From the sequence record NC_028901.1: a stretch of 43,900 nt of DNA. One strand, given 5' to 3'. How positions within the stretch are numbered: the stretch's first letter is position 1; every line of letters starts with the position of its first letter. The notes beneath the pieces are model-generated. The model saw only the letters and a list, made by a program, of their open reading frames with translations, was not told the DNA's origin and did no database searches. A program made the position numbers and the translations under genes. Positions 1 through 43,900 of this stretch are shown here, piece after piece. Source of the stretch: Escherichia phage slur05.

Positions 1-1192
1 GTTCTCATCCCTGCTGGTCGTAGACGGCACCGGACCGGAGAAGGACCGTATTGCCGCGCTTGAGAGCGACGCTAACGTGGTTTGTGTTAACTACGATGTG
101 GTTGAGTGGCTGGTCGACTATTACGGCGATGCGTGGCCCTTTACGGTCGTTGTTGCCGATGAATCGACTAAGCTGAAAGGCTATCGTAGCAAGCAGGGGA
201 GCAAGCGCGCCCGCGCACTGGCAGCGATTGCACATAAACACGTCAAGCGCTGGATTAACCTGACCGGCACACCAGCGCCAAACGGGCTAAAAGACCTGTG
301 GGGGCAGACGTGGTTTGTCGACGGTGGCGAACGACTCGGCAGTAGTTATAAGGCATTCACCGATCGCTGGTTCATTAGCAAGCCTGTTAAGCCTGGAAGC
401 TTCACGATGCAGCACGCCCCGCTAAAGAACTCCGAGAAAGAAATACAACAACGCCTGTCTGACGTATCACTAACCGTTGACGCGGCTGAATACTTCGGAT
501 GCGACAAGCCAATCTATACGCCGGTTGTTGTGGACCTGCCGAAGAAAGCCCGCAAGATCTACGACCAGTTTGAAAGCGAGCTATTTGCCGAACTGGAAAG
601 CGGAACAGTGGAAGCGGCGAACGCGGCATCGAAGACAATTAAGTGCCTTCAGCTTGCATCCGGGGCCGTGTATAAGGTGGATGAAGACGGCGAACGGACC
701 GACAAGTGGGTGAAGATTCACGACGCGAAGCTGGACGCGCTGGAAAGTATCGTGGAGGAGTTGAACGGTGCGCCGTTGCTCGTTGCGTATCAGTACAAGC
801 ATGACCTGGCACGTCTTAAGAAGAAATTTCCGCACGGCGTTGCGCTGGGTAAAGGTAAGCAGGGCAATAAGGATATGGAAGCGTGGAACAGAGGCGAGAT
901 CCCCATCATGTTTGCGCACCCGGCATCGGCGGGCCACGGCCTTAACTTGCAGGACGGCGGTCATCACCTGGCAATCTTCTCCGATACCTGGAACTTTGAG
1001 CACTTTTCGCAGATCGTTGAACGTATCGGGCCGGTTCGCCAGATGCAAGCAGGACACCCCCGTCCGGTATTCGTCTACATTATCCAGGCGCGCGGAACAC
1101 TGGACGAACTGGTCGCCGAGCGTCGCGACAGTAAGCGGGATATTCAGGACGACTTGATGGAATACATGAAAGCTAAAAAGGCGCGCAAATGA
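1..1192 (+). CDS. SNF2-family helicase, C-terminal part (5' end outside window)
   Basis: Frame is open from base 2 with no upstream stop, so the gene starts before the window. Translation shows SNF2 motifs: VVADEST (DExx box), LTGTPAPNGLKDLW (motif III), GLNLQ and QIVERIGPVRQ (C-terminal helicase motifs). Confidence 0.75.
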   Translation, partial: FSSLLVVDGTGPEKDRIAALESDANVVCVNYDVVEWLVDYYGDAWPFTVVVADESTKLKGYRSKQGSKRARALAAIAHKHVKRWINLTGTPAPNGLKDLWGQTWFVDGGERLGSSYKAFTDRWFISKPVKPGSFTMQHAPLKNSEKEIQQRLSDVSLTVDAAEYFGCDKPIYTPVVVDLPKKARKIYDQFESELFAELESGTVEAANAASKTIKCLQLASGAVYKVDEDGERTDKWVKIHDAKLDALESIVEELNGAPLLVAYQYKHDLARLKKKFPHGVALGKGKQGNKDMEAWNRGEIPIMFAHPASAGHGLNLQDGGHHLAIFSDTWNFEHFSQIVERIGPVRQMQAGHPRPVFVYIIQARGTLDELVAERRDSKRDIQDDLMEYMKAKKARK

Positions 1193-1884
1193 CAATCTGG
1201 TCACTGTTTGACGGCAGCGGCTTGATGATTGAGCGTGCGGCTGAGATGGGGCATAAGTGTTATTGCTTCAACTACTCCGAAGCCGATCACGGGTCTTACC
1301 TTGACTACCGGATTTATGGTCGCGGAATCCGGTATCGCAATGAGTTTATCGATCTGGACTTTGTAGACCGTGCGATGAATGGCGATTTCGGTACGCCAGA
1401 TATCATCTATGCGTTTCCTCCGTGCACGGATCTGGCAGTGAGCGGCGCGCCAGCTTTCCCGCGCAAACGTGCAAAAGACCCCGCCTTTCAGCTTAAGGCG
1501 GTGCGCACCGCGAAGATCGCCGCTTACCTGGGTGACTTCTTCGAAGTGCCATATATGATTGAGAATCCGCGCAGTGTGCTTTCCACCCAGTGGCGCAAGC
1601 CGGATCACTCGTTCGACCCGTGGGAGTATGGGGGGTATCTGCCGGAGGATGACGTACACCCGCTCTTCCCGGAATACATCAACGCCCGCGATTCATATCC
1701 GAAGCTGACTTGCTTATGGACCGGCAACGGCTTCCGTATGCCAGAGAAGAAACCTGTTTTCGTTGAAAAAGGGTACTCGAAACAGTATAGTCGCCTCGGT
1801 GGTAAATCCGCTCGTACAAAATTAATCCGCTCACTCACTCCGCGCGGCTTCGCGATAGCGGTTAACGAGGAAAATTTAAAATGA
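1189..1884 (+). CDS. Mini C5-cytosine methyltransferase-like protein (231 aa)
   Basis: ATG overlaps the helicase stop (ATGA). Ordered C5-MTase-like motifs: LFDGSG (motif I), FPPCTD (PC catalytic motif), IENPR (ENV-like), RSLTPRGFA (motif IX-like). Too short to carry a normal target-recognition domain. Confidence 0.45.
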   Translation: MTIWSLFDGSGLMIERAAEMGHKCYCFNYSEADHGSYLDYRIYGRGIRYRNEFIDLDFVDRAMNGDFGTPDIIYAFPPCTDLAVSGAPAFPRKRAKDPAFQLKAVRTAKIAAYLGDFFEVPYMIENPRSVLSTQWRKPDHSFDPWEYGGYLPEDDVHPLFPEYINARDSYPKLTCLWTGNGFRMPEKKPVFVEKGYSKQYSRLGGKSARTKLIRSLTPRGFAIAVNEENLK

Positions 1885-2204
1885 ACGCTACATACGAAAC
1901 CATCGATTTTTCGGTCGCAATGACTAACCAGCTATTCACCTACGACAGCAAAACCGGAGTCATCCGTCTGAAGTCCGCCGGCTGCAAGATTGGCAACATC
2001 AATACTGCCGACGGCGGAACACGTATCGAATGCAACGGAAAGACGCTGTCTGGCGCACGCGTGGCGTGGATTATTGAGACGGGCAATACAATCCCTCCAG
2101 GCTTCGCCGTTGTGTGCCGCCAGCGCACACCAGGGCACTACGGCAACCGAATCAGCAATCTGTATTTGGTAGACGTTGCACGCGACCCTAACTTTTATGC
2201 GTAA
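1881..2204 (+). CDS. HNH_3/homing-endonuclease-like protein, probably degenerate
   Basis: ATG overlaps the previous stop. Pattern IECNGKTLSGARVAWIIETGNTIPPGFAV...GNRISNLYLV resembles HNH_3 proteins, but the expected DH/HN catalytic residues are replaced. Confidence 0.3.
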   Translation: MNATYETIDFSVAMTNQLFTYDSKTGVIRLKSAGCKIGNINTADGGTRIECNGKTLSGARVAWIIETGNTIPPGFAVVCRQRTPGHYGNRISNLYLVDVARDPNFYA

Positions 2205-2238
2205 ATTGGTTGCATAATTAGATTGGTTGCATTATCTT
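2205..2238 (+). promoter_or_regulatory. Promoter-like element: tandem ATTGGTTGCAT boxes, TTGCAT-17-TATCTT
   Basis: ATTGGTTGCAT at 2205-2215 and 2222-2232; -35-like TTGCAT 2210-2215, -10-like TATCTT 2233-2238. Confidence 0.4.
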
Positions 2239-2284
2239 AAGGGTGTCCGGTTGGACGCCCTTTTTAATACCTGGAGACAACACG

Positions 2285-2749
2285 ATGAAAATTTTACAAG
2301 AAGAGAAAAATTACTGGGCCGCGCAATGCCTCGAAGCCCGCGAACAGGCCGAACGTGTTAGCGCGCTGGCGGACACCTACCTGGCGAGCTATGAAGGCGA
2401 GGAGAAGGCGCGCAAGGAATTAGAGGAGCGCTTCGAACTGCTGTATGAGTTGATGGGTATTATGCAGCGCACCGGGTACACAACCTCCGTCGCGCTAAAC
2501 CGCATCACTGCCGAAGGTCTGCGCGAGCATTGCAAACGGGCCGAGGCGTACGTGCGCCCCAAAGGTCGCCAGTCTAAGATCGACCGTAAAGACCTGGTAC
2601 GTATGGCATGGCGCAACCCCACAAACGGCAAATTCTACCCGGATGCGCGCCCTTTAGGTGTGTCGGAGACGCAGCGATTGCAGCGAATCCTGAAAAAAGG
2701 TGACAAGATTGCCCTGTACGCGATAGATCCAGATCATGCAGAAGAGTGA
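2285..2749 (+). CDS. Hypothetical protein (154 aa)
   Basis: ORF with GGAGA 7 nt upstream of ATG 2285; preceded by promoter-like tandem ATTGGTTGCAT boxes; predicted helical/coiled protein. Confidence 0.5.
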   Translation: MKILQEEKNYWAAQCLEAREQAERVSALADTYLASYEGEEKARKELEERFELLYELMGIMQRTGYTTSVALNRITAEGLREHCKRAEAYVRPKGRQSKIDRKDLVRMAWRNPTNGKFYPDARPLGVSETQRLQRILKKGDKIALYAIDPDHAEE

Positions 2750-3245
2750 GCAAAAAGATGGCTGGCGCACGCCGCCAGCTTTATTTAAACCACTGCGTCG
2801 GAAGTACCGATTCCGTTACGATATGGCGGCAAGCGATGCCAACCACCTGCTACCGCGTTACTTCACGGCGGAGCACAGCGCGCTTGATGTGGACTGGGCA
2901 GAGTTGAAAGGGTGGAAGTGGTGCAATCCGCCGTACTCCGATCCGCTGCCGTGGGTAGAGTGCGCTGCGCACGGACGCCGGACCGTCATGCTACTGAATC
3001 AGGACACGTCGACGAAGTGGGCGAAGCTGGCCAGGAAGACTGCAAACCTGATTATTTTGCTGGACTGGCGGATCCGGTTTATACACGCCGTCACCGGTAA
3101 GGTCGGGCCGAGCAACAACAAGTGCCAGCAATTGATAATCTTTGAAGAAGTGCCGCCAAACGGCAGCGCACAAATCGAAATAATGAGCGAAGGTGAATTA
3201 AATGAATATCTTAGTCGTCGACCGAAGTCCTCGCGTCGTGGATGA
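2736..3245 (+). CDS. Phage Dam-family N6-adenine DNA methyltransferase
   Basis: N-terminal WRTPP and the NPPY motif (CNPPYSD) typical of small phage N6-adenine methyltransferases; start overlaps the upstream gene. Confidence 0.65.
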   Translation: MQKSEQKDGWRTPPALFKPLRRKYRFRYDMAASDANHLLPRYFTAEHSALDVDWAELKGWKWCNPPYSDPLPWVECAAHGRRTVMLLNQDTSTKWAKLARKTANLIILLDWRIRFIHAVTGKVGPSNNKCQQLIIFEEVPPNGSAQIEIMSEGELNEYLSRRPKSSRRG

Positions 3246-3423
3246 AATAATTAAACGCTACCAGGTTTTCCCTGGAAATAAAGTAAGGCGCGCAAGCCAA
3301 CCTCATCAATTGCTGGGCCTTGACCTAACTGGCTGGCTTGTCATGACGGCGCGTTGCCATCTTGTGTGCGACGCATTCTCGGCCCGTATTGTACGTGAAA
3401 ATTTAATGGCGGAATTAAAATGA
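3202..3423 (+). CDS. Hypothetical small protein (73 aa)
   Basis: ORF overlapping both neighbours by a few bases, consistent with translational coupling; no recognisable motif. Confidence 0.3.
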   Translation: MNILVVDRSPRVVDEIIKRYQVFPGNKVRRASQPHQLLGLDLTGWLVMTARCHLVCDAFSARIVRENLMAELK

Positions 3424-3890
3424 AACTACTGATTTGCGATTTAGATGGCGTTATCAACGGGTCAAGCAGTGTGCGCGACGACCTAGTTCCGGGGATCAAG
3501 ACTAAATCAACGTTTTGGGCGAAGTGGCATAAGGCCCACGTCCGCGAAGACATTAATTATGACATGCTGCCGTTATTGCGCATGTACGCTAAACAGGGCT
3601 TCGACATTGCGTACCTGTCAAACCGCCAGTCAGATTGCTGGGAGTCAACGAAAGAGCAATTGGATAGATTCCCGAAAGGTCGTCTGTTCTTACGCCATAT
3701 GCTTGATGACACGCCGCCTCCAGAGTACAAGGCCCGTTCCGTATTTGGCCTGGTGTGCTATGCAGAAGTTAACGAACTGGTCATCATTGACGACTGCGCG
3801 AAGAACATCGCCGCCATCAAACGGGCGTGTGAAGAACTGGTCCCGCATATTTATTCTGTGAATCTTGCAAAATTCACTTGCAACCAATAA
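3420..3890 (+). CDS. HAD-superfamily hydrolase/phosphatase-like protein
   Basis: N-terminal DxDGV motif (LICDLDGVING) and a C-terminal aspartate motif (VIIDDCAKN), as in HAD phosphatases. Confidence 0.5.
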   Translation: MKLLICDLDGVINGSSSVRDDLVPGIKTKSTFWAKWHKAHVREDINYDMLPLLRMYAKQGFDIAYLSNRQSDCWESTKEQLDRFPKGRLFLRHMLDDTPPPEYKARSVFGLVCYAEVNELVIIDDCAKNIAAIKRACEELVPHIYSVNLAKFTCNQ

Positions 3891-3906
3891 TGCAACCAAC
3901 TATATT
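3878..3906 (+). promoter_or_regulatory. Sigma70-like promoter TTGCAA-17-TATATT
   Basis: -35 TTGCAA 3878-3883, 17 bp spacer containing TGCAACCAA, -10 TATATT 3901-3906; upstream of gene 3953-4474. Confidence 0.5.
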
Positions 3907-3952
3907 AACCACATCGGGAGGCAATACCGCCTCCCCTAAAAGGAGACAAACC

Positions 3953-4474
3953 ATGAAAGCATACGAATACTGCAAAAACGCCGCCACCACTATGGAACAG
4001 CGCGGGAAAGAAAACGGCTATGACAACGCGAAAGACGAACGCAGCGCTAAACAGGTCGCCGCCGTGTTTAACGCGCTTACCGGGCGCAACCTTACCGAGC
4101 AAGAAGCCTGGACCTTCCTGATCTGCCTGAAGCTGGTGCGCCAGCACCGTAAGCACCAGGAAGATAACATCGTGGACCTGGTAGCATATGCCGCACTGCT
4201 GGGTGAGTCTTACATGACCGTGCATGACGAGATTCAGATCGATACAACGGCAGCACAATTCGACAGCCTCAAAGGCTGGCCCATCTCCACCGGCGGAACG
4301 TGGCGTCCTTCGGCATCTGCGGGCAAGACTGTCAAAGCCGCCGATTTCGGCGTCGTAGCCCAGGACGTCCAGCCTATTGTCGTGCTCACTGGCGAGGATG
4401 GGTCCAAAATCCTCATGACGCCGGAAGATTTCCGTAATATGGAAAAAACACTGGTGACTGGCGCACTTAAATAA
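3953..4474 (+). CDS. Hypothetical protein (173 aa)
   Basis: AAGGAGA RBS before ATG 3953; upstream promoter TTGCAA-17-TATATT (3878-3906); followed by a UUCG-loop hairpin at 4483-4498. Confidence 0.5.
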   Translation: MKAYEYCKNAATTMEQRGKENGYDNAKDERSAKQVAAVFNALTGRNLTEQEAWTFLICLKLVRQHRKHQEDNIVDLVAYAALLGESYMTVHDEIQIDTTAAQFDSLKGWPISTGGTWRPSASAGKTVKAADFGVVAQDVQPIVVLTGEDGSKILMTPEDFRNMEKTLVTGALK

Positions 4475-4482
4475 TGCTAATA

Positions 4483-4498
4483 GCGGGCTTCGGCCCGC
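4483..4498 (+). other. Stable UUCG-tetraloop hairpin without a U-tract
   Basis: GCGGGC-TTCG-GCCCGC directly after the stop of gene 3953-4474; no T-run, so more likely a stability/processing element than a terminator. Confidence 0.35.
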
Positions 4499-4516
4499 AT
4501 CAATGAAGGATCCACA

Positions 4517-5092
4517 ATGTACGGCGAATACGAAATATCTGGTAAACAATTCCACCTGGCGGCAATGATAGCAAGCATCGAGTTTGACCAGTGGAGATAC
4601 AAGTCTGACGCGTGCAAGCAAAGCCGTCTTGTCGGTGTGCTGGGCGAGATGTTTGCAGGCATGTACCTCGAAGGGCAGGCGGGCGGGCGTAGCTGTATTC
4701 CACAAGGTTTGCTAATGCGTACCGGCATGTTTAGCGCTAACACTATCGACCGCGGCGATATTATCATGGTCGGCAAGCGCAAGGTTAAGTCCGGCCCCGA
4801 CTACAAAGAACACATGATTGATGCCGTCTGGACATATGAGGTTAAGGCCGCAAGCGGCATACGTCGCGGACTGGTAGAGGCGCGTTGCGCTCGCGAGTAT
4901 CTCACTCGTCGAGTTGCCGGTGTTATTCTGGTGGGGGTGTCGTTAGGGCCGCAAAGCGCGCATGGCGTGATTGAGGACATCGCAGAGCCATACGTGATTG
5001 TTAATGACTGGCCTTTAGTGGAAGTGGAAGGAAAGGAATACTACGAAAGCCCCCTGGTGCGGCGCAAAATGGACTGGGAAAACTCAAACTAA
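4517..5092 (+). CDS. Hypothetical protein (191 aa), possible PD-(D/E)XK-like nuclease fold
   Basis: ORF ending at a bidirectional terminator; segment PDYKEH...IDAVWTYEVK loosely resembles a D...(D/E)xK nuclease motif. Weak. Confidence 0.35.
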   Translation: MYGEYEISGKQFHLAAMIASIEFDQWRYKSDACKQSRLVGVLGEMFAGMYLEGQAGGRSCIPQGLLMRTGMFSANTIDRGDIIMVGKRKVKSGPDYKEHMIDAVWTYEVKAASGIRRGLVEARCAREYLTRRVAGVILVGVSLGPQSAHGVIEDIAEPYVIVNDWPLVEVEGKEYYESPLVRRKMDWENSN

Positions 5093-5115
5093 AAAAAGGG
5101 GCCGCACTGCCCCTT
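5089..5115 (-). terminator. Rho-independent terminator after the tail fiber gene (also faces the convergent plus-strand gene)
   Basis: Stem AAGGGGC/GCCCCTT with loop CGCACT, followed on the minus strand by a T7 tract. Confidence 0.6.
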
Positions 5116-5119
5116 CTCG

Positions 5120-6805
5120 TTATGCTTTAGTCAGTGCCTCGACCGCGACTTTCAAATCAGCTACGGCAGCTTTCAGTTCTGCAATCTCGGCCTTGTTCGC
5201 CTCGTCACGCGCTCTTAACGCTTTAATAGCTGCCAGGCAATCCGCGACAAGCGGGTTTAAGTCTAACGTCATCATCCCCGGCACTTCGTGGTCGTGCACA
5301 TATTCCCTGTCAACCGTTGCCGCTTGCTGTGCAATGATTCCGCGTCGCGTAGATCTCTCCGGTTCGTCAAACGTGTACCGGAACAACTTAAACTCAAGGC
5401 GGTTGATGTTATCCAGTGCCGCTTCCACATTTAAATTGCCCTTAATATCCTTCACACGGGCGTCAGACTTACCAGCATCTTGCACCCGCGACCATGTTTT
5501 CGTTGTGGAGGAGACTTGCGCGTTGCCGGAGTCGTTCCAACGATAGTAGAGCGCTGGCAGCGCGCCGACCATAACCTGTGCGACACGAGAGGGCGTGTAG
5601 GCAGATTGAAATCCTGCTCCGTTTACCGGTGCCCATGTAGGGGTGCTGATCGACTGCGAGAAAAAGCAAGCCTGCGTATTTGGGGGCGCGTATGAGTATT
5701 CAATCCCAAGTCCGTAGTCCCCCGGCTTCACCGCTTCGCACCAGTTCTGCAGCGCACCATTCTCTTTAGTTCTCCAGAAAAAACGGCTTTGACGTGCGGC
5801 GAACTGTACCGCGTAGTTTTCCTCAAACTTAACATGCAGACCCGCCGCCGAAGTACCCTCGATCGGTGATCCGAAGACGGTAGCGAGATAGGTGCTTCCG
5901 TCAACTTCGTTCCAACTTCCGCCAGGTGCGTTGCCGTTAATGCCATAATCCCCAACGCCGATTGCGTTGAGGGTCTGCCGTGCCGCTGATTTGTCAGTGA
6001 GGTCGGTTAGGTTGTTACTTACCTTAGCGTATTGAGACGGGTCAACCTCGTTTTTGAATTGTTCGGCCTCGTTCCTGTACCCCTGAGCGGCATCACGGGC
6101 GGCTTGCGCGTCCGTCTTCGCGGTGTTGGCCTGATCGCGAATAACTCCGGTATCCGTCTTAATTTGGTTGGTCTGGTCCTTGATGGCCTGCGTATCCGTC
6201 TTAATCTGGTTGGTCTGCGTCTTGATGGTATTGGTGGCGTCGTGGATAGCCTGTGTGTCCGTCTTAATCTGGTTGGTGTTGTTGTAGATGACCTGCGCGC
6301 CTTCCTTGAATCCTTTAGCTTCGTTCCTGGAATTCTGCGCGGCTGCTTCCGATGCGGCGGCTTGTTGCTGCAGGTCGCGCATTTCCACTGGGTCGATCTG
6401 TTTCATCAACTGCGACAGGTATCCCCATGACATACCCTGCATCACCTGCCCGTTCGGCAGCGTGACCGTGATTTCTTCAGCGTCGCCGAAGATTGCACGC
6501 CAGTTGTTTTCATCTGCAATCATCAAGCGCAATGCTTTTTGAGCCTGTACGGTAACGCCCATCGTTGCCAGTGACATGGTATCGCGCTTAACACCATCCC
6601 ACGCAAGGCCGGTTGCCGTTGGGCCGTCGAACGGCAACACCAGCGTGAGCGCGGTTGCGCTTTCAATGGACGCGATTGCCACGGTGTATGGGACTTGTCC
6701 TACCACCAGCGTCAAGAAGTCGCCAGCTTTAAACGCAGTAAACGTTGTGCCGACCCCTACTACAGCCTTGCTATTATTCGTTACAGATAGCGTACCCGCT
6801 GCCAT
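5120..6805 (-). CDS. Tail fiber protein
   Basis: 561 aa with Gly/Thr-rich N-terminus, tandem repeats TNQIKTDTQAI(K/H)DQ, C-terminal coiled coil; sits in the tail module with a strong terminator at 5089-5115. Confidence 0.65.
   Translation of the reverse strand: MAAGTLSVTNNSKAVVGVGTTFTAFKAGDFLTLVVGQVPYTVAIASIESATALTLVLPFDGPTATGLAWDGVKRDTMSLATMGVTVQAQKALRLMIADENNWRAIFGDAEEITVTLPNGQVMQGMSWGYLSQLMKQIDPVEMRDLQQQAAASEAAAQNSRNEAKGFKEGAQVIYNNTNQIKTDTQAIHDATNTIKTQTNQIKTDTQAIKDQTNQIKTDTGVIRDQANTAKTDAQAARDAAQGYRNEAEQFKNEVDPSQYAKVSNNLTDLTDKSAARQTLNAIGVGDYGINGNAPGGSWNEVDGSTYLATVFGSPIEGTSAAGLHVKFEENYAVQFAARQSRFFWRTKENGALQNWCEAVKPGDYGLGIEYSYAPPNTQACFFSQSISTPTWAPVNGAGFQSAYTPSRVAQVMVGALPALYYRWNDSGNAQVSSTTKTWSRVQDAGKSDARVKDIKGNLNVEAALDNINRLEFKLFRYTFDEPERSTRRGIIAQQAATVDREYVHDHEVPGMMTLDLNPLVADCLAAIKALRARDEANKAEIAELKAAVADLKVAVEALTKA
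6100..6300 (-). repeat. In-frame tandem repeats (~33 bp units) inside the tail fiber gene
   Basis: Repeated CCGTCTTAATCTGGTTGGTCTG-type units encoding TNQIKTDTQAIxDQ. Confidence 0.6.
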
Positions 6806-6826
6806 AGCTGAATCCTCTTAAATTGG

Positions 6827-6854
6827 TTGCAATCCTGGTTGAGCGGTGTAATAC
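6827..6854 (+). promoter_or_regulatory. Promoter-like element TTGCAA-16-TAATAC for the lipoprotein cassette
   Basis: ATTGGTTGCAA at 6822-6832 followed 16 bp later by TAATAC. Confidence 0.35.
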
Positions 6855-6885
6855 TAAAACTCAACCAAATATAGGGGATGATACC

Positions 6886-7107
6886 ATGAAAACTTTAATT
6901 ATGATTTGTGCGGTTCTTTTATCCGGTTGCGCCGTAGAACGCAACAACGGCGATTGCATTACGGTTGCGTACGGTAGCTGCATGTTGTGCTACGTTGATG
7001 GGCAAAAAGTCCCGGCAGGAGATGTGGACATGCGATTCACGGGGCTGTCTTCAGATAGCGACGGCAATTTCTCAGGCACAGTATCAGTTAAATCACGGGA
7101 GTGGTAA
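6886..7107 (+). CDS. Small lipoprotein (73 aa), Cor/Llp-like superinfection-exclusion candidate
   Basis: MKTLIMICAVLLSGC: signal peptide with lipobox LSGC; AGGGGA RBS; opposite strand to the flanking tail genes, with its own promoter-like element. Confidence 0.55.
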   Translation: MKTLIMICAVLLSGCAVERNNGDCITVAYGSCMLCYVDGQKVPAGDVDMRFTGLSSDSDGNFSGTVSVKSREW

Positions 7108-7109
7108 TA

Positions 7110-8075
7110 ATGGGCGCTGGAATACTTATCGACTATAACGACGGAAGACCGCGCATGGAGATCACCGCGGGACTTCGCGCGCCGTCATACTGCACCAGCT
7201 TTAACCAGCGGGCACAGTCCAATAAGACGTTAACCATTAACACCCCTCTTACGGCGGGGTCGCAGGTCGTCGTCGCTCTCACTCGCCCGGTAGAGGTGAT
7301 TGAGGTATTCGACCAGACACTGGTAATACCAGATCCGTTTTACGTTACGTCGGTTACTCGCAACGGTAATAGTGGTATCACCCTGCGCGGGGAGGATGCG
7401 TATGGCGCGTACTCTGGTTTACCACAATGGGCTGGCGTCATAATGGAAGTGCTGCCGGTTGGGTCGCGAAACGCAGGTTTACTGGTGGCTAACTCGACGG
7501 ACTTCACCGCCATATCCAACGTGTCTAAGCTAATGACCTGCCGATACGCACAGCGAGTACGCGTCAACGGTAGTATGGCCTTGCCCGTTAGCGGTGTCCC
7601 GTTCGCCCGCTGGGATGACGGCAACGTATCAGTAGGCTTCGATGGTGGCAGTATTATCGTCCGCAACGCGGCCTATGGTGGCATCGACGATGTGGCGGCT
7701 TCGGTGGACATGGACCTTGTCATATTCAACAATACACCACCCACGCCAGGGGCCGGGATCACTATGACAAATAACCAGAATCAGGTCACGTTCTCGACGG
7801 TGAACAAGCCGTTCGTATATGACCGCACGATTAACATCGGCACGGGCGACCAGAATATAGGAAACAGCCTGATCCAGCTTTCATACACCGGCGCGCTGAT
7901 TCAGAACAACGGGGGCTATAACCACGTCCGCATGAACGGAATACGCATGGCGGGTAATAATGTGCGCGTCGCTAAAAACCGCGTCATCGGCAACTACTCA
8001 CGGCAGCAATTCCAGATGCCAGGTAAAAATATTGCCGTACCCACCCCGCTACTCGTCATCCCGAATATGTATTGA
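7110..8075 (+). CDS. Hypothetical protein (321 aa) co-transcribed with the lipoprotein
   Basis: ATG 7110 with GGGAG RBS, 2 nt after the lipoprotein stop; Gly/Asn-rich, probably beta-rich; followed by hairpin 8077-8096. Confidence 0.45.
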   Translation: MGAGILIDYNDGRPRMEITAGLRAPSYCTSFNQRAQSNKTLTINTPLTAGSQVVVALTRPVEVIEVFDQTLVIPDPFYVTSVTRNGNSGITLRGEDAYGAYSGLPQWAGVIMEVLPVGSRNAGLLVANSTDFTAISNVSKLMTCRYAQRVRVNGSMALPVSGVPFARWDDGNVSVGFDGGSIIVRNAAYGGIDDVAASVDMDLVIFNNTPPTPGAGITMTNNQNQVTFSTVNKPFVYDRTINIGTGDQNIGNSLIQLSYTGALIQNNGGYNHVRMNGIRMAGNNVRVAKNRVIGNYSRQQFQMPGKNIAVPTPLLVIPNMY

Positions 8076-8100
8076 AAAGGGGCCGGATGGCCCCTTCGCA
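8074..8100. terminator. Bidirectional terminator-like hairpin between gene 7110-8075 and the J-like gene
   Basis: 8 bp stem AAGGGGCC/GGCCCCTT with 4 nt loop; T-rich flank on the minus strand. Confidence 0.5.
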
Positions 8101-8101
8101 T

Positions 8102-11100
8102 TTACCACGTCCCGACTTTCACCCTCCCCCCGCCAGGTAACGGCACGTTTACGCCTGTCTTGTCGATCGTCACGGTCCCACCAGAAAACCCGAAGTTACC
8201 CGATGTGGCGTACAGGTTGCCGCGGACCGTTACGTTGTTCAATTCCGCGTTACCCGATTTAGGCAGGTTCCACCCTGACGACCCCGCAACGAAGTTATTA
8301 GACCGCAGCGTGTCCGTGATCTGTGCGAAGTTAATGGACGCGTTCTTGATTCGTGCCGTGTCGATGTACACCTGTCCTCCGTCGACGATGAACGCGGACG
8401 AAAGCGACCCATTAGATGGGTGCATGATGTAGAACTGGTCGGCTTTGAACGCGATACGAGATTTAACCGCGCTGCCCGACGTTACAACGGAAAGCTGCAT
8501 ACCCGCATCATAGTAAGTACCGTTATACGTCACACCCGCCTTAAGGCTGTATGTGGCGCTACCACCGGAGTGGTTAAACGAGGACGTCATCTTCTGCTCG
8601 ATCGCGGCGGACTGCTGACCGAACTTAGCGGCAACAGTTTGTTGGTACTGGGCGAACGCTTGCTCGTGCGTGCTTTGCGCGGTCTGCAACGTGTGGATTG
8701 CCGCTTCCGCATCGTCAAGGCGAGTACCGATCAACGTTTCCAGTTGCGCTACCGCCTGGTGGGCATCTGCCGCCACGTTATACGCGACCGAGATTTCTGC
8801 ATAAATCCCCTTGTACTCGGCGCGGGCGTTAAACAATTGCTGTGCGTCGGTGAGCATAGCCTCATAAATGCCTTGCGGCATGGTGTCGATCGCTTCCTGG
8901 AAGCGTTTACCGTCCTCAGAAGTCAAGAACTCGTCGTCCAGCCCATTCATATACTCGTCAACATTGTCACTCACCTGCCCTTCAAACGGGTCCGACCAGT
9001 CCGACAGGTTGCCGATTTTATCCGCTACACGGGCGCGCAACTGCTGATAGATGCCGAACTCCAGCGACGTTTGCGCATACTCCGACCCCGGGTATGGGAC
9101 GTTGGTTAGGAATTTCCATTCCGTTTCACCCGTCTTGCGAACTTCAAGCTCGGTGTACGAAATATCCGTCGCGGCGTTATTGTGGTTCCACTTCCACAAA
9201 ATCTGGTGAAGGCCCGAAATCGCGTTGGTGATGATAGGCGCGTTAAGACCGCCGAGACGACCTTCCACCGGCGTGATGGCAGAAGACACCCACGGGGATG
9301 AAATCTCGCCCATACCGATCGCGCGGACGCGTGCCTGATAATTGCCTGAAAACACGTTAGGGATGTGCGCGCCGTTCGATGCCGTACGTGGGATGTTTAC
9401 CCAGTCGTTACCCCACTGGATTTCCATATTCTGCAAGCTGGTGCGTCGCCACTGGATTTCATACACCACGGCATCTTTCACCGGCGGGAATACAATATCA
9501 ACGTTGGTGATTAGCTGGCCTTGCGATGAAATCTGCGACGGGGTGATGGTCACGGATTCCGGCCCCTTCATTACACCGTCGGGCACTTGCGTAAAGATGC
9601 CTGGGTCAAGGCGAGCGCCATTATCAACGGCATCATATTTGCTATCGTTGTATTCGATCCCGCGCACTGAAAAAGTGCTGGTAGAGTCGTCATATTCCAG
9701 GTCGGTGATGCGGAACTTCTGCAACTGGATATCGTTGCCATCGACGCAAAACGGCTGATCAGGAATCGGGTCGGCGTCCAGTGCGGTTTTTAGCGTAACC
9801 TTGTTGCCGTTGACGCTGGCAATCTCGCGAGTCTCCACATTACCGCTATCGGTGCGTACCAGGAATTTATCACCTGGGCGGAACGTGATTTCGCTGTCCG
9901 TGTTAAGCACGGTACGCGTGCCAGGGTCCGACAACAGGCGACCGCCGCGTGTCTCGAAGCCGCCAGAAAAGTTTGTATCGGCGATCGCGACTACGCTACC
10001 CGGAATAAAGAAAAGTCCCTCCATGCCAACCTTAAAGCTAACTTGCTGGTCAAGCTGGTTGGAGATTAGCGCCCAGTGCCCGCGGCGTTGCGCTTCAGAT
10101 TCACGCGTACAGCCGATCGCCGTGATGTCCAGACGGTTAATCTTATGGCGGCGTACCAGTTCGACACGCTGCCCCGTAGCAATGGCATCTTCATAGTGGT
10201 TCTTCGGGTTGCCGTATGCTACCGCGAATGTGGAATATCGAGTTTTCTGGCTGCCGGACGCGTAGTCGAATCGACCATCAATGACCGAGGCGTTGGTGAT
10301 GGTGTGCGATACCGCTGCGACCGGCTGGTCACTGACGATATTCAACATCTGATTTCCCCACCAGGTCATACCGGCAAAGATAGCGGCTAAATCCTTAAGC
10401 ACGGTCCAGGCATCCGTCTGTGACTGAATGTACATATCATTCTTAAAGCGGATTTCTCGACCACCGTTGCCGTCGCTGACCAACTGATCGCAGCGCTGCG
10501 CAATCTGGTAGAGCGCGTATCGGTTTAGCATTTGCGGTTTGATACGCCGACCGAGGCCGAAGCGCTCAGTAATACAAATATCGTACCAGTGCCACGCAGG
10601 GTTATCCGTCCATGCGCGTTTAAACGTGCCGTCCCAGTCCCCGGAATAGGTATGATTGATCGGGTCGTAGTTGTTCGGTATTAGAACTTTGCGACCTTTG
10701 CACTTAATGGACACGCGCGGGATGTTCTGGAACGCTTTGGCGTCGAACTCCACAAACAACAGCGCGGTTAGCGGGTAACGCAGGCGGGCGTCAATAATCT
10801 CAGTGATGGACTGCACCCGGATATCATTAACCACTTTCGCCGATGTGGAGTCTGCCGTTATGCGGTGCACCTCCACGCGCCAGCCGGTGTTAACGTTCGG
10901 AGGTAATTCGATGCGGTGGTCGCGCTCATATAGCGACATTGTTTTACCAACGGCGGCGAATCTGAACTCACGCGGGTCGGCGTTATCCGTATACACAACT
11001 ATCTTATAGTCGATGCGCCCGCCCACCAGGTCGCCGTTGTCTTCGTTGGTGTACAGGGCCGGAATGCCGATTCGAATGCGCACGGCGTCAAGACTGGTGT

Positions 11101-11452
11101 CGTTAATCTGGCGCACCCACGGCGTGCCGTTTTCCAGTTTTACGCCTACGGATTGCTCACTTTCCACCGCTGAAAATCCGTGGATCACGTCCTGGTGCTG
11201 TGTGCCTGGGCGGAACTCCACGCGCGCGCCGGGGAAGTTTTCCGACAGGTCGGCGTTCTGGATCGGCGTGCCGTCCAGATATACACGCTGCCGTAATTCG
11301 CTGTCGCTGGTAATACTTTCGAATTCCCCTTCCCCTAGCGCAAGCAAGATGCGAATTTTAGCCAGGGAATGCAGGCTATCCGGCGTTTCCTGCGGGGTGT
11401 GCTGTTTGCCGCCGCCGCCTTTATGCCCAGTGACGTCGTAGATAATCGTCAT
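8102..11452 (-). CDS. Tail tip/central fiber protein (lambda J-like)
   Basis: 1116 aa; N-terminus (GGGGKQHTPQETPDSLHSLAKIRILLALGEGE) resembles the lambda J N-terminus; follows the I-like gene. Confidence 0.75.
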   Translation of the reverse strand: MTIIYDVTGHKGGGGKQHTPQETPDSLHSLAKIRILLALGEGEFESITSDSELRQRVYLDGTPIQNADLSENFPGARVEFRPGTQHQDVIHGFSAVESEQSVGVKLENGTPWVRQINDTSLDAVRIRIGIPALYTNEDNGDLVGGRIDYKIVVYTDNADPREFRFAAVGKTMSLYERDHRIELPPNVNTGWRVEVHRITADSTSAKVVNDIRVQSITEIIDARLRYPLTALLFVEFDAKAFQNIPRVSIKCKGRKVLIPNNYDPINHTYSGDWDGTFKRAWTDNPAWHWYDICITERFGLGRRIKPQMLNRYALYQIAQRCDQLVSDGNGGREIRFKNDMYIQSQTDAWTVLKDLAAIFAGMTWWGNQMLNIVSDQPVAAVSHTITNASVIDGRFDYASGSQKTRYSTFAVAYGNPKNHYEDAIATGQRVELVRRHKINRLDITAIGCTRESEAQRRGHWALISNQLDQQVSFKVGMEGLFFIPGSVVAIADTNFSGGFETRGGRLLSDPGTRTVLNTDSEITFRPGDKFLVRTDSGNVETREIASVNGNKVTLKTALDADPIPDQPFCVDGNDIQLQKFRITDLEYDDSTSTFSVRGIEYNDSKYDAVDNGARLDPGIFTQVPDGVMKGPESVTITPSQISSQGQLITNVDIVFPPVKDAVVYEIQWRRTSLQNMEIQWGNDWVNIPRTASNGAHIPNVFSGNYQARVRAIGMGEISSPWVSSAITPVEGRLGGLNAPIITNAISGLHQILWKWNHNNAATDISYTELEVRKTGETEWKFLTNVPYPGSEYAQTSLEFGIYQQLRARVADKIGNLSDWSDPFEGQVSDNVDEYMNGLDDEFLTSEDGKRFQEAIDTMPQGIYEAMLTDAQQLFNARAEYKGIYAEISVAYNVAADAHQAVAQLETLIGTRLDDAEAAIHTLQTAQSTHEQAFAQYQQTVAAKFGQQSAAIEQKMTSSFNHSGGSATYSLKAGVTYNGTYYDAGMQLSVVTSGSAVKSRIAFKADQFYIMHPSNGSLSSAFIVDGGQVYIDTARIKNASINFAQITDTLRSNNFVAGSSGWNLPKSGNAELNNVTVRGNLYATSGNFGFSGGTVTIDKTGVNVPLPGGGRVKVGTW

Positions 11453-12066
11453 TCGTTCAAGTCCTCGGTTACGATTCCGGCTGAAATAATAGCGCCGCCG
11501 ATCTCACGCTCGCCCCATAATACACCAAGCGCCGTGCCTTGCGCTGTTGTATTCACTGGCCCGCCGAACGCGTACGACGCTTTGTTATCCACGTCCTGCC
11601 GGGTCTGCAATCCTTTCGGCTGCGGCGACAGCAATTGCATAGCACCGCCCAGCGCAAGCGACATGCCAAACGAAAATGTAGCCGTACCGATAGCGGCAGC
11701 GGTTGCAGCCGAAGCCCCGAAAGCGGCAGTAGCAAGTCCGCCAGTATAGAACGACGCCACTACAATCGCGACACCCGCCAGCAATTGGCCCAGTCCGCTT
11801 TTTGCCCCCGTCATAACCGGCGCGATGGTAACGACGCGGTCGCCGTGGAACTCGCCAAGCTCATCATAACCGGTCATCGTGTGGTTGCCTTTGCGCACCT
11901 TGAACATCATATTGTCCAGGTGGGCCGACATTAAAAAGTCTTGTAACCCTGGCAACTTCACACACAGGCCGGTGATGCCTTCTCCCGGTGTGAAGCAGTC
12001 CAGCTTATGCACTTTACCAAAACGACGCCCTAAGACGCCGTACAATTTAAACGTGGTCATTGCCAT
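11449..12066 (-). CDS. Tail assembly protein (lambda I-like)
   Basis: 205 aa at the lambda I position; Gly/Ala-rich C-terminal half. Confidence 0.55.
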   Translation of the reverse strand: MAMTTFKLYGVLGRRFGKVHKLDCFTPGEGITGLCVKLPGLQDFLMSAHLDNMMFKVRKGNHTMTGYDELGEFHGDRVVTIAPVMTGAKSGLGQLLAGVAIVVASFYTGGLATAAFGASAATAAAIGTATFSFGMSLALGGAMQLLSPQPKGLQTRQDVDNKASYAFGGPVNTTAQGTALGVLWGEREIGGAIISAGIVTEDLNE

Positions 12067-12797
12067 TCTGTGATATTCCCTGTTAGGTCTTTATGACGTA
12101 CCCATTTAACCACATTGTCGCGGAAAAATCCTGCCCGGAAGGGAATCACGCTCGACAGGCTGCCGTAGATATGGTGTAGTAGTTGGTTGCCCGGAAGGAA
12201 TATCCCAGCGTGGTTAGGCACAGGCGCGCTAATCTGCATGATGACCATTGCCCCCGGCGTATTCTCCTCGCATTCCCTGAAGCCAGCACCGTACCAATTA
12301 TCCATATACAGATTTTCGCCTGTCTCCCACCAGTTATACGGCACGCGGAAGTCTGGCAGGTTTACACCCTGCTTTTTGTGCCAGTCCATGACGAGGCCAT
12401 AACAATCTGTAATTCCGAGAACAAATCGGCGGCCTACCAGCGGCGGGTCTTCAGGGTCGATCTCGATAAAGTCGCCATATTCGTTAGTGATGGTCCAGAC
12501 TACGCCGCTGCCGTTGCATCCGTTAACGTCGCCAAGTGAGGGTGTAAGCTCTCGCTGGCCTGGATGCGAGTGGACTACTCGCACGACGTCGCCCATATCC
12601 TCGGCATCCATCCAGGCCATATCACTAATCGTGAATGCGTCTCTGCGTGAGCGCACGCCGGTCGGGTCTTCGAATACGTTCATGCACGGGACAAATACTT
12701 GTTTGCGGCCCACCATGACAACCAGGCCACAGGCTTCTTCAGGCAGACATGCCGCAACGTGCGCGGCGATATCGCTTTTAACCTTTTTCGTTAACAT
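12057..12797 (-). CDS. Tail assembly protein (lambda K-like, JAB/MPN plus NlpC/P60)
   Basis: HSHPG motif (JAB/MPN metalloprotease-like) and Cys/His features; position between L-like and I-like genes. Confidence 0.6.
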   Translation of the reverse strand: MLTKKVKSDIAAHVAACLPEEACGLVVMVGRKQVFVPCMNVFEDPTGVRSRRDAFTISDMAWMDAEDMGDVVRVVHSHPGQRELTPSLGDVNGCNGSGVVWTITNEYGDFIEIDPEDPPLVGRRFVLGITDCYGLVMDWHKKQGVNLPDFRVPYNWWETGENLYMDNWYGAGFRECEENTPGAMVIMQISAPVPNHAGIFLPGNQLLHHIYGSLSSVIPFRAGFFRDNVVKWVRHKDLTGNITEWQ

Positions 12798-12799
12798 GG

Positions 12800-13588
12800 C
12801 TACCCCTTGATTAATTTGGACCCAGGAAAACCACCGAAGTCCAGCACCGCAGCTTTAGGGTCCGCAAGCCCTTGCCCAAAACGAAGATAGCAGTCGGACA
12901 AACAGCCGCCGCATCGGTCCATATTCATTGCAATGACTTCATTACCACGCTCGTCGTAATACTTGATGCCGGGCTTCGCAAGGTTCCACGTGCAACCGTC
13001 CCCGCTGGCGTACTTCCCATTTAACGCCCATTCGCACATGTTCATGATTTGGCGACGCGGGACGACCTGCCCTTCCATATCCGCAGGAGAGGATAGTGCG
13101 AAGGTGATTTGCTTGCCAGGATTGCGCCCGACCTGCGAGTCAATGTAATACTCCTGAACTCGTTTCTGCGTCGGGTCTGGATCTGTCCCGTTGTCCAGGA
13201 ACTTCGCGAACGTATCAATGATCTCAACCTTCGCGCCCAGTAGCTGGTCGTGATTCAGCGACAGCCGGGTTATTATGCCGCCAATATCGACAATAGTTAG
13301 CTGCGGTTCTGCTGCCGTTGATGTGGAGAAGTTAAGGCCGGACAAATCGAAGGGCCAAAATTCGAACTCCTGCCCGCCGAAGAAGATGGATTTAGGTTTT
13401 AGCTTGTCCTCGTCACCACCTGCGGCGGCAATATCCTCGGCAGTGTGCGGAATAAAGCAATAGTGAAAATAGTGATGGCCCGCGCCGATCGCGCCGTCGC
13501 CTGGTTCCACGTCCTGCGCATCAATGTGAATCAGGCGAACGCGTCCCGATGGGTCAAAGCGCGTCGCCTCGCGATATAGTTTATTCAT
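12800..13588 (-). CDS. Minor tail protein (lambda L-like)
   Basis: 262 aa, position and Cys-rich C-terminus (CGGCLSDC) consistent with L-like minor tail proteins. Confidence 0.55.
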   Translation of the reverse strand: MNKLYREATRFDPSGRVRLIHIDAQDVEPGDGAIGAGHHYFHYCFIPHTAEDIAAAGGDEDKLKPKSIFFGGQEFEFWPFDLSGLNFSTSTAAEPQLTIVDIGGIITRLSLNHDQLLGAKVEIIDTFAKFLDNGTDPDPTQKRVQEYYIDSQVGRNPGKQITFALSSPADMEGQVVPRRQIMNMCEWALNGKYASGDGCTWNLAKPGIKYYDERGNEVIAMNMDRCGGCLSDCYLRFGQGLADPKAAVLDFGGFPGSKLIKG

Positions 13589-14184
13589 CTTACGAATCCA
13601 ATAGCTGTCTTAAGGGTGGCGGACACAGTTGCCGTGTAGTGCCCGTTGTCAGTGTACGACAAGCTCGAACGCTCGACCACGAATAAACCTGTTTCGCCAT
13701 CCGGCGCGGTGACAACAAACGGCTTGACGAAGTGACCGCGAAGAAAGTTGTAAACCAGTTTAGGGTCGCACCACTTGTCAGTAGTAAGTCCGATGAATTG
13801 CACGGGGAACTGTTTCGTTTCGGCGTTCGGGCCGTCCGCGATGTTCTGACCGTAACCGTTACCAAATTGCAATTCCTCGGACCGGAAAGCTAACTGCACG
13901 TCCCCGCCGCCTTGCAATTGCATGTGCCAGTAATATGGCCATTCGTTTGACCGCGGGTCGTGCGCTTCGATTAGCTCATAAGCCACACCGGCTTTTGTCG
14001 GACCTGCCCAGTTATCCGCCAGGGTGATGACGGTGTTAGAGTTGAATGCTGCAATTTTGCCGGTGTAGTCGTTGCCGTCGATGCGGGCAAATACGCGGAC
14101 CTTCCCAATCTCGCTCAGGAACGCCGTCCCCGCGCCCGTTACGGTCTTACTTCCTTTCGTTAGTGTGATTGTACCTTGTGACAT
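13585..14184 (-). CDS. Minor tail protein (lambda M-like)
   Basis: Start refined to the ATG at 14184 (MSQGTITL...); directly downstream of the tape-measure gene. Confidence 0.5.
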   Translation of the reverse strand: MSQGTITLTKGSKTVTGAGTAFLSEIGKVRVFARIDGNDYTGKIAAFNSNTVITLADNWAGPTKAGVAYELIEAHDPRSNEWPYYWHMQLQGGGDVQLAFRSEELQFGNGYGQNIADGPNAETKQFPVQFIGLTTDKWCDPKLVYNFLRGHFVKPFVVTAPDGETGLFVVERSSLSYTDNGHYTATVSATLKTAIGFVR

Positions 14185-14219
14185 AAAAAAGCCCCCACGT
14201 TGTAGTGAGGGCCATTTTA

Positions 14220-16862
14220 TCATCGTTTGTAAAGTACACCACCCGGTTTCGTCGCCTTCACGATCTCGGCCTTGACCGACTCGGTGATTTGCTTCCCGAA
14301 CGCCTGCGCGGTGCGCGGGTCTGGTCCGCTAACACTGGTATCCGTCTTACCGGTCCCCATGTTAACGTTGGTCGTTACAATCATCCCCCCGCCTACACCG
14401 GCAGCGGCGACTCCAAGTTTGCCGTCCGGGCCGCGCTTCAGTGGCATGATGGCTTCGGGTCCGGCCTCACCCATCAATCCTGCGCCCTTAGCGAACGCCT
14501 TGACGCCATAACTGAAAAAGGTTGGCTGGCTTACCACCTGCCCCGAATAGGCCGCGAGATTGCCCCCTGCGTACGCTCCGCCGTCCGCATTCTTAGTGAG
14601 GCCGGAGAAGATAGCGCCGAACAATCCGTTTTTGCCGCCGTCGCCACCGAAAGCGCTAACGATGGACTTGAACGCCTGCGAGGTAGCCAGCTTTATTAAT
14701 TCGCTCAGAATGGACTTAACCATATCTTTTGCGTTCAGCTTGCCAGCCTCGAAAAACTCGTTCATCGTGTCCTGCATAGCGCCGAACGTGAATTTTGTGA
14801 GTGACGTCATCTGCGTGTAGCCGCTACCCATTTCATCCACGCTATCCTTAAGCCCGCGGCTGAAGCCATCCCATAGCGAGGCGTTAGCACCGGTCTGTGC
14901 TTCCTGCACTTCGCGCAGCTTAGACACCGCCAGGTCAATATCGGTATCGTTAGCACCAACGCGCTTAAGGCGGTCAATCAGCTGTAATTCTTCGCGCAGG
15001 TTAGCCGCTTCGCGAGTGGAAAGCGCATAGCCCGCCGCGGTGGCTTTTAGCTCGGCGTTCTGGTTCTTAACGAAGGAGTCGATCTGCGCGTGCGCCTTGA
15101 CCTGCTTCTCTTTCGCGTCCAGCAATTTGGCTTCTTCGACGATCTGCTCGCGTACTTCCTTCACGCGTCCGAATTCGACCATCTGCTGCTTTTCTGCTGC
15201 CGTTAGTGCTCTTTCTTTGCTTGCTGCGATTAACTGCTCATTATCCGCGATCAGCTTGTTTAGGGCCGCCTGCGCGCGTTGCGTGCGGGTCTGCGTCGAT
15301 GCGTTGGCTTCGATCTGCTTGCCGGATTCTCGAAGCTGGGCCAGTTCGCTCCGTGCTACTTCCAGCATTTTCAGCCCGGCATCGACTCGAACAGCGGCGG
15401 CCTTCTTCGGGGCGGGGTCTTTGTACCGCTCGTTGACCTGCTTCACCGCCTCGGCAAGCTCTTTCTCGTCAATCACGCCGCGCTTATTAAGCAAATTGAG
15501 GCGGGCGATCTCGTCGGCGCGCCTCTTCGCGTTGGTTGCGTACTCCTTCTCAAACGCGGCGCGGTCGCGGGCGGTGCGGTTTGCCTCTTCGTTCGCCTTT
15601 GCTGCTTCGTCAGCGGCACTTGCGTTGTCTCGCTCTGCACGGTTGCGCAGGGTGAGCGACGCCACTACTTTTTCCTGGGCTACCAGTTCGCTGTAAAGCA
15701 TGTTAATACGCGCTTTCTGCGCTTCGGTCATCACCCCACCGGCAGCGTTTACCGCTTTCATCTCGGCATAGTAAGCCGTGGTCAGTCGCTGCAATGATTC
15801 ACGCGCTTTCATCTCTGACTCATTCGAGGACTGCGCGCGCCCGACATCCAGGATGGCATCCCACATAGATTTAGCTGCCGATATAACGACGTTCATCGAC
15901 CGCTCAAGCGTACCCATGTTGGACTTGATCTCATTGGTCATAGTGGTAAACGACGCTGCGGCTGTTTTGTTAGCCAGCGCCACCGCTTCGGTTTCGCGAC
16001 CAGCCGTCACTAGTGACTGCACCTGCTGGATCTGCGCTTCGTTTACGACGTGATACTTATCCGCCAGCGCACGCAGTCCGCCAACGGGGTCGGTTGACAG
16101 CTTCGCCACCGCCGCCACCACATCCTCGATCGGCTGGCTGGACACCTTCGCAAAGTCATTAACTACCTTAGCCAATGCGCCGAAGTCACCACCCGCTTTC
16201 ACACCCGCCGCCGCCAGCGCCTGGATTGTGTCACGCGTCTTGCGGAATGATCCGCCCATGCGCTCGGCGTTCTCGGATAACACCAGGATCTGGTTTGCAG
16301 TGAGGCCGGAAATGTTACCTGACAGCGCCAGCGTCTTGTTAAGCGCGGCGACCTGGTTCTCTGCGCGGGACGTAATTGCCACGCCCACGCCTAACGTTGC
16401 CGTTACGGCGGCGAGGCCGATCCCTACTGGGCCGAGGAAGCCCGCAACATAACGCAGCGTGTTACCCAGTCCACCGAACGCCCCAGTTAGCTGCGGTAAC
16501 TGCTGAAGCATGACGCGGTGAACCGGCATCCCCATCTCAAGCGTTACCGCAATATCCTGTAGCTGGAATGCGGCGTTACGCGAGGCAAAGCCCAGGTTTT
16601 TAGTCGACATCCCTAACCTGTTGGCGAGTCGCTCCTGTTTAGTCATGCCATCGGCGGCGCGCTGCGATTCGTTTGCCAGCTTTTCCATTCCGCCCGCGGC
16701 GTCACTCGTCACCTTTTTGGATTTGCCGAGGGTGTCGTTTAATTTCTTAACCTTGTTTTCTGTGTTCTCGGATTTCTGTGCGAAGGAGTCCAGCACAGTA
16801 TTTGCCGTTCTGATTTGTGCAACATCAGCCTTTAGCGTGATGCCTGCTGCCTGATCTGCCAT
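14220..16862 (-). CDS. Tail tape measure protein
   Basis: 880 aa, long Ala/Glu/Lys-rich coiled coil and Gly-rich C-terminal region; between chaperone and minor tail genes. Confidence 0.8.
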   Translation of the reverse strand: MADQAAGITLKADVAQIRTANTVLDSFAQKSENTENKVKKLNDTLGKSKKVTSDAAGGMEKLANESQRAADGMTKQERLANRLGMSTKNLGFASRNAAFQLQDIAVTLEMGMPVHRVMLQQLPQLTGAFGGLGNTLRYVAGFLGPVGIGLAAVTATLGVGVAITSRAENQVAALNKTLALSGNISGLTANQILVLSENAERMGGSFRKTRDTIQALAAAGVKAGGDFGALAKVVNDFAKVSSQPIEDVVAAVAKLSTDPVGGLRALADKYHVVNEAQIQQVQSLVTAGRETEAVALANKTAAASFTTMTNEIKSNMGTLERSMNVVISAAKSMWDAILDVGRAQSSNESEMKARESLQRLTTAYYAEMKAVNAAGGVMTEAQKARINMLYSELVAQEKVVASLTLRNRAERDNASAADEAAKANEEANRTARDRAAFEKEYATNAKRRADEIARLNLLNKRGVIDEKELAEAVKQVNERYKDPAPKKAAAVRVDAGLKMLEVARSELAQLRESGKQIEANASTQTRTQRAQAALNKLIADNEQLIAASKERALTAAEKQQMVEFGRVKEVREQIVEEAKLLDAKEKQVKAHAQIDSFVKNQNAELKATAAGYALSTREAANLREELQLIDRLKRVGANDTDIDLAVSKLREVQEAQTGANASLWDGFSRGLKDSVDEMGSGYTQMTSLTKFTFGAMQDTMNEFFEAGKLNAKDMVKSILSELIKLATSQAFKSIVSAFGGDGGKNGLFGAIFSGLTKNADGGAYAGGNLAAYSGQVVSQPTFFSYGVKAFAKGAGLMGEAGPEAIMPLKRGPDGKLGVAAAGVGGGMIVTTNVNMGTGKTDTSVSGPDPRTAQAFGKQITESVKAEIVKATKPGGVLYKR

Positions 16863-16926
16863 TATGCAGTCCCCTTTTTTATGCAGTTGCCGATGGATAT
16901 TGTATCAGCTATTTCAAAACAAACCT

Positions 16927-17246
16927 TATTCAGTCTCAGACGAGGGGGGCCACTGACCCCCGTCTAGTCTGAAAGACTGGGGTGCTGTCCCGCTGTCCCG
17001 ATCGGCTGAAAACCGCGGCAGCACTGGCGGGGACGGGGTGCTGTCCCGCTTTGTCCCGCCTCTTGTTTGTCCCGCTTTCTGTCCCGTTTGTTTTATGCAC
17101 GAAAACCGAATACGTATGCACTTTTGTGGGGTGGGACAAAACGGGACGTCCCGCTTGTCCCGCTTTTTATTATGCAATGGAAGTGAGTAGGTATGCAGTT
17201 TCACAGGGGTGGGACAAAACGGGACGTCCCGCCTGTCCCGCTTCAT
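16927..17246. repeat. Structured non-coding repeat element, copy A: hairpin, GTCCCGC iterons and two GGGACGTCCC palindromes
   Basis: Core 16927-17100 is ~85% identical to 33700-33870; bulged stem-loop AGACGAGGGGGGCC...CCCCCGTCT, at least 6 GTCCCGC iterons, sub-repeat GGGTGGGACAAAACGGGACGTCCCGCNTGTCCCGCTT at 17127-17167 and 17207-17245. Confidence 0.8.
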
Positions 17247-17937
17247 TATGCGGGGTTCTGCTGCGCCATCTCATCAAGCGCGATTCGTTCCATTAGCTTG
17301 ATATCTTTAAACGCACGCTGCTCGTTTTCGATACCGTGCATCTTAAATAACCACTCCAGCACGCCGTAGTCGATGCCGTATGCGCCACCAAATCCGGTGC
17401 GCCATTGCGTGGCGCAATCTGTGAAGACTGCGACTATCTTCGCGTTGTCAGGCCACAGCGCAACAGGTGGACAAACATCTTCGGGGGCCGCACCCCATAA
17501 ACTTGCGGCTAAATCTTCGGAGGGTGGCGGCGGGCCATAAAAGCGTCGCGCCGCCTCAATTAGTTTTTTTCACGCAACCCCATCAGTTCGAGATAGTACG
17601 ACGTGTGGAACACACCGAACGCGCGTGGATAGTTGACCACCAGGCGGCGGACGTTCTCCGCGTTAAATTCGTCCGGCAGATTCCAGCCTTCTGCGACGTG
17701 CATGATGGCCTCGACCATAACGTTAAAGCCGTCCGGGTCATTGTCGTCATATTCCGACAACTTGCGTTCGGTGTCCTGCATGGTCTGCGAAAATTCGTCG
17801 ATAGGGCGGTGGCGGACGGTGAAAGTCATCTTCCCCGGCTCGTTCTCACCAGGGCGCGGGATCTCAATCGGCAGCTTAAAGGTCGGCTTAGGGTCAAGTG
17901 TAAATAGTGGTGCTTTAGCCATTGTAGTATTCTCCAA
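17247..17937 (-). CDS. Tail assembly chaperone G-T fusion made by -1 frameshift
   Basis: Minus-strand heptamer A_AAA_AAC (plus 17563-17569) at the end of the G-like ORF; the -1 frame stays open for ~105 codons (LIEAARRFYGPPPPSEDL...QQNPA) to a stop at 17247-17249. Confidence 0.6.
17560..17922 (-). CDS. Tail assembly chaperone (lambda G-like)
   Basis: Start refined to MAKAPLF with GGAGA RBS; acidic ~120 aa protein; ends at slippery heptamer A AAA AAC next to its stop codon. Confidence 0.65.
   Translation of the reverse strand: MAKAPLFTLDPKPTFKLPIEIPRPGENEPGKMTFTVRHRPIDEFSQTMQDTERKLSEYDDNDPDGFNVMVEAIMHVAEGWNLPDEFNAENVRRLVVNYPRAFGVFHTSYYLELMGLREKN
17563..17569 (-). other. Programmed -1 ribosomal frameshift site (A AAA AAC) for the G-T chaperone
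   Basis: Slippery heptamer in the last codons of the G-like ORF with an open -1 frame downstream (17247-17562). Confidence 0.6.
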
Positions 17938-17961
17938 TAAAAAAGGGGCCGTGCTGGCCCC
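17938..17961 (-). terminator. Rho-independent terminator/attenuator between major tail and chaperone genes
   Basis: Stem GGGGCC/GGCCCC with loop GTGCT, followed on the minus strand by a T6-7 tract. Confidence 0.6.
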
Positions 17962-17991
17962 ATATTATCACTCGCTATTTAAGCGACCAAA

Positions 17992-18717
17992 TCAAGACAA
18001 TGCCTCGACCAGATCCTTACGGTAGATAACCATATCAGACTGCATGGTCAGAGTGGATTGTACCGTTTCCACGTTGTTTACTTCAGCGGACGGAATCTTC
18101 TGGAAAGATACCTTAGCTGGGTAAATACGAATCTCACCTTTGCCGCTTGCTGCCGCTGGGTTAGTGAACTTAATCACAGTGGTTTTCTGTGTGTCGTCCA
18201 GGTCTTCCAGGATTGGGCGGATCGGGTCTTCTTCGTCGTGGGTGAAGGTGTAAGTCTGTACCAACGGGTTTTTCGTGGTGTTCAGACTGATCGCGGTATT
18301 CACCTGCAACGGCTGGAAGGTGGTGGTCTGCTGGTCGCCACCCGACACTGCAACGTTAGTGATAAACGGGAAGTCGATAAAGCTCGACACCTTCACCACT
18401 TCGCCCGGCGTGCCTACGCCGAAAGCGCCGGTAGGGTATTTTGTGACGTCTTGAGTATCGAAGCGCGCCAGCGTCACGTAGTTAGTATCCACTTTACCCA
18501 CGATGAACGCGCGGTTAAGCGCTCGGACCCACGGGGTTTTAGTGAACATAACAACGTCGCCAACAACCAGACCATGCGAAGCCGCGCAGGTAATTACGCA
18601 ACCTTGCGTAAGGTCTGAGATCGACGCGGCGGCGTTGGTAGCTGCCGTAACCGCGATGCCGCTGCCTAATACGGACCCGATCTGGACGCTGGACCCGTTG
18701 GGAAGTTGATAACCCAT
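17992..18717 (-). CDS. Major tail protein
   Basis: 241 aa upstream of the chaperone gene, with strong terminator 17938-17961 downstream. Confidence 0.65.
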   Translation of the reverse strand: MGYQLPNGSSVQIGSVLGSGIAVTAATNAAASISDLTQGCVITCAASHGLVVGDVVMFTKTPWVRALNRAFIVGKVDTNYVTLARFDTQDVTKYPTGAFGVGTPGEVVKVSSFIDFPFITNVAVSGGDQQTTTFQPLQVNTAISLNTTKNPLVQTYTFTHDEEDPIRPILEDLDDTQKTTVIKFTNPAAASGKGEIRIYPAKVSFQKIPSAEVNNVETVQSTLTMQSDMVIYRKDLVEALS

Positions 18718-18777
18718 AATAAAGCTCCTGTTTAGATATACGGTTTAATGATACAGCACGCGCAGAATTGCGCCAAA

Positions 18778-19200
18778 TCAGGCGCAACAGGTGTAGGGTA
18801 CTGTAACCACGATGCGGGCGCGATCAACATCCTCAATCACCGAACTGGTGTATGGCGCGTCTTGAAGCTGGAACGCAGCGCCGGTAAGCCTTACGGCCTG
18901 CCACTTGTCAGACGTCGCGATGGCGTCCGCCAGTTCGCTCGCATACTGTGTGCCAGTGCCCGCAGGAAATACCACAGCGACCTGATACACGCCTGCATAG
19001 ATCCGGCCCTTCTGCTGGAAGCCCACAAACTGGGTCGGGGCCGGAAGCAGATATGGTTCCAGGTAGACACCGCTGCCGTTTGCGTGGTCTCCGCTCACAT
19101 TCTCCCAGTTAACCTTTATCGGGCGCGTGCTAGTGCTCAGGCTTACCGATAACTCTTCTACTACGCTGTTAAGCGCCTTGCGGATTAGAGTATTGCTCAT
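18778..19200 (-). CDS. Tail terminator / tail completion protein (putative)
   Basis: 140 aa immediately upstream of the major tail gene; assigned by position only. Confidence 0.4.
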   Translation of the reverse strand: MSNTLIRKALNSVVEELSVSLSTSTRPIKVNWENVSGDHANGSGVYLEPYLLPAPTQFVGFQQKGRIYAGVYQVAVVFPAGTGTQYASELADAIATSDKWQAVRLTGAAFQLQDAPYTSSVIEDVDRARIVVTVPYTCCA

Positions 19201-19793
19201 TATTTCACCTTCGAATTGATTTCTGCCGCTACGACGCGAACAATCCCCGCGGGCGCTTGTTTACTCCAGCCATACTCGAGTCGCTGCGCATACGGCACAT
19301 TGTTAGTAAACCAGATAGACCCGTATTCACCGGAATCGTAATGCGCCAGCACTTCACGCCCTGCGGCTAATGTTGCCGTTCCGGCCTTGTCCACGCGGTC
19401 AATAGCGCCGACAGCCGGGCGGTCGAACGTAACCTGCCAGTTTCCCCGGAAGCGTCCGCCGGTGTAATTCTTCGCAGCCCAGCCACGCTGGCGGAACGTG
19501 ACGTTGCCGTTTTTAGTTTTGAATGAGATGAGCACACTGGCGTGCTTCTTCTGCCCGCGCTTCAGTTTGCCGCCATTCTTGCGGCGCTGCGCGGCGTTCA
19601 CCTTGTTCGCGTGTTCGCGTGCAAGCGCGTAGGCCTTGTTAATCTTCCACCGGCGTGGGTCGCCTACCGGGGAGATATCAATAAGGCGTCCGAGTATTTG
19701 CATACCGTACGCCCGCACCGCCTTATCGTTGTTCTCCTTCGTCTTATCCACCCACGTAGCAATAGTGGCGGCGAATGAGTAGACTTCAGCCAC
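19200..19793 (-). CDS. HK97 gp10-like head-tail joining protein (putative)
   Basis: C-terminal YAQRLEYGWSKQAPAG resembles the HK97 gp10 family signature; gene order. Confidence 0.45.
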   Translation of the reverse strand: MAEVYSFAATIATWVDKTKENNDKAVRAYGMQILGRLIDISPVGDPRRWKINKAYALAREHANKVNAAQRRKNGGKLKRGQKKHASVLISFKTKNGNVTFRQRGWAAKNYTGGRFRGNWQVTFDRPAVGAIDRVDKAGTATLAAGREVLAHYDSGEYGSIWFTNNVPYAQRLEYGWSKQAPAGIVRVVAAEINSKVK

Positions 19794-19794
19794 G

Positions 19795-20148
19795 TTAGCC
19801 CCTTAGCTGTAGTTGAAACAGCATGGTAGTGCCAGCCGGTTGCAGTGGGTTCGGGTTGACTACCCGGTAGTCAGTGCCGTTCAGGTTAACAAGGTCGCCC
19901 ACCCGCAATTGCTCAACCGCCCGACATAAAAACTTCACATCACCGGCAACGATACGCGTTCCGTCGATCTCGCTAGGCTTGTACTCCTCGCGAAGACCGA
20001 TGACGTCAAACGACGTTGGCGGGATTACCACTTCGTCGCCGTCTACACGGTCAACCGATCCCGGACGCGTAACCGTAACGGTCATGCCGAATTTTTTAAT
20101 CAGCGGATTCACTTTCCGCTTTAATCCTGCGTAATTAAAGCCCGCCAT
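19795..20148 (-). CDS. Head-tail adaptor / head closure protein (putative)
   Basis: 117 aa, position between connector and tail-completion genes. Confidence 0.4.
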   Translation of the reverse strand: MAGFNYAGLKRKVNPLIKKFGMTVTVTRPGSVDRVDGDEVVIPPTSFDVIGLREEYKPSEIDGTRIVAGDVKFLCRAVEQLRVGDLVNLNGTDYRVVNPNPLQPAGTTMLFQLQLRG

Positions 20149-20254
20149 CTTCTTCGCTCTCCTGTGCCGGTTGTACTGGTTCTGGCTCCGGTTCTTGTTC
20201 CGGCGGCTGTTTAGTGTTGGCGGCGATTATCGCCGCGAGTAATGCAGGATTCAT
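20135..20254 (-). CDS. Small Pro/Glu-rich protein (39 aa), hypothetical
   Basis: ATG 4 nt after a GGGGG SD; MNPALLAAIIAANTKQPPEQEPEPEPVQPAQESEEDGGL; overlaps the downstream gene start by 14 nt. Confidence 0.3.
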   Translation of the reverse strand: MNPALLAAIIAANTKQPPEQEPEPEPVQPAQESEEDGGL

Positions 20255-20255
20255 A

Positions 20256-20756
20256 TTACCCCCTGAATACGTCGAAATTGCCTGCGGCGTTGCCGCCAGA
20301 ATCAACCCAGTGCCCTAACAAGCCATCCCACCACGGGAACGACACCCCGCTACCAATCGACGCCGGGTCATATTCCATCGTTATCGGGCCGACCGTTTCG
20401 CGGATAGTCTCTTTACCATCGCCGACCGGAGAAATATCGATCTCGTCCGCCACCAACAGCGCCAGCCGGTAAACAGCTTGCTCAACGGCAACGGGGATTG
20501 ATGCAAAGTCTACGATTTGCCTGGCAGGCACTACCGCCACGACTTCGGTTAGCGTGTCGCGCACCGGCTTACCGTCCGATGGGTAATTGATGCGGGGCCA
20601 TGCGTCTATTCCTGTCTGGTCCGCCGGTTCGCCGATCCAGTTGATGCCGTTAAGGAAGTCATTAACGATGGTAAGGTGTCGCGTTGCATCGCTCAGCGTG
20701 ACTTCAACGCCTCGCGCAGCGGCATAATCAATAAAGGTTTGCGGGTCGCCATACAT
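20256..20756 (-). CDS. Head-tail connector protein (putative)
   Basis: Start refined to ATG 20756 (GGAG RBS); first gene after the capsid terminator. Confidence 0.4.
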   Translation of the reverse strand: MYGDPQTFIDYAAARGVEVTLSDATRHLTIVNDFLNGINWIGEPADQTGIDAWPRINYPSDGKPVRDTLTEVVAVVPARQIVDFASIPVAVEQAVYRLALLVADEIDISPVGDGKETIRETVGPITMEYDPASIGSGVSFPWWDGLLGHWVDSGGNAAGNFDVFRG

Positions 20757-20771
20757 TGTATTCACTCCTAT

Positions 20772-20797
20772 AAAAAAGGCGGGCATAAGCCCGCCCC
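20772..20797 (-). terminator. Rho-independent terminator after the major capsid gene
   Basis: Stem GGCGGGC/GCCCGCC, loop ATAA, followed on the minus strand by a T6 tract. Confidence 0.65.
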
Positions 20798-20814
20798 TTT
20801 GGGATTTGCGCCCG

Positions 20815-21915
20815 TTAAGACGCGGTAGTCGCAGTCAGCGTAACCAGTACGCCAGCCGTTTCCTTGATGTGGCGGGTAGGCACTGCCTGTGCGGCCTGGG
20901 TCTTACGACGGCCTTTAGTATCGCCATCCCCCACAGCGCCAACATCCTGCACGGTTGCCGGTGCGTTGTCTACCTGGCCCTGGTCCAGTTCCCAGTTAGC
21001 GGAAGTGGTGATATCGTCCAGCTTGAACGAGCGCACACCTTCGATCGGGGTACGAGCGGACGCCTTCAGACGGTAGCCTTTAACGGCCACGTTGAAGTCG
21101 AACTCGCCCTGCCACCAGCGTTCGATGTTCTCGTTACCGCCTTTCTCCTGCGCCAGCATATCGAGGCCGTTGGTGGTAACTGCAACCGCGCCAGGAACCA
21201 GACCCAGCATGTTACCAGCGCCCATAGAATCGGCAGCGGCATCGGAGATAATGAATCGACGGCCCAGGCCATCACCCATTACCTGTAGATCGCCAATTGC
21301 GAATACCTGTTCAGCGGAAGGGAGTGCCTGGTACGCAATGAAGTTTGCCCAGGTAACGCCGTCCATAAACCAGGACTTAATCAAAGACGCCTGATCGCCG
21401 AACTTAGAAGCCGCCAGCGGGAAGTCTGCCAGGGTCGGGAAGGTACGACCGCCAACGCCGTCAACGCGCGCCGGTTGGGTGTATTTTGCCGCTGCGTTGC
21501 TTTCGATCGCCGCTTTACTTGCGCCGATACCAGCTTTCAGGTAGTGCAGCATAATCGCTTGAGTAGCCTGTGCCGCAATCTCAGCCGCAACGCTGTTAAC
21601 GTTGGTTTCGATCTTAGCCATCATAGCCTTAGTGATTGCTACCGGACCCACTTTTGCGGAAAGGTTAACCGAGTTGGTCAGCATACGCGCCAGAACTTTC
21701 GCGGTTGCCGGAGTGCCGACAGGGGCGTAGGCGTTACGGTCGGTAACGAGGTTGGCGATCAAGCCTACGGACATTTTCTCAATAACATCCTTCAGCACTT
21801 CACCAGTACCGAGAACAACAGCGCCATTGGCGGCGGCGTTGAAAACGTTCAGGTTGTCGGGGATCATTTGCGTAACCGCGGTAACGAGTTTACGCTGGAA
21901 CACTGTTAAAGACAT
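20815..21915 (-). CDS. Major capsid protein
   Basis: 366 aa directly after the scaffold gene, followed by strong terminator 20772-20797; Ala/Gly/Val-rich composition. Confidence 0.7.
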   Translation of the reverse strand: MSLTVFQRKLVTAVTQMIPDNLNVFNAAANGAVVLGTGEVLKDVIEKMSVGLIANLVTDRNAYAPVGTPATAKVLARMLTNSVNLSAKVGPVAITKAMMAKIETNVNSVAAEIAAQATQAIMLHYLKAGIGASKAAIESNAAAKYTQPARVDGVGGRTFPTLADFPLAASKFGDQASLIKSWFMDGVTWANFIAYQALPSAEQVFAIGDLQVMGDGLGRRFIISDAAADSMGAGNMLGLVPGAVAVTTNGLDMLAQEKGGNENIERWWQGEFDFNVAVKGYRLKASARTPIEGVRSFKLDDITTSANWELDQGQVDNAPATVQDVGAVGDGDTKGRRKTQAAQAVPTRHIKETAGVLVTLTATTAS

Positions 21916-21983
21916 ATCGAAATCCTTTGAGTTGTGAGCATTCGCCCAGTGACGTTAATGTTACCTTAGATTTCCGCGCTAGC

Positions 21984-22010
21984 AAAATCGCCCGCTTTCG
22001 CGGGCGATCT
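21984..22010 (-). terminator. Terminator/attenuator hairpin between scaffold and capsid genes
   Basis: 9 bp stem ATCGCCCGC/GCGGGCGAT with loop TTTC, T4 tract on the minus strand. Confidence 0.45.
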
Positions 22011-22012
22011 GC

Positions 22013-22717
22013 TTACTCGTCGTCGCCCATCTTCGCGATGATATCCCCCGCCTGTTTCGTAAGGTCAGTGATACCGAAGCTATGGCCCATAGTGATTTTC
22101 GACTTCACATCTTCGACAACCTGCGTCGGTTTGCTAGGCGCGCCACCGGCTGGCGTGCCAGCCAGGACGGATGCAAAATCGGCGTTATTACGGAACTCTT
22201 TTTCAAGCTCTTCCATAGTCAGCGCGGACGGTTTGCCATCCTGCAAGACACGCACTTTCAAGCTGCCGTCTTCGCCGTCTTCCAGCGTCAGGCGGTCCAT
22301 TACGTGGCGTTGCATGATGCCCGCATTCTTACCGAATAGCTTCGATGCCAGGTCTTTGGCAGCGCTGCCGATGGTTAGGTCGTGGATCTGCTTGCGGTAG
22401 GCTTCGATTTTTCCCGATGTGTCTGCTTCGTGTTTCGCAAACTTATCTTTCCAGGACTTGTCGATTGCTTCGAGGTCGCCATTTTTGCGCGCTGCGGCTT
22501 CCTCTTTCTCTTTCGCAAGGCGCTCAGCTTCGGCGCGGCGTTCAGCTTCTGCTTTCTTCTCGCTCACCAGCTTCGCGTTGTTGTCTTTCAGACCCTTGAT
22601 TTCCGCCTGTACTTCTTCTGCGGTCATGAAAGTTGATTTATACCCGTCGCCATCGGCAACAAAAAGCGCCTTCATACCTTCCGGCAACGCGTCATATTCT
22701 GCTTTAGTAAGTTTCAT
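22013..22717 (-). CDS. Capsid scaffolding protein
   Basis: Start refined to MKLTKAEYDALPEG (GGGGGAT SD); central charged coiled coil (KKAEAERRAEAERLAKEKEEAAARK); upstream of the capsid gene. Confidence 0.65.
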   Translation of the reverse strand: MKLTKAEYDALPEGMKALFVADGDGYKSTFMTAEEVQAEIKGLKDNNAKLVSEKKAEAERRAEAERLAKEKEEAAARKNGDLEAIDKSWKDKFAKHEADTSGKIEAYRKQIHDLTIGSAAKDLASKLFGKNAGIMQRHVMDRLTLEDGEDGSLKVRVLQDGKPSALTMEELEKEFRNNADFASVLAGTPAGGAPSKPTQVVEDVKSKITMGHSFGITDLTKQAGDIIAKMGDDE

Positions 22718-22807
22718 GCTATCCCCCTGGGATTGTGGCAGAGCAGGCCACCCGCTCGACTTCACGCTTCTAATATTATCAGCGATAAAAATAATCGCAA
22801 AATTCGC

Positions 22808-22836
22808 TTGCAATCCTCGTATTGGTTGCATATATT
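22808..22836 (+). promoter_or_regulatory. Sigma70-like promoter TTGCAA-17-TATATT for moron 22866-23630
   Basis: -35 TTGCAA 22808-22813; spacer contains ATTGGTTGCA; -10 TATATT 22831-22836; second ATTGGTTGCA at 22834-22843. Confidence 0.5.
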
Positions 22837-22865
22837 GGTTGCACACCAACAACGAGGACACACTA

Positions 22866-23630
22866 ATGAGACTGACAAAAGACATTAAAAACCAGATTCT
22901 GGCTAACATCCTGCGCGACCATGAAATCGCGACCGAAGCAAAATCCATCATGATGGACTCTCGCGACTTGGCGTACGCCATTACGCTGGACTGTATGCCG
23001 GAAGGCATTCGCACGTTCGCCGAGTTACGCGCATATATCGCAGAAATCCGCGATAACCAGTCGCAGATGTATGGCGTTAGCGTTTACACCGACAAGGCGA
23101 CGTATAGCTATAACTCCGACCGGCCAAAAGGCATCGGCCGCGTTTATAGCGCCGGATTCGATATCAACGCAGGCGGTAATGTTCGCACCGTATCATTGAG
23201 CGGCGATGGATACCGATACCGCCTGCACCGCGGATACTGGGAAGAGAAATATATGAACAAGCTATCTCCCGATCTCGGTGATATCGTACCGGGGTACGAG
23301 GAAGTTATGCTGGCTTCAGTGTGCGAAGTGGACGAGGACGGAAAATCGCTGCCGATATATCTTCCGCGCGGTCGCGTAGACTACCCGGCGGACCATGATT
23401 TCTGTAAGTGCCTGGATCGCAACGACAAGTCCCGCCGCGAGTTGCGAGCTAAGTATGACGCGTTCAAACTAACCGTTACCGGTGTGCTGGATATGCACAA
23501 TACCGATAAGAAGCTGATCAAGGCGTGGCCTGAAGTGGAACAGTTCATTCCTTACCCGGACAAGCCAAAATCCACGGCGGTGGCGCTGGACGTGAAGACG
23601 TTAAACGAAATCTGCGGTATTCAGCGCTAA
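22866..23630 (+). CDS. Hypothetical protein (254 aa), plus-strand moron inside the head module
   Basis: GAGGA RBS; own promoter TTGCAA-17-TATATT (22808-22836); terminator hairpin 23636-23654; opposite strand to all neighbours. Confidence 0.55.
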   Translation: MRLTKDIKNQILANILRDHEIATEAKSIMMDSRDLAYAITLDCMPEGIRTFAELRAYIAEIRDNQSQMYGVSVYTDKATYSYNSDRPKGIGRVYSAGFDINAGGNVRTVSLSGDGYRYRLHRGYWEEKYMNKLSPDLGDIVPGYEEVMLASVCEVDEDGKSLPIYLPRGRVDYPADHDFCKCLDRNDKSRRELRAKYDAFKLTVTGVLDMHNTDKKLIKAWPEVEQFIPYPDKPKSTAVALDVKTLNEICGIQR

Positions 23631-23635
23631 CAAAA

Positions 23636-23660
23636 GGGGGCCATCACAGCCCCCGAATTA
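23636..23660. terminator. Bidirectional terminator between moron 22866-23630 and the spanin genes
   Basis: Stem GGGGGC/GCCCCC with 7 nt loop; T-rich flanks on both strands. Confidence 0.5.
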
Positions 23661-23874
23661 TTTTCTGCAAATCCAGCACTTGCGCCCTTAGCTTCGCGCC
23701 GCATTCCATATTTTTCACGTCAATCATCAAATCTTCGTCGGGGTCCGCAGACGGGTTATCGAACTTGCACGGCGGTCGCAGTGCCGACTCCGTTAGCGGC
23801 ATCAACGGCACGTTGCTTGATCCGCACGCGCTCAGCATCAAAACTACAATCAGGGCGGTTAGGGCGCGTAACAT
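23644..23874 (-). CDS. Outer-membrane lipoprotein, o-spanin (Rz1-like) candidate
   Basis: MLRALTALIVVLMLSACGSS: signal peptide with lipobox LSAC; Pro-rich mature part with Cys; overlaps the 3' end of the i-spanin candidate in another frame. Confidence 0.55.
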   Translation of the reverse strand: MLRALTALIVVLMLSACGSSNVPLMPLTESALRPPCKFDNPSADPDEDLMIDVKNMECGAKLRAQVLDLQKIIRGL

Positions 23875-24085
23875 ATTTAACAACCTCTTTCGTGATAGTC
23901 CGGTATTCTACGTCGCGGGCTTGTTCGGCCTGCACGGAGCGCTCAATAACTTTAGTTTGCTGCCGTTGGGCTTCTGCTTGCGCTTCTTGCGCCGCCTCCG
24001 CCACTACGCCAGCGCGATAGGAGTCACCTAGCCAGAATCCTACCACCAGACCGATAACCAGCCCAATCGCTGCATACTTAATCAC
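23756..24085 (-). CDS. i-spanin (Rz-like) candidate
   Basis: Probable GTG start after a GGGGG SD; N-terminal transmembrane segment (IKYAAIGLVIGLVVGFWLG) then coiled coil (AEAAQEAQAEAQRQQ); classic overlapped Rz/Rz1 arrangement. Confidence 0.5.
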   Translation of the reverse strand: MIKYAAIGLVIGLVVGFWLGDSYRAGVVAEAAQEAQAEAQRQQTKVIERSVQAEQARDVEYRTITKEVVKYVTRPNRPDCSFDAERVRIKQRAVDAANGVGTATAVQVR

Positions 24086-25181
24086 GCCATAACCCCCGGT
24101 TTTTAAGCTGTGCAATAGTCATTAGTTCGCCAGTATCGGTGAACATCTTCGGCACTTTCACGCCGCGCATAATCTGATCGGCGCGCTGCACCCCATATAA
24201 TTCCTCCAGAATATGGCGCGGCTGGCGCTGCACCCATGAGAAGAAATCAGTCTGCGCGTCGACCTGCTCACTCAGCAATCTGCCTGCGTCAGCCTTCAGT
24301 GCCGGACGCTTACCACTGGGCCAATCTTCCATACCTTTGACTTTCCACGTCTCCGTCGAACGGCAGCAATAATGCAGCTTGCCCGGACCAGCGCCATATT
24401 GTGACCCCGCCACCACTTTCCCGCCGCGCTTTCCTTTGGTGTCGGGGGTAACATCAACCGGATAAAACAGGCGATCGCGTAGCTGGCACATGGGAGAAGT
24501 ATGCGTGTCCAATGTAGCCAACCATTGGCGACCTTCGAGAATATCGTCATTAGCTTTTACCATTAATTCGCGGGCGGTCGCCGCATAGTGGTTGACCGCG
24601 GACTTAACAACGCTTGAGATTGCTTGCGCACTACGACCGCCTAGCGCGCGCCTCACATCCGCGATAATTTCCATCGTCGGCTTGCCCTGGATGAATCCAG
24701 CGCGCACCTGATTGCCGATCTGCGTCCTAGTCCACTCGGAAAGTGAATCAGGCCATTGCATCATGGTGTTTCCCTGGAACGGGTTTTTCATTGCAGTCGC
24801 TGCAATCTGCGCGCCCGTAACTACACCCACCACCTCAACCGCTGGTACAGCGACAGCGGGCTGGATCGCTGCCGTTAGTGTGTCCGCGAGATAATCAGCC
24901 TCGGTGTCGGCGAACTCCTGAAGGCTCTCCGCCAGCACTTTAAACTCGGCGCGCAGTTCCGTTTTGACGGTCTTGTCGATTTGGGTTAACAGTGTGGTAA
25001 GTGCCTTGTTGCTCATGGACTTTTTGCCATCAAGTAACTCGGTCAGCTTACCAAGTAAAGTGGGCCGGAACTTCTCCCACATAGCCAGCACCCTCCGCGC
25101 CTGATCATTGCTCAGGCGCTGGGTGAAGATGTGACGGCGAATCATTCGATCCGCCAAATGTTGATTAATTGTCTTCGCCAT
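24078..25181 (-). CDS. Head morphogenesis protein (SPP1 gp7 / Mu F-like)
   Basis: 367 aa after the portal gene; ATLDTHTSPMC motif characteristic of the gp7/MuF minor head protein family. Confidence 0.65.
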   Translation of the reverse strand: MAKTINQHLADRMIRRHIFTQRLSNDQARRVLAMWEKFRPTLLGKLTELLDGKKSMSNKALTTLLTQIDKTVKTELRAEFKVLAESLQEFADTEADYLADTLTAAIQPAVAVPAVEVVGVVTGAQIAATAMKNPFQGNTMMQWPDSLSEWTRTQIGNQVRAGFIQGKPTMEIIADVRRALGGRSAQAISSVVKSAVNHYAATARELMVKANDDILEGRQWLATLDTHTSPMCQLRDRLFYPVDVTPDTKGKRGGKVVAGSQYGAGPGKLHYCCRSTETWKVKGMEDWPSGKRPALKADAGRLLSEQVDAQTDFFSWVQRQPRHILEELYGVQRADQIMRGVKVPKMFTDTGELMTIAQLKNRGLWRD

Positions 25182-26685
25182 TGTCCGCTACCTTGTCCGG
25201 GTCTTCTTCGGTAGATTCTACCGCATCAGGGGACATTTGAGGCAATGGATTCTGATTTCGCAATTCGTCTTCCACCTGCTCGACGGTTTGCGAGTCGTCG
25301 ATGACACCCTGCGCCATCATCCACTTGATGAAGTCAGCCAGGCGGACCGTACCCGTCTGCACACCCGACATCATCGCGGTCATAAGCTGCGCATCAACCG
25401 TGATTTCGGTGTAGAACTTATTCAGCGTCACACGCTGGTCGGCGGTGTCGCCCGTGAATAGCTGGACGATTTGCAGCGCACGGTTGAAAGCCTTCTCGAC
25501 GTTACCGGCGATCAGTGACAGGATACTGTTATCAGTCTGCGCATCGTAGGCCGCTTCCGTTGCCGTCTTAGGTGCGGTCCCCTTCTCGACCAGGGCCGCG
25601 CCAAGTTTAGCCATTTGCAATTCGCGACGCTCACACAGTGCAACAGACAAGTTGCGCTCCTCCGCCTGGATCAGTTTAGCGTCCATGTTCTGGCCCAGGA
25701 TAACGCCCTTAGTCGCACCGAGGGCAATGCCGCCCTTCAGGTTCTTGTCCGCCCATGATTGGGTCAAGCCCGTCGCAACTAGGGTAGGCTGGCCCACGAT
25801 GTGCGCAATCTCGGCGACGTCCGCTTCGGCGTTGTAGTGCTTAATGTTGATGGATGCGATATCCGCCAGCGGAGCGGCGTCAGGCGTTGCGTTGTTGTCC
25901 ACCGCACCGCACCAGCAAAACGGTAGTTGCGTAAGCGCGTTACCGGCAGCATCCACCAGTGGTACAAGGTCGGTTCGGGTGAAGCCGCGCGGCAAGTCCA
26001 TTTGCACCTCGGACGTGTCCGCGTTGTAGTACCAGCGGCGGGCGTGTGCCGCACCGTTAATCATGCGAAGCTCGGTCCAGATTGTTACTTCGTGGTTTGC
26101 GAAGTCGTCCGGGTCTTCGGTGCTGATTTCGTCCGTTTCCTTCAGCACAATTAGCGTATCGACGCCGTTGGTCTGCCGCCAGTTGATGATCTGTTCTGCC
26201 GTGTACAGGCGGATAAGAGGGCGGTGTGACGCCATCTCGGCGGCTGTCTGCGGAACTACGTTACCCAGTTCATCAAAATGCGCCTGGCGATCGTAGTCCA
26301 CCATAAAGCCCGCACGGCCTGATTGCAGCACTTCCGACATAGCACCGCGCAGGAGTTGCGCCAGTGGCATCCCGCTGCCGTCTACGTCATCAATCAGGTC
26401 AGCCATTGCCCCGGAAAGGTCAATACTCACCGGCTTCGCGAAGGCCACGCCTAACAGTGCGTTAAGGGTTCTGGCGGTGGCGTTCAGGAAGACGGCGCGC
26501 TGCTTATACGCCTTATAACGCGCACGCGATTTAGGGTCGGTGGTGTCGCCGCTTGCTGGGTGTGGCAGGTATAATGGGCCGCACGCCTTCACGGCGCGCT
26601 CCCCTGCTACGCAGTCACGGATCATTTTCCACTCTGGCGCGATGCGCGCATAGAGCGGGTGCTGGTTGTCTACGTTAACGGTCAT
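25165..26685 (-). CDS. Portal protein
   Basis: 506 aa between terminase large subunit and the MuF-like gene; acidic C-terminus. Confidence 0.65.
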   Translation of the reverse strand: MTVNVDNQHPLYARIAPEWKMIRDCVAGERAVKACGPLYLPHPASGDTTDPKSRARYKAYKQRAVFLNATARTLNALLGVAFAKPVSIDLSGAMADLIDDVDGSGMPLAQLLRGAMSEVLQSGRAGFMVDYDRQAHFDELGNVVPQTAAEMASHRPLIRLYTAEQIINWRQTNGVDTLIVLKETDEISTEDPDDFANHEVTIWTELRMINGAAHARRWYYNADTSEVQMDLPRGFTRTDLVPLVDAAGNALTQLPFCWCGAVDNNATPDAAPLADIASINIKHYNAEADVAEIAHIVGQPTLVATGLTQSWADKNLKGGIALGATKGVILGQNMDAKLIQAEERNLSVALCERRELQMAKLGAALVEKGTAPKTATEAAYDAQTDNSILSLIAGNVEKAFNRALQIVQLFTGDTADQRVTLNKFYTEITVDAQLMTAMMSGVQTGTVRLADFIKWMMAQGVIDDSQTVEQVEDELRNQNPLPQMSPDAVESTEEDPDKVADNGEDN

Positions 26686-26695
26686 GGTCGTTTCC

Positions 26696-28081
26696 TTAGT
26701 AGAAGTCTACAGTTGGAACAACGGCGATTGGGCGAATCACTGGGAACAGGTGCGCAATTGGATAGCCCGCGGCATCGTTCATGTGGTCCACACCGGCGGT
26801 TTTATCCGGCTCGCCTTTCTTCAGGTCGTAAACCTGCTGTTCCAGACATTTCGCTAGTGTAGGGCATTTATCCAGGTTGACAAAATACTGGCGCACACCC
26901 TTCGAGTTGCACATCATAGTATTCATCGCGATCAATCGGTCTTTCACAGGTGGGTTAACACTGTCGTATTCCACCTCGAAGCCCGCGTCTTCCAGTTGTG
27001 CGATATCTGACGACGATGCGTTAACAGTCTTGCGAGACTTGCCGCTGCTATCCGGGTAAACGACAACACGACCGGCAGCACAATGATCGGGGTAGCGCTC
27101 CTCGATCGCCTCAATCATAGCCGGGGTATCAAACAGGTCCACAAATTCATCCACTGCGTGGATCTCGTCGCGGAACTCCTTGTTTTCGGTGATGCGCTGC
27201 CGTCTGACGTACACGACCGCCGCCATCTTCGTGACGTTAAAGTCCATGCCGATAATCAGCGTGTCTTCCGGCTGCACTTCTTCGGTGCTGGCGTTCTCCT
27301 CCCGGTTGAACATCTTGTACACCGCGCCCGACGTAAGGTTGACAAACAGGCCGTTCAAGTACGCATCAATCAGGTTAGCCGGGTATTGGCTGCGCAGCGT
27401 GTCGATAAAGTCTGCCGGTAAGTGGTGGTTATCGGTGGTCTTCGCCCGGATCAAACGCTTCTGGCTATCCTTCTCCACTTCGAAAATTTGATACATCGCC
27501 CGGTAGCCTTCAGGCGTTGACACGATGACGAACTGGCGGACGAAGCCAGCACGCAGACGACCGAGCAATTTGTGATATGCCGCCAGCGCGACGTCTTGCT
27601 TCGTGGTATCGAACTCGTCGGCAACAATCCACGCGGCATTAACCCCGATCAGGCGGGTATAGTTCTCCATTGACTCACAGATAACGCGGGTCCATTTGCC
27701 TTTCACAAGCACGTTATAGATCTTGTCCTGCTTATTGAACTTCCACCGGAAGCCCGCCTCGTCGAATGCCTTTTCCAATTCCGGATACATGATTTTAACC
27801 AGGAGGGGAATCGTCGGTTCTGTTACGATGCCATCATGACCGGGGTTAAGTGTCAGAAGCTGGATTACCTTACGGGCTGCGACCCACGACTTCCCACCAC
27901 CGAAGCCGGAACACAGGCCGAGGATTTTAGTCTTCGTGTCACGCAGCAGTTCGACCTGGTGCGGAAGGCAATCTGGCTGGTAAAGGCGGACGGCCTGCGC
28001 AACGCGTGTCGGGCGTGGCGGTCGGTTACGCTTTGCGATCGCGCGTTCCAGTGCGCGGTGTTCTGCCGCATAGTTACGCAT
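26696..28081 (-). CDS. Terminase large subunit
   Basis: Walker A-like LGLCSGFGGGKS, Walker B-like IVADEFD, C-terminal nuclease-like Asp motifs; start overlaps the small-subunit stop. Confidence 0.8.
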   Translation of the reverse strand: MRNYAAEHRALERAIAKRNRPPRPTRVAQAVRLYQPDCLPHQVELLRDTKTKILGLCSGFGGGKSWVAARKVIQLLTLNPGHDGIVTEPTIPLLVKIMYPELEKAFDEAGFRWKFNKQDKIYNVLVKGKWTRVICESMENYTRLIGVNAAWIVADEFDTTKQDVALAAYHKLLGRLRAGFVRQFVIVSTPEGYRAMYQIFEVEKDSQKRLIRAKTTDNHHLPADFIDTLRSQYPANLIDAYLNGLFVNLTSGAVYKMFNREENASTEEVQPEDTLIIGMDFNVTKMAAVVYVRRQRITENKEFRDEIHAVDEFVDLFDTPAMIEAIEERYPDHCAAGRVVVYPDSSGKSRKTVNASSSDIAQLEDAGFEVEYDSVNPPVKDRLIAMNTMMCNSKGVRQYFVNLDKCPTLAKCLEQQVYDLKKGEPDKTAGVDHMNDAAGYPIAHLFPVIRPIAVVPTVDFY

Positions 28082-28653
28082 TATTCACCCTGACCTTTGC
28101 CGGAAGGTTCGACAACTACGTCGCCGTTATCATCTTCGTCGTCATCCAGCGGTACATCGTCGCGGACGCCGTGGTTTGCTTTAAGCAGGAACGTAGCGAA
28201 GCCCGCCGCGATGGTTACGCCGCCAGCTTCCATCAGGAAAGTTTTCTGCAACTCCATTGCGTCCGCCATCGCCTCGGCAAACTCCTCATGCGCACGCGCC
28301 CAGCGATACAAGCAAGCTACACCCACGCCGATTTCAGCGGCAAATCGGCCGAAGGTTGGCATTTTGTTCCGGGGGATTACTTGCGCAGCGCCTTTATCGG
28401 AGTAGTTGACCTGCCATGCGTCGGCGTCGGCAAAATAGCGGCGAAGCTGGTCGCAGTAAACGGATCGGTAGTCAGTAGGGCGTCCACATTTGCCGCCTTT
28501 ACGGCGCTTTCCGTACTCGATTTCAGGTCCGAGATTGGTGTGCTCGGTTTGCTCGCCTGGTTTACGGCGCGGGGTAACTGCTACTCGTCCGTCCAGTTTA
28601 GCGCGACGGCCTTTAACTTTAATTTCTGCCATGATATAAGCCCTTTTGTGCAT
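28081..28653 (-). CDS. Terminase small subunit
   Basis: Terminase_2-like signature (PTDYRSVYCDQLRRY...FAAEIGVGVACLYRWARAHEEF) and acidic C-terminus; directly upstream of the large subunit. Confidence 0.6.
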   Translation of the reverse strand: MHKRAYIMAEIKVKGRRAKLDGRVAVTPRRKPGEQTEHTNLGPEIEYGKRRKGGKCGRPTDYRSVYCDQLRRYFADADAWQVNYSDKGAAQVIPRNKMPTFGRFAAEIGVGVACLYRWARAHEEFAEAMADAMELQKTFLMEAGGVTIAAGFATFLLKANHGVRDDVPLDDDEDDNGDVVVEPSGKGQGE

Positions 28654-28714
28654 ATGCGCCGACCATCGGCAACATAAGAGACGGCCCTGCCATCTAAGGG
28701 GATTATAACAGGCA

Positions 28715-28740
28715 CAAAAAAGCCCACCAAATCGGTGGGC
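28715..28740 (-). terminator. Rho-independent terminator upstream of the terminase genes
   Basis: Stem GCCCACC/GGTGGGC, loop AAATC, T6 tract on the minus strand. Confidence 0.6.
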
Positions 28741-28749
28741 CTCTGTGGT

Positions 28750-28962
28750 TTAAACGTCGCGCCCGTAGTATCGGGTTAACATGCTTTGTACTTCTCTTAT
28801 CGCGCCTTCTGTGTAGCGTATTTGCGACAGTATTTCGATCCTCTCGTCCATCGACATTCCGACTGCCGCTGCCGTTCGTTCAAATCGGCGCAAGCCTTCG
28901 AGTTGCTTGCGTAGTTCTTTCAGGCGGGTGGCCTGCGTGCTCATGAATACTTGTCTGATCAT
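28750..28962 (-). CDS. Hypothetical small protein (70 aa)
   Basis: ORF overlapping the end of the upstream gene (ATGA-type), followed by terminator 28715-28740. Confidence 0.35.
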   Translation of the reverse strand: MIRQVFMSTQATRLKELRKQLEGLRRFERTAAAVGMSMDERIEILSQIRYTEGAIREVQSMLTRYYGRDV

Positions 28963-30101
28963 TTCAACATTTCCGGGCTAATGGTTAAGCGCGCTACTTC
29001 GCCGTAGTTGGCGCTATAGGTTATCACGTTTGCACTGCGTCCGCTCATCCAACCGCCTCGGCTGGCGTAGGCATCCTTCGCGGCAAGCGTGCGGTGCTGT
29101 TCAACAATCATGTTGCGCGATTCGACAATCTTCTGGTGGTGCAGGTGTCCTACGTGCGCATAGCTGTACTGGCTGGACCCGAACGCCTCACGAAATTTCG
29201 AAATCATGACCGGCTCGATAGCGTCAAATCGCGCTTTGTGCCCGTGGTGGAAAAATAGTGTGGTCTTACCGTGCTGCACCATTTTGTAGACGTCCGGGGA
29301 CGTATCCACATCGACGCGCGGCTCGTTCTCGTACAGCGTGTTGAACATCTCAGCAAGCCAAATCATGCCTGACTCGTCATGATTACCCTGGACGATTAGC
29401 AGTTTGACTTTGTGGTGTTTTTGCAGCGCCAGGTCTACCACGTTGCGCACCATGCGGATCATGTAGCGGACTAACTTCTGGTATCGGGTGTCGGCGTCCA
29501 ATACGTGACCGCTTGCCGGTGTGACGGCATCAAGGCTATCAAAGTGCGCCATATCGCCGAGGATATTGATCACGGCAGTGCCTGCGTCCGGTGCGCGGGC
29601 GAAGGCTTCGACAAACCAGCGGTAGAACAGGTCTTCGGCGATCGCCATATCCCAATCTTCGCCAGTCTCCTCGCCCCATGCCAGCATACCCAGGTGGAAG
29701 TCGGACACGGTGTACAGGTTGAGCAAGTCTAGCGCCTGGATCGGTACTGGCGGGGCGTTTACTGGCGCTGCCGGTGTGATTTCGCTGTTCATACCCTCGA
29801 CAACAGCGCGCATAGCTTCGAGTTGGCGCTCCTTGTCCTGCTCAGTGATGACCCACGACATGACCTCTTCGCCATTACCGCGCACCAGGGCCGATACGCG
29901 CTTAACCCCAAAGCCATCGGCAACGCGCTTACGGATCACGGCATAATTGCCATGACCAATCCCCTTTTTCGACAGGCGGGCTTTGCGCATATAGACATTT
30001 CGAAGTGCAATGCCGTATTTCTTCGCAATCTCTTTAACCGTAGTCCCTGCCTGAATTTCTGTGATCAATTGCTCATCGGTAATTTTAGTTTGCGGGTGCA
30101 T
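28959..30101 (-). CDS. HTH domain fused to calcineurin-like metallophosphoesterase
   Basis: N-terminal HTH-like segment (TVKEIAKKYGIALRNVYMRKARL); phosphoesterase motifs GDMAHFD (GDxxH-like), GNHDESG (GNHD/E) and GHLHH. Confidence 0.55.
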   Translation of the reverse strand: MHPQTKITDEQLITEIQAGTTVKEIAKKYGIALRNVYMRKARLSKKGIGHGNYAVIRKRVADGFGVKRVSALVRGNGEEVMSWVITEQDKERQLEAMRAVVEGMNSEITPAAPVNAPPVPIQALDLLNLYTVSDFHLGMLAWGEETGEDWDMAIAEDLFYRWFVEAFARAPDAGTAVINILGDMAHFDSLDAVTPASGHVLDADTRYQKLVRYMIRMVRNVVDLALQKHHKVKLLIVQGNHDESGMIWLAEMFNTLYENEPRVDVDTSPDVYKMVQHGKTTLFFHHGHKARFDAIEPVMISKFREAFGSSQYSYAHVGHLHHQKIVESRNMIVEQHRTLAAKDAYASRGGWMSGRSANVITYSANYGEVARLTISPEMLK

Positions 30102-30124
30102 ATTTAATTAATTCCTGATTAGTT

Positions 30125-30148
30125 GACCGTGGACAATATACCACGGTC
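30125..30148. promoter_or_regulatory. Inverted repeat GACCGTGG-N8-CCACGGTC upstream of the HTH-phosphoesterase gene
   Basis: Perfect 8 bp arms, 8 nt spacer, ~25 bp upstream of start 30101; no flanking T-tract, so operator-like rather than terminator-like. Confidence 0.35.
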
Positions 30149-30304
30149 CATATGGCGGCGGGCTATATCAATTCGCAAATAACCATGCCGATGAAAGCTG
30201 CGGTGGTCCAGATTGCCAATACCCAAATATCTTTACGTGCCATCTTGATTACTCCTCTCGTTGGTTGGTTGCAGTATGGCCCCTATGTTGGTTGCGAGTC
30301 AAGC

Positions 30305-30333
30305 AATAAAAAGCCCGGTATTATCCGGGCTTG
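30305..30333 (-). terminator. Rho-independent terminator at the end of the lysis cassette
   Basis: Stem AGCCCGG/CCGGGCT, loop TATTAT, T5 tract on the minus strand. Confidence 0.6.
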
Positions 30334-30338
30334 ATTGT

Positions 30339-30506
30339 TTACGCTGCGGGGCCGGGTTCTTCCGGCGGTGGTGGGCTTGGCAGCTTCGCATCAAAGACCC
30401 CCGCGTGGTTGATAGAGTCCGCGATGATAGCGCGTGCGCCTGGGTCTTCGGTTTTAGCCAGTGCGGCAAGCGCGTCCGCATTATGATCAAGAATACTTTT
30501 TAACAT
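30339..30506 (-). CDS. Hypothetical small protein (55 aa) downstream of endolysin
   Basis: ATG 30506 after a GAGGGGA SD; MLKSILDHNADALAALAKTEDPG...PPPPEEPGPAA; followed by terminator 30305-30333. The longer overlapping ORF (30339-30743) is rejected. Confidence 0.4.
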   Translation of the reverse strand: MLKSILDHNADALAALAKTEDPGARAIIADSINHAGVFDAKLPSPPPPEEPGPAA

Positions 30507-30522
30507 ATCGTGTCCCCTCGTA

Positions 30523-31014
30523 TTATGCAGCGTTACGACCGATTCGTTCGGCAACGTCCCACTGCTTACCATCAAACAACGCCTGTCTGCCGATTGCACG
30601 GCGTACCAGACCCTTAAGCACTTCGCCGCCTTGCTTGCGGAACTGCGGCAGCGTAGCACGGACCTTCGCCCAGTCGCCCAAGCGCACCGCGTCGTCGAAG
30701 TCATTGGCAATATGGTCCGGTACGATCGGACCTTGACCTGCATTGATAACCAGGTCCACCAGCGCGTCGAATTGCGCCTGGTTAATGCTATTATGCGCGT
30801 ATTTGTTCACCCAGTCCTCAGCATACGCCACATCGCGCTTAAGTAGCTCCAGCGCTTCCGCGCGGGTAATGCTTCGAGGCGGGTTAGTGCCAGTGTGACC
30901 ATAACCCCAGGTGTACAGGCCGCGGGCCTGCTCTTTCTTAGTCGCGAAATACGGCACCGGGCTAAACGTCTCCCATGCTGCCGTAAATCGTAGACCGTTG
31001 TCACTGAATCGCAT
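30523..31014 (-). CDS. Endolysin (GH24-type lysozyme)
   Basis: 163 aa; GLYTWGYGHTG and the general layout resemble phage lysozymes; adjacent to membrane (holin-like) ORFs. Confidence 0.65.
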   Translation of the reverse strand: MRFSDNGLRFTAAWETFSPVPYFATKKEQARGLYTWGYGHTGTNPPRSITRAEALELLKRDVAYAEDWVNKYAHNSINQAQFDALVDLVINAGQGPIVPDHIANDFDDAVRLGDWAKVRATLPQFRKQGGEVLKGLVRRAIGRQALFDGKQWDVAERIGRNAA

Positions 31015-31246
31015 GTTTTACCCCATTCAAAACAGCATTACGCAGCGTGCGCAATGCAAACAGCCAGATTAACGCGGTCCAGGTGGTGTCAGATACGTCT
31101 CCTGTTTGCAACAATCCGATAACGCAGATCATCGCCGTTAGCAGATATAGCACCCGGCCTAAAATGCCATCCTGGACGGACGGCGCATACACGTTAAACA
31201 GGGACGAAGCCCCGATGATAACAAACAACAGGACGGAGATAATCAT
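31001..31246 (-). CDS. Holin-like small membrane protein
   Basis: Probable start at MIISVLLFVIIG...; 2-3 predicted transmembrane segments; overlaps the endolysin start. Confidence 0.45.
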   Translation of the reverse strand: MIISVLLFVIIGASSLFNVYAPSVQDGILGRVLYLLTAMICVIGLLQTGDVSDTTWTALIWLFALRTLRNAVLNGVKHAIQ

Positions 31247-31532
31247 TTTGCGCCCCCGGAAGTCGGAACGACTCAATAGTCTCCCTGATCCGGGCGGCTA
31301 TTGGCATCCAGAAGATTGCAGTTACGAACCCCAAACCGGCGACAGTGCGCTCACCAGATAAGCCCGCCCACTCGGCAATCGCTGGAGCGCCAAAAACGGC
31401 ACACAAGAAGCCGACCACGATATATAACACGAAGTTTAGCGGCCCTTTCGTAGCCTCGCCATGAATGCGTGCGCCTACGAAGCCGCCAGCCAGACATGCG
31501 AGGGCGAATAACCACTCGTTTAGCTTATCCAT
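31194..31532 (-). CDS. Membrane protein (holin or antiholin candidate)
   Basis: 112 aa with ~3 hydrophobic segments; in the lysis cassette. Confidence 0.45.
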   Translation of the reverse strand: MDKLNEWLFALACLAGGFVGARIHGEATKGPLNFVLYIVVGFLCAVFGAPAIAEWAGLSGERTVAGLGFVTAIFWMPIAARIRETIESFRLPGAQNDYLRPVVCYHRGFVPV

Positions 31533-31584
31533 AAAAAAGTCCCAGTAAGTTTTATCTCACTGGGACTATATCACGCTTGCATAA

Positions 31585-31884
31585 TTAATCGAAAATGGAC
31601 CACTTGCCGACGCCTTTCCACTCCCATCCACTCGACCGGACGGCCTCGAATGTTCGCCCGCCTATCATATCCCGATACCACAGCCACCACATGCGCAACC
31701 TGGTCGGGTGCTCCGTGATCCCGCGGCGCTTGTATACCTCGAACGTCATGCGGGTAATACTGGCGGCTTCCACTGCAGGCCATACGACGAACATCAGGAT
31801 GCCCAACAGCACCGCGGTAAGCAGGCATAGCCCGCAGATCAAACCAAACCAATAAATCACATCATGAATCATAATCTGCCCCAT
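31585..31884 (-). CDS. Membrane protein with N-terminal transmembrane anchor
   Basis: 99 aa; hydrophobic N-terminus (VIYWFGLICGLCLLTAVLLGILMFVVW) then a Trp/Arg-rich soluble domain. Confidence 0.4.
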   Translation of the reverse strand: MGQIMIHDVIYWFGLICGLCLLTAVLLGILMFVVWPAVEAASITRMTFEVYKRRGITEHPTRLRMWWLWYRDMIGGRTFEAVRSSGWEWKGVGKWSIFD

Positions 31885-32091
31885 AGGTATTTAACCAGAC
31901 TAATAACCGACGCCAACAGCACCAGGGCCGCCAGACTACCGCCACATACTACCGCGAAGACGTATAGCATCGAATTGCCCCTTCCGGTTTGCCAATATGG
32001 CGCGCCCATGCACGCGCCACGAAGTAATTGCGAAACACCCGACCGCCTATCTCAAAGCGGTTGTGCATGAGCATATCACGGATAGACGCAC

Positions 32092-32664
32092 TCATTTCAT
32101 AATCACCGAGCGCGGGTCGATGGCCTTCATGCTGCCGTCTGGTTCGACACGGATAAATCCCACACCGTATTCCCGCGCCTGGCGCTGTGCATTCGTCACG
32201 GCATCAAAGCGATTGACTATCTCACGCGTGGCCTGGCGGATCGGCTCCATCACTTTGCTCGCGTCGTAAGTGGCATACGCGGGCTGCGACTTGCGGAACT
32301 CAACGCGCTCATGAGGCTGGCGGTCGCGCAGGCTGTACTTGCGCCCCACTCGCTCGTAGTTGATTAGCCCAAAGTACGTCATACCCCTCTGTATGTTACC
32401 CACTACGCCATCCTTGCGGGATTGCATACGCAGGCCATGACGGCCGACATACTCGACGACCCACAATCCGCCGTCGCGAATATCACGCAGCACATCGCCG
32501 CGCTCGATATCGTGAGTTAGTACGTCGAAGTTTTCCGGCAGCGTGTATTTCTTTGCCCACCACACCCGACCGCCAGCCGCGTTTTGTAAGCGGACGTGGG
32601 AATCCAGGGTTTGGATCGGCTTCAGGATACGGCCATCGTGCTTACGGCGGAATAGTAATTTCAT
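32092..32664 (-). CDS. Hypothetical protein (190 aa)
   Basis: Long ORF with consistent coding appearance; no recognisable motif. Confidence 0.45.
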   Translation of the reverse strand: MKLLFRRKHDGRILKPIQTLDSHVRLQNAAGGRVWWAKKYTLPENFDVLTHDIERGDVLRDIRDGGLWVVEYVGRHGLRMQSRKDGVVGNIQRGMTYFGLINYERVGRKYSLRDRQPHERVEFRKSQPAYATYDASKVMEPIRQATREIVNRFDAVTNAQRQAREYGVGFIRVEPDGSMKAIDPRSVIMK

Positions 32665-32736
32665 TGTTCTGTCTCCTTAAAGTTTAACCGTGCTGCGGGG
32701 AAGTTTAATGTTTTGCTAATCGATGCTTTCATAATC

Positions 32737-32991
32737 TTACTTTCTGTACCTGTACATGTTGTCGCCGTCTGCGGCTAGTGGGGACTCTTTCGCCCATACA
32801 GGCACGCCGCACATCAGCGCGCAAAGTTCCTCGGTAGTGTAGTCGTCGACCTCATCAAGCTCGTCGGCTGTAAGGTTGTCGCCGTCGCATACCGTAGCGA
32901 TGCCGTAATGGGTGTAGTCGTCATAGCAGGATACGAGGTCGATAAACTCCTGCGAATACCCTGCCATTAGCGTTATTTGCATTGGCGTCAT
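32737..32991 (-). CDS. Small protein paralogous to the DNA polymerase C-terminus
   Basis: Last ~36 aa (DDYTTEELCALMCGVPVWAKESPLAADGDNMYRYRK) nearly identical to the polymerase C-terminus; upstream LVSCYDD aligns to polymerase motif C LSVHDE with catalytic residues changed. Confidence 0.5.
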   Translation of the reverse strand: MTPMQITLMAGYSQEFIDLVSCYDDYTHYGIATVCDGDNLTADELDEVDDYTTEELCALMCGVPVWAKESPLAADGDNMYRYRK

Positions 32992-33151
32992 TTGCTCAGT
33001 CTCCAGTGTTTGCCTACCCGCTCAACGGCGGGCTTCCGGCGTAATGTAATACGAATTCCCATTGGTTGCAAGGAAGTCCGCACCCTGAAATCGTGTTGCG
33101 CTGCGAACTGGTGCAAGTAGCGAGTCTGCGTCAACGGCTCATTTTGGCCCC

Positions 33152-33478
33152 TTATTTCGCAAGCTGGGCGAATAGTTCACGCTGGGCTTTAATCCGGGCG
33201 ACGTTTGTCACTGCCGTCTCGCCGATCCCGAAGCGATACGCAAGGCGCTCACGGGCAAATGCAAGCGCGTAGTCCTGGATTGCGTTCGCCAGTGGCTGGA
33301 TCTCCGCCATCGTGTCGAAGCGGCGCTCCAGCATACAAGCGATGGCCTGCTGCGTGACGCGAACAACGGACCACGCTGCCGATAGTCTTTCGACCGCTTC
33401 CGCTCCTTCACCGGCGAACTCCGCCGCTTCTTGTGCCGCCGCCATAGCCATTGCGTAATTCCAGATAATCGCTTTCAT
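33152..33478 (-). CDS. Hypothetical protein (108 aa)
   Basis: Ala-rich helical ORF, first gene downstream of the 33.5-34.0 kb regulatory region. Confidence 0.4.
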   Translation of the reverse strand: MKAIIWNYAMAMAAAQEAAEFAGEGAEAVERLSAAWSVVRVTQQAIACMLERRFDTMAEIQPLANAIQDYALAFARERLAYRFGIGETAVTNVARIKAQRELFAQLAK

Positions 33479-33699
33479 TGTTCAGTCCTCATGTTGGGGT
33501 GCAACCAATATAGCAAGGTGCCAGGCGGAACGCAACCAATATTAATCACGCGCATGAAAAAGTTGATCGCTATCTGCTGTGACTGCAAACCGCATTTTTC
33601 ACTTCGCATAATGCAACTCGCATTGGTTGCCTAGTTCATCCGCGACCGCACTTCGCATCATGCTGCCGTGTATTTTGCAATCCCCGGATTTTATTCAGT

Positions 33700-33870
33700 C
33701 TCAGACGAGGGGGGCCGCTGACCCCCGTCTAGTCTGAAAGACTGGGGGTTGTCCCGCCTGTCCCGCTCCTCTCCAGGCCGCGCCATACGGGGCGGGACGG
33801 GGGTGCTGTCCCGCTTTGTCCCGCCCCTTGTTTGTCCCGCTTTCTGTCCCGCTTACTTTATGCAATAAAA
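33700..33870. repeat. Structured non-coding repeat element, copy B
   Basis: Same hairpin and GTCCCGC iteron series as copy A, with inverted GGGAC...GTCCC pairs; lies in the 533 bp non-coding region beside the primase-helicase gene. Confidence 0.8.
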
Positions 33871-33973
33871 CTGCATAACTATTCATTATATTTACACTAC
33901 ACGGCAACCAATACGACCCGATAAAAACACTCAAAATGGCAACCAATGCGCGCAAAATTTAACCTTTTAGCGA

Positions 33974-33989
33974 TATGGGAATTCCCATA
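33974..33989. promoter_or_regulatory. Perfect 16 bp palindrome TATGGGAATTCCCATA flanked by direct repeats
   Basis: Self-complementary 16-mer; GGCAACCAATGCGCGCA occurs on both sides (33938-33954 and 33992-34008); just 3' of the primase-helicase gene. Confidence 0.5.
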
Positions 33990-34012
33990 CCGGCAACCAA
34001 TGCGCGCAGGAT

Positions 34013-36277
34013 TTAATCTTTCAGATCGTCATCGGTCGCAGAAAGCGTGATGGGTATATTCGTTTTAATGACGATATTCGACGACCCATAGATGGCCCCG
34101 GTGTGCGGATCTGTATAAAAACCGAGCACGCCGCGCTCCACCATATCGTCTATTGCCTTCGTCGATGTGCCACCTTTTGCCAATCCCGCCTGGCGGACAA
34201 TTGCCGATTTACTGAATCCGGTATGGTCCGGGTTATCTTCCATCAGTTTTTCCAGTGCCGCATAAAGCACTTTCTCTTTTTCATTGCGCGGTCCTGCGGC
34301 GTTCTCATCCTTAACTGCGGCCTTGCCCGCGGCCTTCGCCTGTTCGATGGCGAACGGTGCCAGGGCGACAGGTACGAGATAAAGAGTCTCGTCGCGTGGC
34401 GTGGATGCAATTGGCTTGACGTCCCAACCGGCAACCACGTCGCCGAAGTCAGGCCCGGTGCTGGTGGACTGGTGTGATTCGAACGCTTCGGACTTGCGGA
34501 GATCCACCTTAACCTTGCACTTGAGCAGGACGAAGCCGCGCGGCGCTTGCTTGATGCCGTTACGCGCCTTTTCGTGATACAGGTTCAATTGGCCCGGCTG
34601 ATTGTCGTCCGGTTGCTCGAGGAAGAACGCAGAATCGACAGCGCCATGCAGCGCGCCGGACCCACGGGGAGATCTGCTGCCGTTTGCACCCTTCGCCGGG
34701 TGGTGGATGACGCCCGCACTGCCGCCTGTATTTTCCGCAATGGCCTTCAGCGCTTTGACCACTTCACCCATATCGCTGGCGTTGTTCTCGTCGAACGGTT
34801 TAGCATCGGCGGACCGCAGCGCAACAGTCTGGTTGAGTGAGTCGAACGCCACCAGGCCAACCGGCTCGCCGTTAGCGGTGCGGTTGATGAAGCTGATAAC
34901 TTCACGCAAGCCGGATTTGCTGGTGATATCCCAGCCGCGTGATTGCAGATCGATAATGTGCAGCTTGTCCAGGTCGTGCTCATATTTAATCTGCAATGCT
35001 TCCTTACGCTGGTTGGAGGCTTCGCCACCTTCCGCGTCGAAATAGAAGCAATGAGACTGGACGACCTTCGCGCCGCCGAACGGAATCCCCGCGGCAACCG
35101 CACCCATTTGCCCCAGCACATAGAACGACTTACCGATGTTCGACTCACCGGCAAGATACCAGGTCGATTTAAAGTTAATCAACCCCTCGATGATCGGGTC
35201 GTGCTTGCTGAACAGTGCAACCGGCTCGTTGTCCAAGTCTGCGTCCGTACATCCGCCGTACTCGTCGCCGTCTCCGACCGCATCAACGATATGCGCATAG
35301 CACGATTCCACTTCCTCGTCGTCCAGTCCTGGGAGGATGGCGGCGATTTGCTTACGTGACATGTTGTGCGGTTCGACGTTCAGGTGGTCCGGGATCCCGA
35401 TAAGACGTAGCGCCAGGTGCTGGTGTCTGTTCAGTTCGGAACAGCACTCGTTGCCGGTGTGCATACACTTGAAACGGATCTCGCCATCCTTAACCATGAT
35501 AGCGGTGGACCCTTCGCCACTATGCAGATGTTCGTTCGGGCACGGCACTTCATAACCGCGACCAGAAGATAACTCCTCGAATCCGGCCTGGAAGCACCAG
35601 TCCAGAATGCCGTCTGCCACTGCGTCGTCGCCATGGGTAAGCTCGCGGCGTACTTCCTCTTTTTCCACTCCCAGCTTATCAGCCAGGCGAAGCAGACGAC
35701 GGACGCGGGCACGTTTGCCGTAGTGACACTTAACAACCGATTGCTGGTGAGGCAGGTACATAAGGCGGTTTGTGTCTTTCGTGCAATCGTCGAAGTCCAC
35801 ATCTGACAGGCCCAGTTGGTGTAATAGTGCATACTGGACGCGGCCCAGGTCTTCAGCCGGTACAGGCTTGTCAGTGAGCACCAGGAAACGAGCGCAACGC
35901 GTGCCACCTTTCAGCGGGTGGCGATCGCCGGTTGTGGTGTGAAATACATGTTCCAGTCCCGCGTCGATGAACGCCTTACGGCAGCGGCGCAGGGTGCGGG
36001 TGTCGGTACGGTCAATATCGAAGAACAGGATCGAGCGATCCACCGCACTGGTCTTGCGGCGTAATCCGTCACTGGTATAAGCCACAATCCCATCAGCCTT
36101 ACGCTTGCGGCGCGCATACTCCGCTTTATCTTCCGTTTTGTTGATATGCACCGAGGAGATTTCTTTCGCATCATTGATAAATTCGAAAAACTCTTCGGTA
36201 GTCATCTGGAAGTTTTCCGCCCTGGCTTTTTCGCCTTTTTTAGCGGGTCGTGTTACAGCGAATTTAATCAAGCTCAT
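34013..36277 (-). CDS. Primase-helicase (primase/prim-pol-like N-terminus plus P-loop helicase)
   Basis: 754 aa; N-terminal Asp-rich motif (LFFDIDRTD), Cys/His cluster (CPNEHLH...C...NECC), Walker A LAGESNIGKS, Walker B-like LVAFDSLNQ, sensor GVIHHPAKG. Confidence 0.7.
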   Translation of the reverse strand: MSLIKFAVTRPAKKGEKARAENFQMTTEEFFEFINDAKEISSVHINKTEDKAEYARRKRKADGIVAYTSDGLRRKTSAVDRSILFFDIDRTDTRTLRRCRKAFIDAGLEHVFHTTTGDRHPLKGGTRCARFLVLTDKPVPAEDLGRVQYALLHQLGLSDVDFDDCTKDTNRLMYLPHQQSVVKCHYGKRARVRRLLRLADKLGVEKEEVRRELTHGDDAVADGILDWCFQAGFEELSSGRGYEVPCPNEHLHSGEGSTAIMVKDGEIRFKCMHTGNECCSELNRHQHLALRLIGIPDHLNVEPHNMSRKQIAAILPGLDDEEVESCYAHIVDAVGDGDEYGGCTDADLDNEPVALFSKHDPIIEGLINFKSTWYLAGESNIGKSFYVLGQMGAVAAGIPFGGAKVVQSHCFYFDAEGGEASNQRKEALQIKYEHDLDKLHIIDLQSRGWDITSKSGLREVISFINRTANGEPVGLVAFDSLNQTVALRSADAKPFDENNASDMGEVVKALKAIAENTGGSAGVIHHPAKGANGSRSPRGSGALHGAVDSAFFLEQPDDNQPGQLNLYHEKARNGIKQAPRGFVLLKCKVKVDLRKSEAFESHQSTSTGPDFGDVVAGWDVKPIASTPRDETLYLVPVALAPFAIEQAKAAGKAAVKDENAAGPRNEKEKVLYAALEKLMEDNPDHTGFSKSAIVRQAGLAKGGTSTKAIDDMVERGVLGFYTDPHTGAIYGSSNIVIKTNIPITLSATDDDLKD

Positions 36278-36287
36278 TGCCGTTGCC

Positions 36288-36617
36288 TTACTTTGAAGTT
36301 TTATTATTGCGTACCCAGGAGCGCACTGTGCTCTGATTAATTCCGGTCAACTCGGCGATCATTGCCCATGACTTTCCCTCATTGCGCAAACGGATAACCT
36401 GCTTTTTGTATTCTTCCATTTCTTCATTGTGTTTTTGCAGCTTGCTTGCTGCCGTGCCGTTGAGCAATTCCAGCTTCGCGGTAAGCTCCTTCTCAGCACG
36501 CGATAATCTGGACACTTCAAATAACAGAGTATCCACCGCATTTGTGTAATACCAGGATTTACCCGCTTCGCCGCGGATTGCATTAGATAACACTTCAATT
36601 GCTTCTTTGATATTCAT
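36288..36617 (-). CDS. HTH DNA-binding protein (putative transcriptional regulator)
   Basis: C-terminal helix-turn-helix (SWAMIAELTGINQSTVRSWV); coiled-coil middle; heads a divergent regulatory region carrying an operator-like palindrome. Confidence 0.55.
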   Translation of the reverse strand: MNIKEAIEVLSNAIRGEAGKSWYYTNAVDTLLFEVSRLSRAEKELTAKLELLNGTAASKLQKHNEEMEEYKKQVIRLRNEGKSWAMIAELTGINQSTVRSWVRNNKTSK

Positions 36618-36630
36618 AATTCAGTCTCCT

Positions 36631-36647
36631 GTTGGTTAATGACCAAC
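36631..36647. promoter_or_regulatory. Operator-like inverted repeat GTTGGT-N5-ACCAAC in the leader of the HTH regulator gene
   Basis: Perfect 6 bp arms separated by 5 bp, between the putative promoter (TTGACA at 36671-36676 on minus strand) and the RBS. Confidence 0.4.
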
Positions 36648-36746
36648 GAAACTACACCTAAAACTGCATGGTGTCAAATCCTTTGGATATTGAAACGGGC
36701 GCGCACGCGTGTAATAATAATTCCCGTCTCATTGTCTCTTATTGGT

Positions 36747-36782
36747 TAGCGCCGTCGCATTTTGCCTCGGCGCTTTTTTTTT
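36747..36782 (+). terminator. Plus-strand intrinsic terminator inside the divergent regulatory region
   Basis: Stem AGCGCCG/CGGCGCT followed by T10; no annotated plus-strand gene upstream. Confidence 0.5.
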
Positions 36783-36793
36783 GAAATTAGTTG

Positions 36794-36823
36794 TTGACAC
36801 CCATCCTGCAACCAATCTATCAT
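36794..36823 (+). promoter_or_regulatory. Sigma70-like promoter TTGACA-18-TATCAT for the charged-protein operon
   Basis: Consensus -35 TTGACA 36794-36799, -10 TATCAT 36818-36823; spacer contains TGCAACCAAT. Confidence 0.55.
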
Positions 36824-37019
36824 TCACTCCGTCGACAGGATGCAGGACGCAAACTGGAGAGGGGCAACGCAGGGGCCGGATCGAAGTGTCAGGATTCCCA
36901 ACCGTGATTATATAACCAGGTCCACTACCCGAACGGGAGAACGCGCAACCTGGCAATATGTTAAGGCCACCGACGAAGTTAACTGCCGACACCTAAACTT
37001 AACCAATCGGAGATATACC

Positions 37020-37538
37020 ATGTTTGAGCAAATCGTAAACCTGATCACTCGCGGCGTAGTAGCACTGGAAGTCATCGCTAAGCATTATGAAACCGTTGGC
37101 GCTGCCGTTGGTAAGCAGGACGACAAGAAGCCGTCTAAGGCCAAAAAAGAAGTTGTCGAAGATGGCGACGATGAAGCCGAAGACGAAAAACCGGCTAAAG
37201 CTAAAAAAGCACCGGCGAAGGGTAAGGCCAAAAAAGAAGTCGTAGAAGATGACGACGACGAAGACGCCGAAGACGAAAAACCGGCTAAGGCTAAAAAAGC
37301 ACCGGCGAAAGGCAAAGGTAAGAAAGATGCCGATCCGCTGGCAGAGATGCGCGACGAAATCAAACAGTATGCCGCGATTATCGCCGGTGGTGATGACGAC
37401 GATGCTAACGACGAATTTGACGACCTGCTGGAAGCGTTCGAGATCAAATCAATCGCCAAGCTGGAAGACGACGACGTCGAAGACTTCCACAAAGATTTAA
37501 AAGAAATCGTCGAGACTTATTTCGAACTGGAAGACTAA
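37020..37538 (+). CDS. Charged repetitive protein (Lys/Ala-rich repeats alternating with acidic blocks)
   Basis: GGAGA RBS; promoter TTGACA-18-TATCAT upstream; internal repeat KKEVVEDxDDExEDEKPAKAKKAPAKGK x2; acidic C-terminal half. Confidence 0.6.
   Translation: MFEQIVNLITRGVVALEVIAKHYETVGAAVGKQDDKKPSKAKKEVVEDGDDEAEDEKPAKAKKAPAKGKAKKEVVEDDDDEDAEDEKPAKAKKAPAKGKGKKDADPLAEMRDEIKQYAAIIAGGDDDDANDEFDDLLEAFEIKSIAKLEDDDVEDFHKDLKEIVETYFELED
37140..37300 (+). repeat. Direct ~75 bp tandem repeat inside the charged-protein gene
   Basis: AAAAAAGAAGT(T/C)GT(C/A)GAAGATG...GAAGACGAAAAACCGGCTAA(A/G)GCTAAAAAAGCACCGGCGAA occurs twice. Confidence 0.6.
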
Positions 37539-37542
37539 TATC

Positions 37543-37668
37543 ATGGACTATGAAATGAGAATCATGCTCGATTTCATAGCAGAAAATTGGGCGGCATTCA
37601 CCGCCTTCTGCGAAGAAAGAGGCGACGACCCGGACGAGGTTTATAAACAACTCGGCGGTGAAGATTAA
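37543..37668 (+). CDS. Hypothetical small acidic protein (41 aa)
   Basis: ATG 4 nt after the upstream stop; followed by intrinsic terminator 37676-37704. Confidence 0.35.
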   Translation: MDYEMRIMLDFIAENWAAFTAFCEERGDDPDEVYKQLGGED

Positions 37669-37675
37669 TATTATC

Positions 37676-37704
37676 CGGCCCGCATATTAGCGGGCCTCTT
37701 TTTA
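37676..37704 (+). terminator. Rho-independent terminator after the charged-protein operon
   Basis: Stem GGCCCGC/GCGGGCC, loop ATATTA, then TCTTTTT. Confidence 0.65.
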
Positions 37705-37716
37705 GAGGACGAGACA

Positions 37717-37968
37717 ATGGCACGCTTCACGCTAATCGAGGCGGTGGACTCCCGCGACCAACGCCCATATTATTGGCTATTCGAACGCATCGGCAATTTT
37801 CGGTCGCGCGTGGCTGTAATAGACAAACGCCGCAACACCCCCGCGCAAATTAAGCGCACCACCTTTACTAATCCCGACTTTTATATTTGGGCCGATTCCA
37901 ATCTGGAATATGTTCGCTTCGCCGTTGCATCAGAAGCAAGAACAATTGACCGCTGGGAGACAAAATAA
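37717..37968 (+). CDS. Hypothetical protein (83 aa)
   Basis: GAGGA RBS (GAGGACGAGACAATG); basic protein. Confidence 0.45.
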   Translation: MARFTLIEAVDSRDQRPYYWLFERIGNFRSRVAVIDKRRNTPAQIKRTTFTNPDFYIWADSNLEYVRFAVASEARTIDRWETK

Positions 37969-38147
37969 TGAAATTCTTCGTCCTGGCAACATGCCACAAA
38001 TTAGACGACCATTGCTCTTTTATTGTTGAAAACACCAACGAAAGCAATTGCTTTGCGGACGCACAAAATGAAGTTAAGCGCCGCGGCGAAAAAGCGGGCA
38101 AGGCTAATGTGAAATATGTAATTGTCCAGTTTACACGGGTGGAATAA
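37968..38147 (+). CDS. Hypothetical small Cys/His-containing protein (59 aa)
   Basis: ATG overlaps the upstream stop; stop overlaps the downstream ATG (TAATG); below the 60 aa cutoff of the supplied ORF track. Confidence 0.35.
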   Translation: MKFFVLATCHKLDDHCSFIVENTNESNCFADAQNEVKRRGEKAGKANVKYVIVQFTRVE

Positions 38148-39577
38148 TGGCGATTAAACCAAAACGTAAAACGCAATCCGGTAGCAACACGGAGCATTCA
38201 TTACTCGGCCCGTCCGGGTCTAAAAAATGGATGGGTTGCCCCGCCGCCCTGGTGGTGGAAAAAGATATCCCGAACGAATCCGGGCAAGCGGCGATTAACG
38301 GTACGAGTATGCACACCGTATCTGAAGTCGTGCTCAACCGCATCATTGCCGGTGAGAAGATGATAACCGCGAAGACGTACAAAGGGTGCTACGTCGAGAA
38401 TGAAGGCAAGGGGCCAGTAAAGGCGCACCCGAAAGCGCCGAAAGGCGGCGTACTGGTCAACGACGACATGGTGAAACAGTGCGATGCGTACATCGACCAC
38501 TGGCGACCGCTCCTCGAAGTGGCAGAGTTTGTCCAGCTTGAGATGCGCGCCGATCTGACCCGCGTCCTTCACTCAGACTACGAGATCGACGGCAACCGGG
38601 TTAAGACGTTCGGTACTGCAGATATGGTCATGGTCATGAAGAAGACCGACGGTACGTACATGCTGATTGTTGGCGACCTGAAGACTGGGTGGCATAAGGT
38701 CGAGGCGAAAGAAAACAAACAGCTTATGTTGTATGCGCTGGGCCTGCTGCGCAAGCTGAAAACCATGTACGACATTACGACCGTGCGCCTGGTTATCTTC
38801 CAGCCGTATTGCGGCGGGGCGTCGGAGTGGGATATTTCGGTAGAAGCCCTGGAGATATTCGCGAAGTTTGCGTCCAAGCGTGCTATCGCCGCCCTGGAAG
38901 CGTACGCCCGCGGCAAAAAGGGACTAACCCGTGCCGACTTCCGACCGAGCGTTGATGCGTGTCAGTGGTGCAGATTTGCGGATCAGTGTAGCGCCCGCGC
39001 TAAGGCTGCAATCGACACGATGACCCCACCAACGGCAACAGACGAAGACCTGGGCGACGACGTGAGTATTGCGACAGAGGAAGAATGCGCCAATCACGAC
39101 CGCAATATGGCCCGCGAAGCCCGCAAAGCGGCACGACGTGCTAAGCGTGGCAAGAAAGAAGCGGCCCCCGGCGCTATGACCGCCGCAGAACTGCGCAAGG
39201 CTTATGAAGGCCTGGACGCAATGCGCCAGCACATCAAAGCTATCGAGTCCGCGGTATTCAAAGCGGTAATGGCGGGCGATGGCGAATCGCTGGGCCTCAA
39301 GATGGTTGCCGGTAAGGAAGGGATCCGTAAGTGGGCGGACGAGAGCGAAGTTATTGAAATCTTCACGAAGGCCCGGATCAAGCGCGATGTGATGTACAAA
39401 GAAACATTGCTCAGCCCTACGGATGCCGAGAAGGTACTGAAGGACGAAAAACCGAAAGTGTGGGCGAAGCTGTGTGATAAAATCACGCGCGCACCTGCCA
39501 AACCGGTGTTAGCACCAATCGACGACCCGCGCCCTGCGTGGTCGGAAGCTACTGACGAGGACTTAAGCAATGAATAA
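38147..39577 (+). CDS. PD-(D/E)XK nuclease, DUF2800/Cas4-like
   Basis: N-terminal LLGPSGSKKWMGCP, nuclease core (GTADMVMV...GDLKTGWHKVEAKENKQLMLYALG), Cas4-like Cys cluster (CQWCRFADQC); charged C-terminal extension. Confidence 0.6.
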   Translation: MAIKPKRKTQSGSNTEHSLLGPSGSKKWMGCPAALVVEKDIPNESGQAAINGTSMHTVSEVVLNRIIAGEKMITAKTYKGCYVENEGKGPVKAHPKAPKGGVLVNDDMVKQCDAYIDHWRPLLEVAEFVQLEMRADLTRVLHSDYEIDGNRVKTFGTADMVMVMKKTDGTYMLIVGDLKTGWHKVEAKENKQLMLYALGLLRKLKTMYDITTVRLVIFQPYCGGASEWDISVEALEIFAKFASKRAIAALEAYARGKKGLTRADFRPSVDACQWCRFADQCSARAKAAIDTMTPPTATDEDLGDDVSIATEEECANHDRNMAREARKAARRAKRGKKEAAPGAMTAAELRKAYEGLDAMRQHIKAIESAVFKAVMAGDGESLGLKMVAGKEGIRKWADESEVIEIFTKARIKRDVMYKETLLSPTDAEKVLKDEKPKVWAKLCDKITRAPAKPVLAPIDDPRPAWSEATDEDLSNE

Positions 39578-39812
39578 AGTATTCGCAATCTTATTGATGT
39601 TTTTGCTCGGAGCGCTGGGCTTTATCCTGCATTGCGTGCAAGGCGTGTTAATGGTGGCGTGGATGATTCGGCATCCGACCCGCTGGCTGGATGACGGCTA
39701 TAGCGAAGTTGCCGTCGATTGGGTGGGGACGAACATCGACCGCCCGCCGTTAAGCTGGATCGAGAACGCTACCGACTACGTTACCAGAAATCTTTTTAAT
39801 GAAAATGCTTGA
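39570..39812 (+). CDS. Small membrane protein (80 aa)
   Basis: Hydrophobic N-terminus (VFAILLMFLLGALGFILHCVQGVLMVAWMI); overlaps the upstream stop. Confidence 0.4.
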   Translation: MNKVFAILLMFLLGALGFILHCVQGVLMVAWMIRHPTRWLDDGYSEVAVDWVGTNIDRPPLSWIENATDYVTRNLFNENA

Positions 39813-39837
39813 CCGCTTAGGCGCAACCAAGTAAATT
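39809..39837 (+). promoter_or_regulatory. Promoter-like element TTGACC-17-TAAATT upstream of the SSB gene
   Basis: -35 TTGACC 39809-39814, -10 TAAATT 39832-39837; GCAACCAA motifs in and after the spacer. Confidence 0.4.
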
Positions 39838-39902
39838 GGCAACCAAGCCGAACGGGGTGGCTTCCAATAACCCCGATGCATGTGAAAATGAGGAATTGGA
39901 AA

Positions 39903-40685
39903 ATGGCTAAAGTCAACCTGAAAAATGTGCGCGTATGCTTCCTGAAAATTTGGGAACGTGATACCCCTAAACAGGATGGACAAAAACCGGCATACCGTGC
40001 CGTGATTCTTCTGGATAAAGAAGATCCGCAGGTGGACAAAGTGGAAGCGGCAGCGCGCGCAGTGCTCACCGACAAGCTGAAATCCGAGAAGAATGCCGAT
40101 AAGTGGATGGACCGCCACTACGCCCAGGATTCTAAGGAATGCGCAGTGCGCGACGGCGACGAGCGCGATGAAGTAACCGAAGAATTCGAAGGCATGTTGT
40201 ATATCAACGCCAAATCGTTCAAACAACCAATCATTCAAACGTCACTCGGCGAGAAGCAGACTGAACAAGGTCTGACCATCGACGGCGACGAGATTGAAGG
40301 CCAGGAGATCTACTCCGGTTGTTATTGCAACGTGTCCCTTGATATTTGGGCGTGGAACAACACCAACGGCAAGGGACTCGGTGCTGGCTTGCTGGGTTTA
40401 CGCTTCCGTGATGACGGTGAAGCCTTCGGCGGTGGCGGGTCTTCATGCTCCGATGAAGACCTGGACAACGACGACGAAGACGAAGCACCGCGCAAGGCTA
40501 AGAAGTCAAAACGTCGTGATGACGATGATGAAGATGACAAGCCGCGCAAGTCCAAGAAATCCAAGCGCCGCGATGACGACGACGATGAGGAAGATGAAAA
40601 ACCTCGCAAACGTCGTAAGCCACGCGATGACGAAGATGAGGACGACGACGAAGACGAAGCACCACGCAAACGTCGCCGCCGTTAA
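39903..40685 (+). CDS. ssDNA-binding protein (DUF2815-like) with charged repeat tail
   Basis: GAGGA RBS; promoter TTGACC-17-TAAATT (39809-39837); partner of DUF2800 nucleases; C-terminus has DDDEDE/PRKxKKSKRR repeats; terminator 40704-40727. Confidence 0.5.
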   Translation: MAKVNLKNVRVCFLKIWERDTPKQDGQKPAYRAVILLDKEDPQVDKVEAAARAVLTDKLKSEKNADKWMDRHYAQDSKECAVRDGDERDEVTEEFEGMLYINAKSFKQPIIQTSLGEKQTEQGLTIDGDEIEGQEIYSGCYCNVSLDIWAWNNTNGKGLGAGLLGLRFRDDGEAFGGGGSSCSDEDLDNDDEDEAPRKAKKSKRRDDDDEDDKPRKSKKSKRRDDDDDEEDEKPRKRRKPRDDEDEDDDEDEAPRKRRRR

Positions 40686-40703
40686 GGGCAAAGCCCACTA
40701 TTC

Positions 40704-40727
40704 AAGCCCGCTTAATGCGGGCTTTTT
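40704..40727 (+). terminator. Rho-independent terminator after the SSB gene
   Basis: Stem AAGCCCGC/GCGGGCTT, loop TTAAT, then TTTTT. Confidence 0.65.
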
Positions 40728-40743
40728 AATAGGACAATGAAAA

Positions 40744-40914
40744 ATGCGTATTAAAGCCAGCGAAGTAAAAGTCGGGATGAAAGTATGGTCCAAGCTACTG
40801 GGGGAATATTTCACAGTTGCCGAGATTCGCAACAACGGCGAAGAGATCACCCTGTCAGACGGCATCTTCTCCATGATCGGCAGCGCTGACGCCGTAGTGA
40901 GGATAAAGCAATGA
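40744..40914 (+). CDS. Hypothetical small protein (56 aa)
   Basis: ORF whose stop overlaps the polymerase ATG (ATGA); below the ORF-track cutoff. Confidence 0.35.
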   Translation: MRIKASEVKVGMKVWSKLLGEYFTVAEIRNNGEEITLSDGIFSMIGSADAVVRIKQ

Positions 40915-43202
40915 AAGACTTCGAACGTCTGTTTCTCGACACCGAGACATTTAGCGGGGTGGACCTGAAGAAAGTGGGGGCGTACGCCTACGCAGAGCAC
41001 CCAACCACCGAGATTATGATTTGCACCTACGCCATCGACGAAGGCCGCGTGCAGACATGGGATTGCACTGAATCCCCCACAATGCCGCGTGAACTGCGCA
41101 AGGCGCTCCGCCATGTATCCCGCAAGAAAGCAAAAATAGTGATGGCTAACGGCCTCCTGTTTGACCGCCTGGTTATCCGCGAGAAGTGGGGCATCGACCT
41201 GCCGGTAAGCCAGATCGAAGACACCATGATTATGGCCTTTCGCCACGCGCTGCCCGGTAGCCTCGATATGCAGTGCCAGGTGCTGGGCGTTGACGCAGAG
41301 CACGCGAAAGATAAGGCAGGCAAGGCGCTGATTAAACGATTCTGTAAGCCCACCCCTAAGACCTACAAAATCCGCCGCTACACACGCGAGACGCACCCCG
41401 AAGAATGGGCCAAATTCTTGCGCTATGCCGCGCTGGATATTGTTGCCATGCGTGAAGTCTACTGGCGCATACCGGACTGGGGCAACTCACCGAAGGAAGA
41501 TGAAATCCTGCTCATCGACCAGTTGATTAACGACCGCGGCTTCTACGTTGACGTTGACCTGGCGAACGCCGCGATCAAAGCGGTACAGGCGCATAAGGAA
41601 GAATTGAAGGAAGAAGCCTGGGAGCGATTTGGCGGTAAGCTGACAGGCAATGACTTCCTGCCAATCCTGCGTGATATCGCCCCGGCGTTCACGATCCACA
41701 ACGCGCAAAAATCCACGCTTAACGACCTTCTTGAAGACCCGGACTTCCCCGACGAAGGCAAAGCGCTTATCGAAATGCGCCTCGGCGCGTCATCAACGGC
41801 ATCGACTAAATACAATCCGCTCGTTAATGGCCTGTCTGCCGATGGTCGCCGTCGTGGGTGTCTTCAGTACGGCGGCGCAAAGCGCACGCTACGCTGGGCC
41901 GGTAAAGGCTTCCAGCCGCAAAACCTGGCACGCGGCGAGTACAGCGACGACCACGAAGGGAAGATTAAGCGCCGCGAAGGCGAGAGCGACGTCGCTTTTT
42001 GGGTCCGGTCGCACATGCTCACCAACGGCATCAACTCCCTGTTACGCGGGACTGCACACTGGGCGTATGACATATCGAAGTTAACGGCCTCGACCGTTCG
42101 CGGGTGCATTATTCCGGCTAAGGGTAAGAAGTTTGTTGTAGCTGACTATTCTAACGTGGAAGGGCGTGGCCTCGCCTGGATCGCTGGTGAGAAAACCGCG
42201 CTAATGGTGTTTAGGGCCGGTCGCGATATTTATTGTGAAACTGCCGGTAAGATGTTCGGCCTTGACCCGGAATACATTAAAGCCAACCGCAAAGACCTAC
42301 GCCAGATTGGTAAGGCGTGTGAGTTGGGACTTGGCTATGGCGGCGGCGTGGCTGCGTTCTTGCAGTTCGCTAAAAACCTGGGCCTCGACCTTTACGCGAT
42401 GGCGGACGTCATGAAGGGCACATTCCCCGATCACATTTGGGCAGCGGCTAAACGGGGTTATGAGTACGCCCGCATTAACGAAGCGAAGCGACCGCCGAAG
42501 CCGGGCAAGAAGGACGAGCGCCCGACTTACATACTGCCTAAAAACGTTTGGCTGACCTGCGACGCGATCAAACGCATGTGGCGTGAGGCCCACCCGAAGA
42601 CGGTAGCCTTTTGGGCCGAGCTTGAGGACGCGGTGTTGTGTGCAATCCGCAATCCTGGCAAAGCGTACTGGGCTGGCGCGAACGTTCGCCCGGATGGTAA
42701 GAAAGCGCTCAAGATAGTCCGCACGAAGGCGAAGCATGACCCAACCTTCGACGAGGAACGCGACGACCCGAACGCCGCGGGGTGGTGGTTGAAAATTGAG
42801 TTGCCGTCGGGGCGTATTATGAGTTATCCGGGCATTGCGCTGTCTGTCACTACCGAGATCGACGAAGATACTGGCAAGAAACGCACCAGCACCCGCATTA
42901 AATATCAGGGCGAGAATCAGACGACCCGCCAGTGGGGCTTCCAGTACACCTACGGCGGCAAACTCACGGAAAACATCGTACAGGCGCTGTGTCGCGATAT
43001 CCTCGCATGGTCCATGCCTGGCGTTGAAGCTGCGGGATATGAGATCGTACTGTCCGTACACGATGAACTGATAACCGAAGTGCCGGATACTGACGACTAC
43101 ACAACCGAGGAGTTGTGCGCGCTGATGTGCGACCTGCCTGTTTGGGCGAAAGGCTTCCCGCTTGCCGCGGAAGGCGACATTATGTACAGGTACAGGAAGT
43201 AA
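40911..43202 (+). CDS. Family A DNA polymerase with N-terminal 3'-5' exonuclease domain
   Basis: Exo motif LFLDTETFS; polymerase motif A DYSNVEGRGLAWIAGE, motif B RQIGKACELGLGYGGG, motif C LSVHDEL. Confidence 0.85.
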   Translation: MKDFERLFLDTETFSGVDLKKVGAYAYAEHPTTEIMICTYAIDEGRVQTWDCTESPTMPRELRKALRHVSRKKAKIVMANGLLFDRLVIREKWGIDLPVSQIEDTMIMAFRHALPGSLDMQCQVLGVDAEHAKDKAGKALIKRFCKPTPKTYKIRRYTRETHPEEWAKFLRYAALDIVAMREVYWRIPDWGNSPKEDEILLIDQLINDRGFYVDVDLANAAIKAVQAHKEELKEEAWERFGGKLTGNDFLPILRDIAPAFTIHNAQKSTLNDLLEDPDFPDEGKALIEMRLGASSTASTKYNPLVNGLSADGRRRGCLQYGGAKRTLRWAGKGFQPQNLARGEYSDDHEGKIKRREGESDVAFWVRSHMLTNGINSLLRGTAHWAYDISKLTASTVRGCIIPAKGKKFVVADYSNVEGRGLAWIAGEKTALMVFRAGRDIYCETAGKMFGLDPEYIKANRKDLRQIGKACELGLGYGGGVAAFLQFAKNLGLDLYAMADVMKGTFPDHIWAAAKRGYEYARINEAKRPPKPGKKDERPTYILPKNVWLTCDAIKRMWREAHPKTVAFWAELEDAVLCAIRNPGKAYWAGANVRPDGKKALKIVRTKAKHDPTFDEERDDPNAAGWWLKIELPSGRIMSYPGIALSVTTEIDEDTGKKRTSTRIKYQGENQTTRQWGFQYTYGGKLTENIVQALCRDILAWSMPGVEAAGYEIVLSVHDELITEVPDTDDYTTEELCALMCDLPVWAKGFPLAAEGDIMYRYRK

Positions 43203-43206
43203 GATT

Positions 43207-43398
43207 ATGAAAGCAGAAATGAGCATTATGCGCGCTGGCGCGACGGACAATGACGAGATTCGAATCGTCATTAGACTGGAACGTGGCAAGACCATTACGG
43301 CACTCGTCACGCCTGAAAACCTGGCGCTGGCACTAACCGTGCGATCGGATATACCGGTAGACCTTCGTCTGCGTAACGTGGAATTGCAGACCAAATGA
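43207..43398 (+). CDS. Hypothetical small protein (63 aa)
   Basis: ATG 5 nt after the polymerase stop; overlaps the downstream start. Confidence 0.35.
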   Translation: MKAEMSIMRAGATDNDEIRIVIRLERGKTITALVTPENLALALTVRSDIPVDLRLRNVELQTK

Positions 43399-43673
43399 CA
43401 CCAGAAGGCAAGATTCAAAGTCACCTGATGCGACGGGTGAAAGAGGTGGGCGGATTCTGCCGCAAACTGGCATGGGAGGGGCGCGCAGGTGCGCCCGATC
43501 TGATTATCATCATCAACGGCAGAATAGTTTTCGTCGAAGTGAAGCGCCCCGGAGGCAAACCGAAGCCGCACCAGGTGCGCGAACATGAACGTATGGCCCG
43601 CCGCGGTGCTGACGTTCGCGTTATCGACACGATAGCCGACTGCGATTTATTGGTTGCTGAATTGGTCGCGTAA
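43395..43673 (+). CDS. VRR-NUC domain nuclease
   Basis: 92 aa with a PD-(D/E)XK core (GAPDLIIIINGRIVFVEVKRPGGKP), typical of VRR-NUC proteins. Confidence 0.65.
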   Translation: MTPEGKIQSHLMRRVKEVGGFCRKLAWEGRAGAPDLIIIINGRIVFVEVKRPGGKPKPHQVREHERMARRGADVRVIDTIADCDLLVAELVA

Positions 43674-43713
43674 CGGTATAGTGTGCAGGTTGGCACTATC
43701 GAGGATTTTAGAA

Positions 43714-43887
43714 ATGGTTGAAGAAAAACGTTGTAGTAATTGCGGATGCATCAAGCCGCTATCCCAGTTCCACAAGTACACCGGCAAGACTGCGCGAAGT
43801 CCAGACGGTCATCGGGCCGAGTGCAAGTCGTGCCGCAATAAAAAAGAGCGCGAACGGCAGCGCCGCTATCGCGCAGAACAAGAATAA
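43714..43887 (+). CDS. Small zinc-ribbon protein (57 aa)
   Basis: GAGGA RBS; four Cys in CxxC...CxxC arrangement (CSNCGC...CKSC); basic C-terminus. Confidence 0.4.
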   Translation: MVEEKRCSNCGCIKPLSQFHKYTGKTARSPDGHRAECKSCRNKKERERQRRYRAEQE

Positions 43888-43900
43888 TCAATACGGCGGG

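Follow-up and report, generated by a model that had tools for sequence, protein, structure and literature searches.

What does the strongly acidic, repeat-bearing protein encoded at the head of a rightward operon in Escherichia phage slur05 do, and which parts of the locus carry its function? The whole stretch of DNA that was analysed, hereafter the window, is 43,900 nucleotides long (record NC_028901.1). The original prediction, made from the sequence alone, had placed a 172-residue repetitive protein behind a strong consensus promoter and had pointed to DNA mimicry or anti-defence as a candidate function. The elements from the promoter to the gene are the following.

36794–36823, + strand: near-consensus sigma-70 promoter TTGACA-18-TATCAT (11 of 12 consensus matches)
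36828–37010, + strand: structured leader RNA of 183 nt, in Dhillonvirus the 5′ UTR of the gene (covariance model R1, 178 bits)
37010–37013, + strand: Shine-Dalgarno sequence GGAG, seven bases 5′ of ATG 37020 (direct sequence reading)
37020–37538, + strand: ORF of the acidic protein, 172 aa, PHROG 3127 (ATG at 37020, TAA at 37536–37538)

Over 36700–37800 the sequence matches Escherichia phage slur06 (LN881731) at 100% identity and shows 90–97% identity with more than 110 other genomes of Dhillonvirus (HK578-like virulent siphoviruses), where the gene product is called "hypothetical protein" in all matching records. The 172-aa ORF stands as originally described, from ATG 37020 to TAA 37538 with GGAG upstream, and it is the first ORF of a rightward operon starting at the near-consensus sigma-70 promoter. 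This promoter is kept across Dhillonvirus alignments, and the GenBank record of HK578 independently annotates a promoter at the equivalent place. The gene had been described as the first one after a strong consensus promoter. The promoter and the first-ORF place are correct, but the gene does not follow the promoter directly, as a 196-nt leader containing the 183-nt structured RNA separates the promoter from ATG 37020. Several GenBank records start the gene at an in-frame upstream ATG at 36840, giving forms of 231–239 aa. We reject the long form as the real product because ATG 36840 lies inside the structured leader RNA, has no Shine-Dalgarno sequence and is only ~10 nt from the expected transcription start. 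In addition, the N-terminal extension is not kept in homologue P0047, and the methionine of MFEQ/MLxK is the start in all distant homologues.

The interval between the promoter and the ATG is much more conserved than the coding sequence. It is nearly identical in locus L004, even though the protein encoded there is only about 62% identical. Leader matches were found in 178 phage records, about 160 of them at 90% identity or more, and in 132 records the match spans 80% or more of the leader. The leader core also occurs in unrelated lineages at 80–94% identity, always in intergenic position and on the strand of the flanking genes. More specifically, the other carriers are Tempevirinae of the Drexlerviridae (tunus, slyngel, swan01 and PHB17), Murrayvirus Lumpael, Sortsnevirus IME279 and HeidiAbel_Bas97. 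When eight leader sequences are aligned, invariant blocks stand between covarying helices. Covariance model R1 finds one full-length copy (160–187 bits) per phage in 28 loci, i.e. the window and 27 others, from at least five lineages; this set of loci was later extended with metagenome contigs. The structure was tested on 24 distinct sequences, with slid pairing partners as controls. Pairing was found in 93.9% of the cells as compared to 30–47% in the slid controls, compensatory changes in 19 of the 38 pairs, and a covariation score of 0.346, with controls that did not exceed 0.065. Helices P1, P6 and P7 covary throughout, and invariant G–U pairs assign the RNA to the + strand. The leader is a conserved, covariation-supported structured RNA, and it is the most novel item at the locus. 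No Rfam 15 family matched the element, whether the window was searched at E ≤ 1 or the Lumpael copy at E ≤ 10, none of 5,426 complete E. coli genomes contains it, and a literature search with sequence strings of the RNA returned chance matches only.

Regarding the role of this RNA, it is important to note that R1 has no match in the Jersey-like loci with a member of the protein family. Each of the two elements, RNA and protein, is found without the other, which makes them independent modules. The genes downstream of the RNA are not the same in the different lineages, and none has a known function; therefore no common regulated gene was found. According to a consensus scan, a full promoter lies directly upstream of the RNA only in Dhillonvirus; elsewhere −10-like boxes are seen by eye. 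There is no obvious structure in the leader that would sequester the ribosome binding site or form a terminator. We also considered that the extreme 5′ end might mask the Shine-Dalgarno sequence, and rejected this because inspection by eye did not find it consistently conserved. A promoter followed by a terminator (37677–37696), the layout known from the put RNAs of HK022, is present in the window phage and partly in HeidiAbel, while no + strand terminator was found within 2.5 kb downstream in tunus or Lumpael. A put-like antitermination role would fit the layout in the window phage, is not supported in tunus or Lumpael, and is at best a weak candidate.

The protein itself falls into three parts.

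37020–37109, + strand: conserved N-terminal amphipathic helix, aa 1–30 (family alignments)
37110–37328, + strand: hypervariable linker of alternating acidic and basic blocks, aa 31–103, which holds the tandem repeat (composition, homologue tally)
37136–37309, + strand: tandem duplication, 90 bp twice, coding for 30/31-aa units KKEVVED..EDEKPAKAKKAPAKGK (Tandem Repeats Finder)
37329–37535, + strand: conserved acidic three-helix C-terminal domain, aa 104–172, net charge −20 (AlphaFold2, profile search)

The general description of an acidic and repetitive protein was borne out. The whole 172-aa protein has a pI of 4.47 and a net charge of −22, and its C-terminal half is indeed strongly acidic, with a net charge of −20 over the last 69 aa (26 D/E versus 6 K/R). 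The two near-identical repeats were likewise recovered as a 90-bp unit present 2.0 times at 37136–37309 (90% matches, score 290). The repeat units, aa 41–70 and 71–101, are identical at 27 of 30 residues plus one inserted Asp; G49D and the inserted Asp are the named amino-acid differences. Of the eight nucleotide changes that separate the two copies, seven are synonymous, so the peptide of the repeat unit has been preserved since the duplication. In contrast to its ends, the linker is close to neutral, with 23 acidic and 22 basic residues in alternating blocks over aa 31–103 (net −1). The N-terminal helix follows the almost invariant consensus MFEQIVNLITRGVVALExIA, in which M1, L8, R11, V13, A15, E17 and A20 are near-invariant across the family. 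The consensus of the C-terminal domain is RDEIKxxAxxIxxGDxDDxxDEFDDLLExF...KLxDxDVEDFHxxLKxIVxxYxE. In an AlphaFold2 model based on a 77-sequence alignment, the C-terminal domain forms helices at residues 106–123, 127–139 and 150–168 with pLDDT 85–92, a helix at residues 2–24 has a pLDDT of about 59, and residues 26–101 are disordered (pLDDT <50). The N-terminal helix was of low confidence again in a second model, built for the short-linker homologue P0098 with a broader alignment. It is possible that this helix makes contact with another molecule or with another copy of itself. The surface of the C-terminal domain must be strongly negative, and the conserved helix and domain suit protein binding and not DNA binding. 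Such an acidic domain would be particularly suited to basic nucleic-acid-binding surfaces.

A search of 5.8 billion proteins returned 166 homologues, and none of them has a function attached. Among the 116 homologues tallied, the linker varies from 17 to 81 aa, and it contains no acidic block in 7, one block in 57 and two blocks in 52 homologues. Natural homologues of 115–124 aa (P0098, P0084 and P0091) have no acidic linker blocks at all. A short basic stretch always closes the linker right before the C-terminal domain, even in the shortest homologues. The N-terminal helix and the C-terminal domain are kept down to about 30% overall identity. Given the linker range and the homologues without acidic blocks, the two-repeat array is a recent duplication in an indel-prone spacer. 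The comparison of homologues indicates that the repeats are a stretchable spacer and not the functional core. This bears on the original prediction in two ways. The comparison of repeat copy number across related phages that it proposed has been carried out, and the count does vary, from none to two acidic blocks, but the repeats are not the core of the protein. The view of the repeats and their "histone-H1-like" stretches as a conserved or functional part did not hold, because the linker has almost no net charge and can be as short as 17 aa in natural homologues. The gene is prone to tandem duplication in general, and a few distant homologues carry two complete C-terminal domains. The 209-aa protein of phage KS_S9, which we considered as a case of a third linker repeat, actually has a partial duplication of the C-terminal domain. 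The natural alleles with 0, 1 and 2 acidic blocks offer a ready-made experiment on disordered-linker length.

The protein matches PHROG 3127 over its full length (E = 2.9e-53, residues 1–172 against profile positions 1–178 of 178), a family annotated as "unknown function". Searching 1.84 billion representatives with a profile of the C-terminal domain yielded 39 clusters at 50% identity, all of them proteins of 120–212 aa with the domain at the C-terminus. The family is present in about 153 Dhillonvirus records. With a distant member from Salmonella phage FSL SP-038 as a tblastn query, about 495 phage records were found, including Jerseyvirus, Kagunavirus, Shemara-like phages, Edwardsiella phage eiAU and one Pseudomonas phage. 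Neither Pfam nor NCBIfam has a significant match to the protein, a profile search of all PDB sequences gave nothing at E ≤ 10, and a fold search against solved folds detected no likeness beyond generic helical bundles. Matches to DUF6669 were weak and below threshold (best E = 0.017, in 10 of 21 members).

The neighbourhood of the gene is more informative, and the following downstream features are relevant.

37677–37696, + strand: intrinsic terminator-like hairpin inside the operon, after a 41-aa ORF (terminator scan; annotated likewise in the CS16 record)
38147–39577, + strand: PD-(D/E)XK/DUF2800-type exonuclease, the syntenic partner (PHROG 69; Pfam on orthologues)
39876–40685, + strand: gp2.5-like SSB (Enc34_ssDNA-bd) with a tail of tandem acid/base-block repeats (domain searches, repeat analysis)

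Gene order was examined in the window, in loci L003, L004 and L025 and in Jerseyvirus MA12. In every one of these loci the gene heads an operon that continues with the DUF2800/PD-(D/E)XK exonuclease, the gp2.5-like SSB (Enc34_ssDNA-bd/DUF2815) and PolA; in MA12 it directly abuts the exonuclease gene. An HTH gene is divergent from the family gene in all of them, and a gene for a RepA-like primase-helicase is usually divergent as well. Across genera, the gene belongs to the syntenic core of the replication-recombination module. The DUF2800/DUF2815/PolA module occurs much more widely than the PHROG 3127 family. The narrowness of the family, with its 39 clusters, suggests a host-tuned add-on and not an obligatory part of the replisome. 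The SSB from this operon has a tail that consists of acid/base modules like those of the linker (DDDDEDDKPRKSKKSKRR), encoded in 54-bp repeats whose number differs between phages; in phage welsh the tail is only ...DEDEAPRKRRRR. The tail terminus is basic (RKRRRR), and the acidic domain could bind to it. The DNA similarity between the linker repeats and the SSB-tail repeats is only 60–69%, which can be ascribed to shared D/E/K codons.

Expression data are available for the Dhillonvirus EE09. At 25 min, mass spectrometry of infected cells detected only four phage proteins, namely CDS56 along with CDS29 (annotated as capsid and scaffold protein), CDS40 and CDS61, and CDS56 was not among the 24 proteins found in cell-free lysates (PMC10673088). 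According to the GenBank record, EE09_56 is the orthologue of the window gene, called from the upstream ATG, and EE09_61 is the gp2.5-like SSB. Presence in infected cells and absence from lysates mean that the protein is real, abundant, intracellular and non-structural. Detection as a virion component, which would have spoken against the original prediction, was thereby checked, and the protein is not one.

What could such a protein do? The original prediction of a DNA mimic or other dedicated anti-defence factor, which like Ocr or ArdA would block restriction-modification (RM) or other host immunity, is improbable on balance. It draws on the place of the gene as the first ORF after a near-consensus promoter, the very acidic C-terminal domain, the abundance of the protein inside the cell and the lack of a known function in all libraries searched. 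Against it, neither Pfam nor the fold search matched the protein to Ocr, ArdA or Gam. As a rule, anti-defence genes have a patchy distribution and occupy variable regions, whereas this one is a syntenic core gene. All five Dhillonviruses of the BASEL collection carry the gene, yet the BASEL paper describes Dhillonvirus as sensitive to RM of types I and II when compared with Queuovirinae (PMC8594841). An Ocr-like anti-restriction role is unlikely given carriers reported as RM-sensitive and a core gene that stays with replication genes over wide phage distances, and the Pfam, NCBIfam, PDB-profile and fold searches gave no homology to a known anti-defence or DNA-mimic family. The acidic C-terminal domain may still act as a DNA mimic on a target other than restriction enzymes. 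The known Dhillonvirus anti-Tmn protein and the Avs2 trigger Ksap1 are other genes. More specifically, Ksap1 (the trigger of KpAvs2) has 74 aa and is encoded between methyltransferase and phosphatase genes; anti-Tmn is ORF35 of phiSMS22, has a beta-sheet C-terminal domain and is present in only some phages, while the SM_S22 orthologue of the window gene is CDS0050. The RAZR trigger was likewise considered and is the portal protein. The escaper-mutation tables of Stokar-Avihail et al. list no mutation in this protein, and the text on retron Ec48 does not state whether Dhillonviruses trigger Ec48.

The alternating charges of the linker suggest another role, that of a replisome hub or condensate scaffold, in which the blocky linker and the SSB tail would drive multivalent electrostatic assembly while Lys-rich blocks touch DNA and the ends recruit partners. 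The near-neutral linker with 23 acidic and 22 basic residues in alternating blocks would fit this, and so would the basic block before the C-terminal domain that is kept even in the shortest homologues. The gp2.5-like SSB of the same operon carries tandem modules of the same type (DDDDEDDKPRKSKKSKRR), also in variable copy number, and both are abundant non-structural phage proteins in infected cells. Conserved domains at both ends would agree with a "stickers and spacer" design. We nevertheless regard a scaffold as unlikely, since the acidic blocks are wholly lost in P0098, P0084 and P0091, which makes repeat-based multivalency dispensable, and since the similarity of 60–69% between the two repeat sets is explained by shared codons. 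A histone-H1-like or nucleoid-associated protein, coating phage or host DNA through its Lys/Ala/Pro stretches, is very improbable. The KPAKAKKAPAKGK motifs do resemble tails of the H1/AlgP/Hc1 type and the protein is highly abundant, but its net charge is −22 and that of the linker −1, its K/A/P stretches are short and go down to about 10 residues in some family members, and the conserved parts, a hydrophobic helix and an acidic domain, are ill suited to DNA binding. Tails of the Hc1/AlgP/HupB kind have a net-basic, conserved K-A-P region; here the linker is at net −1 and shrinks to 17 aa. We give just as little credit to a late or morphogenetic protein, for instance an assembly chaperone or scaffold. 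Jerseyvirus homologues are named "13.88 kDa late protein" (MB78, Q9T1Z8), and one paper places the protein among structural proteins, by annotation only. The gene, however, is part of the replication module, is preceded by a sigma-70 consensus promoter and is far away from the genes for structural proteins, and the EE09 orthologue was found in infected cells and not in the virion/lysate proteome. The label "13.88 kDa late protein" on many homologues derives from Salmonella phage MB78 (Q9T1Z8) and has spread by similarity; our literature search, which did not reach the primary MB78 papers, found no primary data behind the name.

The explanation that we tentatively favour, at less than even confidence, is that the protein is an accessory of the replication-recombination module acting by nucleic-acid mimicry, either on a host end-processing enzyme or on the phage exonuclease/SSB pair. 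The data show that the protein exists and is expressed, how it is built and conserved, its synteny and its location outside the virion; both the mimicry and the identity of the target are inferred, the latter entirely from gene position and charge. The protein would be a non-structural, abundantly made accessory of a T7-like module consisting of exonuclease, gp2.5-like SSB/annealase, PolA and RepA-like primase-helicase, and it would work as a two-ended adaptor. The N-terminal amphipathic helix would dock on a partner or self-associate, the acidic three-helix domain would bind a basic nucleic-acid-binding surface as a mimic or competitor, and the disordered spacer of alternating charge blocks would join both ends, its length being free to vary. 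A DNA-end-processing enzyme would be the likeliest class of target. The protein may shield linear or recombining phage DNA from a host nuclease-helicase such as RecBCD, in the manner of Gam or gp5.9; alternatively, it may regulate the exonuclease/SSB pair of the phage itself.

We favour the accessory role because the conserved parts suit protein binding, because the gene position parallels that of T7 gp5.9 and because no other early ORF in the window is recognisable as a RecBCD inhibitor, none of them being annotated as such in PHROG. Several points count against it. The true RecBCD inhibitor could be among the numerous small ORFs of this phage that have no assigned function. RecBCD is present in only a few copies per cell and its titration needs no high abundance, which argues against the Gam-like version. 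The lack of sequence or fold similarity to Gam, gp5.9, Ocr and ArdA also speaks against an accessory acting by mimicry. Finally, the name "late protein", if based on timing, would not fit an immediate-early protective role.

Taken together, the locus may combine two new elements, a reading that we consider possible but rather doubtful as a whole. One would be a new class of phage RNA of ~180 nt, horizontally shared by at least five lineages of virulent enterobacterial siphoviruses, and the other a new bipartite acidic family of nucleic-acid mimics that protects or organises recombination-dependent replication. The RNA may be a cis-regulatory leader, i.e. a riboswitch for a metabolite or immune signal or a modifier of RNA polymerase or the ribosome; alternatively, it may be a non-coding RNA in its own right. 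The protein spacer may be an evolvable element whose alternating charge blocks cooperate with the SSB tail and its similar pattern. Of the two elements, the leader RNA may be the more important one, being a candidate for a new regulatory RNA class exchanged between unrelated virulent phages, and it is directly testable in model coliphages of the BASEL collection. On the side of the protein, a highly expressed core gene has no known function in Dhillonvirus, Jerseyvirus and Kagunavirus, genera that are dominant in E. coli and Salmonella phage isolations and in therapy collections. To learn which role it has, DNA-end protection, tuning of gp2.5-type recombination or nucleation of a replication compartment, would help to explain how the T7-like modules of siphoviruses operate, and might yield a new inhibitor of a host DNA enzyme. 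Two frequent GenBank errors on PHROG 3127 genes can be corrected, the N-terminal extension through the RNA and the label "late protein".

Compared with known systems, the protein shares with T7 Ocr (gp0.3) and ArdA a strongly acidic character and the position as the first protein from an early promoter. It differs from them in having no homology, in that only 69 of its 172 residues form a folded acidic module, and in that its gene belongs to the core of a replication module in phages reported as RM-sensitive. The "13.88 kDa late protein" of MB78 (UniProt Q9T1Z8) is a true homologue (Foldseek E = 5.5e-4, with other family members matched too), and the Jerseyvirus homologues have the same genome position as the window gene; the MB78 protein has 123 aa and a short linker, whereas the window allele has a two-unit linker. 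T7 gp5.9, a RecBCD inhibitor, is encoded at the same relative position, upstream of exonuclease gene 6 (T7 record). Lambda gam adjoins bet and exo. Like the window protein, gp5.9 and Gam are small, acidic, all-helical and non-structural, their genes lie beside phage exonuclease/annealase genes, and they are expressed before or together with the replication genes. When gp5.9 was compared with the profile of the C-terminal domain, the hhalign probability was 0.1%, and in contrast to gp5.9 and Gam the window protein is built as a helix, a long charged disordered linker and a three-helix bundle. With the acidic tails of T7 gp2.5 and bacterial SSB it shares an acidic segment in which aromatic and hydrophobic residues are conserved (DEFDDLLE, DVEDFH), and in a gp2.5-type module it could engage basic DNA-binding clefts of replication proteins as these tails do; its acidic region, however, is folded into three helices and belongs to a protein of its own instead of forming a disordered SSB tail. 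The leader RNA is comparable to the put RNAs of HK022 and to leaders of the riboswitch type. At about 180 nt it has a different multi-helix fold and no Rfam match. Like them it is cis-encoded and structured, and in Dhillonvirus it sits right behind an early promoter and ahead of an operon with an internal terminator.

The 172-aa acidic protein (PHROG 3127; gene 37020..37538, + strand) is not recorded consistently in the databases. Several GenBank records (EE09_56, Opt212, Teewinot, PEC9) begin the coding sequence at an ATG further upstream in the same frame, giving forms of 207-239 aa, and the inherited and uninformative label '13.88 kDa late protein' is attached to many homologues in Jerseyvirus and Kagunavirus. 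The region upstream of the gene and the operon that follows contain these elements:

36690-36718, + strand: site resembling a promoter, TTGAAA-17-AATAAT, preceded by TG
about 36750-36785, + strand: strong hairpin GCGCCG...CGGCGC followed by T9, directly 5' of the main promoter
36828-37010, + strand: structured RNA of 183 nt with covariation support, between the main promoter and the gene
36840-37019, + strand: N-terminal extension of the long forms, crossing the structured RNA
37677-37696, + strand: GC-rich hairpin resembling an intrinsic terminator, GGCCCGC..GCGGGCC and then a T-run

Translation almost certainly does not include the extension. Each genome that carries the structured RNA has a single copy; the carriers are Dhillonvirus, several Drexlerviridae Tempevirinae, Murrayvirus, Sortsnevirus and HeidiAbel_Bas97. 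Nothing in Rfam 15 matches this RNA, and it was not found in complete E. coli genomes. The promoter-like site lies about 30 nt upstream of the hairpin that precedes the main promoter, and together they could yield a short transcript, about 60 nt long; alternatively, they could insulate the divergent operons. In phage EE09 a 36-aa CDS (EE09_55) is annotated within this intergenic interval, just 5' of the orthologous gene. The terminator-like hairpin is located 3' of a 41-aa ORF and 5' of the exonuclease, SSB and polymerase genes, meaning that replication genes driven by the promoter at 36794 would need read-through past it or an additional promoter.

The gene is subject to recurrent tandem duplication, and the linker is not the sole site. 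Two complete C-terminal domains are found in a few distant homologues (P0122, P0123 and P0131), and one phage has an in-frame partial tandem duplication of this domain (KDADPLAEMRDEIKQYAAIIAGGDDDDANDEFDDLLD twice):

PP920551.1, 36112-36741: homologue in Escherichia phage KS_S9 (locus L072), 209 aa, C-terminal domain partly duplicated

The charge pattern of the linker is shared by another protein of the operon:

40451-40682, + strand: C-terminal tail of the gp2.5-like SSB (gene 39876-40685)

This tail consists of tandem acid/base modules, DDDDEDDKPRKSKKSKRR, with a 54-bp unit and RKRRRR at the end. The number of modules differs among phages: the tail is long in slur06, CS16 and EE09, and welsh has only DEDLDNDDEDEAPRKRRRR.

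Two further small ORFs match PHROG families:

43654-43887, + strand: 77-aa ORF, PHROG 5558 'Lar-like restriction alleviation protein' (E = 1.8e-17)
40744-40914, + strand: 56-aa ORF matching PHROG 10102, just upstream of the polymerase gene

Endonuclease VII and HNH families also matched the 77-aa ORF. This ORF could be an anti-restriction gene located elsewhere in the phage, or just a fragment of a zinc-finger nuclease. For the shorter ORF, the supplementary tables of Stokar-Avihail list a '56 aa protein of unknown function' with a frameshift in escaper phages of SECphi4/6/18, of which, judging by size and position, it may be the counterpart.

Follow-up and report, generated by a model that had tools for sequence, protein, structure and literature searches.

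Evidence that replication and recombination genes at the two edges of an Escherichia phage sequence lie in one co-directional cluster on a circular Dhillonvirus map

The 43,900-nt sequence of Escherichia phage slur05 analysed here in full (NC_028901.1; the window) represents, with little room for doubt, the genome of Escherichia phage slur06 (LN881731.1, Dhillonvirus), or that of a near-clone, in circularised form. Because the window is in that case a circular genome cut inside an SNF2 gene and short of 487 bp, the genes at its two ends would belong to one continuous, co-directional cluster. With the same high confidence, which applies to the explanation as a whole, we place a rightward early/middle cluster from 37020 to 43900, through the absent 487 bp, and on from 1 to 5092, with a primase-helicase operon diverging from the same control region. 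This replication/recombination cluster is ordinary and already described; nothing in the window's arrangement is new.

Relation to slur06 and the junction between the window ends

The slur06 record matches the whole window at 99.99% nucleotide identity, with identical gene order. Window positions 1 to 20221 correspond at 100% to record bases 20221 to 1, and positions 20095 to 43900 correspond to bases 44515 to 20709 with two differences, a SNP and a homopolymer indel. The SNP, at position 40445, is synonymous and lies in the SSB gene; the homopolymer difference is C5/C6 at about 31258. The two sequences also differ in linearisation point and in the 487 bp that the window lacks. The slur06 genome was assembled with SPAdes (PMC4698387), and the ends of its record share a 127-bp repeat, an assembler overlap across which the window reads straight; this repeat speaks for closure of the assembly graph only, not for permutation of virion DNA.

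The right and left window ends fall at record bases 20709 and 20221, respectively, and the record crosses the 487 bp between them unbroken. It completes the hairpin begun at the right window edge and carries, besides a 72-aa ORF (phrog_9291), the opening 77 2/3 codons of the SNF2 helicase. The gene is conserved, specifies 474 aa and is otherwise intact; the window edge cuts its codon 78. The junction is unbroken in 155 of 162 related phage records, and the annotated gene order of Zumzum and WFI is the same as that of the window across the cluster. The original prediction had explained the distant helicase either by short intervening DNA or by circular permutation of the source genome, and had named a large unrelated region between the zinc-ribbon gene and the helicase N terminus as what would speak against it. 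Nothing unrelated lies in the 487 bp. Both explanations hold together since the gap is short and the map is circular, the second as regards the map.

Layout of the cluster and its transcription units

The predicted module ran from 38147 to 43900, with the SNF2 gene, its 5' end cut off, at 1 to 1192. The genes named are present at the coordinates given, with Pfam and PHROG scores far beyond chance, but the extent was too narrow, as the module also takes in the primase-helicase gene and the run to about 5092. The features are as follows.

34013-36277, minus: primase-helicase, 754 aa (PF13481, E = 5e-20; full-length match to phrog_3228 "replicative helicase-primase," E = 0)
36288-36617, minus: helix-turn-helix protein, 109 aa (HTH_23 and Sigma70_r4_2, E about 2e-6; phrog_9366)
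36618-37019: divergent control region, the window's lowest G+C
37020-37538, plus: 172-aa protein, first gene of the rightward cluster (phrog_3127)
37677-37696, plus: terminator-like hairpin, seven G-C pairs then TCTTTTT (WFI equivalent annotated as terminator)
37717-37968, plus: small conserved ORF, 83 aa
37968-38147, plus: small conserved ORF, 59 aa (phrog_4965 and phrog_9934 are assigned jointly to this pair)
38147-39577, plus: DUF2800 Cas4/AddB-like PD-(D/E)XK exonuclease, 476 aa (PF10926, E = 3.8e-66; PF12705, E = 4e-7; phrog_69 "exonuclease," E = 9e-105)
39570-39812, plus: conserved ORF, 80 aa, hydrophobic N-terminal segment (phrog_11211, E = 5e-52)
39903-40685, plus: predicted DUF2815/T7 gp2.5-type OB-fold ssDNA-binding and annealing protein (SSB), 260 aa (PF10991, E = 3e-31; phrog_112)
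40744-40914, plus: conserved ORF, 56 aa (phrog_10102)
40911-43202, plus: family A DNA polymerase (PolA), 763 aa (PF00476, E = 2e-16; phrog_17, E = 6e-131)
43207-43398, plus: conserved ORF, 63 aa (phrog_1222, E = 1e-33)
43395-43673, plus: stand-alone VRR-NUC nuclease, 92 aa, with D35, E48 and K50 (PF08774, E = 1e-5; PDB 4QBN, E = 1.7e-22)
43714-43887, plus: zinc-ribbon protein, CxxC...CxxC, 57 aa (phrog_5558, E = 4e-16)
43895-43900, plus: first arm of a terminator-like hairpin, GGCGGG-CTTGT-CCCGCC then ATTTTT (remainder in the absent 487 bp)
1-1192, plus: SNF2-family ATPase, 3' 1192 nt of the gene (bases 2-1192 encode residues 79-474 of 474)
1189-5092, plus: continuation of the co-directional cluster, same order in Zumzum and WFI, made up of the next six entries
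1189-1884, plus: C5-methyltransferase-like protein, 231 aa (FDGSG, PPC, ENP)
1881-2204, plus: HNH-like protein, 107 aa
2285-2749, plus: 154-aa ORF, putative "ligase" by its PHROGs label
2736-3245, plus: Dam-type N6-adenine methyltransferase
3420-3890, plus: polynucleotide-kinase/HAD-like protein, preceded by small ORFs
up to 5092, plus: two further ORFs, end of the cluster
5093-5118: bidirectional terminator-like hairpin (WFI equivalent annotated as terminator)

The last hairpin separates the cluster end from a convergent tail-fibre gene (5120-6805, minus). Two sigma-70-like rightward promoters lie in the control region, at 36690-36718 and 36794-36823, on either side of a hairpin and T9 (36748-36783), and the second agrees with the consensus at 11 of 12 positions; the region is almost invariant in slur06, Zumzum and WFI, the exception being a 136-nt indel in the leader. 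The leftward unit, to which the primase-helicase also belongs, opens with the 109-aa helix-turn-helix gene, whose product is a candidate regulator or origin-binding factor. On the other side, the gene for the 172-aa protein carries two copies of a 90-nt tandem repeat (tandem repeat finder), giving alternating H1-like basic (KPAKAKKAPAKGK) and acidic blocks. The zinc-ribbon gene starts at 43714, not 43654; a Pfam scan matched no family to its product, and its database labels conflict (Lar-like, HNH, KilA).

One operon had been expected to continue across the window edges. The genes are contiguous, but a conserved GC hairpin and T-run at the edge make a single operon doubtful, and terminator-like hairpins at 37677 (following the 37-aa ORF), downstream of the zinc-ribbon gene and elsewhere suggest several transcription units instead. 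A further step would be to regard the two ends as separate transcription units or independently acquired modules, with a polymerase/recombination unit ending at the hairpin and a helicase/methylase unit lying next to it. The hairpin that separates the zinc-ribbon gene from the 72-aa ORF, with six G-C pairs and a T-run, does sit exactly between these proposed units; Zumzum and WFI share it unchanged, and the WFI annotation marks it as a terminator. Other hairpins split the cluster further, and the module of Chi-like phages lacks the zinc-ribbon and 72-aa ORFs. However, the hairpin stem is short and there is no sigma-70-like promoter in the approximately 20 nt from the hairpin to the 72-aa ORF; helicase expression would therefore need read-through. 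The cluster genes are also all co-directional and tightly packed or overlapping, and the linkage of polymerase, VRR-NUC and SNF2 genes is held across very distant phages. We consider this separation into two units or modules unlikely, though worth weighing, and prefer one contiguous cluster.

Replication and recombination proteins

Catalytic motifs are intact in the window's replication enzymes, with the Walker A motif of the SNF2 protein (residues 30-34) encoded in the absent 487 bp. The primase-helicase, transcribed divergently from the remaining module, carries AEP-like primase motifs N-terminally (FFDIDR, residues 84-89). A Cys/His zinc motif occupies its residues 246-279, and its AAA_25 RecA-type helicase domain has a Walker A motif, GESNIGKS, at residues 377-384. 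The DUF2800 exonuclease carries a four-cysteine signature (C31, C272-x2-C275-x5-C281) and further motif residues (H56, D159, D177-L-K179, Q192-x3-Y196), all invariant in four orthologues of 27-29% identity.

The DUF2815 ORF spans 39876-40685, but the SSB probably starts at 39903 because a GAGGAA ribosome-binding site precedes that position. Its structural matches are PDB 4KLK, 4JG2 and 5ODJ (E about 1e-11), and ORF6 of phage Enc34 is a ssDNA binder (PMC5686142). Among 22 cluster ORFs, a set that leaves out the 73-aa and 173-aa ORFs, no other SSB family was matched by Pfam or PHROG. The SSB tail is of mixed charge: 77 residues with four repeats of an acidic run, (A/K)PRK and a basic run, ending in RKRRRR. 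The canonical acidic tail of T7 gp2.5 mediates partner contacts; as the tail here is not of this kind, coupling to the polymerase and helicase may differ from that of gp2.5.

PolA has intact 3'-5' exonuclease motifs (D10/E12, N80..D85, Y172..D176) and polymerase motifs A (D412), B (K468, L472, Y476) and C (H717-D718-E719). Residue L472 aligns with F762 of E. coli Pol I, which by alignment places the enzyme in the "Leu762" class as previously defined (PMC6302109). The 3' end of polA is also present as a stray copy. The match of the VRR-NUC protein to PDB 4QBN, the saNUC enzyme of Salmonella phage SETP3, a dimer that cleaves four-way junctions (PMC4103454), makes a dimeric Holliday-junction resolvase probable.

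The SNF2 ATPase is supported by SNF2-rel_dom (E = 1e-10, full-length protein) and phrog_62 (E = 2e-156), and the window retains its motifs DEST (motif II), LTGTP (motif III) and GHGLNLQ. SNF2 enzymes are translocases of duplex DNA rather than strand-separating fork helicases, and the best PDB matches of this one are chromatin remodellers and a Sulfolobus Rad54-like enzyme. Record annotators nevertheless name its product "DNA helicase," and SNF2 is the helicase-family gene most consistently tied to Leu762 PolA in viromes (PMC6302109), which might suggest that the module relies on it, and not on the 754-aa AAA_25 protein, as its replicative fork helicase. We think this improbable, as the genome encodes, at full length, a fusion of primase and RecA-type helicase. 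In HK578, moreover, mutants escaping the P2 OLD defence map to gp46, the primase-helicase orthologue, as well as to its promoter and to a gene adjoining the exonuclease/SSB genes (bioRxiv 10.64898/2026.07.10.737580); the replication-initiation escape mutations fall in the primase-helicase, the likelier fork enzyme.

Position of the break

Dhillonvirus relatives close into circles on assembly and are predicted to use headful packaging, so the break point inside the SNF2 gene is arbitrary. Circular assemblies and predicted headful packaging have been reported for relatives (PMC9022532, PMC13348001), with PhageTerm predicting headful packaging for Opt-212 and UDS3lw. It is extremely improbable that the phage chromosome is instead linear and truly ends at the window edges, by cos or by fixed direct terminal repeats, with contiguity only apparent. 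In favour of such ends, the deposited slur06 record is flagged linear and its termini are not from experiment (PMC4698387). Against them, the edge falls within a codon of an intact conserved gene, slur06 and the 155 related genomes cross it unbroken, relatives are predicted to package by headful, and a pac site would be expected close to the terminase genes, which lie approximately 16 kb off at roughly 26.7-28.6 kb (record annotation).

Comparison with known systems

The closest system is that of the genus Dhillonvirus itself (HK578, SSL-2009a, SO-1, JL1, EP23 and others). Chi-like (Chivirus) and Enc34/"Nazgul-like" siphophages have a divergent primase, DUF2800, DUF2815, family A polymerase, VRR-NUC and SNF2 genes in the same order and orientation, as described for the Enc34 module (PMC5686142). 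In Chi-like phage iEPS5 the primase diverges from exonuclease, gp2.5-like, polymerase, endonuclease and helicase genes, with 28% polymerase identity. In contrast to the cluster here, the Chi-like module has neither the zinc ribbon nor the interspersed small ORFs (80, 56, 63 and 72 aa), its SSB has a canonical short acidic tail, and its helicase gene is followed directly by terminase genes rather than methyltransferases. A duf2800-gp2.5-polA module has been reported (PMC8093625), as has a "Leu762 group I" PolA replisome with RecB-like and SNF2-like neighbours (PMC6302109); the window likewise has the three core genes adjacent and SNF2 downstream. The Leu762 class was proposed as a marker of temperate phages (PMC6302109), whereas Dhillonviruses are reported as lytic only (PMC13348001); the slur06 record annotation contains no integrase-like product.

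The same division of labour may be read in the T7 set of gp4 primase-helicase, gp5 polymerase, gp2.5 SSB/annealase, gp6 exonuclease and gp3 endonuclease I. The polymerase is of family A, as in T7, and the SSB shares structural homology with gp2.5 (PMC5686142) but has a zwitterionic tail. Where T7 has a FEN-like exonuclease, endonuclease I as resolvase and a TOPRIM primase, the phage here has a Cas4-like PD-(D/E)XK exonuclease, a VRR-NUC resolvase and an AEP-like primase; the SNF2 ATPase is additional. Unlike T7, the slur06 record has no phage RNA polymerase among its annotated products.

The octamer GCGGGACA forms two conserved clusters, one adjoining the primase-helicase gene and the second within the tail gene region, 16.8 kb away. 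In satellite phage P4, the alpha protein is a primase-helicase fusion and there are ori and crr iteron loci, where an octamer in direct repeat is likewise grouped into two separate clusters, one of them beside that gene. The likeness is one of layout alone, and a transcriptional role for the clusters is equally possible.

Proposed mechanism of replication

Homology is the basis of each step proposed here. Host RNA polymerase would initiate at the sigma-70-like promoters of the AT-rich divergent region, and the AEP-primase/RecA-type helicase would open the origin and supply primers for synthesis. Copying would fall to the proofreading Leu762-class family A polymerase, and the coating of single strands to the gp2.5-type SSB. 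The Cas4-like exonuclease would resect double-strand ends and the SSB/annealase would pair the tails, a two-component recombinase that may yield concatemers and recombination-dependent replication. The SNF2 ATPase may move along duplex DNA for branch migration or remodelling, the least supported of these steps. The dimeric VRR-NUC would then cut Holliday junctions and branches, after which the concatemers would be packaged by a headful terminase. Starting from a pac site, such packaging would give terminally redundant, partly permuted virion DNA, which would account for the circular assemblies and arbitrary linear start points of these phages.

Results

The split replication module is an artefact of the map cut

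Over all 43,900 bases the window is 99.99-100% identical to Escherichia phage slur06 (LN881731.1), a Dhillonvirus; identities to other members of the genus are mostly 90-95%. With cut-offs for whole-genome nucleotide identity to a classified member of >70% for the genus and >95% for the species, the window can be assigned to both a named genus and a named species. Megablast gave 100% identity to slur06 in the replication region, and in a full comparison window bases 1-20221 corresponded to bases 20221-1 of the slur06 record and bases 20095-43900 to bases 44515-20709, the latter pair differing by a single mismatch and a single gap. At 40445, in the SSB gene, the mismatch is a synonymous A/T difference. 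The sole gap, at about 31258, is a run of five C residues in the window versus six in the slur06 record; located towards the 3' end of a small gene beside the holin genes, it alters the C terminus of that ORF and is probably a homopolymer difference of sequencing or assembly.

The first 127 bases of the slur06 record are identical to its last 127, and the window continues through that join. As slur06 was assembled with SPAdes (PMC4698387), this overlap means that the assembled genome is a closed circle, about 44.39 kb long. Relative to this circle, the window is reverse-complemented, cut inside the helicase gene and 487 bases short. The absent bases complete a hairpin whose first half is in the window, and include a 72-aa ORF (phrog_9291) and helicase codons 1-77 with two bases of codon 78. 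The original prediction offered two accounts of the divided block, a short intervening stretch or a circularly permuted source genome; the slur06 record shows the stretch to be short, at 487 bases, and its assembly to be circular. The prediction had named a large unrelated region between the zinc-ribbon gene and the helicase as the contrary outcome; since the 487 bases hold no unrelated DNA, there is no such region. A 1087-bp probe covering the VRR-NUC gene, the zinc ribbon, the 72-aa ORF and the helicase start was contiguous in 155 of 162 phage records, and the independently annotated Dhillonviruses Zumzum and WFI have the same gene list as the window.

Headful packaging has been predicted by PhageTerm for the relatives Opt-212 and UDS3lw (PMC9022532, PMC13348001). 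By analogy, slur06 virion DNA may be headful packaged, terminally redundant and circularly permuted; such packaging in relatives would account for circular assemblies with arbitrary start points. The split appearance of the module is an artefact of where the circular phage map was cut.

Genes of the replication cluster

ORF listing and profile searches recovered every gene named in the original prediction, including an SNF2 helicase truncated at its 5' end. The predicted span of 38147-43900, with the helicase at 1-1192, has its genes right and takes in only part of the module.

Features of the replication gene cluster, in window coordinates
34013-36277, minus strand: primase-helicase, 754 aa; AAA_25, phrog_3228 over its full length, AEP-like and zinc motifs
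36288-36617, minus strand: HTH protein, 109 aa; precedes the primase-helicase in the same leftward unit
36618-37019, between the divergent units: AT-rich control region with two good sigma-70-like rightward promoters
37020-37538, plus strand: 172-aa protein (phrog_3127); starts the rightward co-directional run
38147-39577, plus strand: DUF2800 nuclease, 476 aa; PF10926 (E=3.8e-66), inside which lies a PD-(D/E)XK match; phrog_69 'exonuclease'
39876-40685, plus strand: ORF of the DUF2815/Enc34-type SSB, likely start 39903; PF10991 (E=3e-31)
40911-43202, plus strand: family A polymerase, 763 aa; Pfam match
43395-43673, plus strand: VRR-NUC, 92 aa; Pfam match
43714-43887, plus strand: zinc ribbon, 57 aa, CxxC...CxxC; PHROG match, cysteines located
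2-1192, plus strand: SNF2-family ATPase, residues 79-474 of 474; 5' part outside the window

The DUF2800, DUF2815 and PolA genes are adjacent and co-directional in this order on the plus strand, with Pfam matches above gathering thresholds, and the VRR-NUC and SNF2 genes follow downstream in the same orientation. In the slur06 record the SNF2 gene starts 336 bp after the VRR-NUC stop codon, with two small ORFs in between. The SSB start at 39903 has GAGGAA 8 nt upstream of its ATG and agrees with the annotation of the public record. A published criterion for this module is that no separate classical ssb gene lies nearby (PMC8093625); in Pfam and/or PHROG scans of 22 cluster ORFs, which left out a 73-aa ORF (3202-3423) and a 173-aa ORF (3953-4474), no SSB family besides DUF2815 was found. 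The module also contains an 80-aa hydrophobic ORF.

Each of the enzymes has its full set of catalytic residues. The DUF2800 protein has D159, D177-L-K179 and Q192-x3-Y196 together with cysteines C31 and C272-x2-C275-x5-C281, and these motif residues and all four cysteines are invariant in four orthologues of 27-29% identity; it is predicted to be a Cas4/AddB-type PD-(D/E)XK nuclease whose C-Xn-C-X2-C-X5-C cysteines may hold an iron-sulphur cluster. The polymerase carries Exo I-III (D10/E12, N80..D85, Y172..D176) and motifs A, B and C (D412, K468/Y476, H717-D718-E719), the complete catalytic set of a family A enzyme with predicted proofreading; the position equivalent to F762 is L472, as in the Leu762 class. 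The 92-aa VRR-NUC has the catalytic triad D35, E48 and K50 without a FAN1-type insertion, and aligns end to end (E=1.7e-22) with saNUC (PDB 4QBN), the closest solved VRR-NUC. saNUC, from Salmonella phage SETP3, is a dimer that cuts four-way junctions, though weakly (PMC4103454). Fold and triad place the 92-aa protein with the stand-alone VRR-NUC type, as a probable Holliday-junction resolvase.

Full-length SNF2 protein, taken from the slur06 record, matches PF00176 (E=1e-10) and, in the PDB, Snf2 and SsoRad54. It has GSGKT (30-34), DEST (131-134), LTGTP (165-169) and GHGLNLQ (389-395); motifs II, III and VI are encoded inside the window, and Walker A/motif I (residues 30-34) in the DNA outside it. 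PDB and NCBIfam sequence searches gave nothing significant for the DUF2800 protein, the primase-helicase, the zinc ribbon, a C5-methyltransferase-like protein or a 154-aa ORF labelled as a ligase; the best match of the primase-helicase was RSF1010 RepA (E=0.49).

Extent and transcription of the cluster

The primase-helicase gene is divergent to the rightward run, and both start from the 36618-37019 region. Past the helicase, the co-directional run continues through C5-methyltransferase-like, HNH-like, Dam-type methyltransferase and kinase/phosphatase-like genes to a bidirectional hairpin (5093-5118) that faces the tail-fibre gene. In the 172-aa protein, two tandem 90-nt repeats encode histone-H1-like KPAKAKKAPAKGK blocks alternating with acidic blocks. 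The 231-aa C5-methyltransferase-like protein (1189-1884), whose start overlaps the helicase stop codon (ATGA), has the C5-cytosine methyltransferase motifs FDGSG, PPC and ENP and no Pfam or NCBIfam match; it looks too short for a normal target-recognition domain. The 154-aa ORF (2285-2749) bears the PHROG label 'DNA ligase' (phrog_10530), which looks unreliable, with no support from Pfam, NCBIfam or other domain searches. Within the tail-fibre gene (5120-6805, minus strand), a repeat with a period of 21/42 nt, present at 6107-6316 as five copies that overlap, encodes the repeated motif TNQIKTDTQAI.

In the control region, a hairpin with T9 (36748-36783) stands about 30 nt beyond a sigma-70-like promoter (36690-36718), and directly behind the hairpin comes a strong promoter (36794-36823). 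The hairpin is stable (z = -3.1), the stretch 36690-36830 is nearly invariant in three Dhillonviruses, and a 14-nt stretch, TCTCTTATTGGTTA, shows complementarity to the 172-aa gene's ribosome-binding region (36999-37013). We speculate that a small RNA of about 60 nt, carrying TCTCTTATTGGTTA, might run from the first promoter to the hairpin and T9. A structured RNA in the leader of about 190 nt of the 172-aa gene was rejected: shuffled sequence folded at least as well (z = +1.69), and Zumzum lacks 136 nt of the leader. An Rfam scan of the whole window at gathering thresholds and a tRNA scan returned nothing.

The original prediction also suggested that the same operon continues across the window edges. 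One co-directional cluster does so; it may or may not be a single operon, as a terminator-like hairpin lies at the edge. This hairpin, GGCGGGCTTGTCCCGCC (GGCGGG-CTTGT-CCCGCC), stands directly after the zinc-ribbon gene and is followed by ATTTTT and then by the 72-aa ORF and the helicase. The window stops after the first arm, which takes up its final six bases (43895-43900), and the remaining 11 nt are in the slur06 record. It is identical in Zumzum and WFI and is annotated in WFI as a putative terminator; the WFI annotation has further terminators behind the equivalent of the small ORF at 37.7 kb and behind the SSB and HNH-like genes. No sigma-70-like promoter was found after the window-edge hairpin, so that helicase expression seems to need read-through. 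It can safely be called a single co-directional cluster of genes, perhaps attenuated at several points.

The SSB has a conserved core and a zwitterionic tail

Residues 8-203 of the SSB form a DUF2815 OB-fold core that matches PDB 4KLK, 4JG2 and 5ODJ (E=1e-10 to 1e-11); the last of these is ORF6 of phage Enc34, which binds single-stranded DNA (PMC5686142). Its C-terminal 77 residues (40455-40685) include 36 acidic and 28 basic residues, arranged as a unit repeated four times, in which an acidic run leads through (A/K)PRK into a basic block, and end in RKRRRR. In this the protein departs from a defining feature of T7 gp2.5-type SSBs, whose tail is acidic, ends in acidic, aromatic or hydrophobic residues and contacts polymerase and helicase. 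Orthologues from Jerseyvirus and Kagunavirus differ in having a single acidic block, or one-unit tail, ending PRRERRR(N)R, whereas those of Chi-like phages and Bacillus phage Carmen17 have canonical acidic tails ending WEDEV and DDDFMS. Because the tail is not purely acidic, gp2.5-like coupling to partner proteins is less likely; the assignment as a gp2.5-type SSB is not weakened by the difference.

Octamer clusters and a duplicated polA 3' end

With 12 copies in the window, the octamer GCGGGACA far exceeds the 1.9 expected, and none of 100 shuffles reached this count. Every copy is on the minus strand and belongs to one of two clusters, at 16986-17241 and at 33750-33852; one further copy is carried by the window-edge hairpin. 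The second cluster is situated 160-260 nt past the 3' end of the primase-helicase gene, and the first in an unannotated gap of about 700 nt upstream of the tape-measure gene. Both are within or beside a direct repeat of about 195 nt (16926-17120 and 33691-33885, 82% identity), which ends, after each cluster, in a conserved GC hairpin, AGACGGGGGTCAGYGGCCCCCCTCGTCT. Both clusters are conserved across Dhillonviruses: at least 10 Dhillonvirus-sized IMG/VR contigs each have two copies of GCGGGACAAAGCGGGACAG, a 19-mer of two octamers, and Zumzum has six GCGGGACA copies in the matching position next to its primase-helicase gene.

These clusters could be candidate sites for the primase-helicase or the 109-aa HTH protein, by analogy with the alpha primase-helicase of satellite phage P4 and its iteron loci ori and crr. 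They could equally be targets of a middle or late transcription factor, or an RNA element. That they are the iterons of a bipartite origin serving the replication module is a tentative suggestion, and rather an unlikely one. We found no Dhillonvirus replication origin described in the literature searched, and no description of the GCGGGACA clusters in the searchable literature.

A separate repeat involves the polymerase gene. An inverted repeat of 134 nt (32714-32847 and 43092-43225) is 84% complementary, and its first arm duplicates the polA 3' end, about 37 codons with the stop, and runs on into the beginning of the gene that follows. Joined onto the end of a small ORF (phrog_15977), the copy creates a chimeric 84-aa ORF (32737-32991, minus strand) that ends in DDYTTEELCALMCGVPVWAKESPLAADGDNMYRYRK. 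It belongs to an insertion of about 190 nt which, among about 157 Dhillonvirus records, is confined to 3 (slur06, P-GXEC-L2P5 and Lzu_P1). Given this rarity, we set aside a role as functional mimic of the polymerase C terminus and read the copy as probably a recombination scar. Recombination between the arms would in principle invert a 10.2-kb replication segment.

Discussion

The module studied here is of a kind already described. It is known as duf2800-gp2.5-polA (PMC8093625), and the replication module of Enc34 includes a VRR-NUC protein and a helicase (PMC5686142). Relatives of the polymerase are present in 1554 phage records. The Chi-like phage iEPS5, with 28% polymerase identity, has a divergent primase followed by exonuclease, gp2.5-like SSB, polymerase, endonuclease and helicase genes, and Bacillus phage Carmen17 keeps the order exonuclease-SSB-...-polymerase. 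In viromes, PolA proteins of the Leu762 class have 'RecB-like' and SNF2-like neighbours, and this class has been proposed as a marker of temperate phages (PMC6302109); Dhillonviruses, however, are reported to be strictly lytic (PMC13348001).

How the module works can be proposed from homology at every step, experiments existing for relatives only. The primase-helicase would initiate replication and unwind the template, the proofreading polymerase would synthesize DNA, and the gp2.5-type protein would coat and anneal single strands. The Cas4-like nuclease may resect ends; if so, nuclease and annealase could together make up a two-component recombinase and generate concatemers. The SNF2 ATPase might remodel or migrate branches, and a VRR-NUC dimer would resolve junctions ahead of packaging. 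In the Dhillonvirus HK578, P2 OLD escape mutants fall at three sites: the helicase-primase gene, its operon promoter and a gene beside the exonuclease and SSB genes (bioRxiv 10.64898/2026.07.10.737580).

In summary, we describe the replication-gene cluster of a published genome, belonging to a widely described module, and the finding as such is already known. Its value is mainly that of a negative result: recognizing the artefact of a circular map stops the window edges being taken for biology. Modest new Dhillonvirus replication biology might lie in the hairpin-punctuated cluster, in the iteron-like octamer clusters and in the zwitterionic SSB tail that Jersey- and Kaguna-like phages also have.

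Follow-up and report, generated by a model that had tools for sequence, protein, structure and literature searches.

Proteins that bind ssDNA (SSBs) carry C-terminal tails that act as hubs, recruiting replication, recombination and repair proteins, and the accepted rule for such a tail is an acidic stretch closed by a hydrophobic tip. A 43,900-nucleotide stretch of DNA from Escherichia phage slur05 (NC_028901.1; referred to here as the window) holds a gene that raises a question about this rule. An earlier note on the window had described the product of positions 39903-40685 as an SSB-like protein whose last ~80 residues alternate between acidic and basic repeats. What kind of SSB is this, how far does its tail depart from those of its relatives, and what might a tail of this kind do?

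The gene and its OB-fold core

The gene is complete and lies on the plus strand, where 260 codons run from an ATG at 39903 to a TAA stop at 40683-40685. A ribosome-binding site (GAGGA, 39890-39894, plus strand) is located 8 nt ahead of the ATG, and the start, the ribosome-binding site and the stop together confirm the coordinates and reading frame that the earlier note had given. The open reading frame list, Pfam, PHROG and homologue searches all contributed to its assignment as an SSB gene of the Enc34/DUF2815, T7 gp2.5 type. Most annotated relatives start with the same residues, MAKVNLK. A longer open reading frame beginning at 39876 was discarded in favor of 39903 on the grounds of ribosome-binding site spacing and the annotations of most relatives. 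The records of some relatives place the start 15 nt upstream.

Signals were then sought on both flanks of the gene. A candidate sigma-70-like promoter (TTGACC, a 17-nt spacer and TAAATT; 9 of 12 matches) is present on the plus strand at 39809-39837, in a region where chance alone would be expected to produce one such site. Just past the stop codon, at 40704-40727 on the plus strand, lies a predicted intrinsic terminator hairpin, AAGCCCGC-UUAAU-GCGGGCUU, followed by a U run. Its folding energy of -24.8 kcal/mol (z = -4.8) was equaled by none of 200 shuffled sequences and, while the hairpin was absent from the output of a simple consensus scan, a terminator has been annotated at the homologous site in phage WFI. 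Because of the promoter-like site, the strong hairpin and the U run, the SSB gene appears to form a unit that has a promoter and a terminator to itself, the promoter having the standing of a candidate.

The same stretch of DNA is open in other frames. A 148-codon open reading frame in the +1 frame (40294-40740) and long antisense open reading frames across the tail were considered as signs of programmed frameshifting or dual coding, and both explanations were discarded. The +1 frame over the tail cannot hold a stop codon because T never occurs as the second base of a tail codon, and its openness is, as judged from the codons, a by-product of composition. The sporadic occurrence of frameshifted SSB records in the databases was one further ground for discarding programmed frameshifting.

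The SSB gene sits in the replication module already known from its family. The gene order is a DUF2800 PD-(D/E)XK exonuclease (38147-39577), an open reading frame of 80 amino acids (39570-39812), the SSB gene, an open reading frame of 56 amino acids and a family A DNA polymerase (40911-43202), and the succession of DUF2800 nuclease, SSB and family A polymerase was found in the window and in relatives. At the nucleotide level the gene is 99.9% identical to that of Escherichia phage slur06. It was matched by 153 phage records, and every one whose taxonomy was read belongs to the genus Dhillonvirus; SECphi4, SECphi18 and the BASEL phages JohannBuxtorf_Bas84 and Haito_Bas83 are among the matches.

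The encoded protein matched PF10991 (Enc34_ssDNA-bd, formerly DUF2815) over residues 3-193, scoring 109 bits where the cutoff is 26. This was the sole Pfam family found at E <= 0.01, and no match to PF00436 was obtained. PHROG 112, 'Gp2.5-like ssDNA binding and annealing protein', was matched at 6e-55, and the nearest solved relatives by sequence were 4KLK, 4JG2 and Enc34 ORF6 (5ODJ). A model prepared with AlphaFold2 from 59 homologues showed pLDDT values of 94-98 over residues 1-175 (39903-40427, plus strand), which form the predicted OB-fold ssDNA-binding core. A Foldseek search with the model core returned 4klk (2.7e-13), the Enc34 SSB-ssDNA complex 5odl (8.5e-13, with a TM score of 0.73 on the target) and T7 gp2.5 (1je5; 1.2e-6). 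The TM score on target was 0.73-0.76 for the 4klk and 5odl matches, which places the core among modified OB folds, and bacterial-type SSBs (1qvc, 3ull and others) gave E values above 0.4. Beyond the core lies a Gly/Ser hinge, GGGGSSC (residues 176-182; 40428-40448, plus strand), with pLDDT below 50 at residues 178-180; its GGGG is the family consensus.

The DNA contacts known from the Enc34 complex were compared by pairwise HMMER alignment, which at 22% identity is uncertain. In this alignment the Enc34 residues W150, N154, R112 and Y30 correspond to W149, N153, K104 and F13, and the contacts Y156, Y37 and K46 fall on the unlike residues N155, T21 and A30. W151, W17 and K28 are found within two to four positions of these unmatched contacts. 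Taken together, the profile matches and the model indicate that the product of 39903-40685 is an Enc34/T7-type SSB of an Escherichia Dhillonvirus, for which ssDNA binding is predicted. The wording 'SSB-like' was therefore well chosen, given the PF10991 and PHROG 112 matches, the agreement of the AlphaFold2 core with Enc34 ORF6, 4klk and T7 gp2.5, and a near-identical protein already published from SECphi4 and SECphi18.

Stokar-Avihail and colleagues described this SECphi4/SECphi18 protein (QJI52528.1) as a predicted SSB of the Gp2.5 family whose expression suffices to activate Retron-Eco8. SECphi4 mutants that escape Retron-Eco8 carried either T56P, in a helix of the core, or an intergenic mutation upstream of the SSB gene, and T56 likewise falls within the OB core of the window protein. 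The published structural figure is limited to residues 1-186 ('flexible C-terminal residues not displayed'), and the tail was left unanalyzed. A later paper cites the SECphi4 SSB as a binder of retron msDNA. These proteins are products of the same Dhillonvirus gene as the window protein, with a nucleotide match of 95-96% and the same tail grammar. They differ in unit number (three in SECphi4 and four in SECphi18), and no difference in kind from the window protein was found.

Charge pattern and unit number of the tail

The tail comprises the last 78 residues (183-260; 40449-40682), in good agreement with the ~80 noted earlier, and is built from four units, each an acidic block, an x-Pro-Arg/Lys boundary and a basic block. 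All four are encoded on the plus strand. Unit 1 (40449-40517), delimited by sequence and charge analysis, consists of SDEDLDNDDEDE and APRKAKKSKRR. Units 2 and 3, delimited by repeats and charge analysis, are 54 nt each and consist of DDDDEDD and KPRKSKKSKRR (40518-40571) and of DDDDDEEDE and KPRKRRKPR (40572-40625), respectively. The terminal unit 4 (40626-40682), read from the sequence, consists of DDEDEDDDEDE and APRKRRRR, the final arginine being the C terminus, and this arginine tip stands where the canonical acidic/hydrophobic tip would be. At the tail's opposite end, the acidic block SDEDLDNDDEDE aligns with the canonical acidic tail of the family and its D-x-F/L-x-D-L motif; the family consensus at the tail start is xxDxFxDLxDD and the Pfam model reaches residue 193.

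The tail contains 36 D/E and 28 K/R residues, giving a charged fraction of 0.82 and a net charge per residue of -0.10. The distribution of these charges was compared with that in shuffled sequences. A Das-Pappu-type kappa of ~0.54 was obtained, with a delta z of 9.9 against shuffles, and the sign of the charge switches 7 times along the tail. Shuffled sequences gave 31.5 +/- 3.9 switches, and all 5000 of them had more than the tail. Autocorrelation of the charge is strongest at a lag of 18 residues. The charge segregation of the tail is thus non-random. In the AlphaFold2 model the tail has pLDDT values of 49-68 and is essentially coil, with a single four-residue helix at 184-187, and is predicted to be intrinsically disordered. 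High charged fraction, near-neutral net charge, segregation and predicted disorder are the marks of a blocky polyampholyte, or mixed-charge disordered region, a term that denotes a physical class and not a homology family.

The earlier note had also seen the protein repeats mirrored as tandem repeats in the DNA. This held for direct repeats with a period of 54 nt, which were detected by ungapped seed extension and proved to be degenerate (60-82% identity): units 1 and 2 are 74% identical over 54 nt, and units 1 and 4 are 82% identical over 45 nt. It did not hold for a unit-length tandem array, which TRF, run on the window with scores down to 30, did not find; the periodicity recovered was that of codons, at 3, 6 and 9 nt. 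A 28-nt direct repeat is also present on the plus strand, with a left copy at 40468-40495 and a right copy at 40642-40669 that agree at 27 of 28 positions.

The SSB gene was next compared in 22 in-frame Dhillonvirus sequences, the window included. Most have four units (256-265 amino acids), and about 47 of 60 evenly spaced GenBank records span the 771-798 nt of the four-unit length. Three units are found in HK578, JL1, SECphi4, BF9, GeorgBuechner, an EK99P-1-like sequence, Envy and others, and two in one EP23-like contig. A single unit is present in phage welsh, whose SSB of 202 amino acids ends ...SDEDLDNDDEDEAPRKRRRR and whose core has a dS of only 0.017 from that of the window. The allele of welsh matches an in-frame deletion of 174 nt between the two copies of the 28-nt repeat, and that of JL1 matches the loss of 54 nt between repeats of 11 nt. 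All differences in unit number among these phages are in frame and in register. Unit number is therefore polymorphic, from one to four, through in-register deletions at direct repeats.

Unit 2 is gone from some viable isolates and unit 3 from JL1, SECphi4, BF9 and welsh, while unit 1, including the first acidic block, is kept in 22 of 22 in-frame sequences. The terminal x-PRKRRRR is likewise present in all 22, as APRKRRRR in 21 and as KPRKRRRR in SECphi4. Because isolates carry one, two, three or four units, the internal units are dispensable for plaque formation. On the evidence of these genomes the repeat array as such is dispensable in this sense, and the minimal acidic-plus-arginine unit was not seen to be lost in the in-frame records. 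The earlier note had taken a tail that is dispensable and highly variable, or absent, in close relatives as counting against its reading. This applies by half, since unit number is highly variable among close relatives but the minimal unit is retained in all 22 in-frame sequences. Three database entries (L023, P0005 and P0008) are frameshifted, with the distal tail replaced; were these frameshifts real and not sequencing errors, the arginine tip too would be dispensable.

Substitution rates were estimated by the NG86 method over 231 pairs. The tail has a dN/dS of 0.108 at a dS of 0.53, and the core 0.046 at a dS of 0.39, showing that purifying selection acts on tail residues. LM40P1, the most divergent Dhillonvirus (core dS ~0.9), shares the four units and their order with the window.

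Tails of the wider family and of other SSBs

To place the tail within its family, a census was made with the core only (residues 1-183), for which HMMER was run, with no word index, on 1.84 billion cluster representatives. A first homologue set, in which many proteins showed the same alternation of charge, had been preselected by shared 5-residue words, which favors query-like tails, and it was excluded from the frequencies. A protein search with only the tail as query gave no matches, probably owing to the compositional bias filter of HMMER. In the 148 full-length relatives that the census yielded, the tail has a median length of 23 amino acids. Acid-only tails were found in 133 of the 148 (median 0 K/R), with a hydrophobic residue among the last three positions in 129 of these 133, and the remaining 15 (10%) have mixed-charge tails. 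Set against this family habit of a short, purely acidic tail with a hydrophobic end, the window protein has 78 residues, 28 K/R and an RRRR end. Its departure from the PF10991 norm is confined to the tail, and the family-defining domain is unaffected. The earlier description of a zwitterionic tail as atypical for an SSB is upheld by the same counts, and the mixed-charge tail is a recurrent minority variant in about 10% of the family, not a singleton.

A neighbor-joining tree of 250 cores contained about 15 clades in which all tails are mixed, and parsimony required at least 14 changes, although at ~30% identity such a tree gives a rough count of independent origins. The window protein belongs to a 69-member clade, 55 of whose members have a basic end. 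Within the Guernseyvirinae-type relatives, the SSBs of Jerseyvirus and Kagunavirus (cores ~37-40% identical) have a single unit and end ...DDLEDDEDETPRRERRRNR and ...NDLEDDEEEDEAPRRERRRR, that is, with ...TPRRERRRNR and ...APRRERRRR, respectively, and that of Klebsiella phage VLCpiS11a (Guernseyvirinae) has three units. Members of other clades have four to nine basic blocks yet retain a classical tip (...DDDVA, ...DDDDLPF or ...DDDDY). Two of these relatives occupy the same DUF2800-SSB-PolA module on contigs of 43-52 kb, and their tails are encoded by true DNA tandem repeats (54/114 nt at 78-83% matches; 45/87/177 nt at 87%). The pattern of repeats indicates that tail amplification has been lineage-specific.

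The boundaries between blocks were also compared. Proline occupies exactly the second position after the last acidic residue at 339 of 405 acid-to-basic boundaries, a figure (84%, against 6.3% Pro overall) that is inflated by the biased, word-preselected sample. In the unbiased mixed tails, inspected by eye, proline lies within three residues of the boundary in 13 of 15.

Several characterized proteins share part of this architecture. The closest is the Enc34 ORF6 SSB from an Enterobacter/Hafnia phage (5ODJ, 5ODK and 5ODL), which belongs to the same PF10991 family and has the same fold, with several DNA-contact residues tentatively aligned and a Gly hinge, after which an unstructured tail begins with acidic residues; overall identity is only ~21-22%. 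The Enc34 tail is short and acidic, with D/E at 16 of the last 29 residues and an end, ...WDEDEV, known from a cloning primer, whereas that of the window protein is 78 residues long with four basic blocks. Enc34 SSB without its acidic tail binds dsDNA, and the acidic tail is given as the family norm (PMC5686142).

T7 gp2.5 resembles the window SSB in its OB-fold type (1JE5), its disordered C-terminal tail, its ability to trigger Retron-Eco8 and its role as a replisome SSB, at an identity of only 12-13%. However, its tail is 26 residues long (207-232), acidic and ends in Phe (...EADEDGDF), in contrast to the Dhillonvirus tail with its 28 K/R, the C terminus APRKRRRR and no terminal aromatic residue. 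Both the terminal Phe and the acidity of gp2.5 are required for binding T7 DNA polymerase and helicase. E. coli-type SSBs (PF00436) resemble it in general plan, with an OB core that leads through a disordered linker or tail to a terminal tip, but have no sequence homology to the window SSB, which lacks the PF00436 profile, the bacterial-type fold and a tip of the DDDIPF type. The E. coli-type linker is rich in Gly, Gln and Pro and is not charged. Some distant mixed-tail DUF2815 proteins end ...DDDDLPF or ...DDEIPF.

Further afield the likeness is one of analogy. T4 gp32 has a basic N-terminal LAST motif and an acidic C-terminal domain, which are located one at each end of the protein and are unrepeated. 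Eukaryotic acidic/basic blocks occur in nucleolin and Nopp140 N termini and in mixed-charge domains. None of these has homology to the window tail. Such analogues show a blocky charge pattern and pair Lys/Arg/Ser-rich peptides, associated with cooperativity or nucleic-acid contact, with acidic segments associated with autoinhibition or partner binding. Literature searches on polyampholyte or mixed-charge SSB tails found nothing, and the tail is undiscussed in the Enc34, Retron-Eco8 and escape-mutant papers. The tail variant is thus apparently undescribed; the identity of the protein as an SSB and its role as the Retron-Eco8 trigger were already known.

Possible roles of the tail

The protein is probably a replication and recombination SSB that combines an OB core with a disordered, amplified acidic/basic tail that may act electrostatically. 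The structural and evolutionary description contained in this reading is held with high confidence. The functional part is tentative, being somewhat less likely to be right than wrong, and its mechanism was drawn from the precedents of T7 gp2.5 and Enc34 and from the physics of blocky polyampholytes.

As to origin, the acidic tail of the family, still seen as the first block (SDEDL..DDEDE), has gained an Arg/Lys block past an x-Pro boundary, and unequal recombination or slippage on the repeats of its coding DNA has then multiplied the resulting acidic-plus-basic unit into four tandem copies. In the proposed mechanism, the acidic blocks may mimic DNA, occupying and gating the basic OB cleft in the manner of T7 gp2.5 and Enc34 ORF6, and such gating, which in those two proteins has been shown to keep the SSB specific for ssDNA and displaceable, would do the same here. 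The basic blocks might pair with acidic blocks, either within one molecule or between neighbors, and possibly with the DNA backbone. Block pairing of this kind would generate multivalent, salt-sensitive contacts between SSBs and between SSB and replisome, which could support cooperative coating, annealing together with the adjacent DUF2800 exonuclease and, possibly, condensates. Unit number would set the valency, and the Arg-rich tip would take over the terminal docking role of the acidic/aromatic tip. The earlier suggestion of partner recruitment or phase separation is compatible with a tail sequence that is predicted to be disordered, is blocky and is under purifying selection. Any gain from extra units would be quantitative at best, since isolates with one to three units are viable.

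A more specific form of this mechanism can be framed for the Dhillonvirus/Guernseyvirinae-type sub-lineage, in which the Arg tip, in place of the near-universal acidic/hydrophobic one, and the copy-number-variable array of [acidic]-x-Pro-[basic] blocks would constitute an electrostatic zipper. The x-Pro boundary would be a true short linear motif and not just a reflection of composition. Blocks of neighboring SSBs, or of SSB and replisome, would pair head to tail and so lead to tunable cooperativity or to condensates on ssDNA. This specific form is considered distinctly unlikely.

The variation among isolates bears on a simpler account, in which the array is a tolerated low-complexity expansion. 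Here only the terminal minimal unit would be functional, and the internal units would be near-neutral by-products of slippage or unequal recombination on GA-rich repeats, serving at most as a spacer. Such an account is consistent with the occurrence of one to four units among plaque-forming isolates with near-identical cores (the core dS of welsh being 0.017), with deletions that fall at direct repeats and with the single unit of Guernseyvirinae relatives; moreover, the internal units, at +1 and -2, carry little net charge, so that their gain or loss hardly shifts the net charge. It does not sit easily with a tail dN/dS of 0.11 despite a dS of ~0.5, with the retention of the four-unit order in the most divergent member of the genus or with the predominance of the four-unit length among sampled GenBank records (~47 of 60), and tails of several units are found repeatedly, in many lineages, with DNA repeats particular to each of them. 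On balance, a tolerated expansion is judged unlikely.

Two further explanations assign the tail a single dominant activity. Blocky polyampholytes readily phase-separate, and E. coli SSB condenses via its disordered linker. The window SSB, an abundant protein, might self-coacervate, with or without ssDNA, into condensates that organize replication factories, unit number tuning the saturation concentration, and the high charged fraction, high kappa, multivalent blocks and predicted disorder of the tail would all suit such behavior. However, one-unit relatives and one-unit genera replicate well, and the ~90% of the family with short acidic tails do without it. Self-coacervation is judged very unlikely. 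Alternatively, the basic blocks could chiefly bind nucleic acid, as do SPKK motifs, AT-hooks and the LAST motif of T4 gp32, and speed annealing by neutralizing the charge of the backbone, making the SSB mainly an annealase partner of the DUF2800 exonuclease. The K/R/S/P-rich composition of the blocks, the PHROG 112 annotation as a Gp2.5-like SSB and annealing protein, and the PD-(D/E)XK exonuclease upstream, separated from the SSB gene by nothing but the 80-amino acid open reading frame (39570-39812), point in this direction, and distant relatives have a similar arrangement. Yet beside every basic block stands a larger acidic one, which would be a competitor of the DNA, and members without basic blocks share the exonuclease-SSB module (genomic context having been checked in mixed-tail members only). 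This explanation is regarded as extremely unlikely. The preferred reading remains that of an SSB whose amplified tail may act electrostatically.

For the biology of these phages, the finding means that a large and well-sampled coliphage group, which includes BASEL phages and the SECphi phages of defense studies, regularly breaks the SSB tail rule. The practical consequences are modest, as the identity of the gene and its role as the Retron-Eco8 trigger are known and the trigger lies in the core and not in the tail. The natural alleles with one to four units on near-isogenic backgrounds make tail valency, charge patterning and cooperativity or condensation directly testable. If the electrostatic zipper were true, it would represent a second, previously unrecognized way in which SSB tails recruit their partners.

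Proline at the acid-to-basic boundaries of the tail

The mixed-charge tail of the SSB (residues 183-260) carries the pattern [DE]3-x-P-[RK] at window positions 40485-40493, 40539-40547, 40599-40607 and 40659-40667. Across the tails of the SSB-family proteins P0001-P0268, which span many clades, 84% of the acid-to-basic boundaries (339 of 405) placed proline exactly at +2 from the last acidic residue, a figure inflated by pre-selection of the set for tails like the query's. Proline was rare at the basic-to-acid boundaries of these tails. Proline at the acid-to-basic boundary looks like a motif rather than a matter of composition alone.

Two family members with very long tails, P0180 (360 aa) and P0208 (272 aa), follow a grammar unlike the x-Pro units, and the proline boundary is absent from both tails. 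The P0180 tail has Arg-Asp dipeptide-like repeats (DRGRDRRDDRGG..., 166 aa), and that of P0208 carries repeats of D5-RGSRSRSR; both are similar to eukaryotic RD/RS mixed-charge domains.

Neighboring genes

The DUF2800 exonuclease (window 38147-39577, + strand) contains a charged low-complexity insert at about residues 300-345 (...DEDLGDDVSIATEEECANHDRNMAREARKAARRAKRGKKEAAPG...), in which an acidic stretch is followed by a basic one, a loose echo of the SSB tail. The final 8 nt of the exonuclease gene are overlapped by the start of a small, conserved 80-aa ORF (39570-39812, + strand; PHROG 11211, E 5e-52). The product of this ORF has a hydrophobic stretch, MNKVFAILLMFLLGALGFILHCVQGVLMVAWMI, at its N-terminal end that looks membrane-spanning, which is odd for a replication module.

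Between SSB and the polymerase lies a 56-aa ORF (40744-40914, + strand), also encoding a small, conserved protein (PHROG 10102, E 1e-42). Table S2 of Stokar-Avihail et al. lists defence-escape mutants with frameshift and point mutations in the SECphi4/SECphi6 homologue of this ORF, together with escape mutations upstream of it, and the trigger tests in that study included cloning of the homologue.

Reading frame and repeats of the tail-coding DNA

Every codon of the tail has a base other than T in second place, so that stop codons cannot occur there in the +1 frame (counted from the SSB gene); an ORF in this frame covers 40294-40740. Three database versions of SSB, L023 (vB_EcoS-101114B2), P0005 (vB_EcoS-22664B1) and P0008, shift into the +1 frame within the tail, bypass the usual stop, continue into the terminator and share the C terminus ...VKGKAHYSSPL(I/N)AGFL(L/I)GQ. 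These frameshifts may be true alleles, or they may be errors of sequencing, the stretch being of low complexity.

In two contigs of distant mixed-tail homologues, the tail-coding DNA (L027 6561-6815; L028 5680-6060) forms higher-order tandem repeats, with periods of 54/114 and 45/87/177 nt, respectively, and matches of up to 87%. These repeats are far better preserved than those of the SSB tail in the window, which implies that amplification in the two lineages is recent or still under way.
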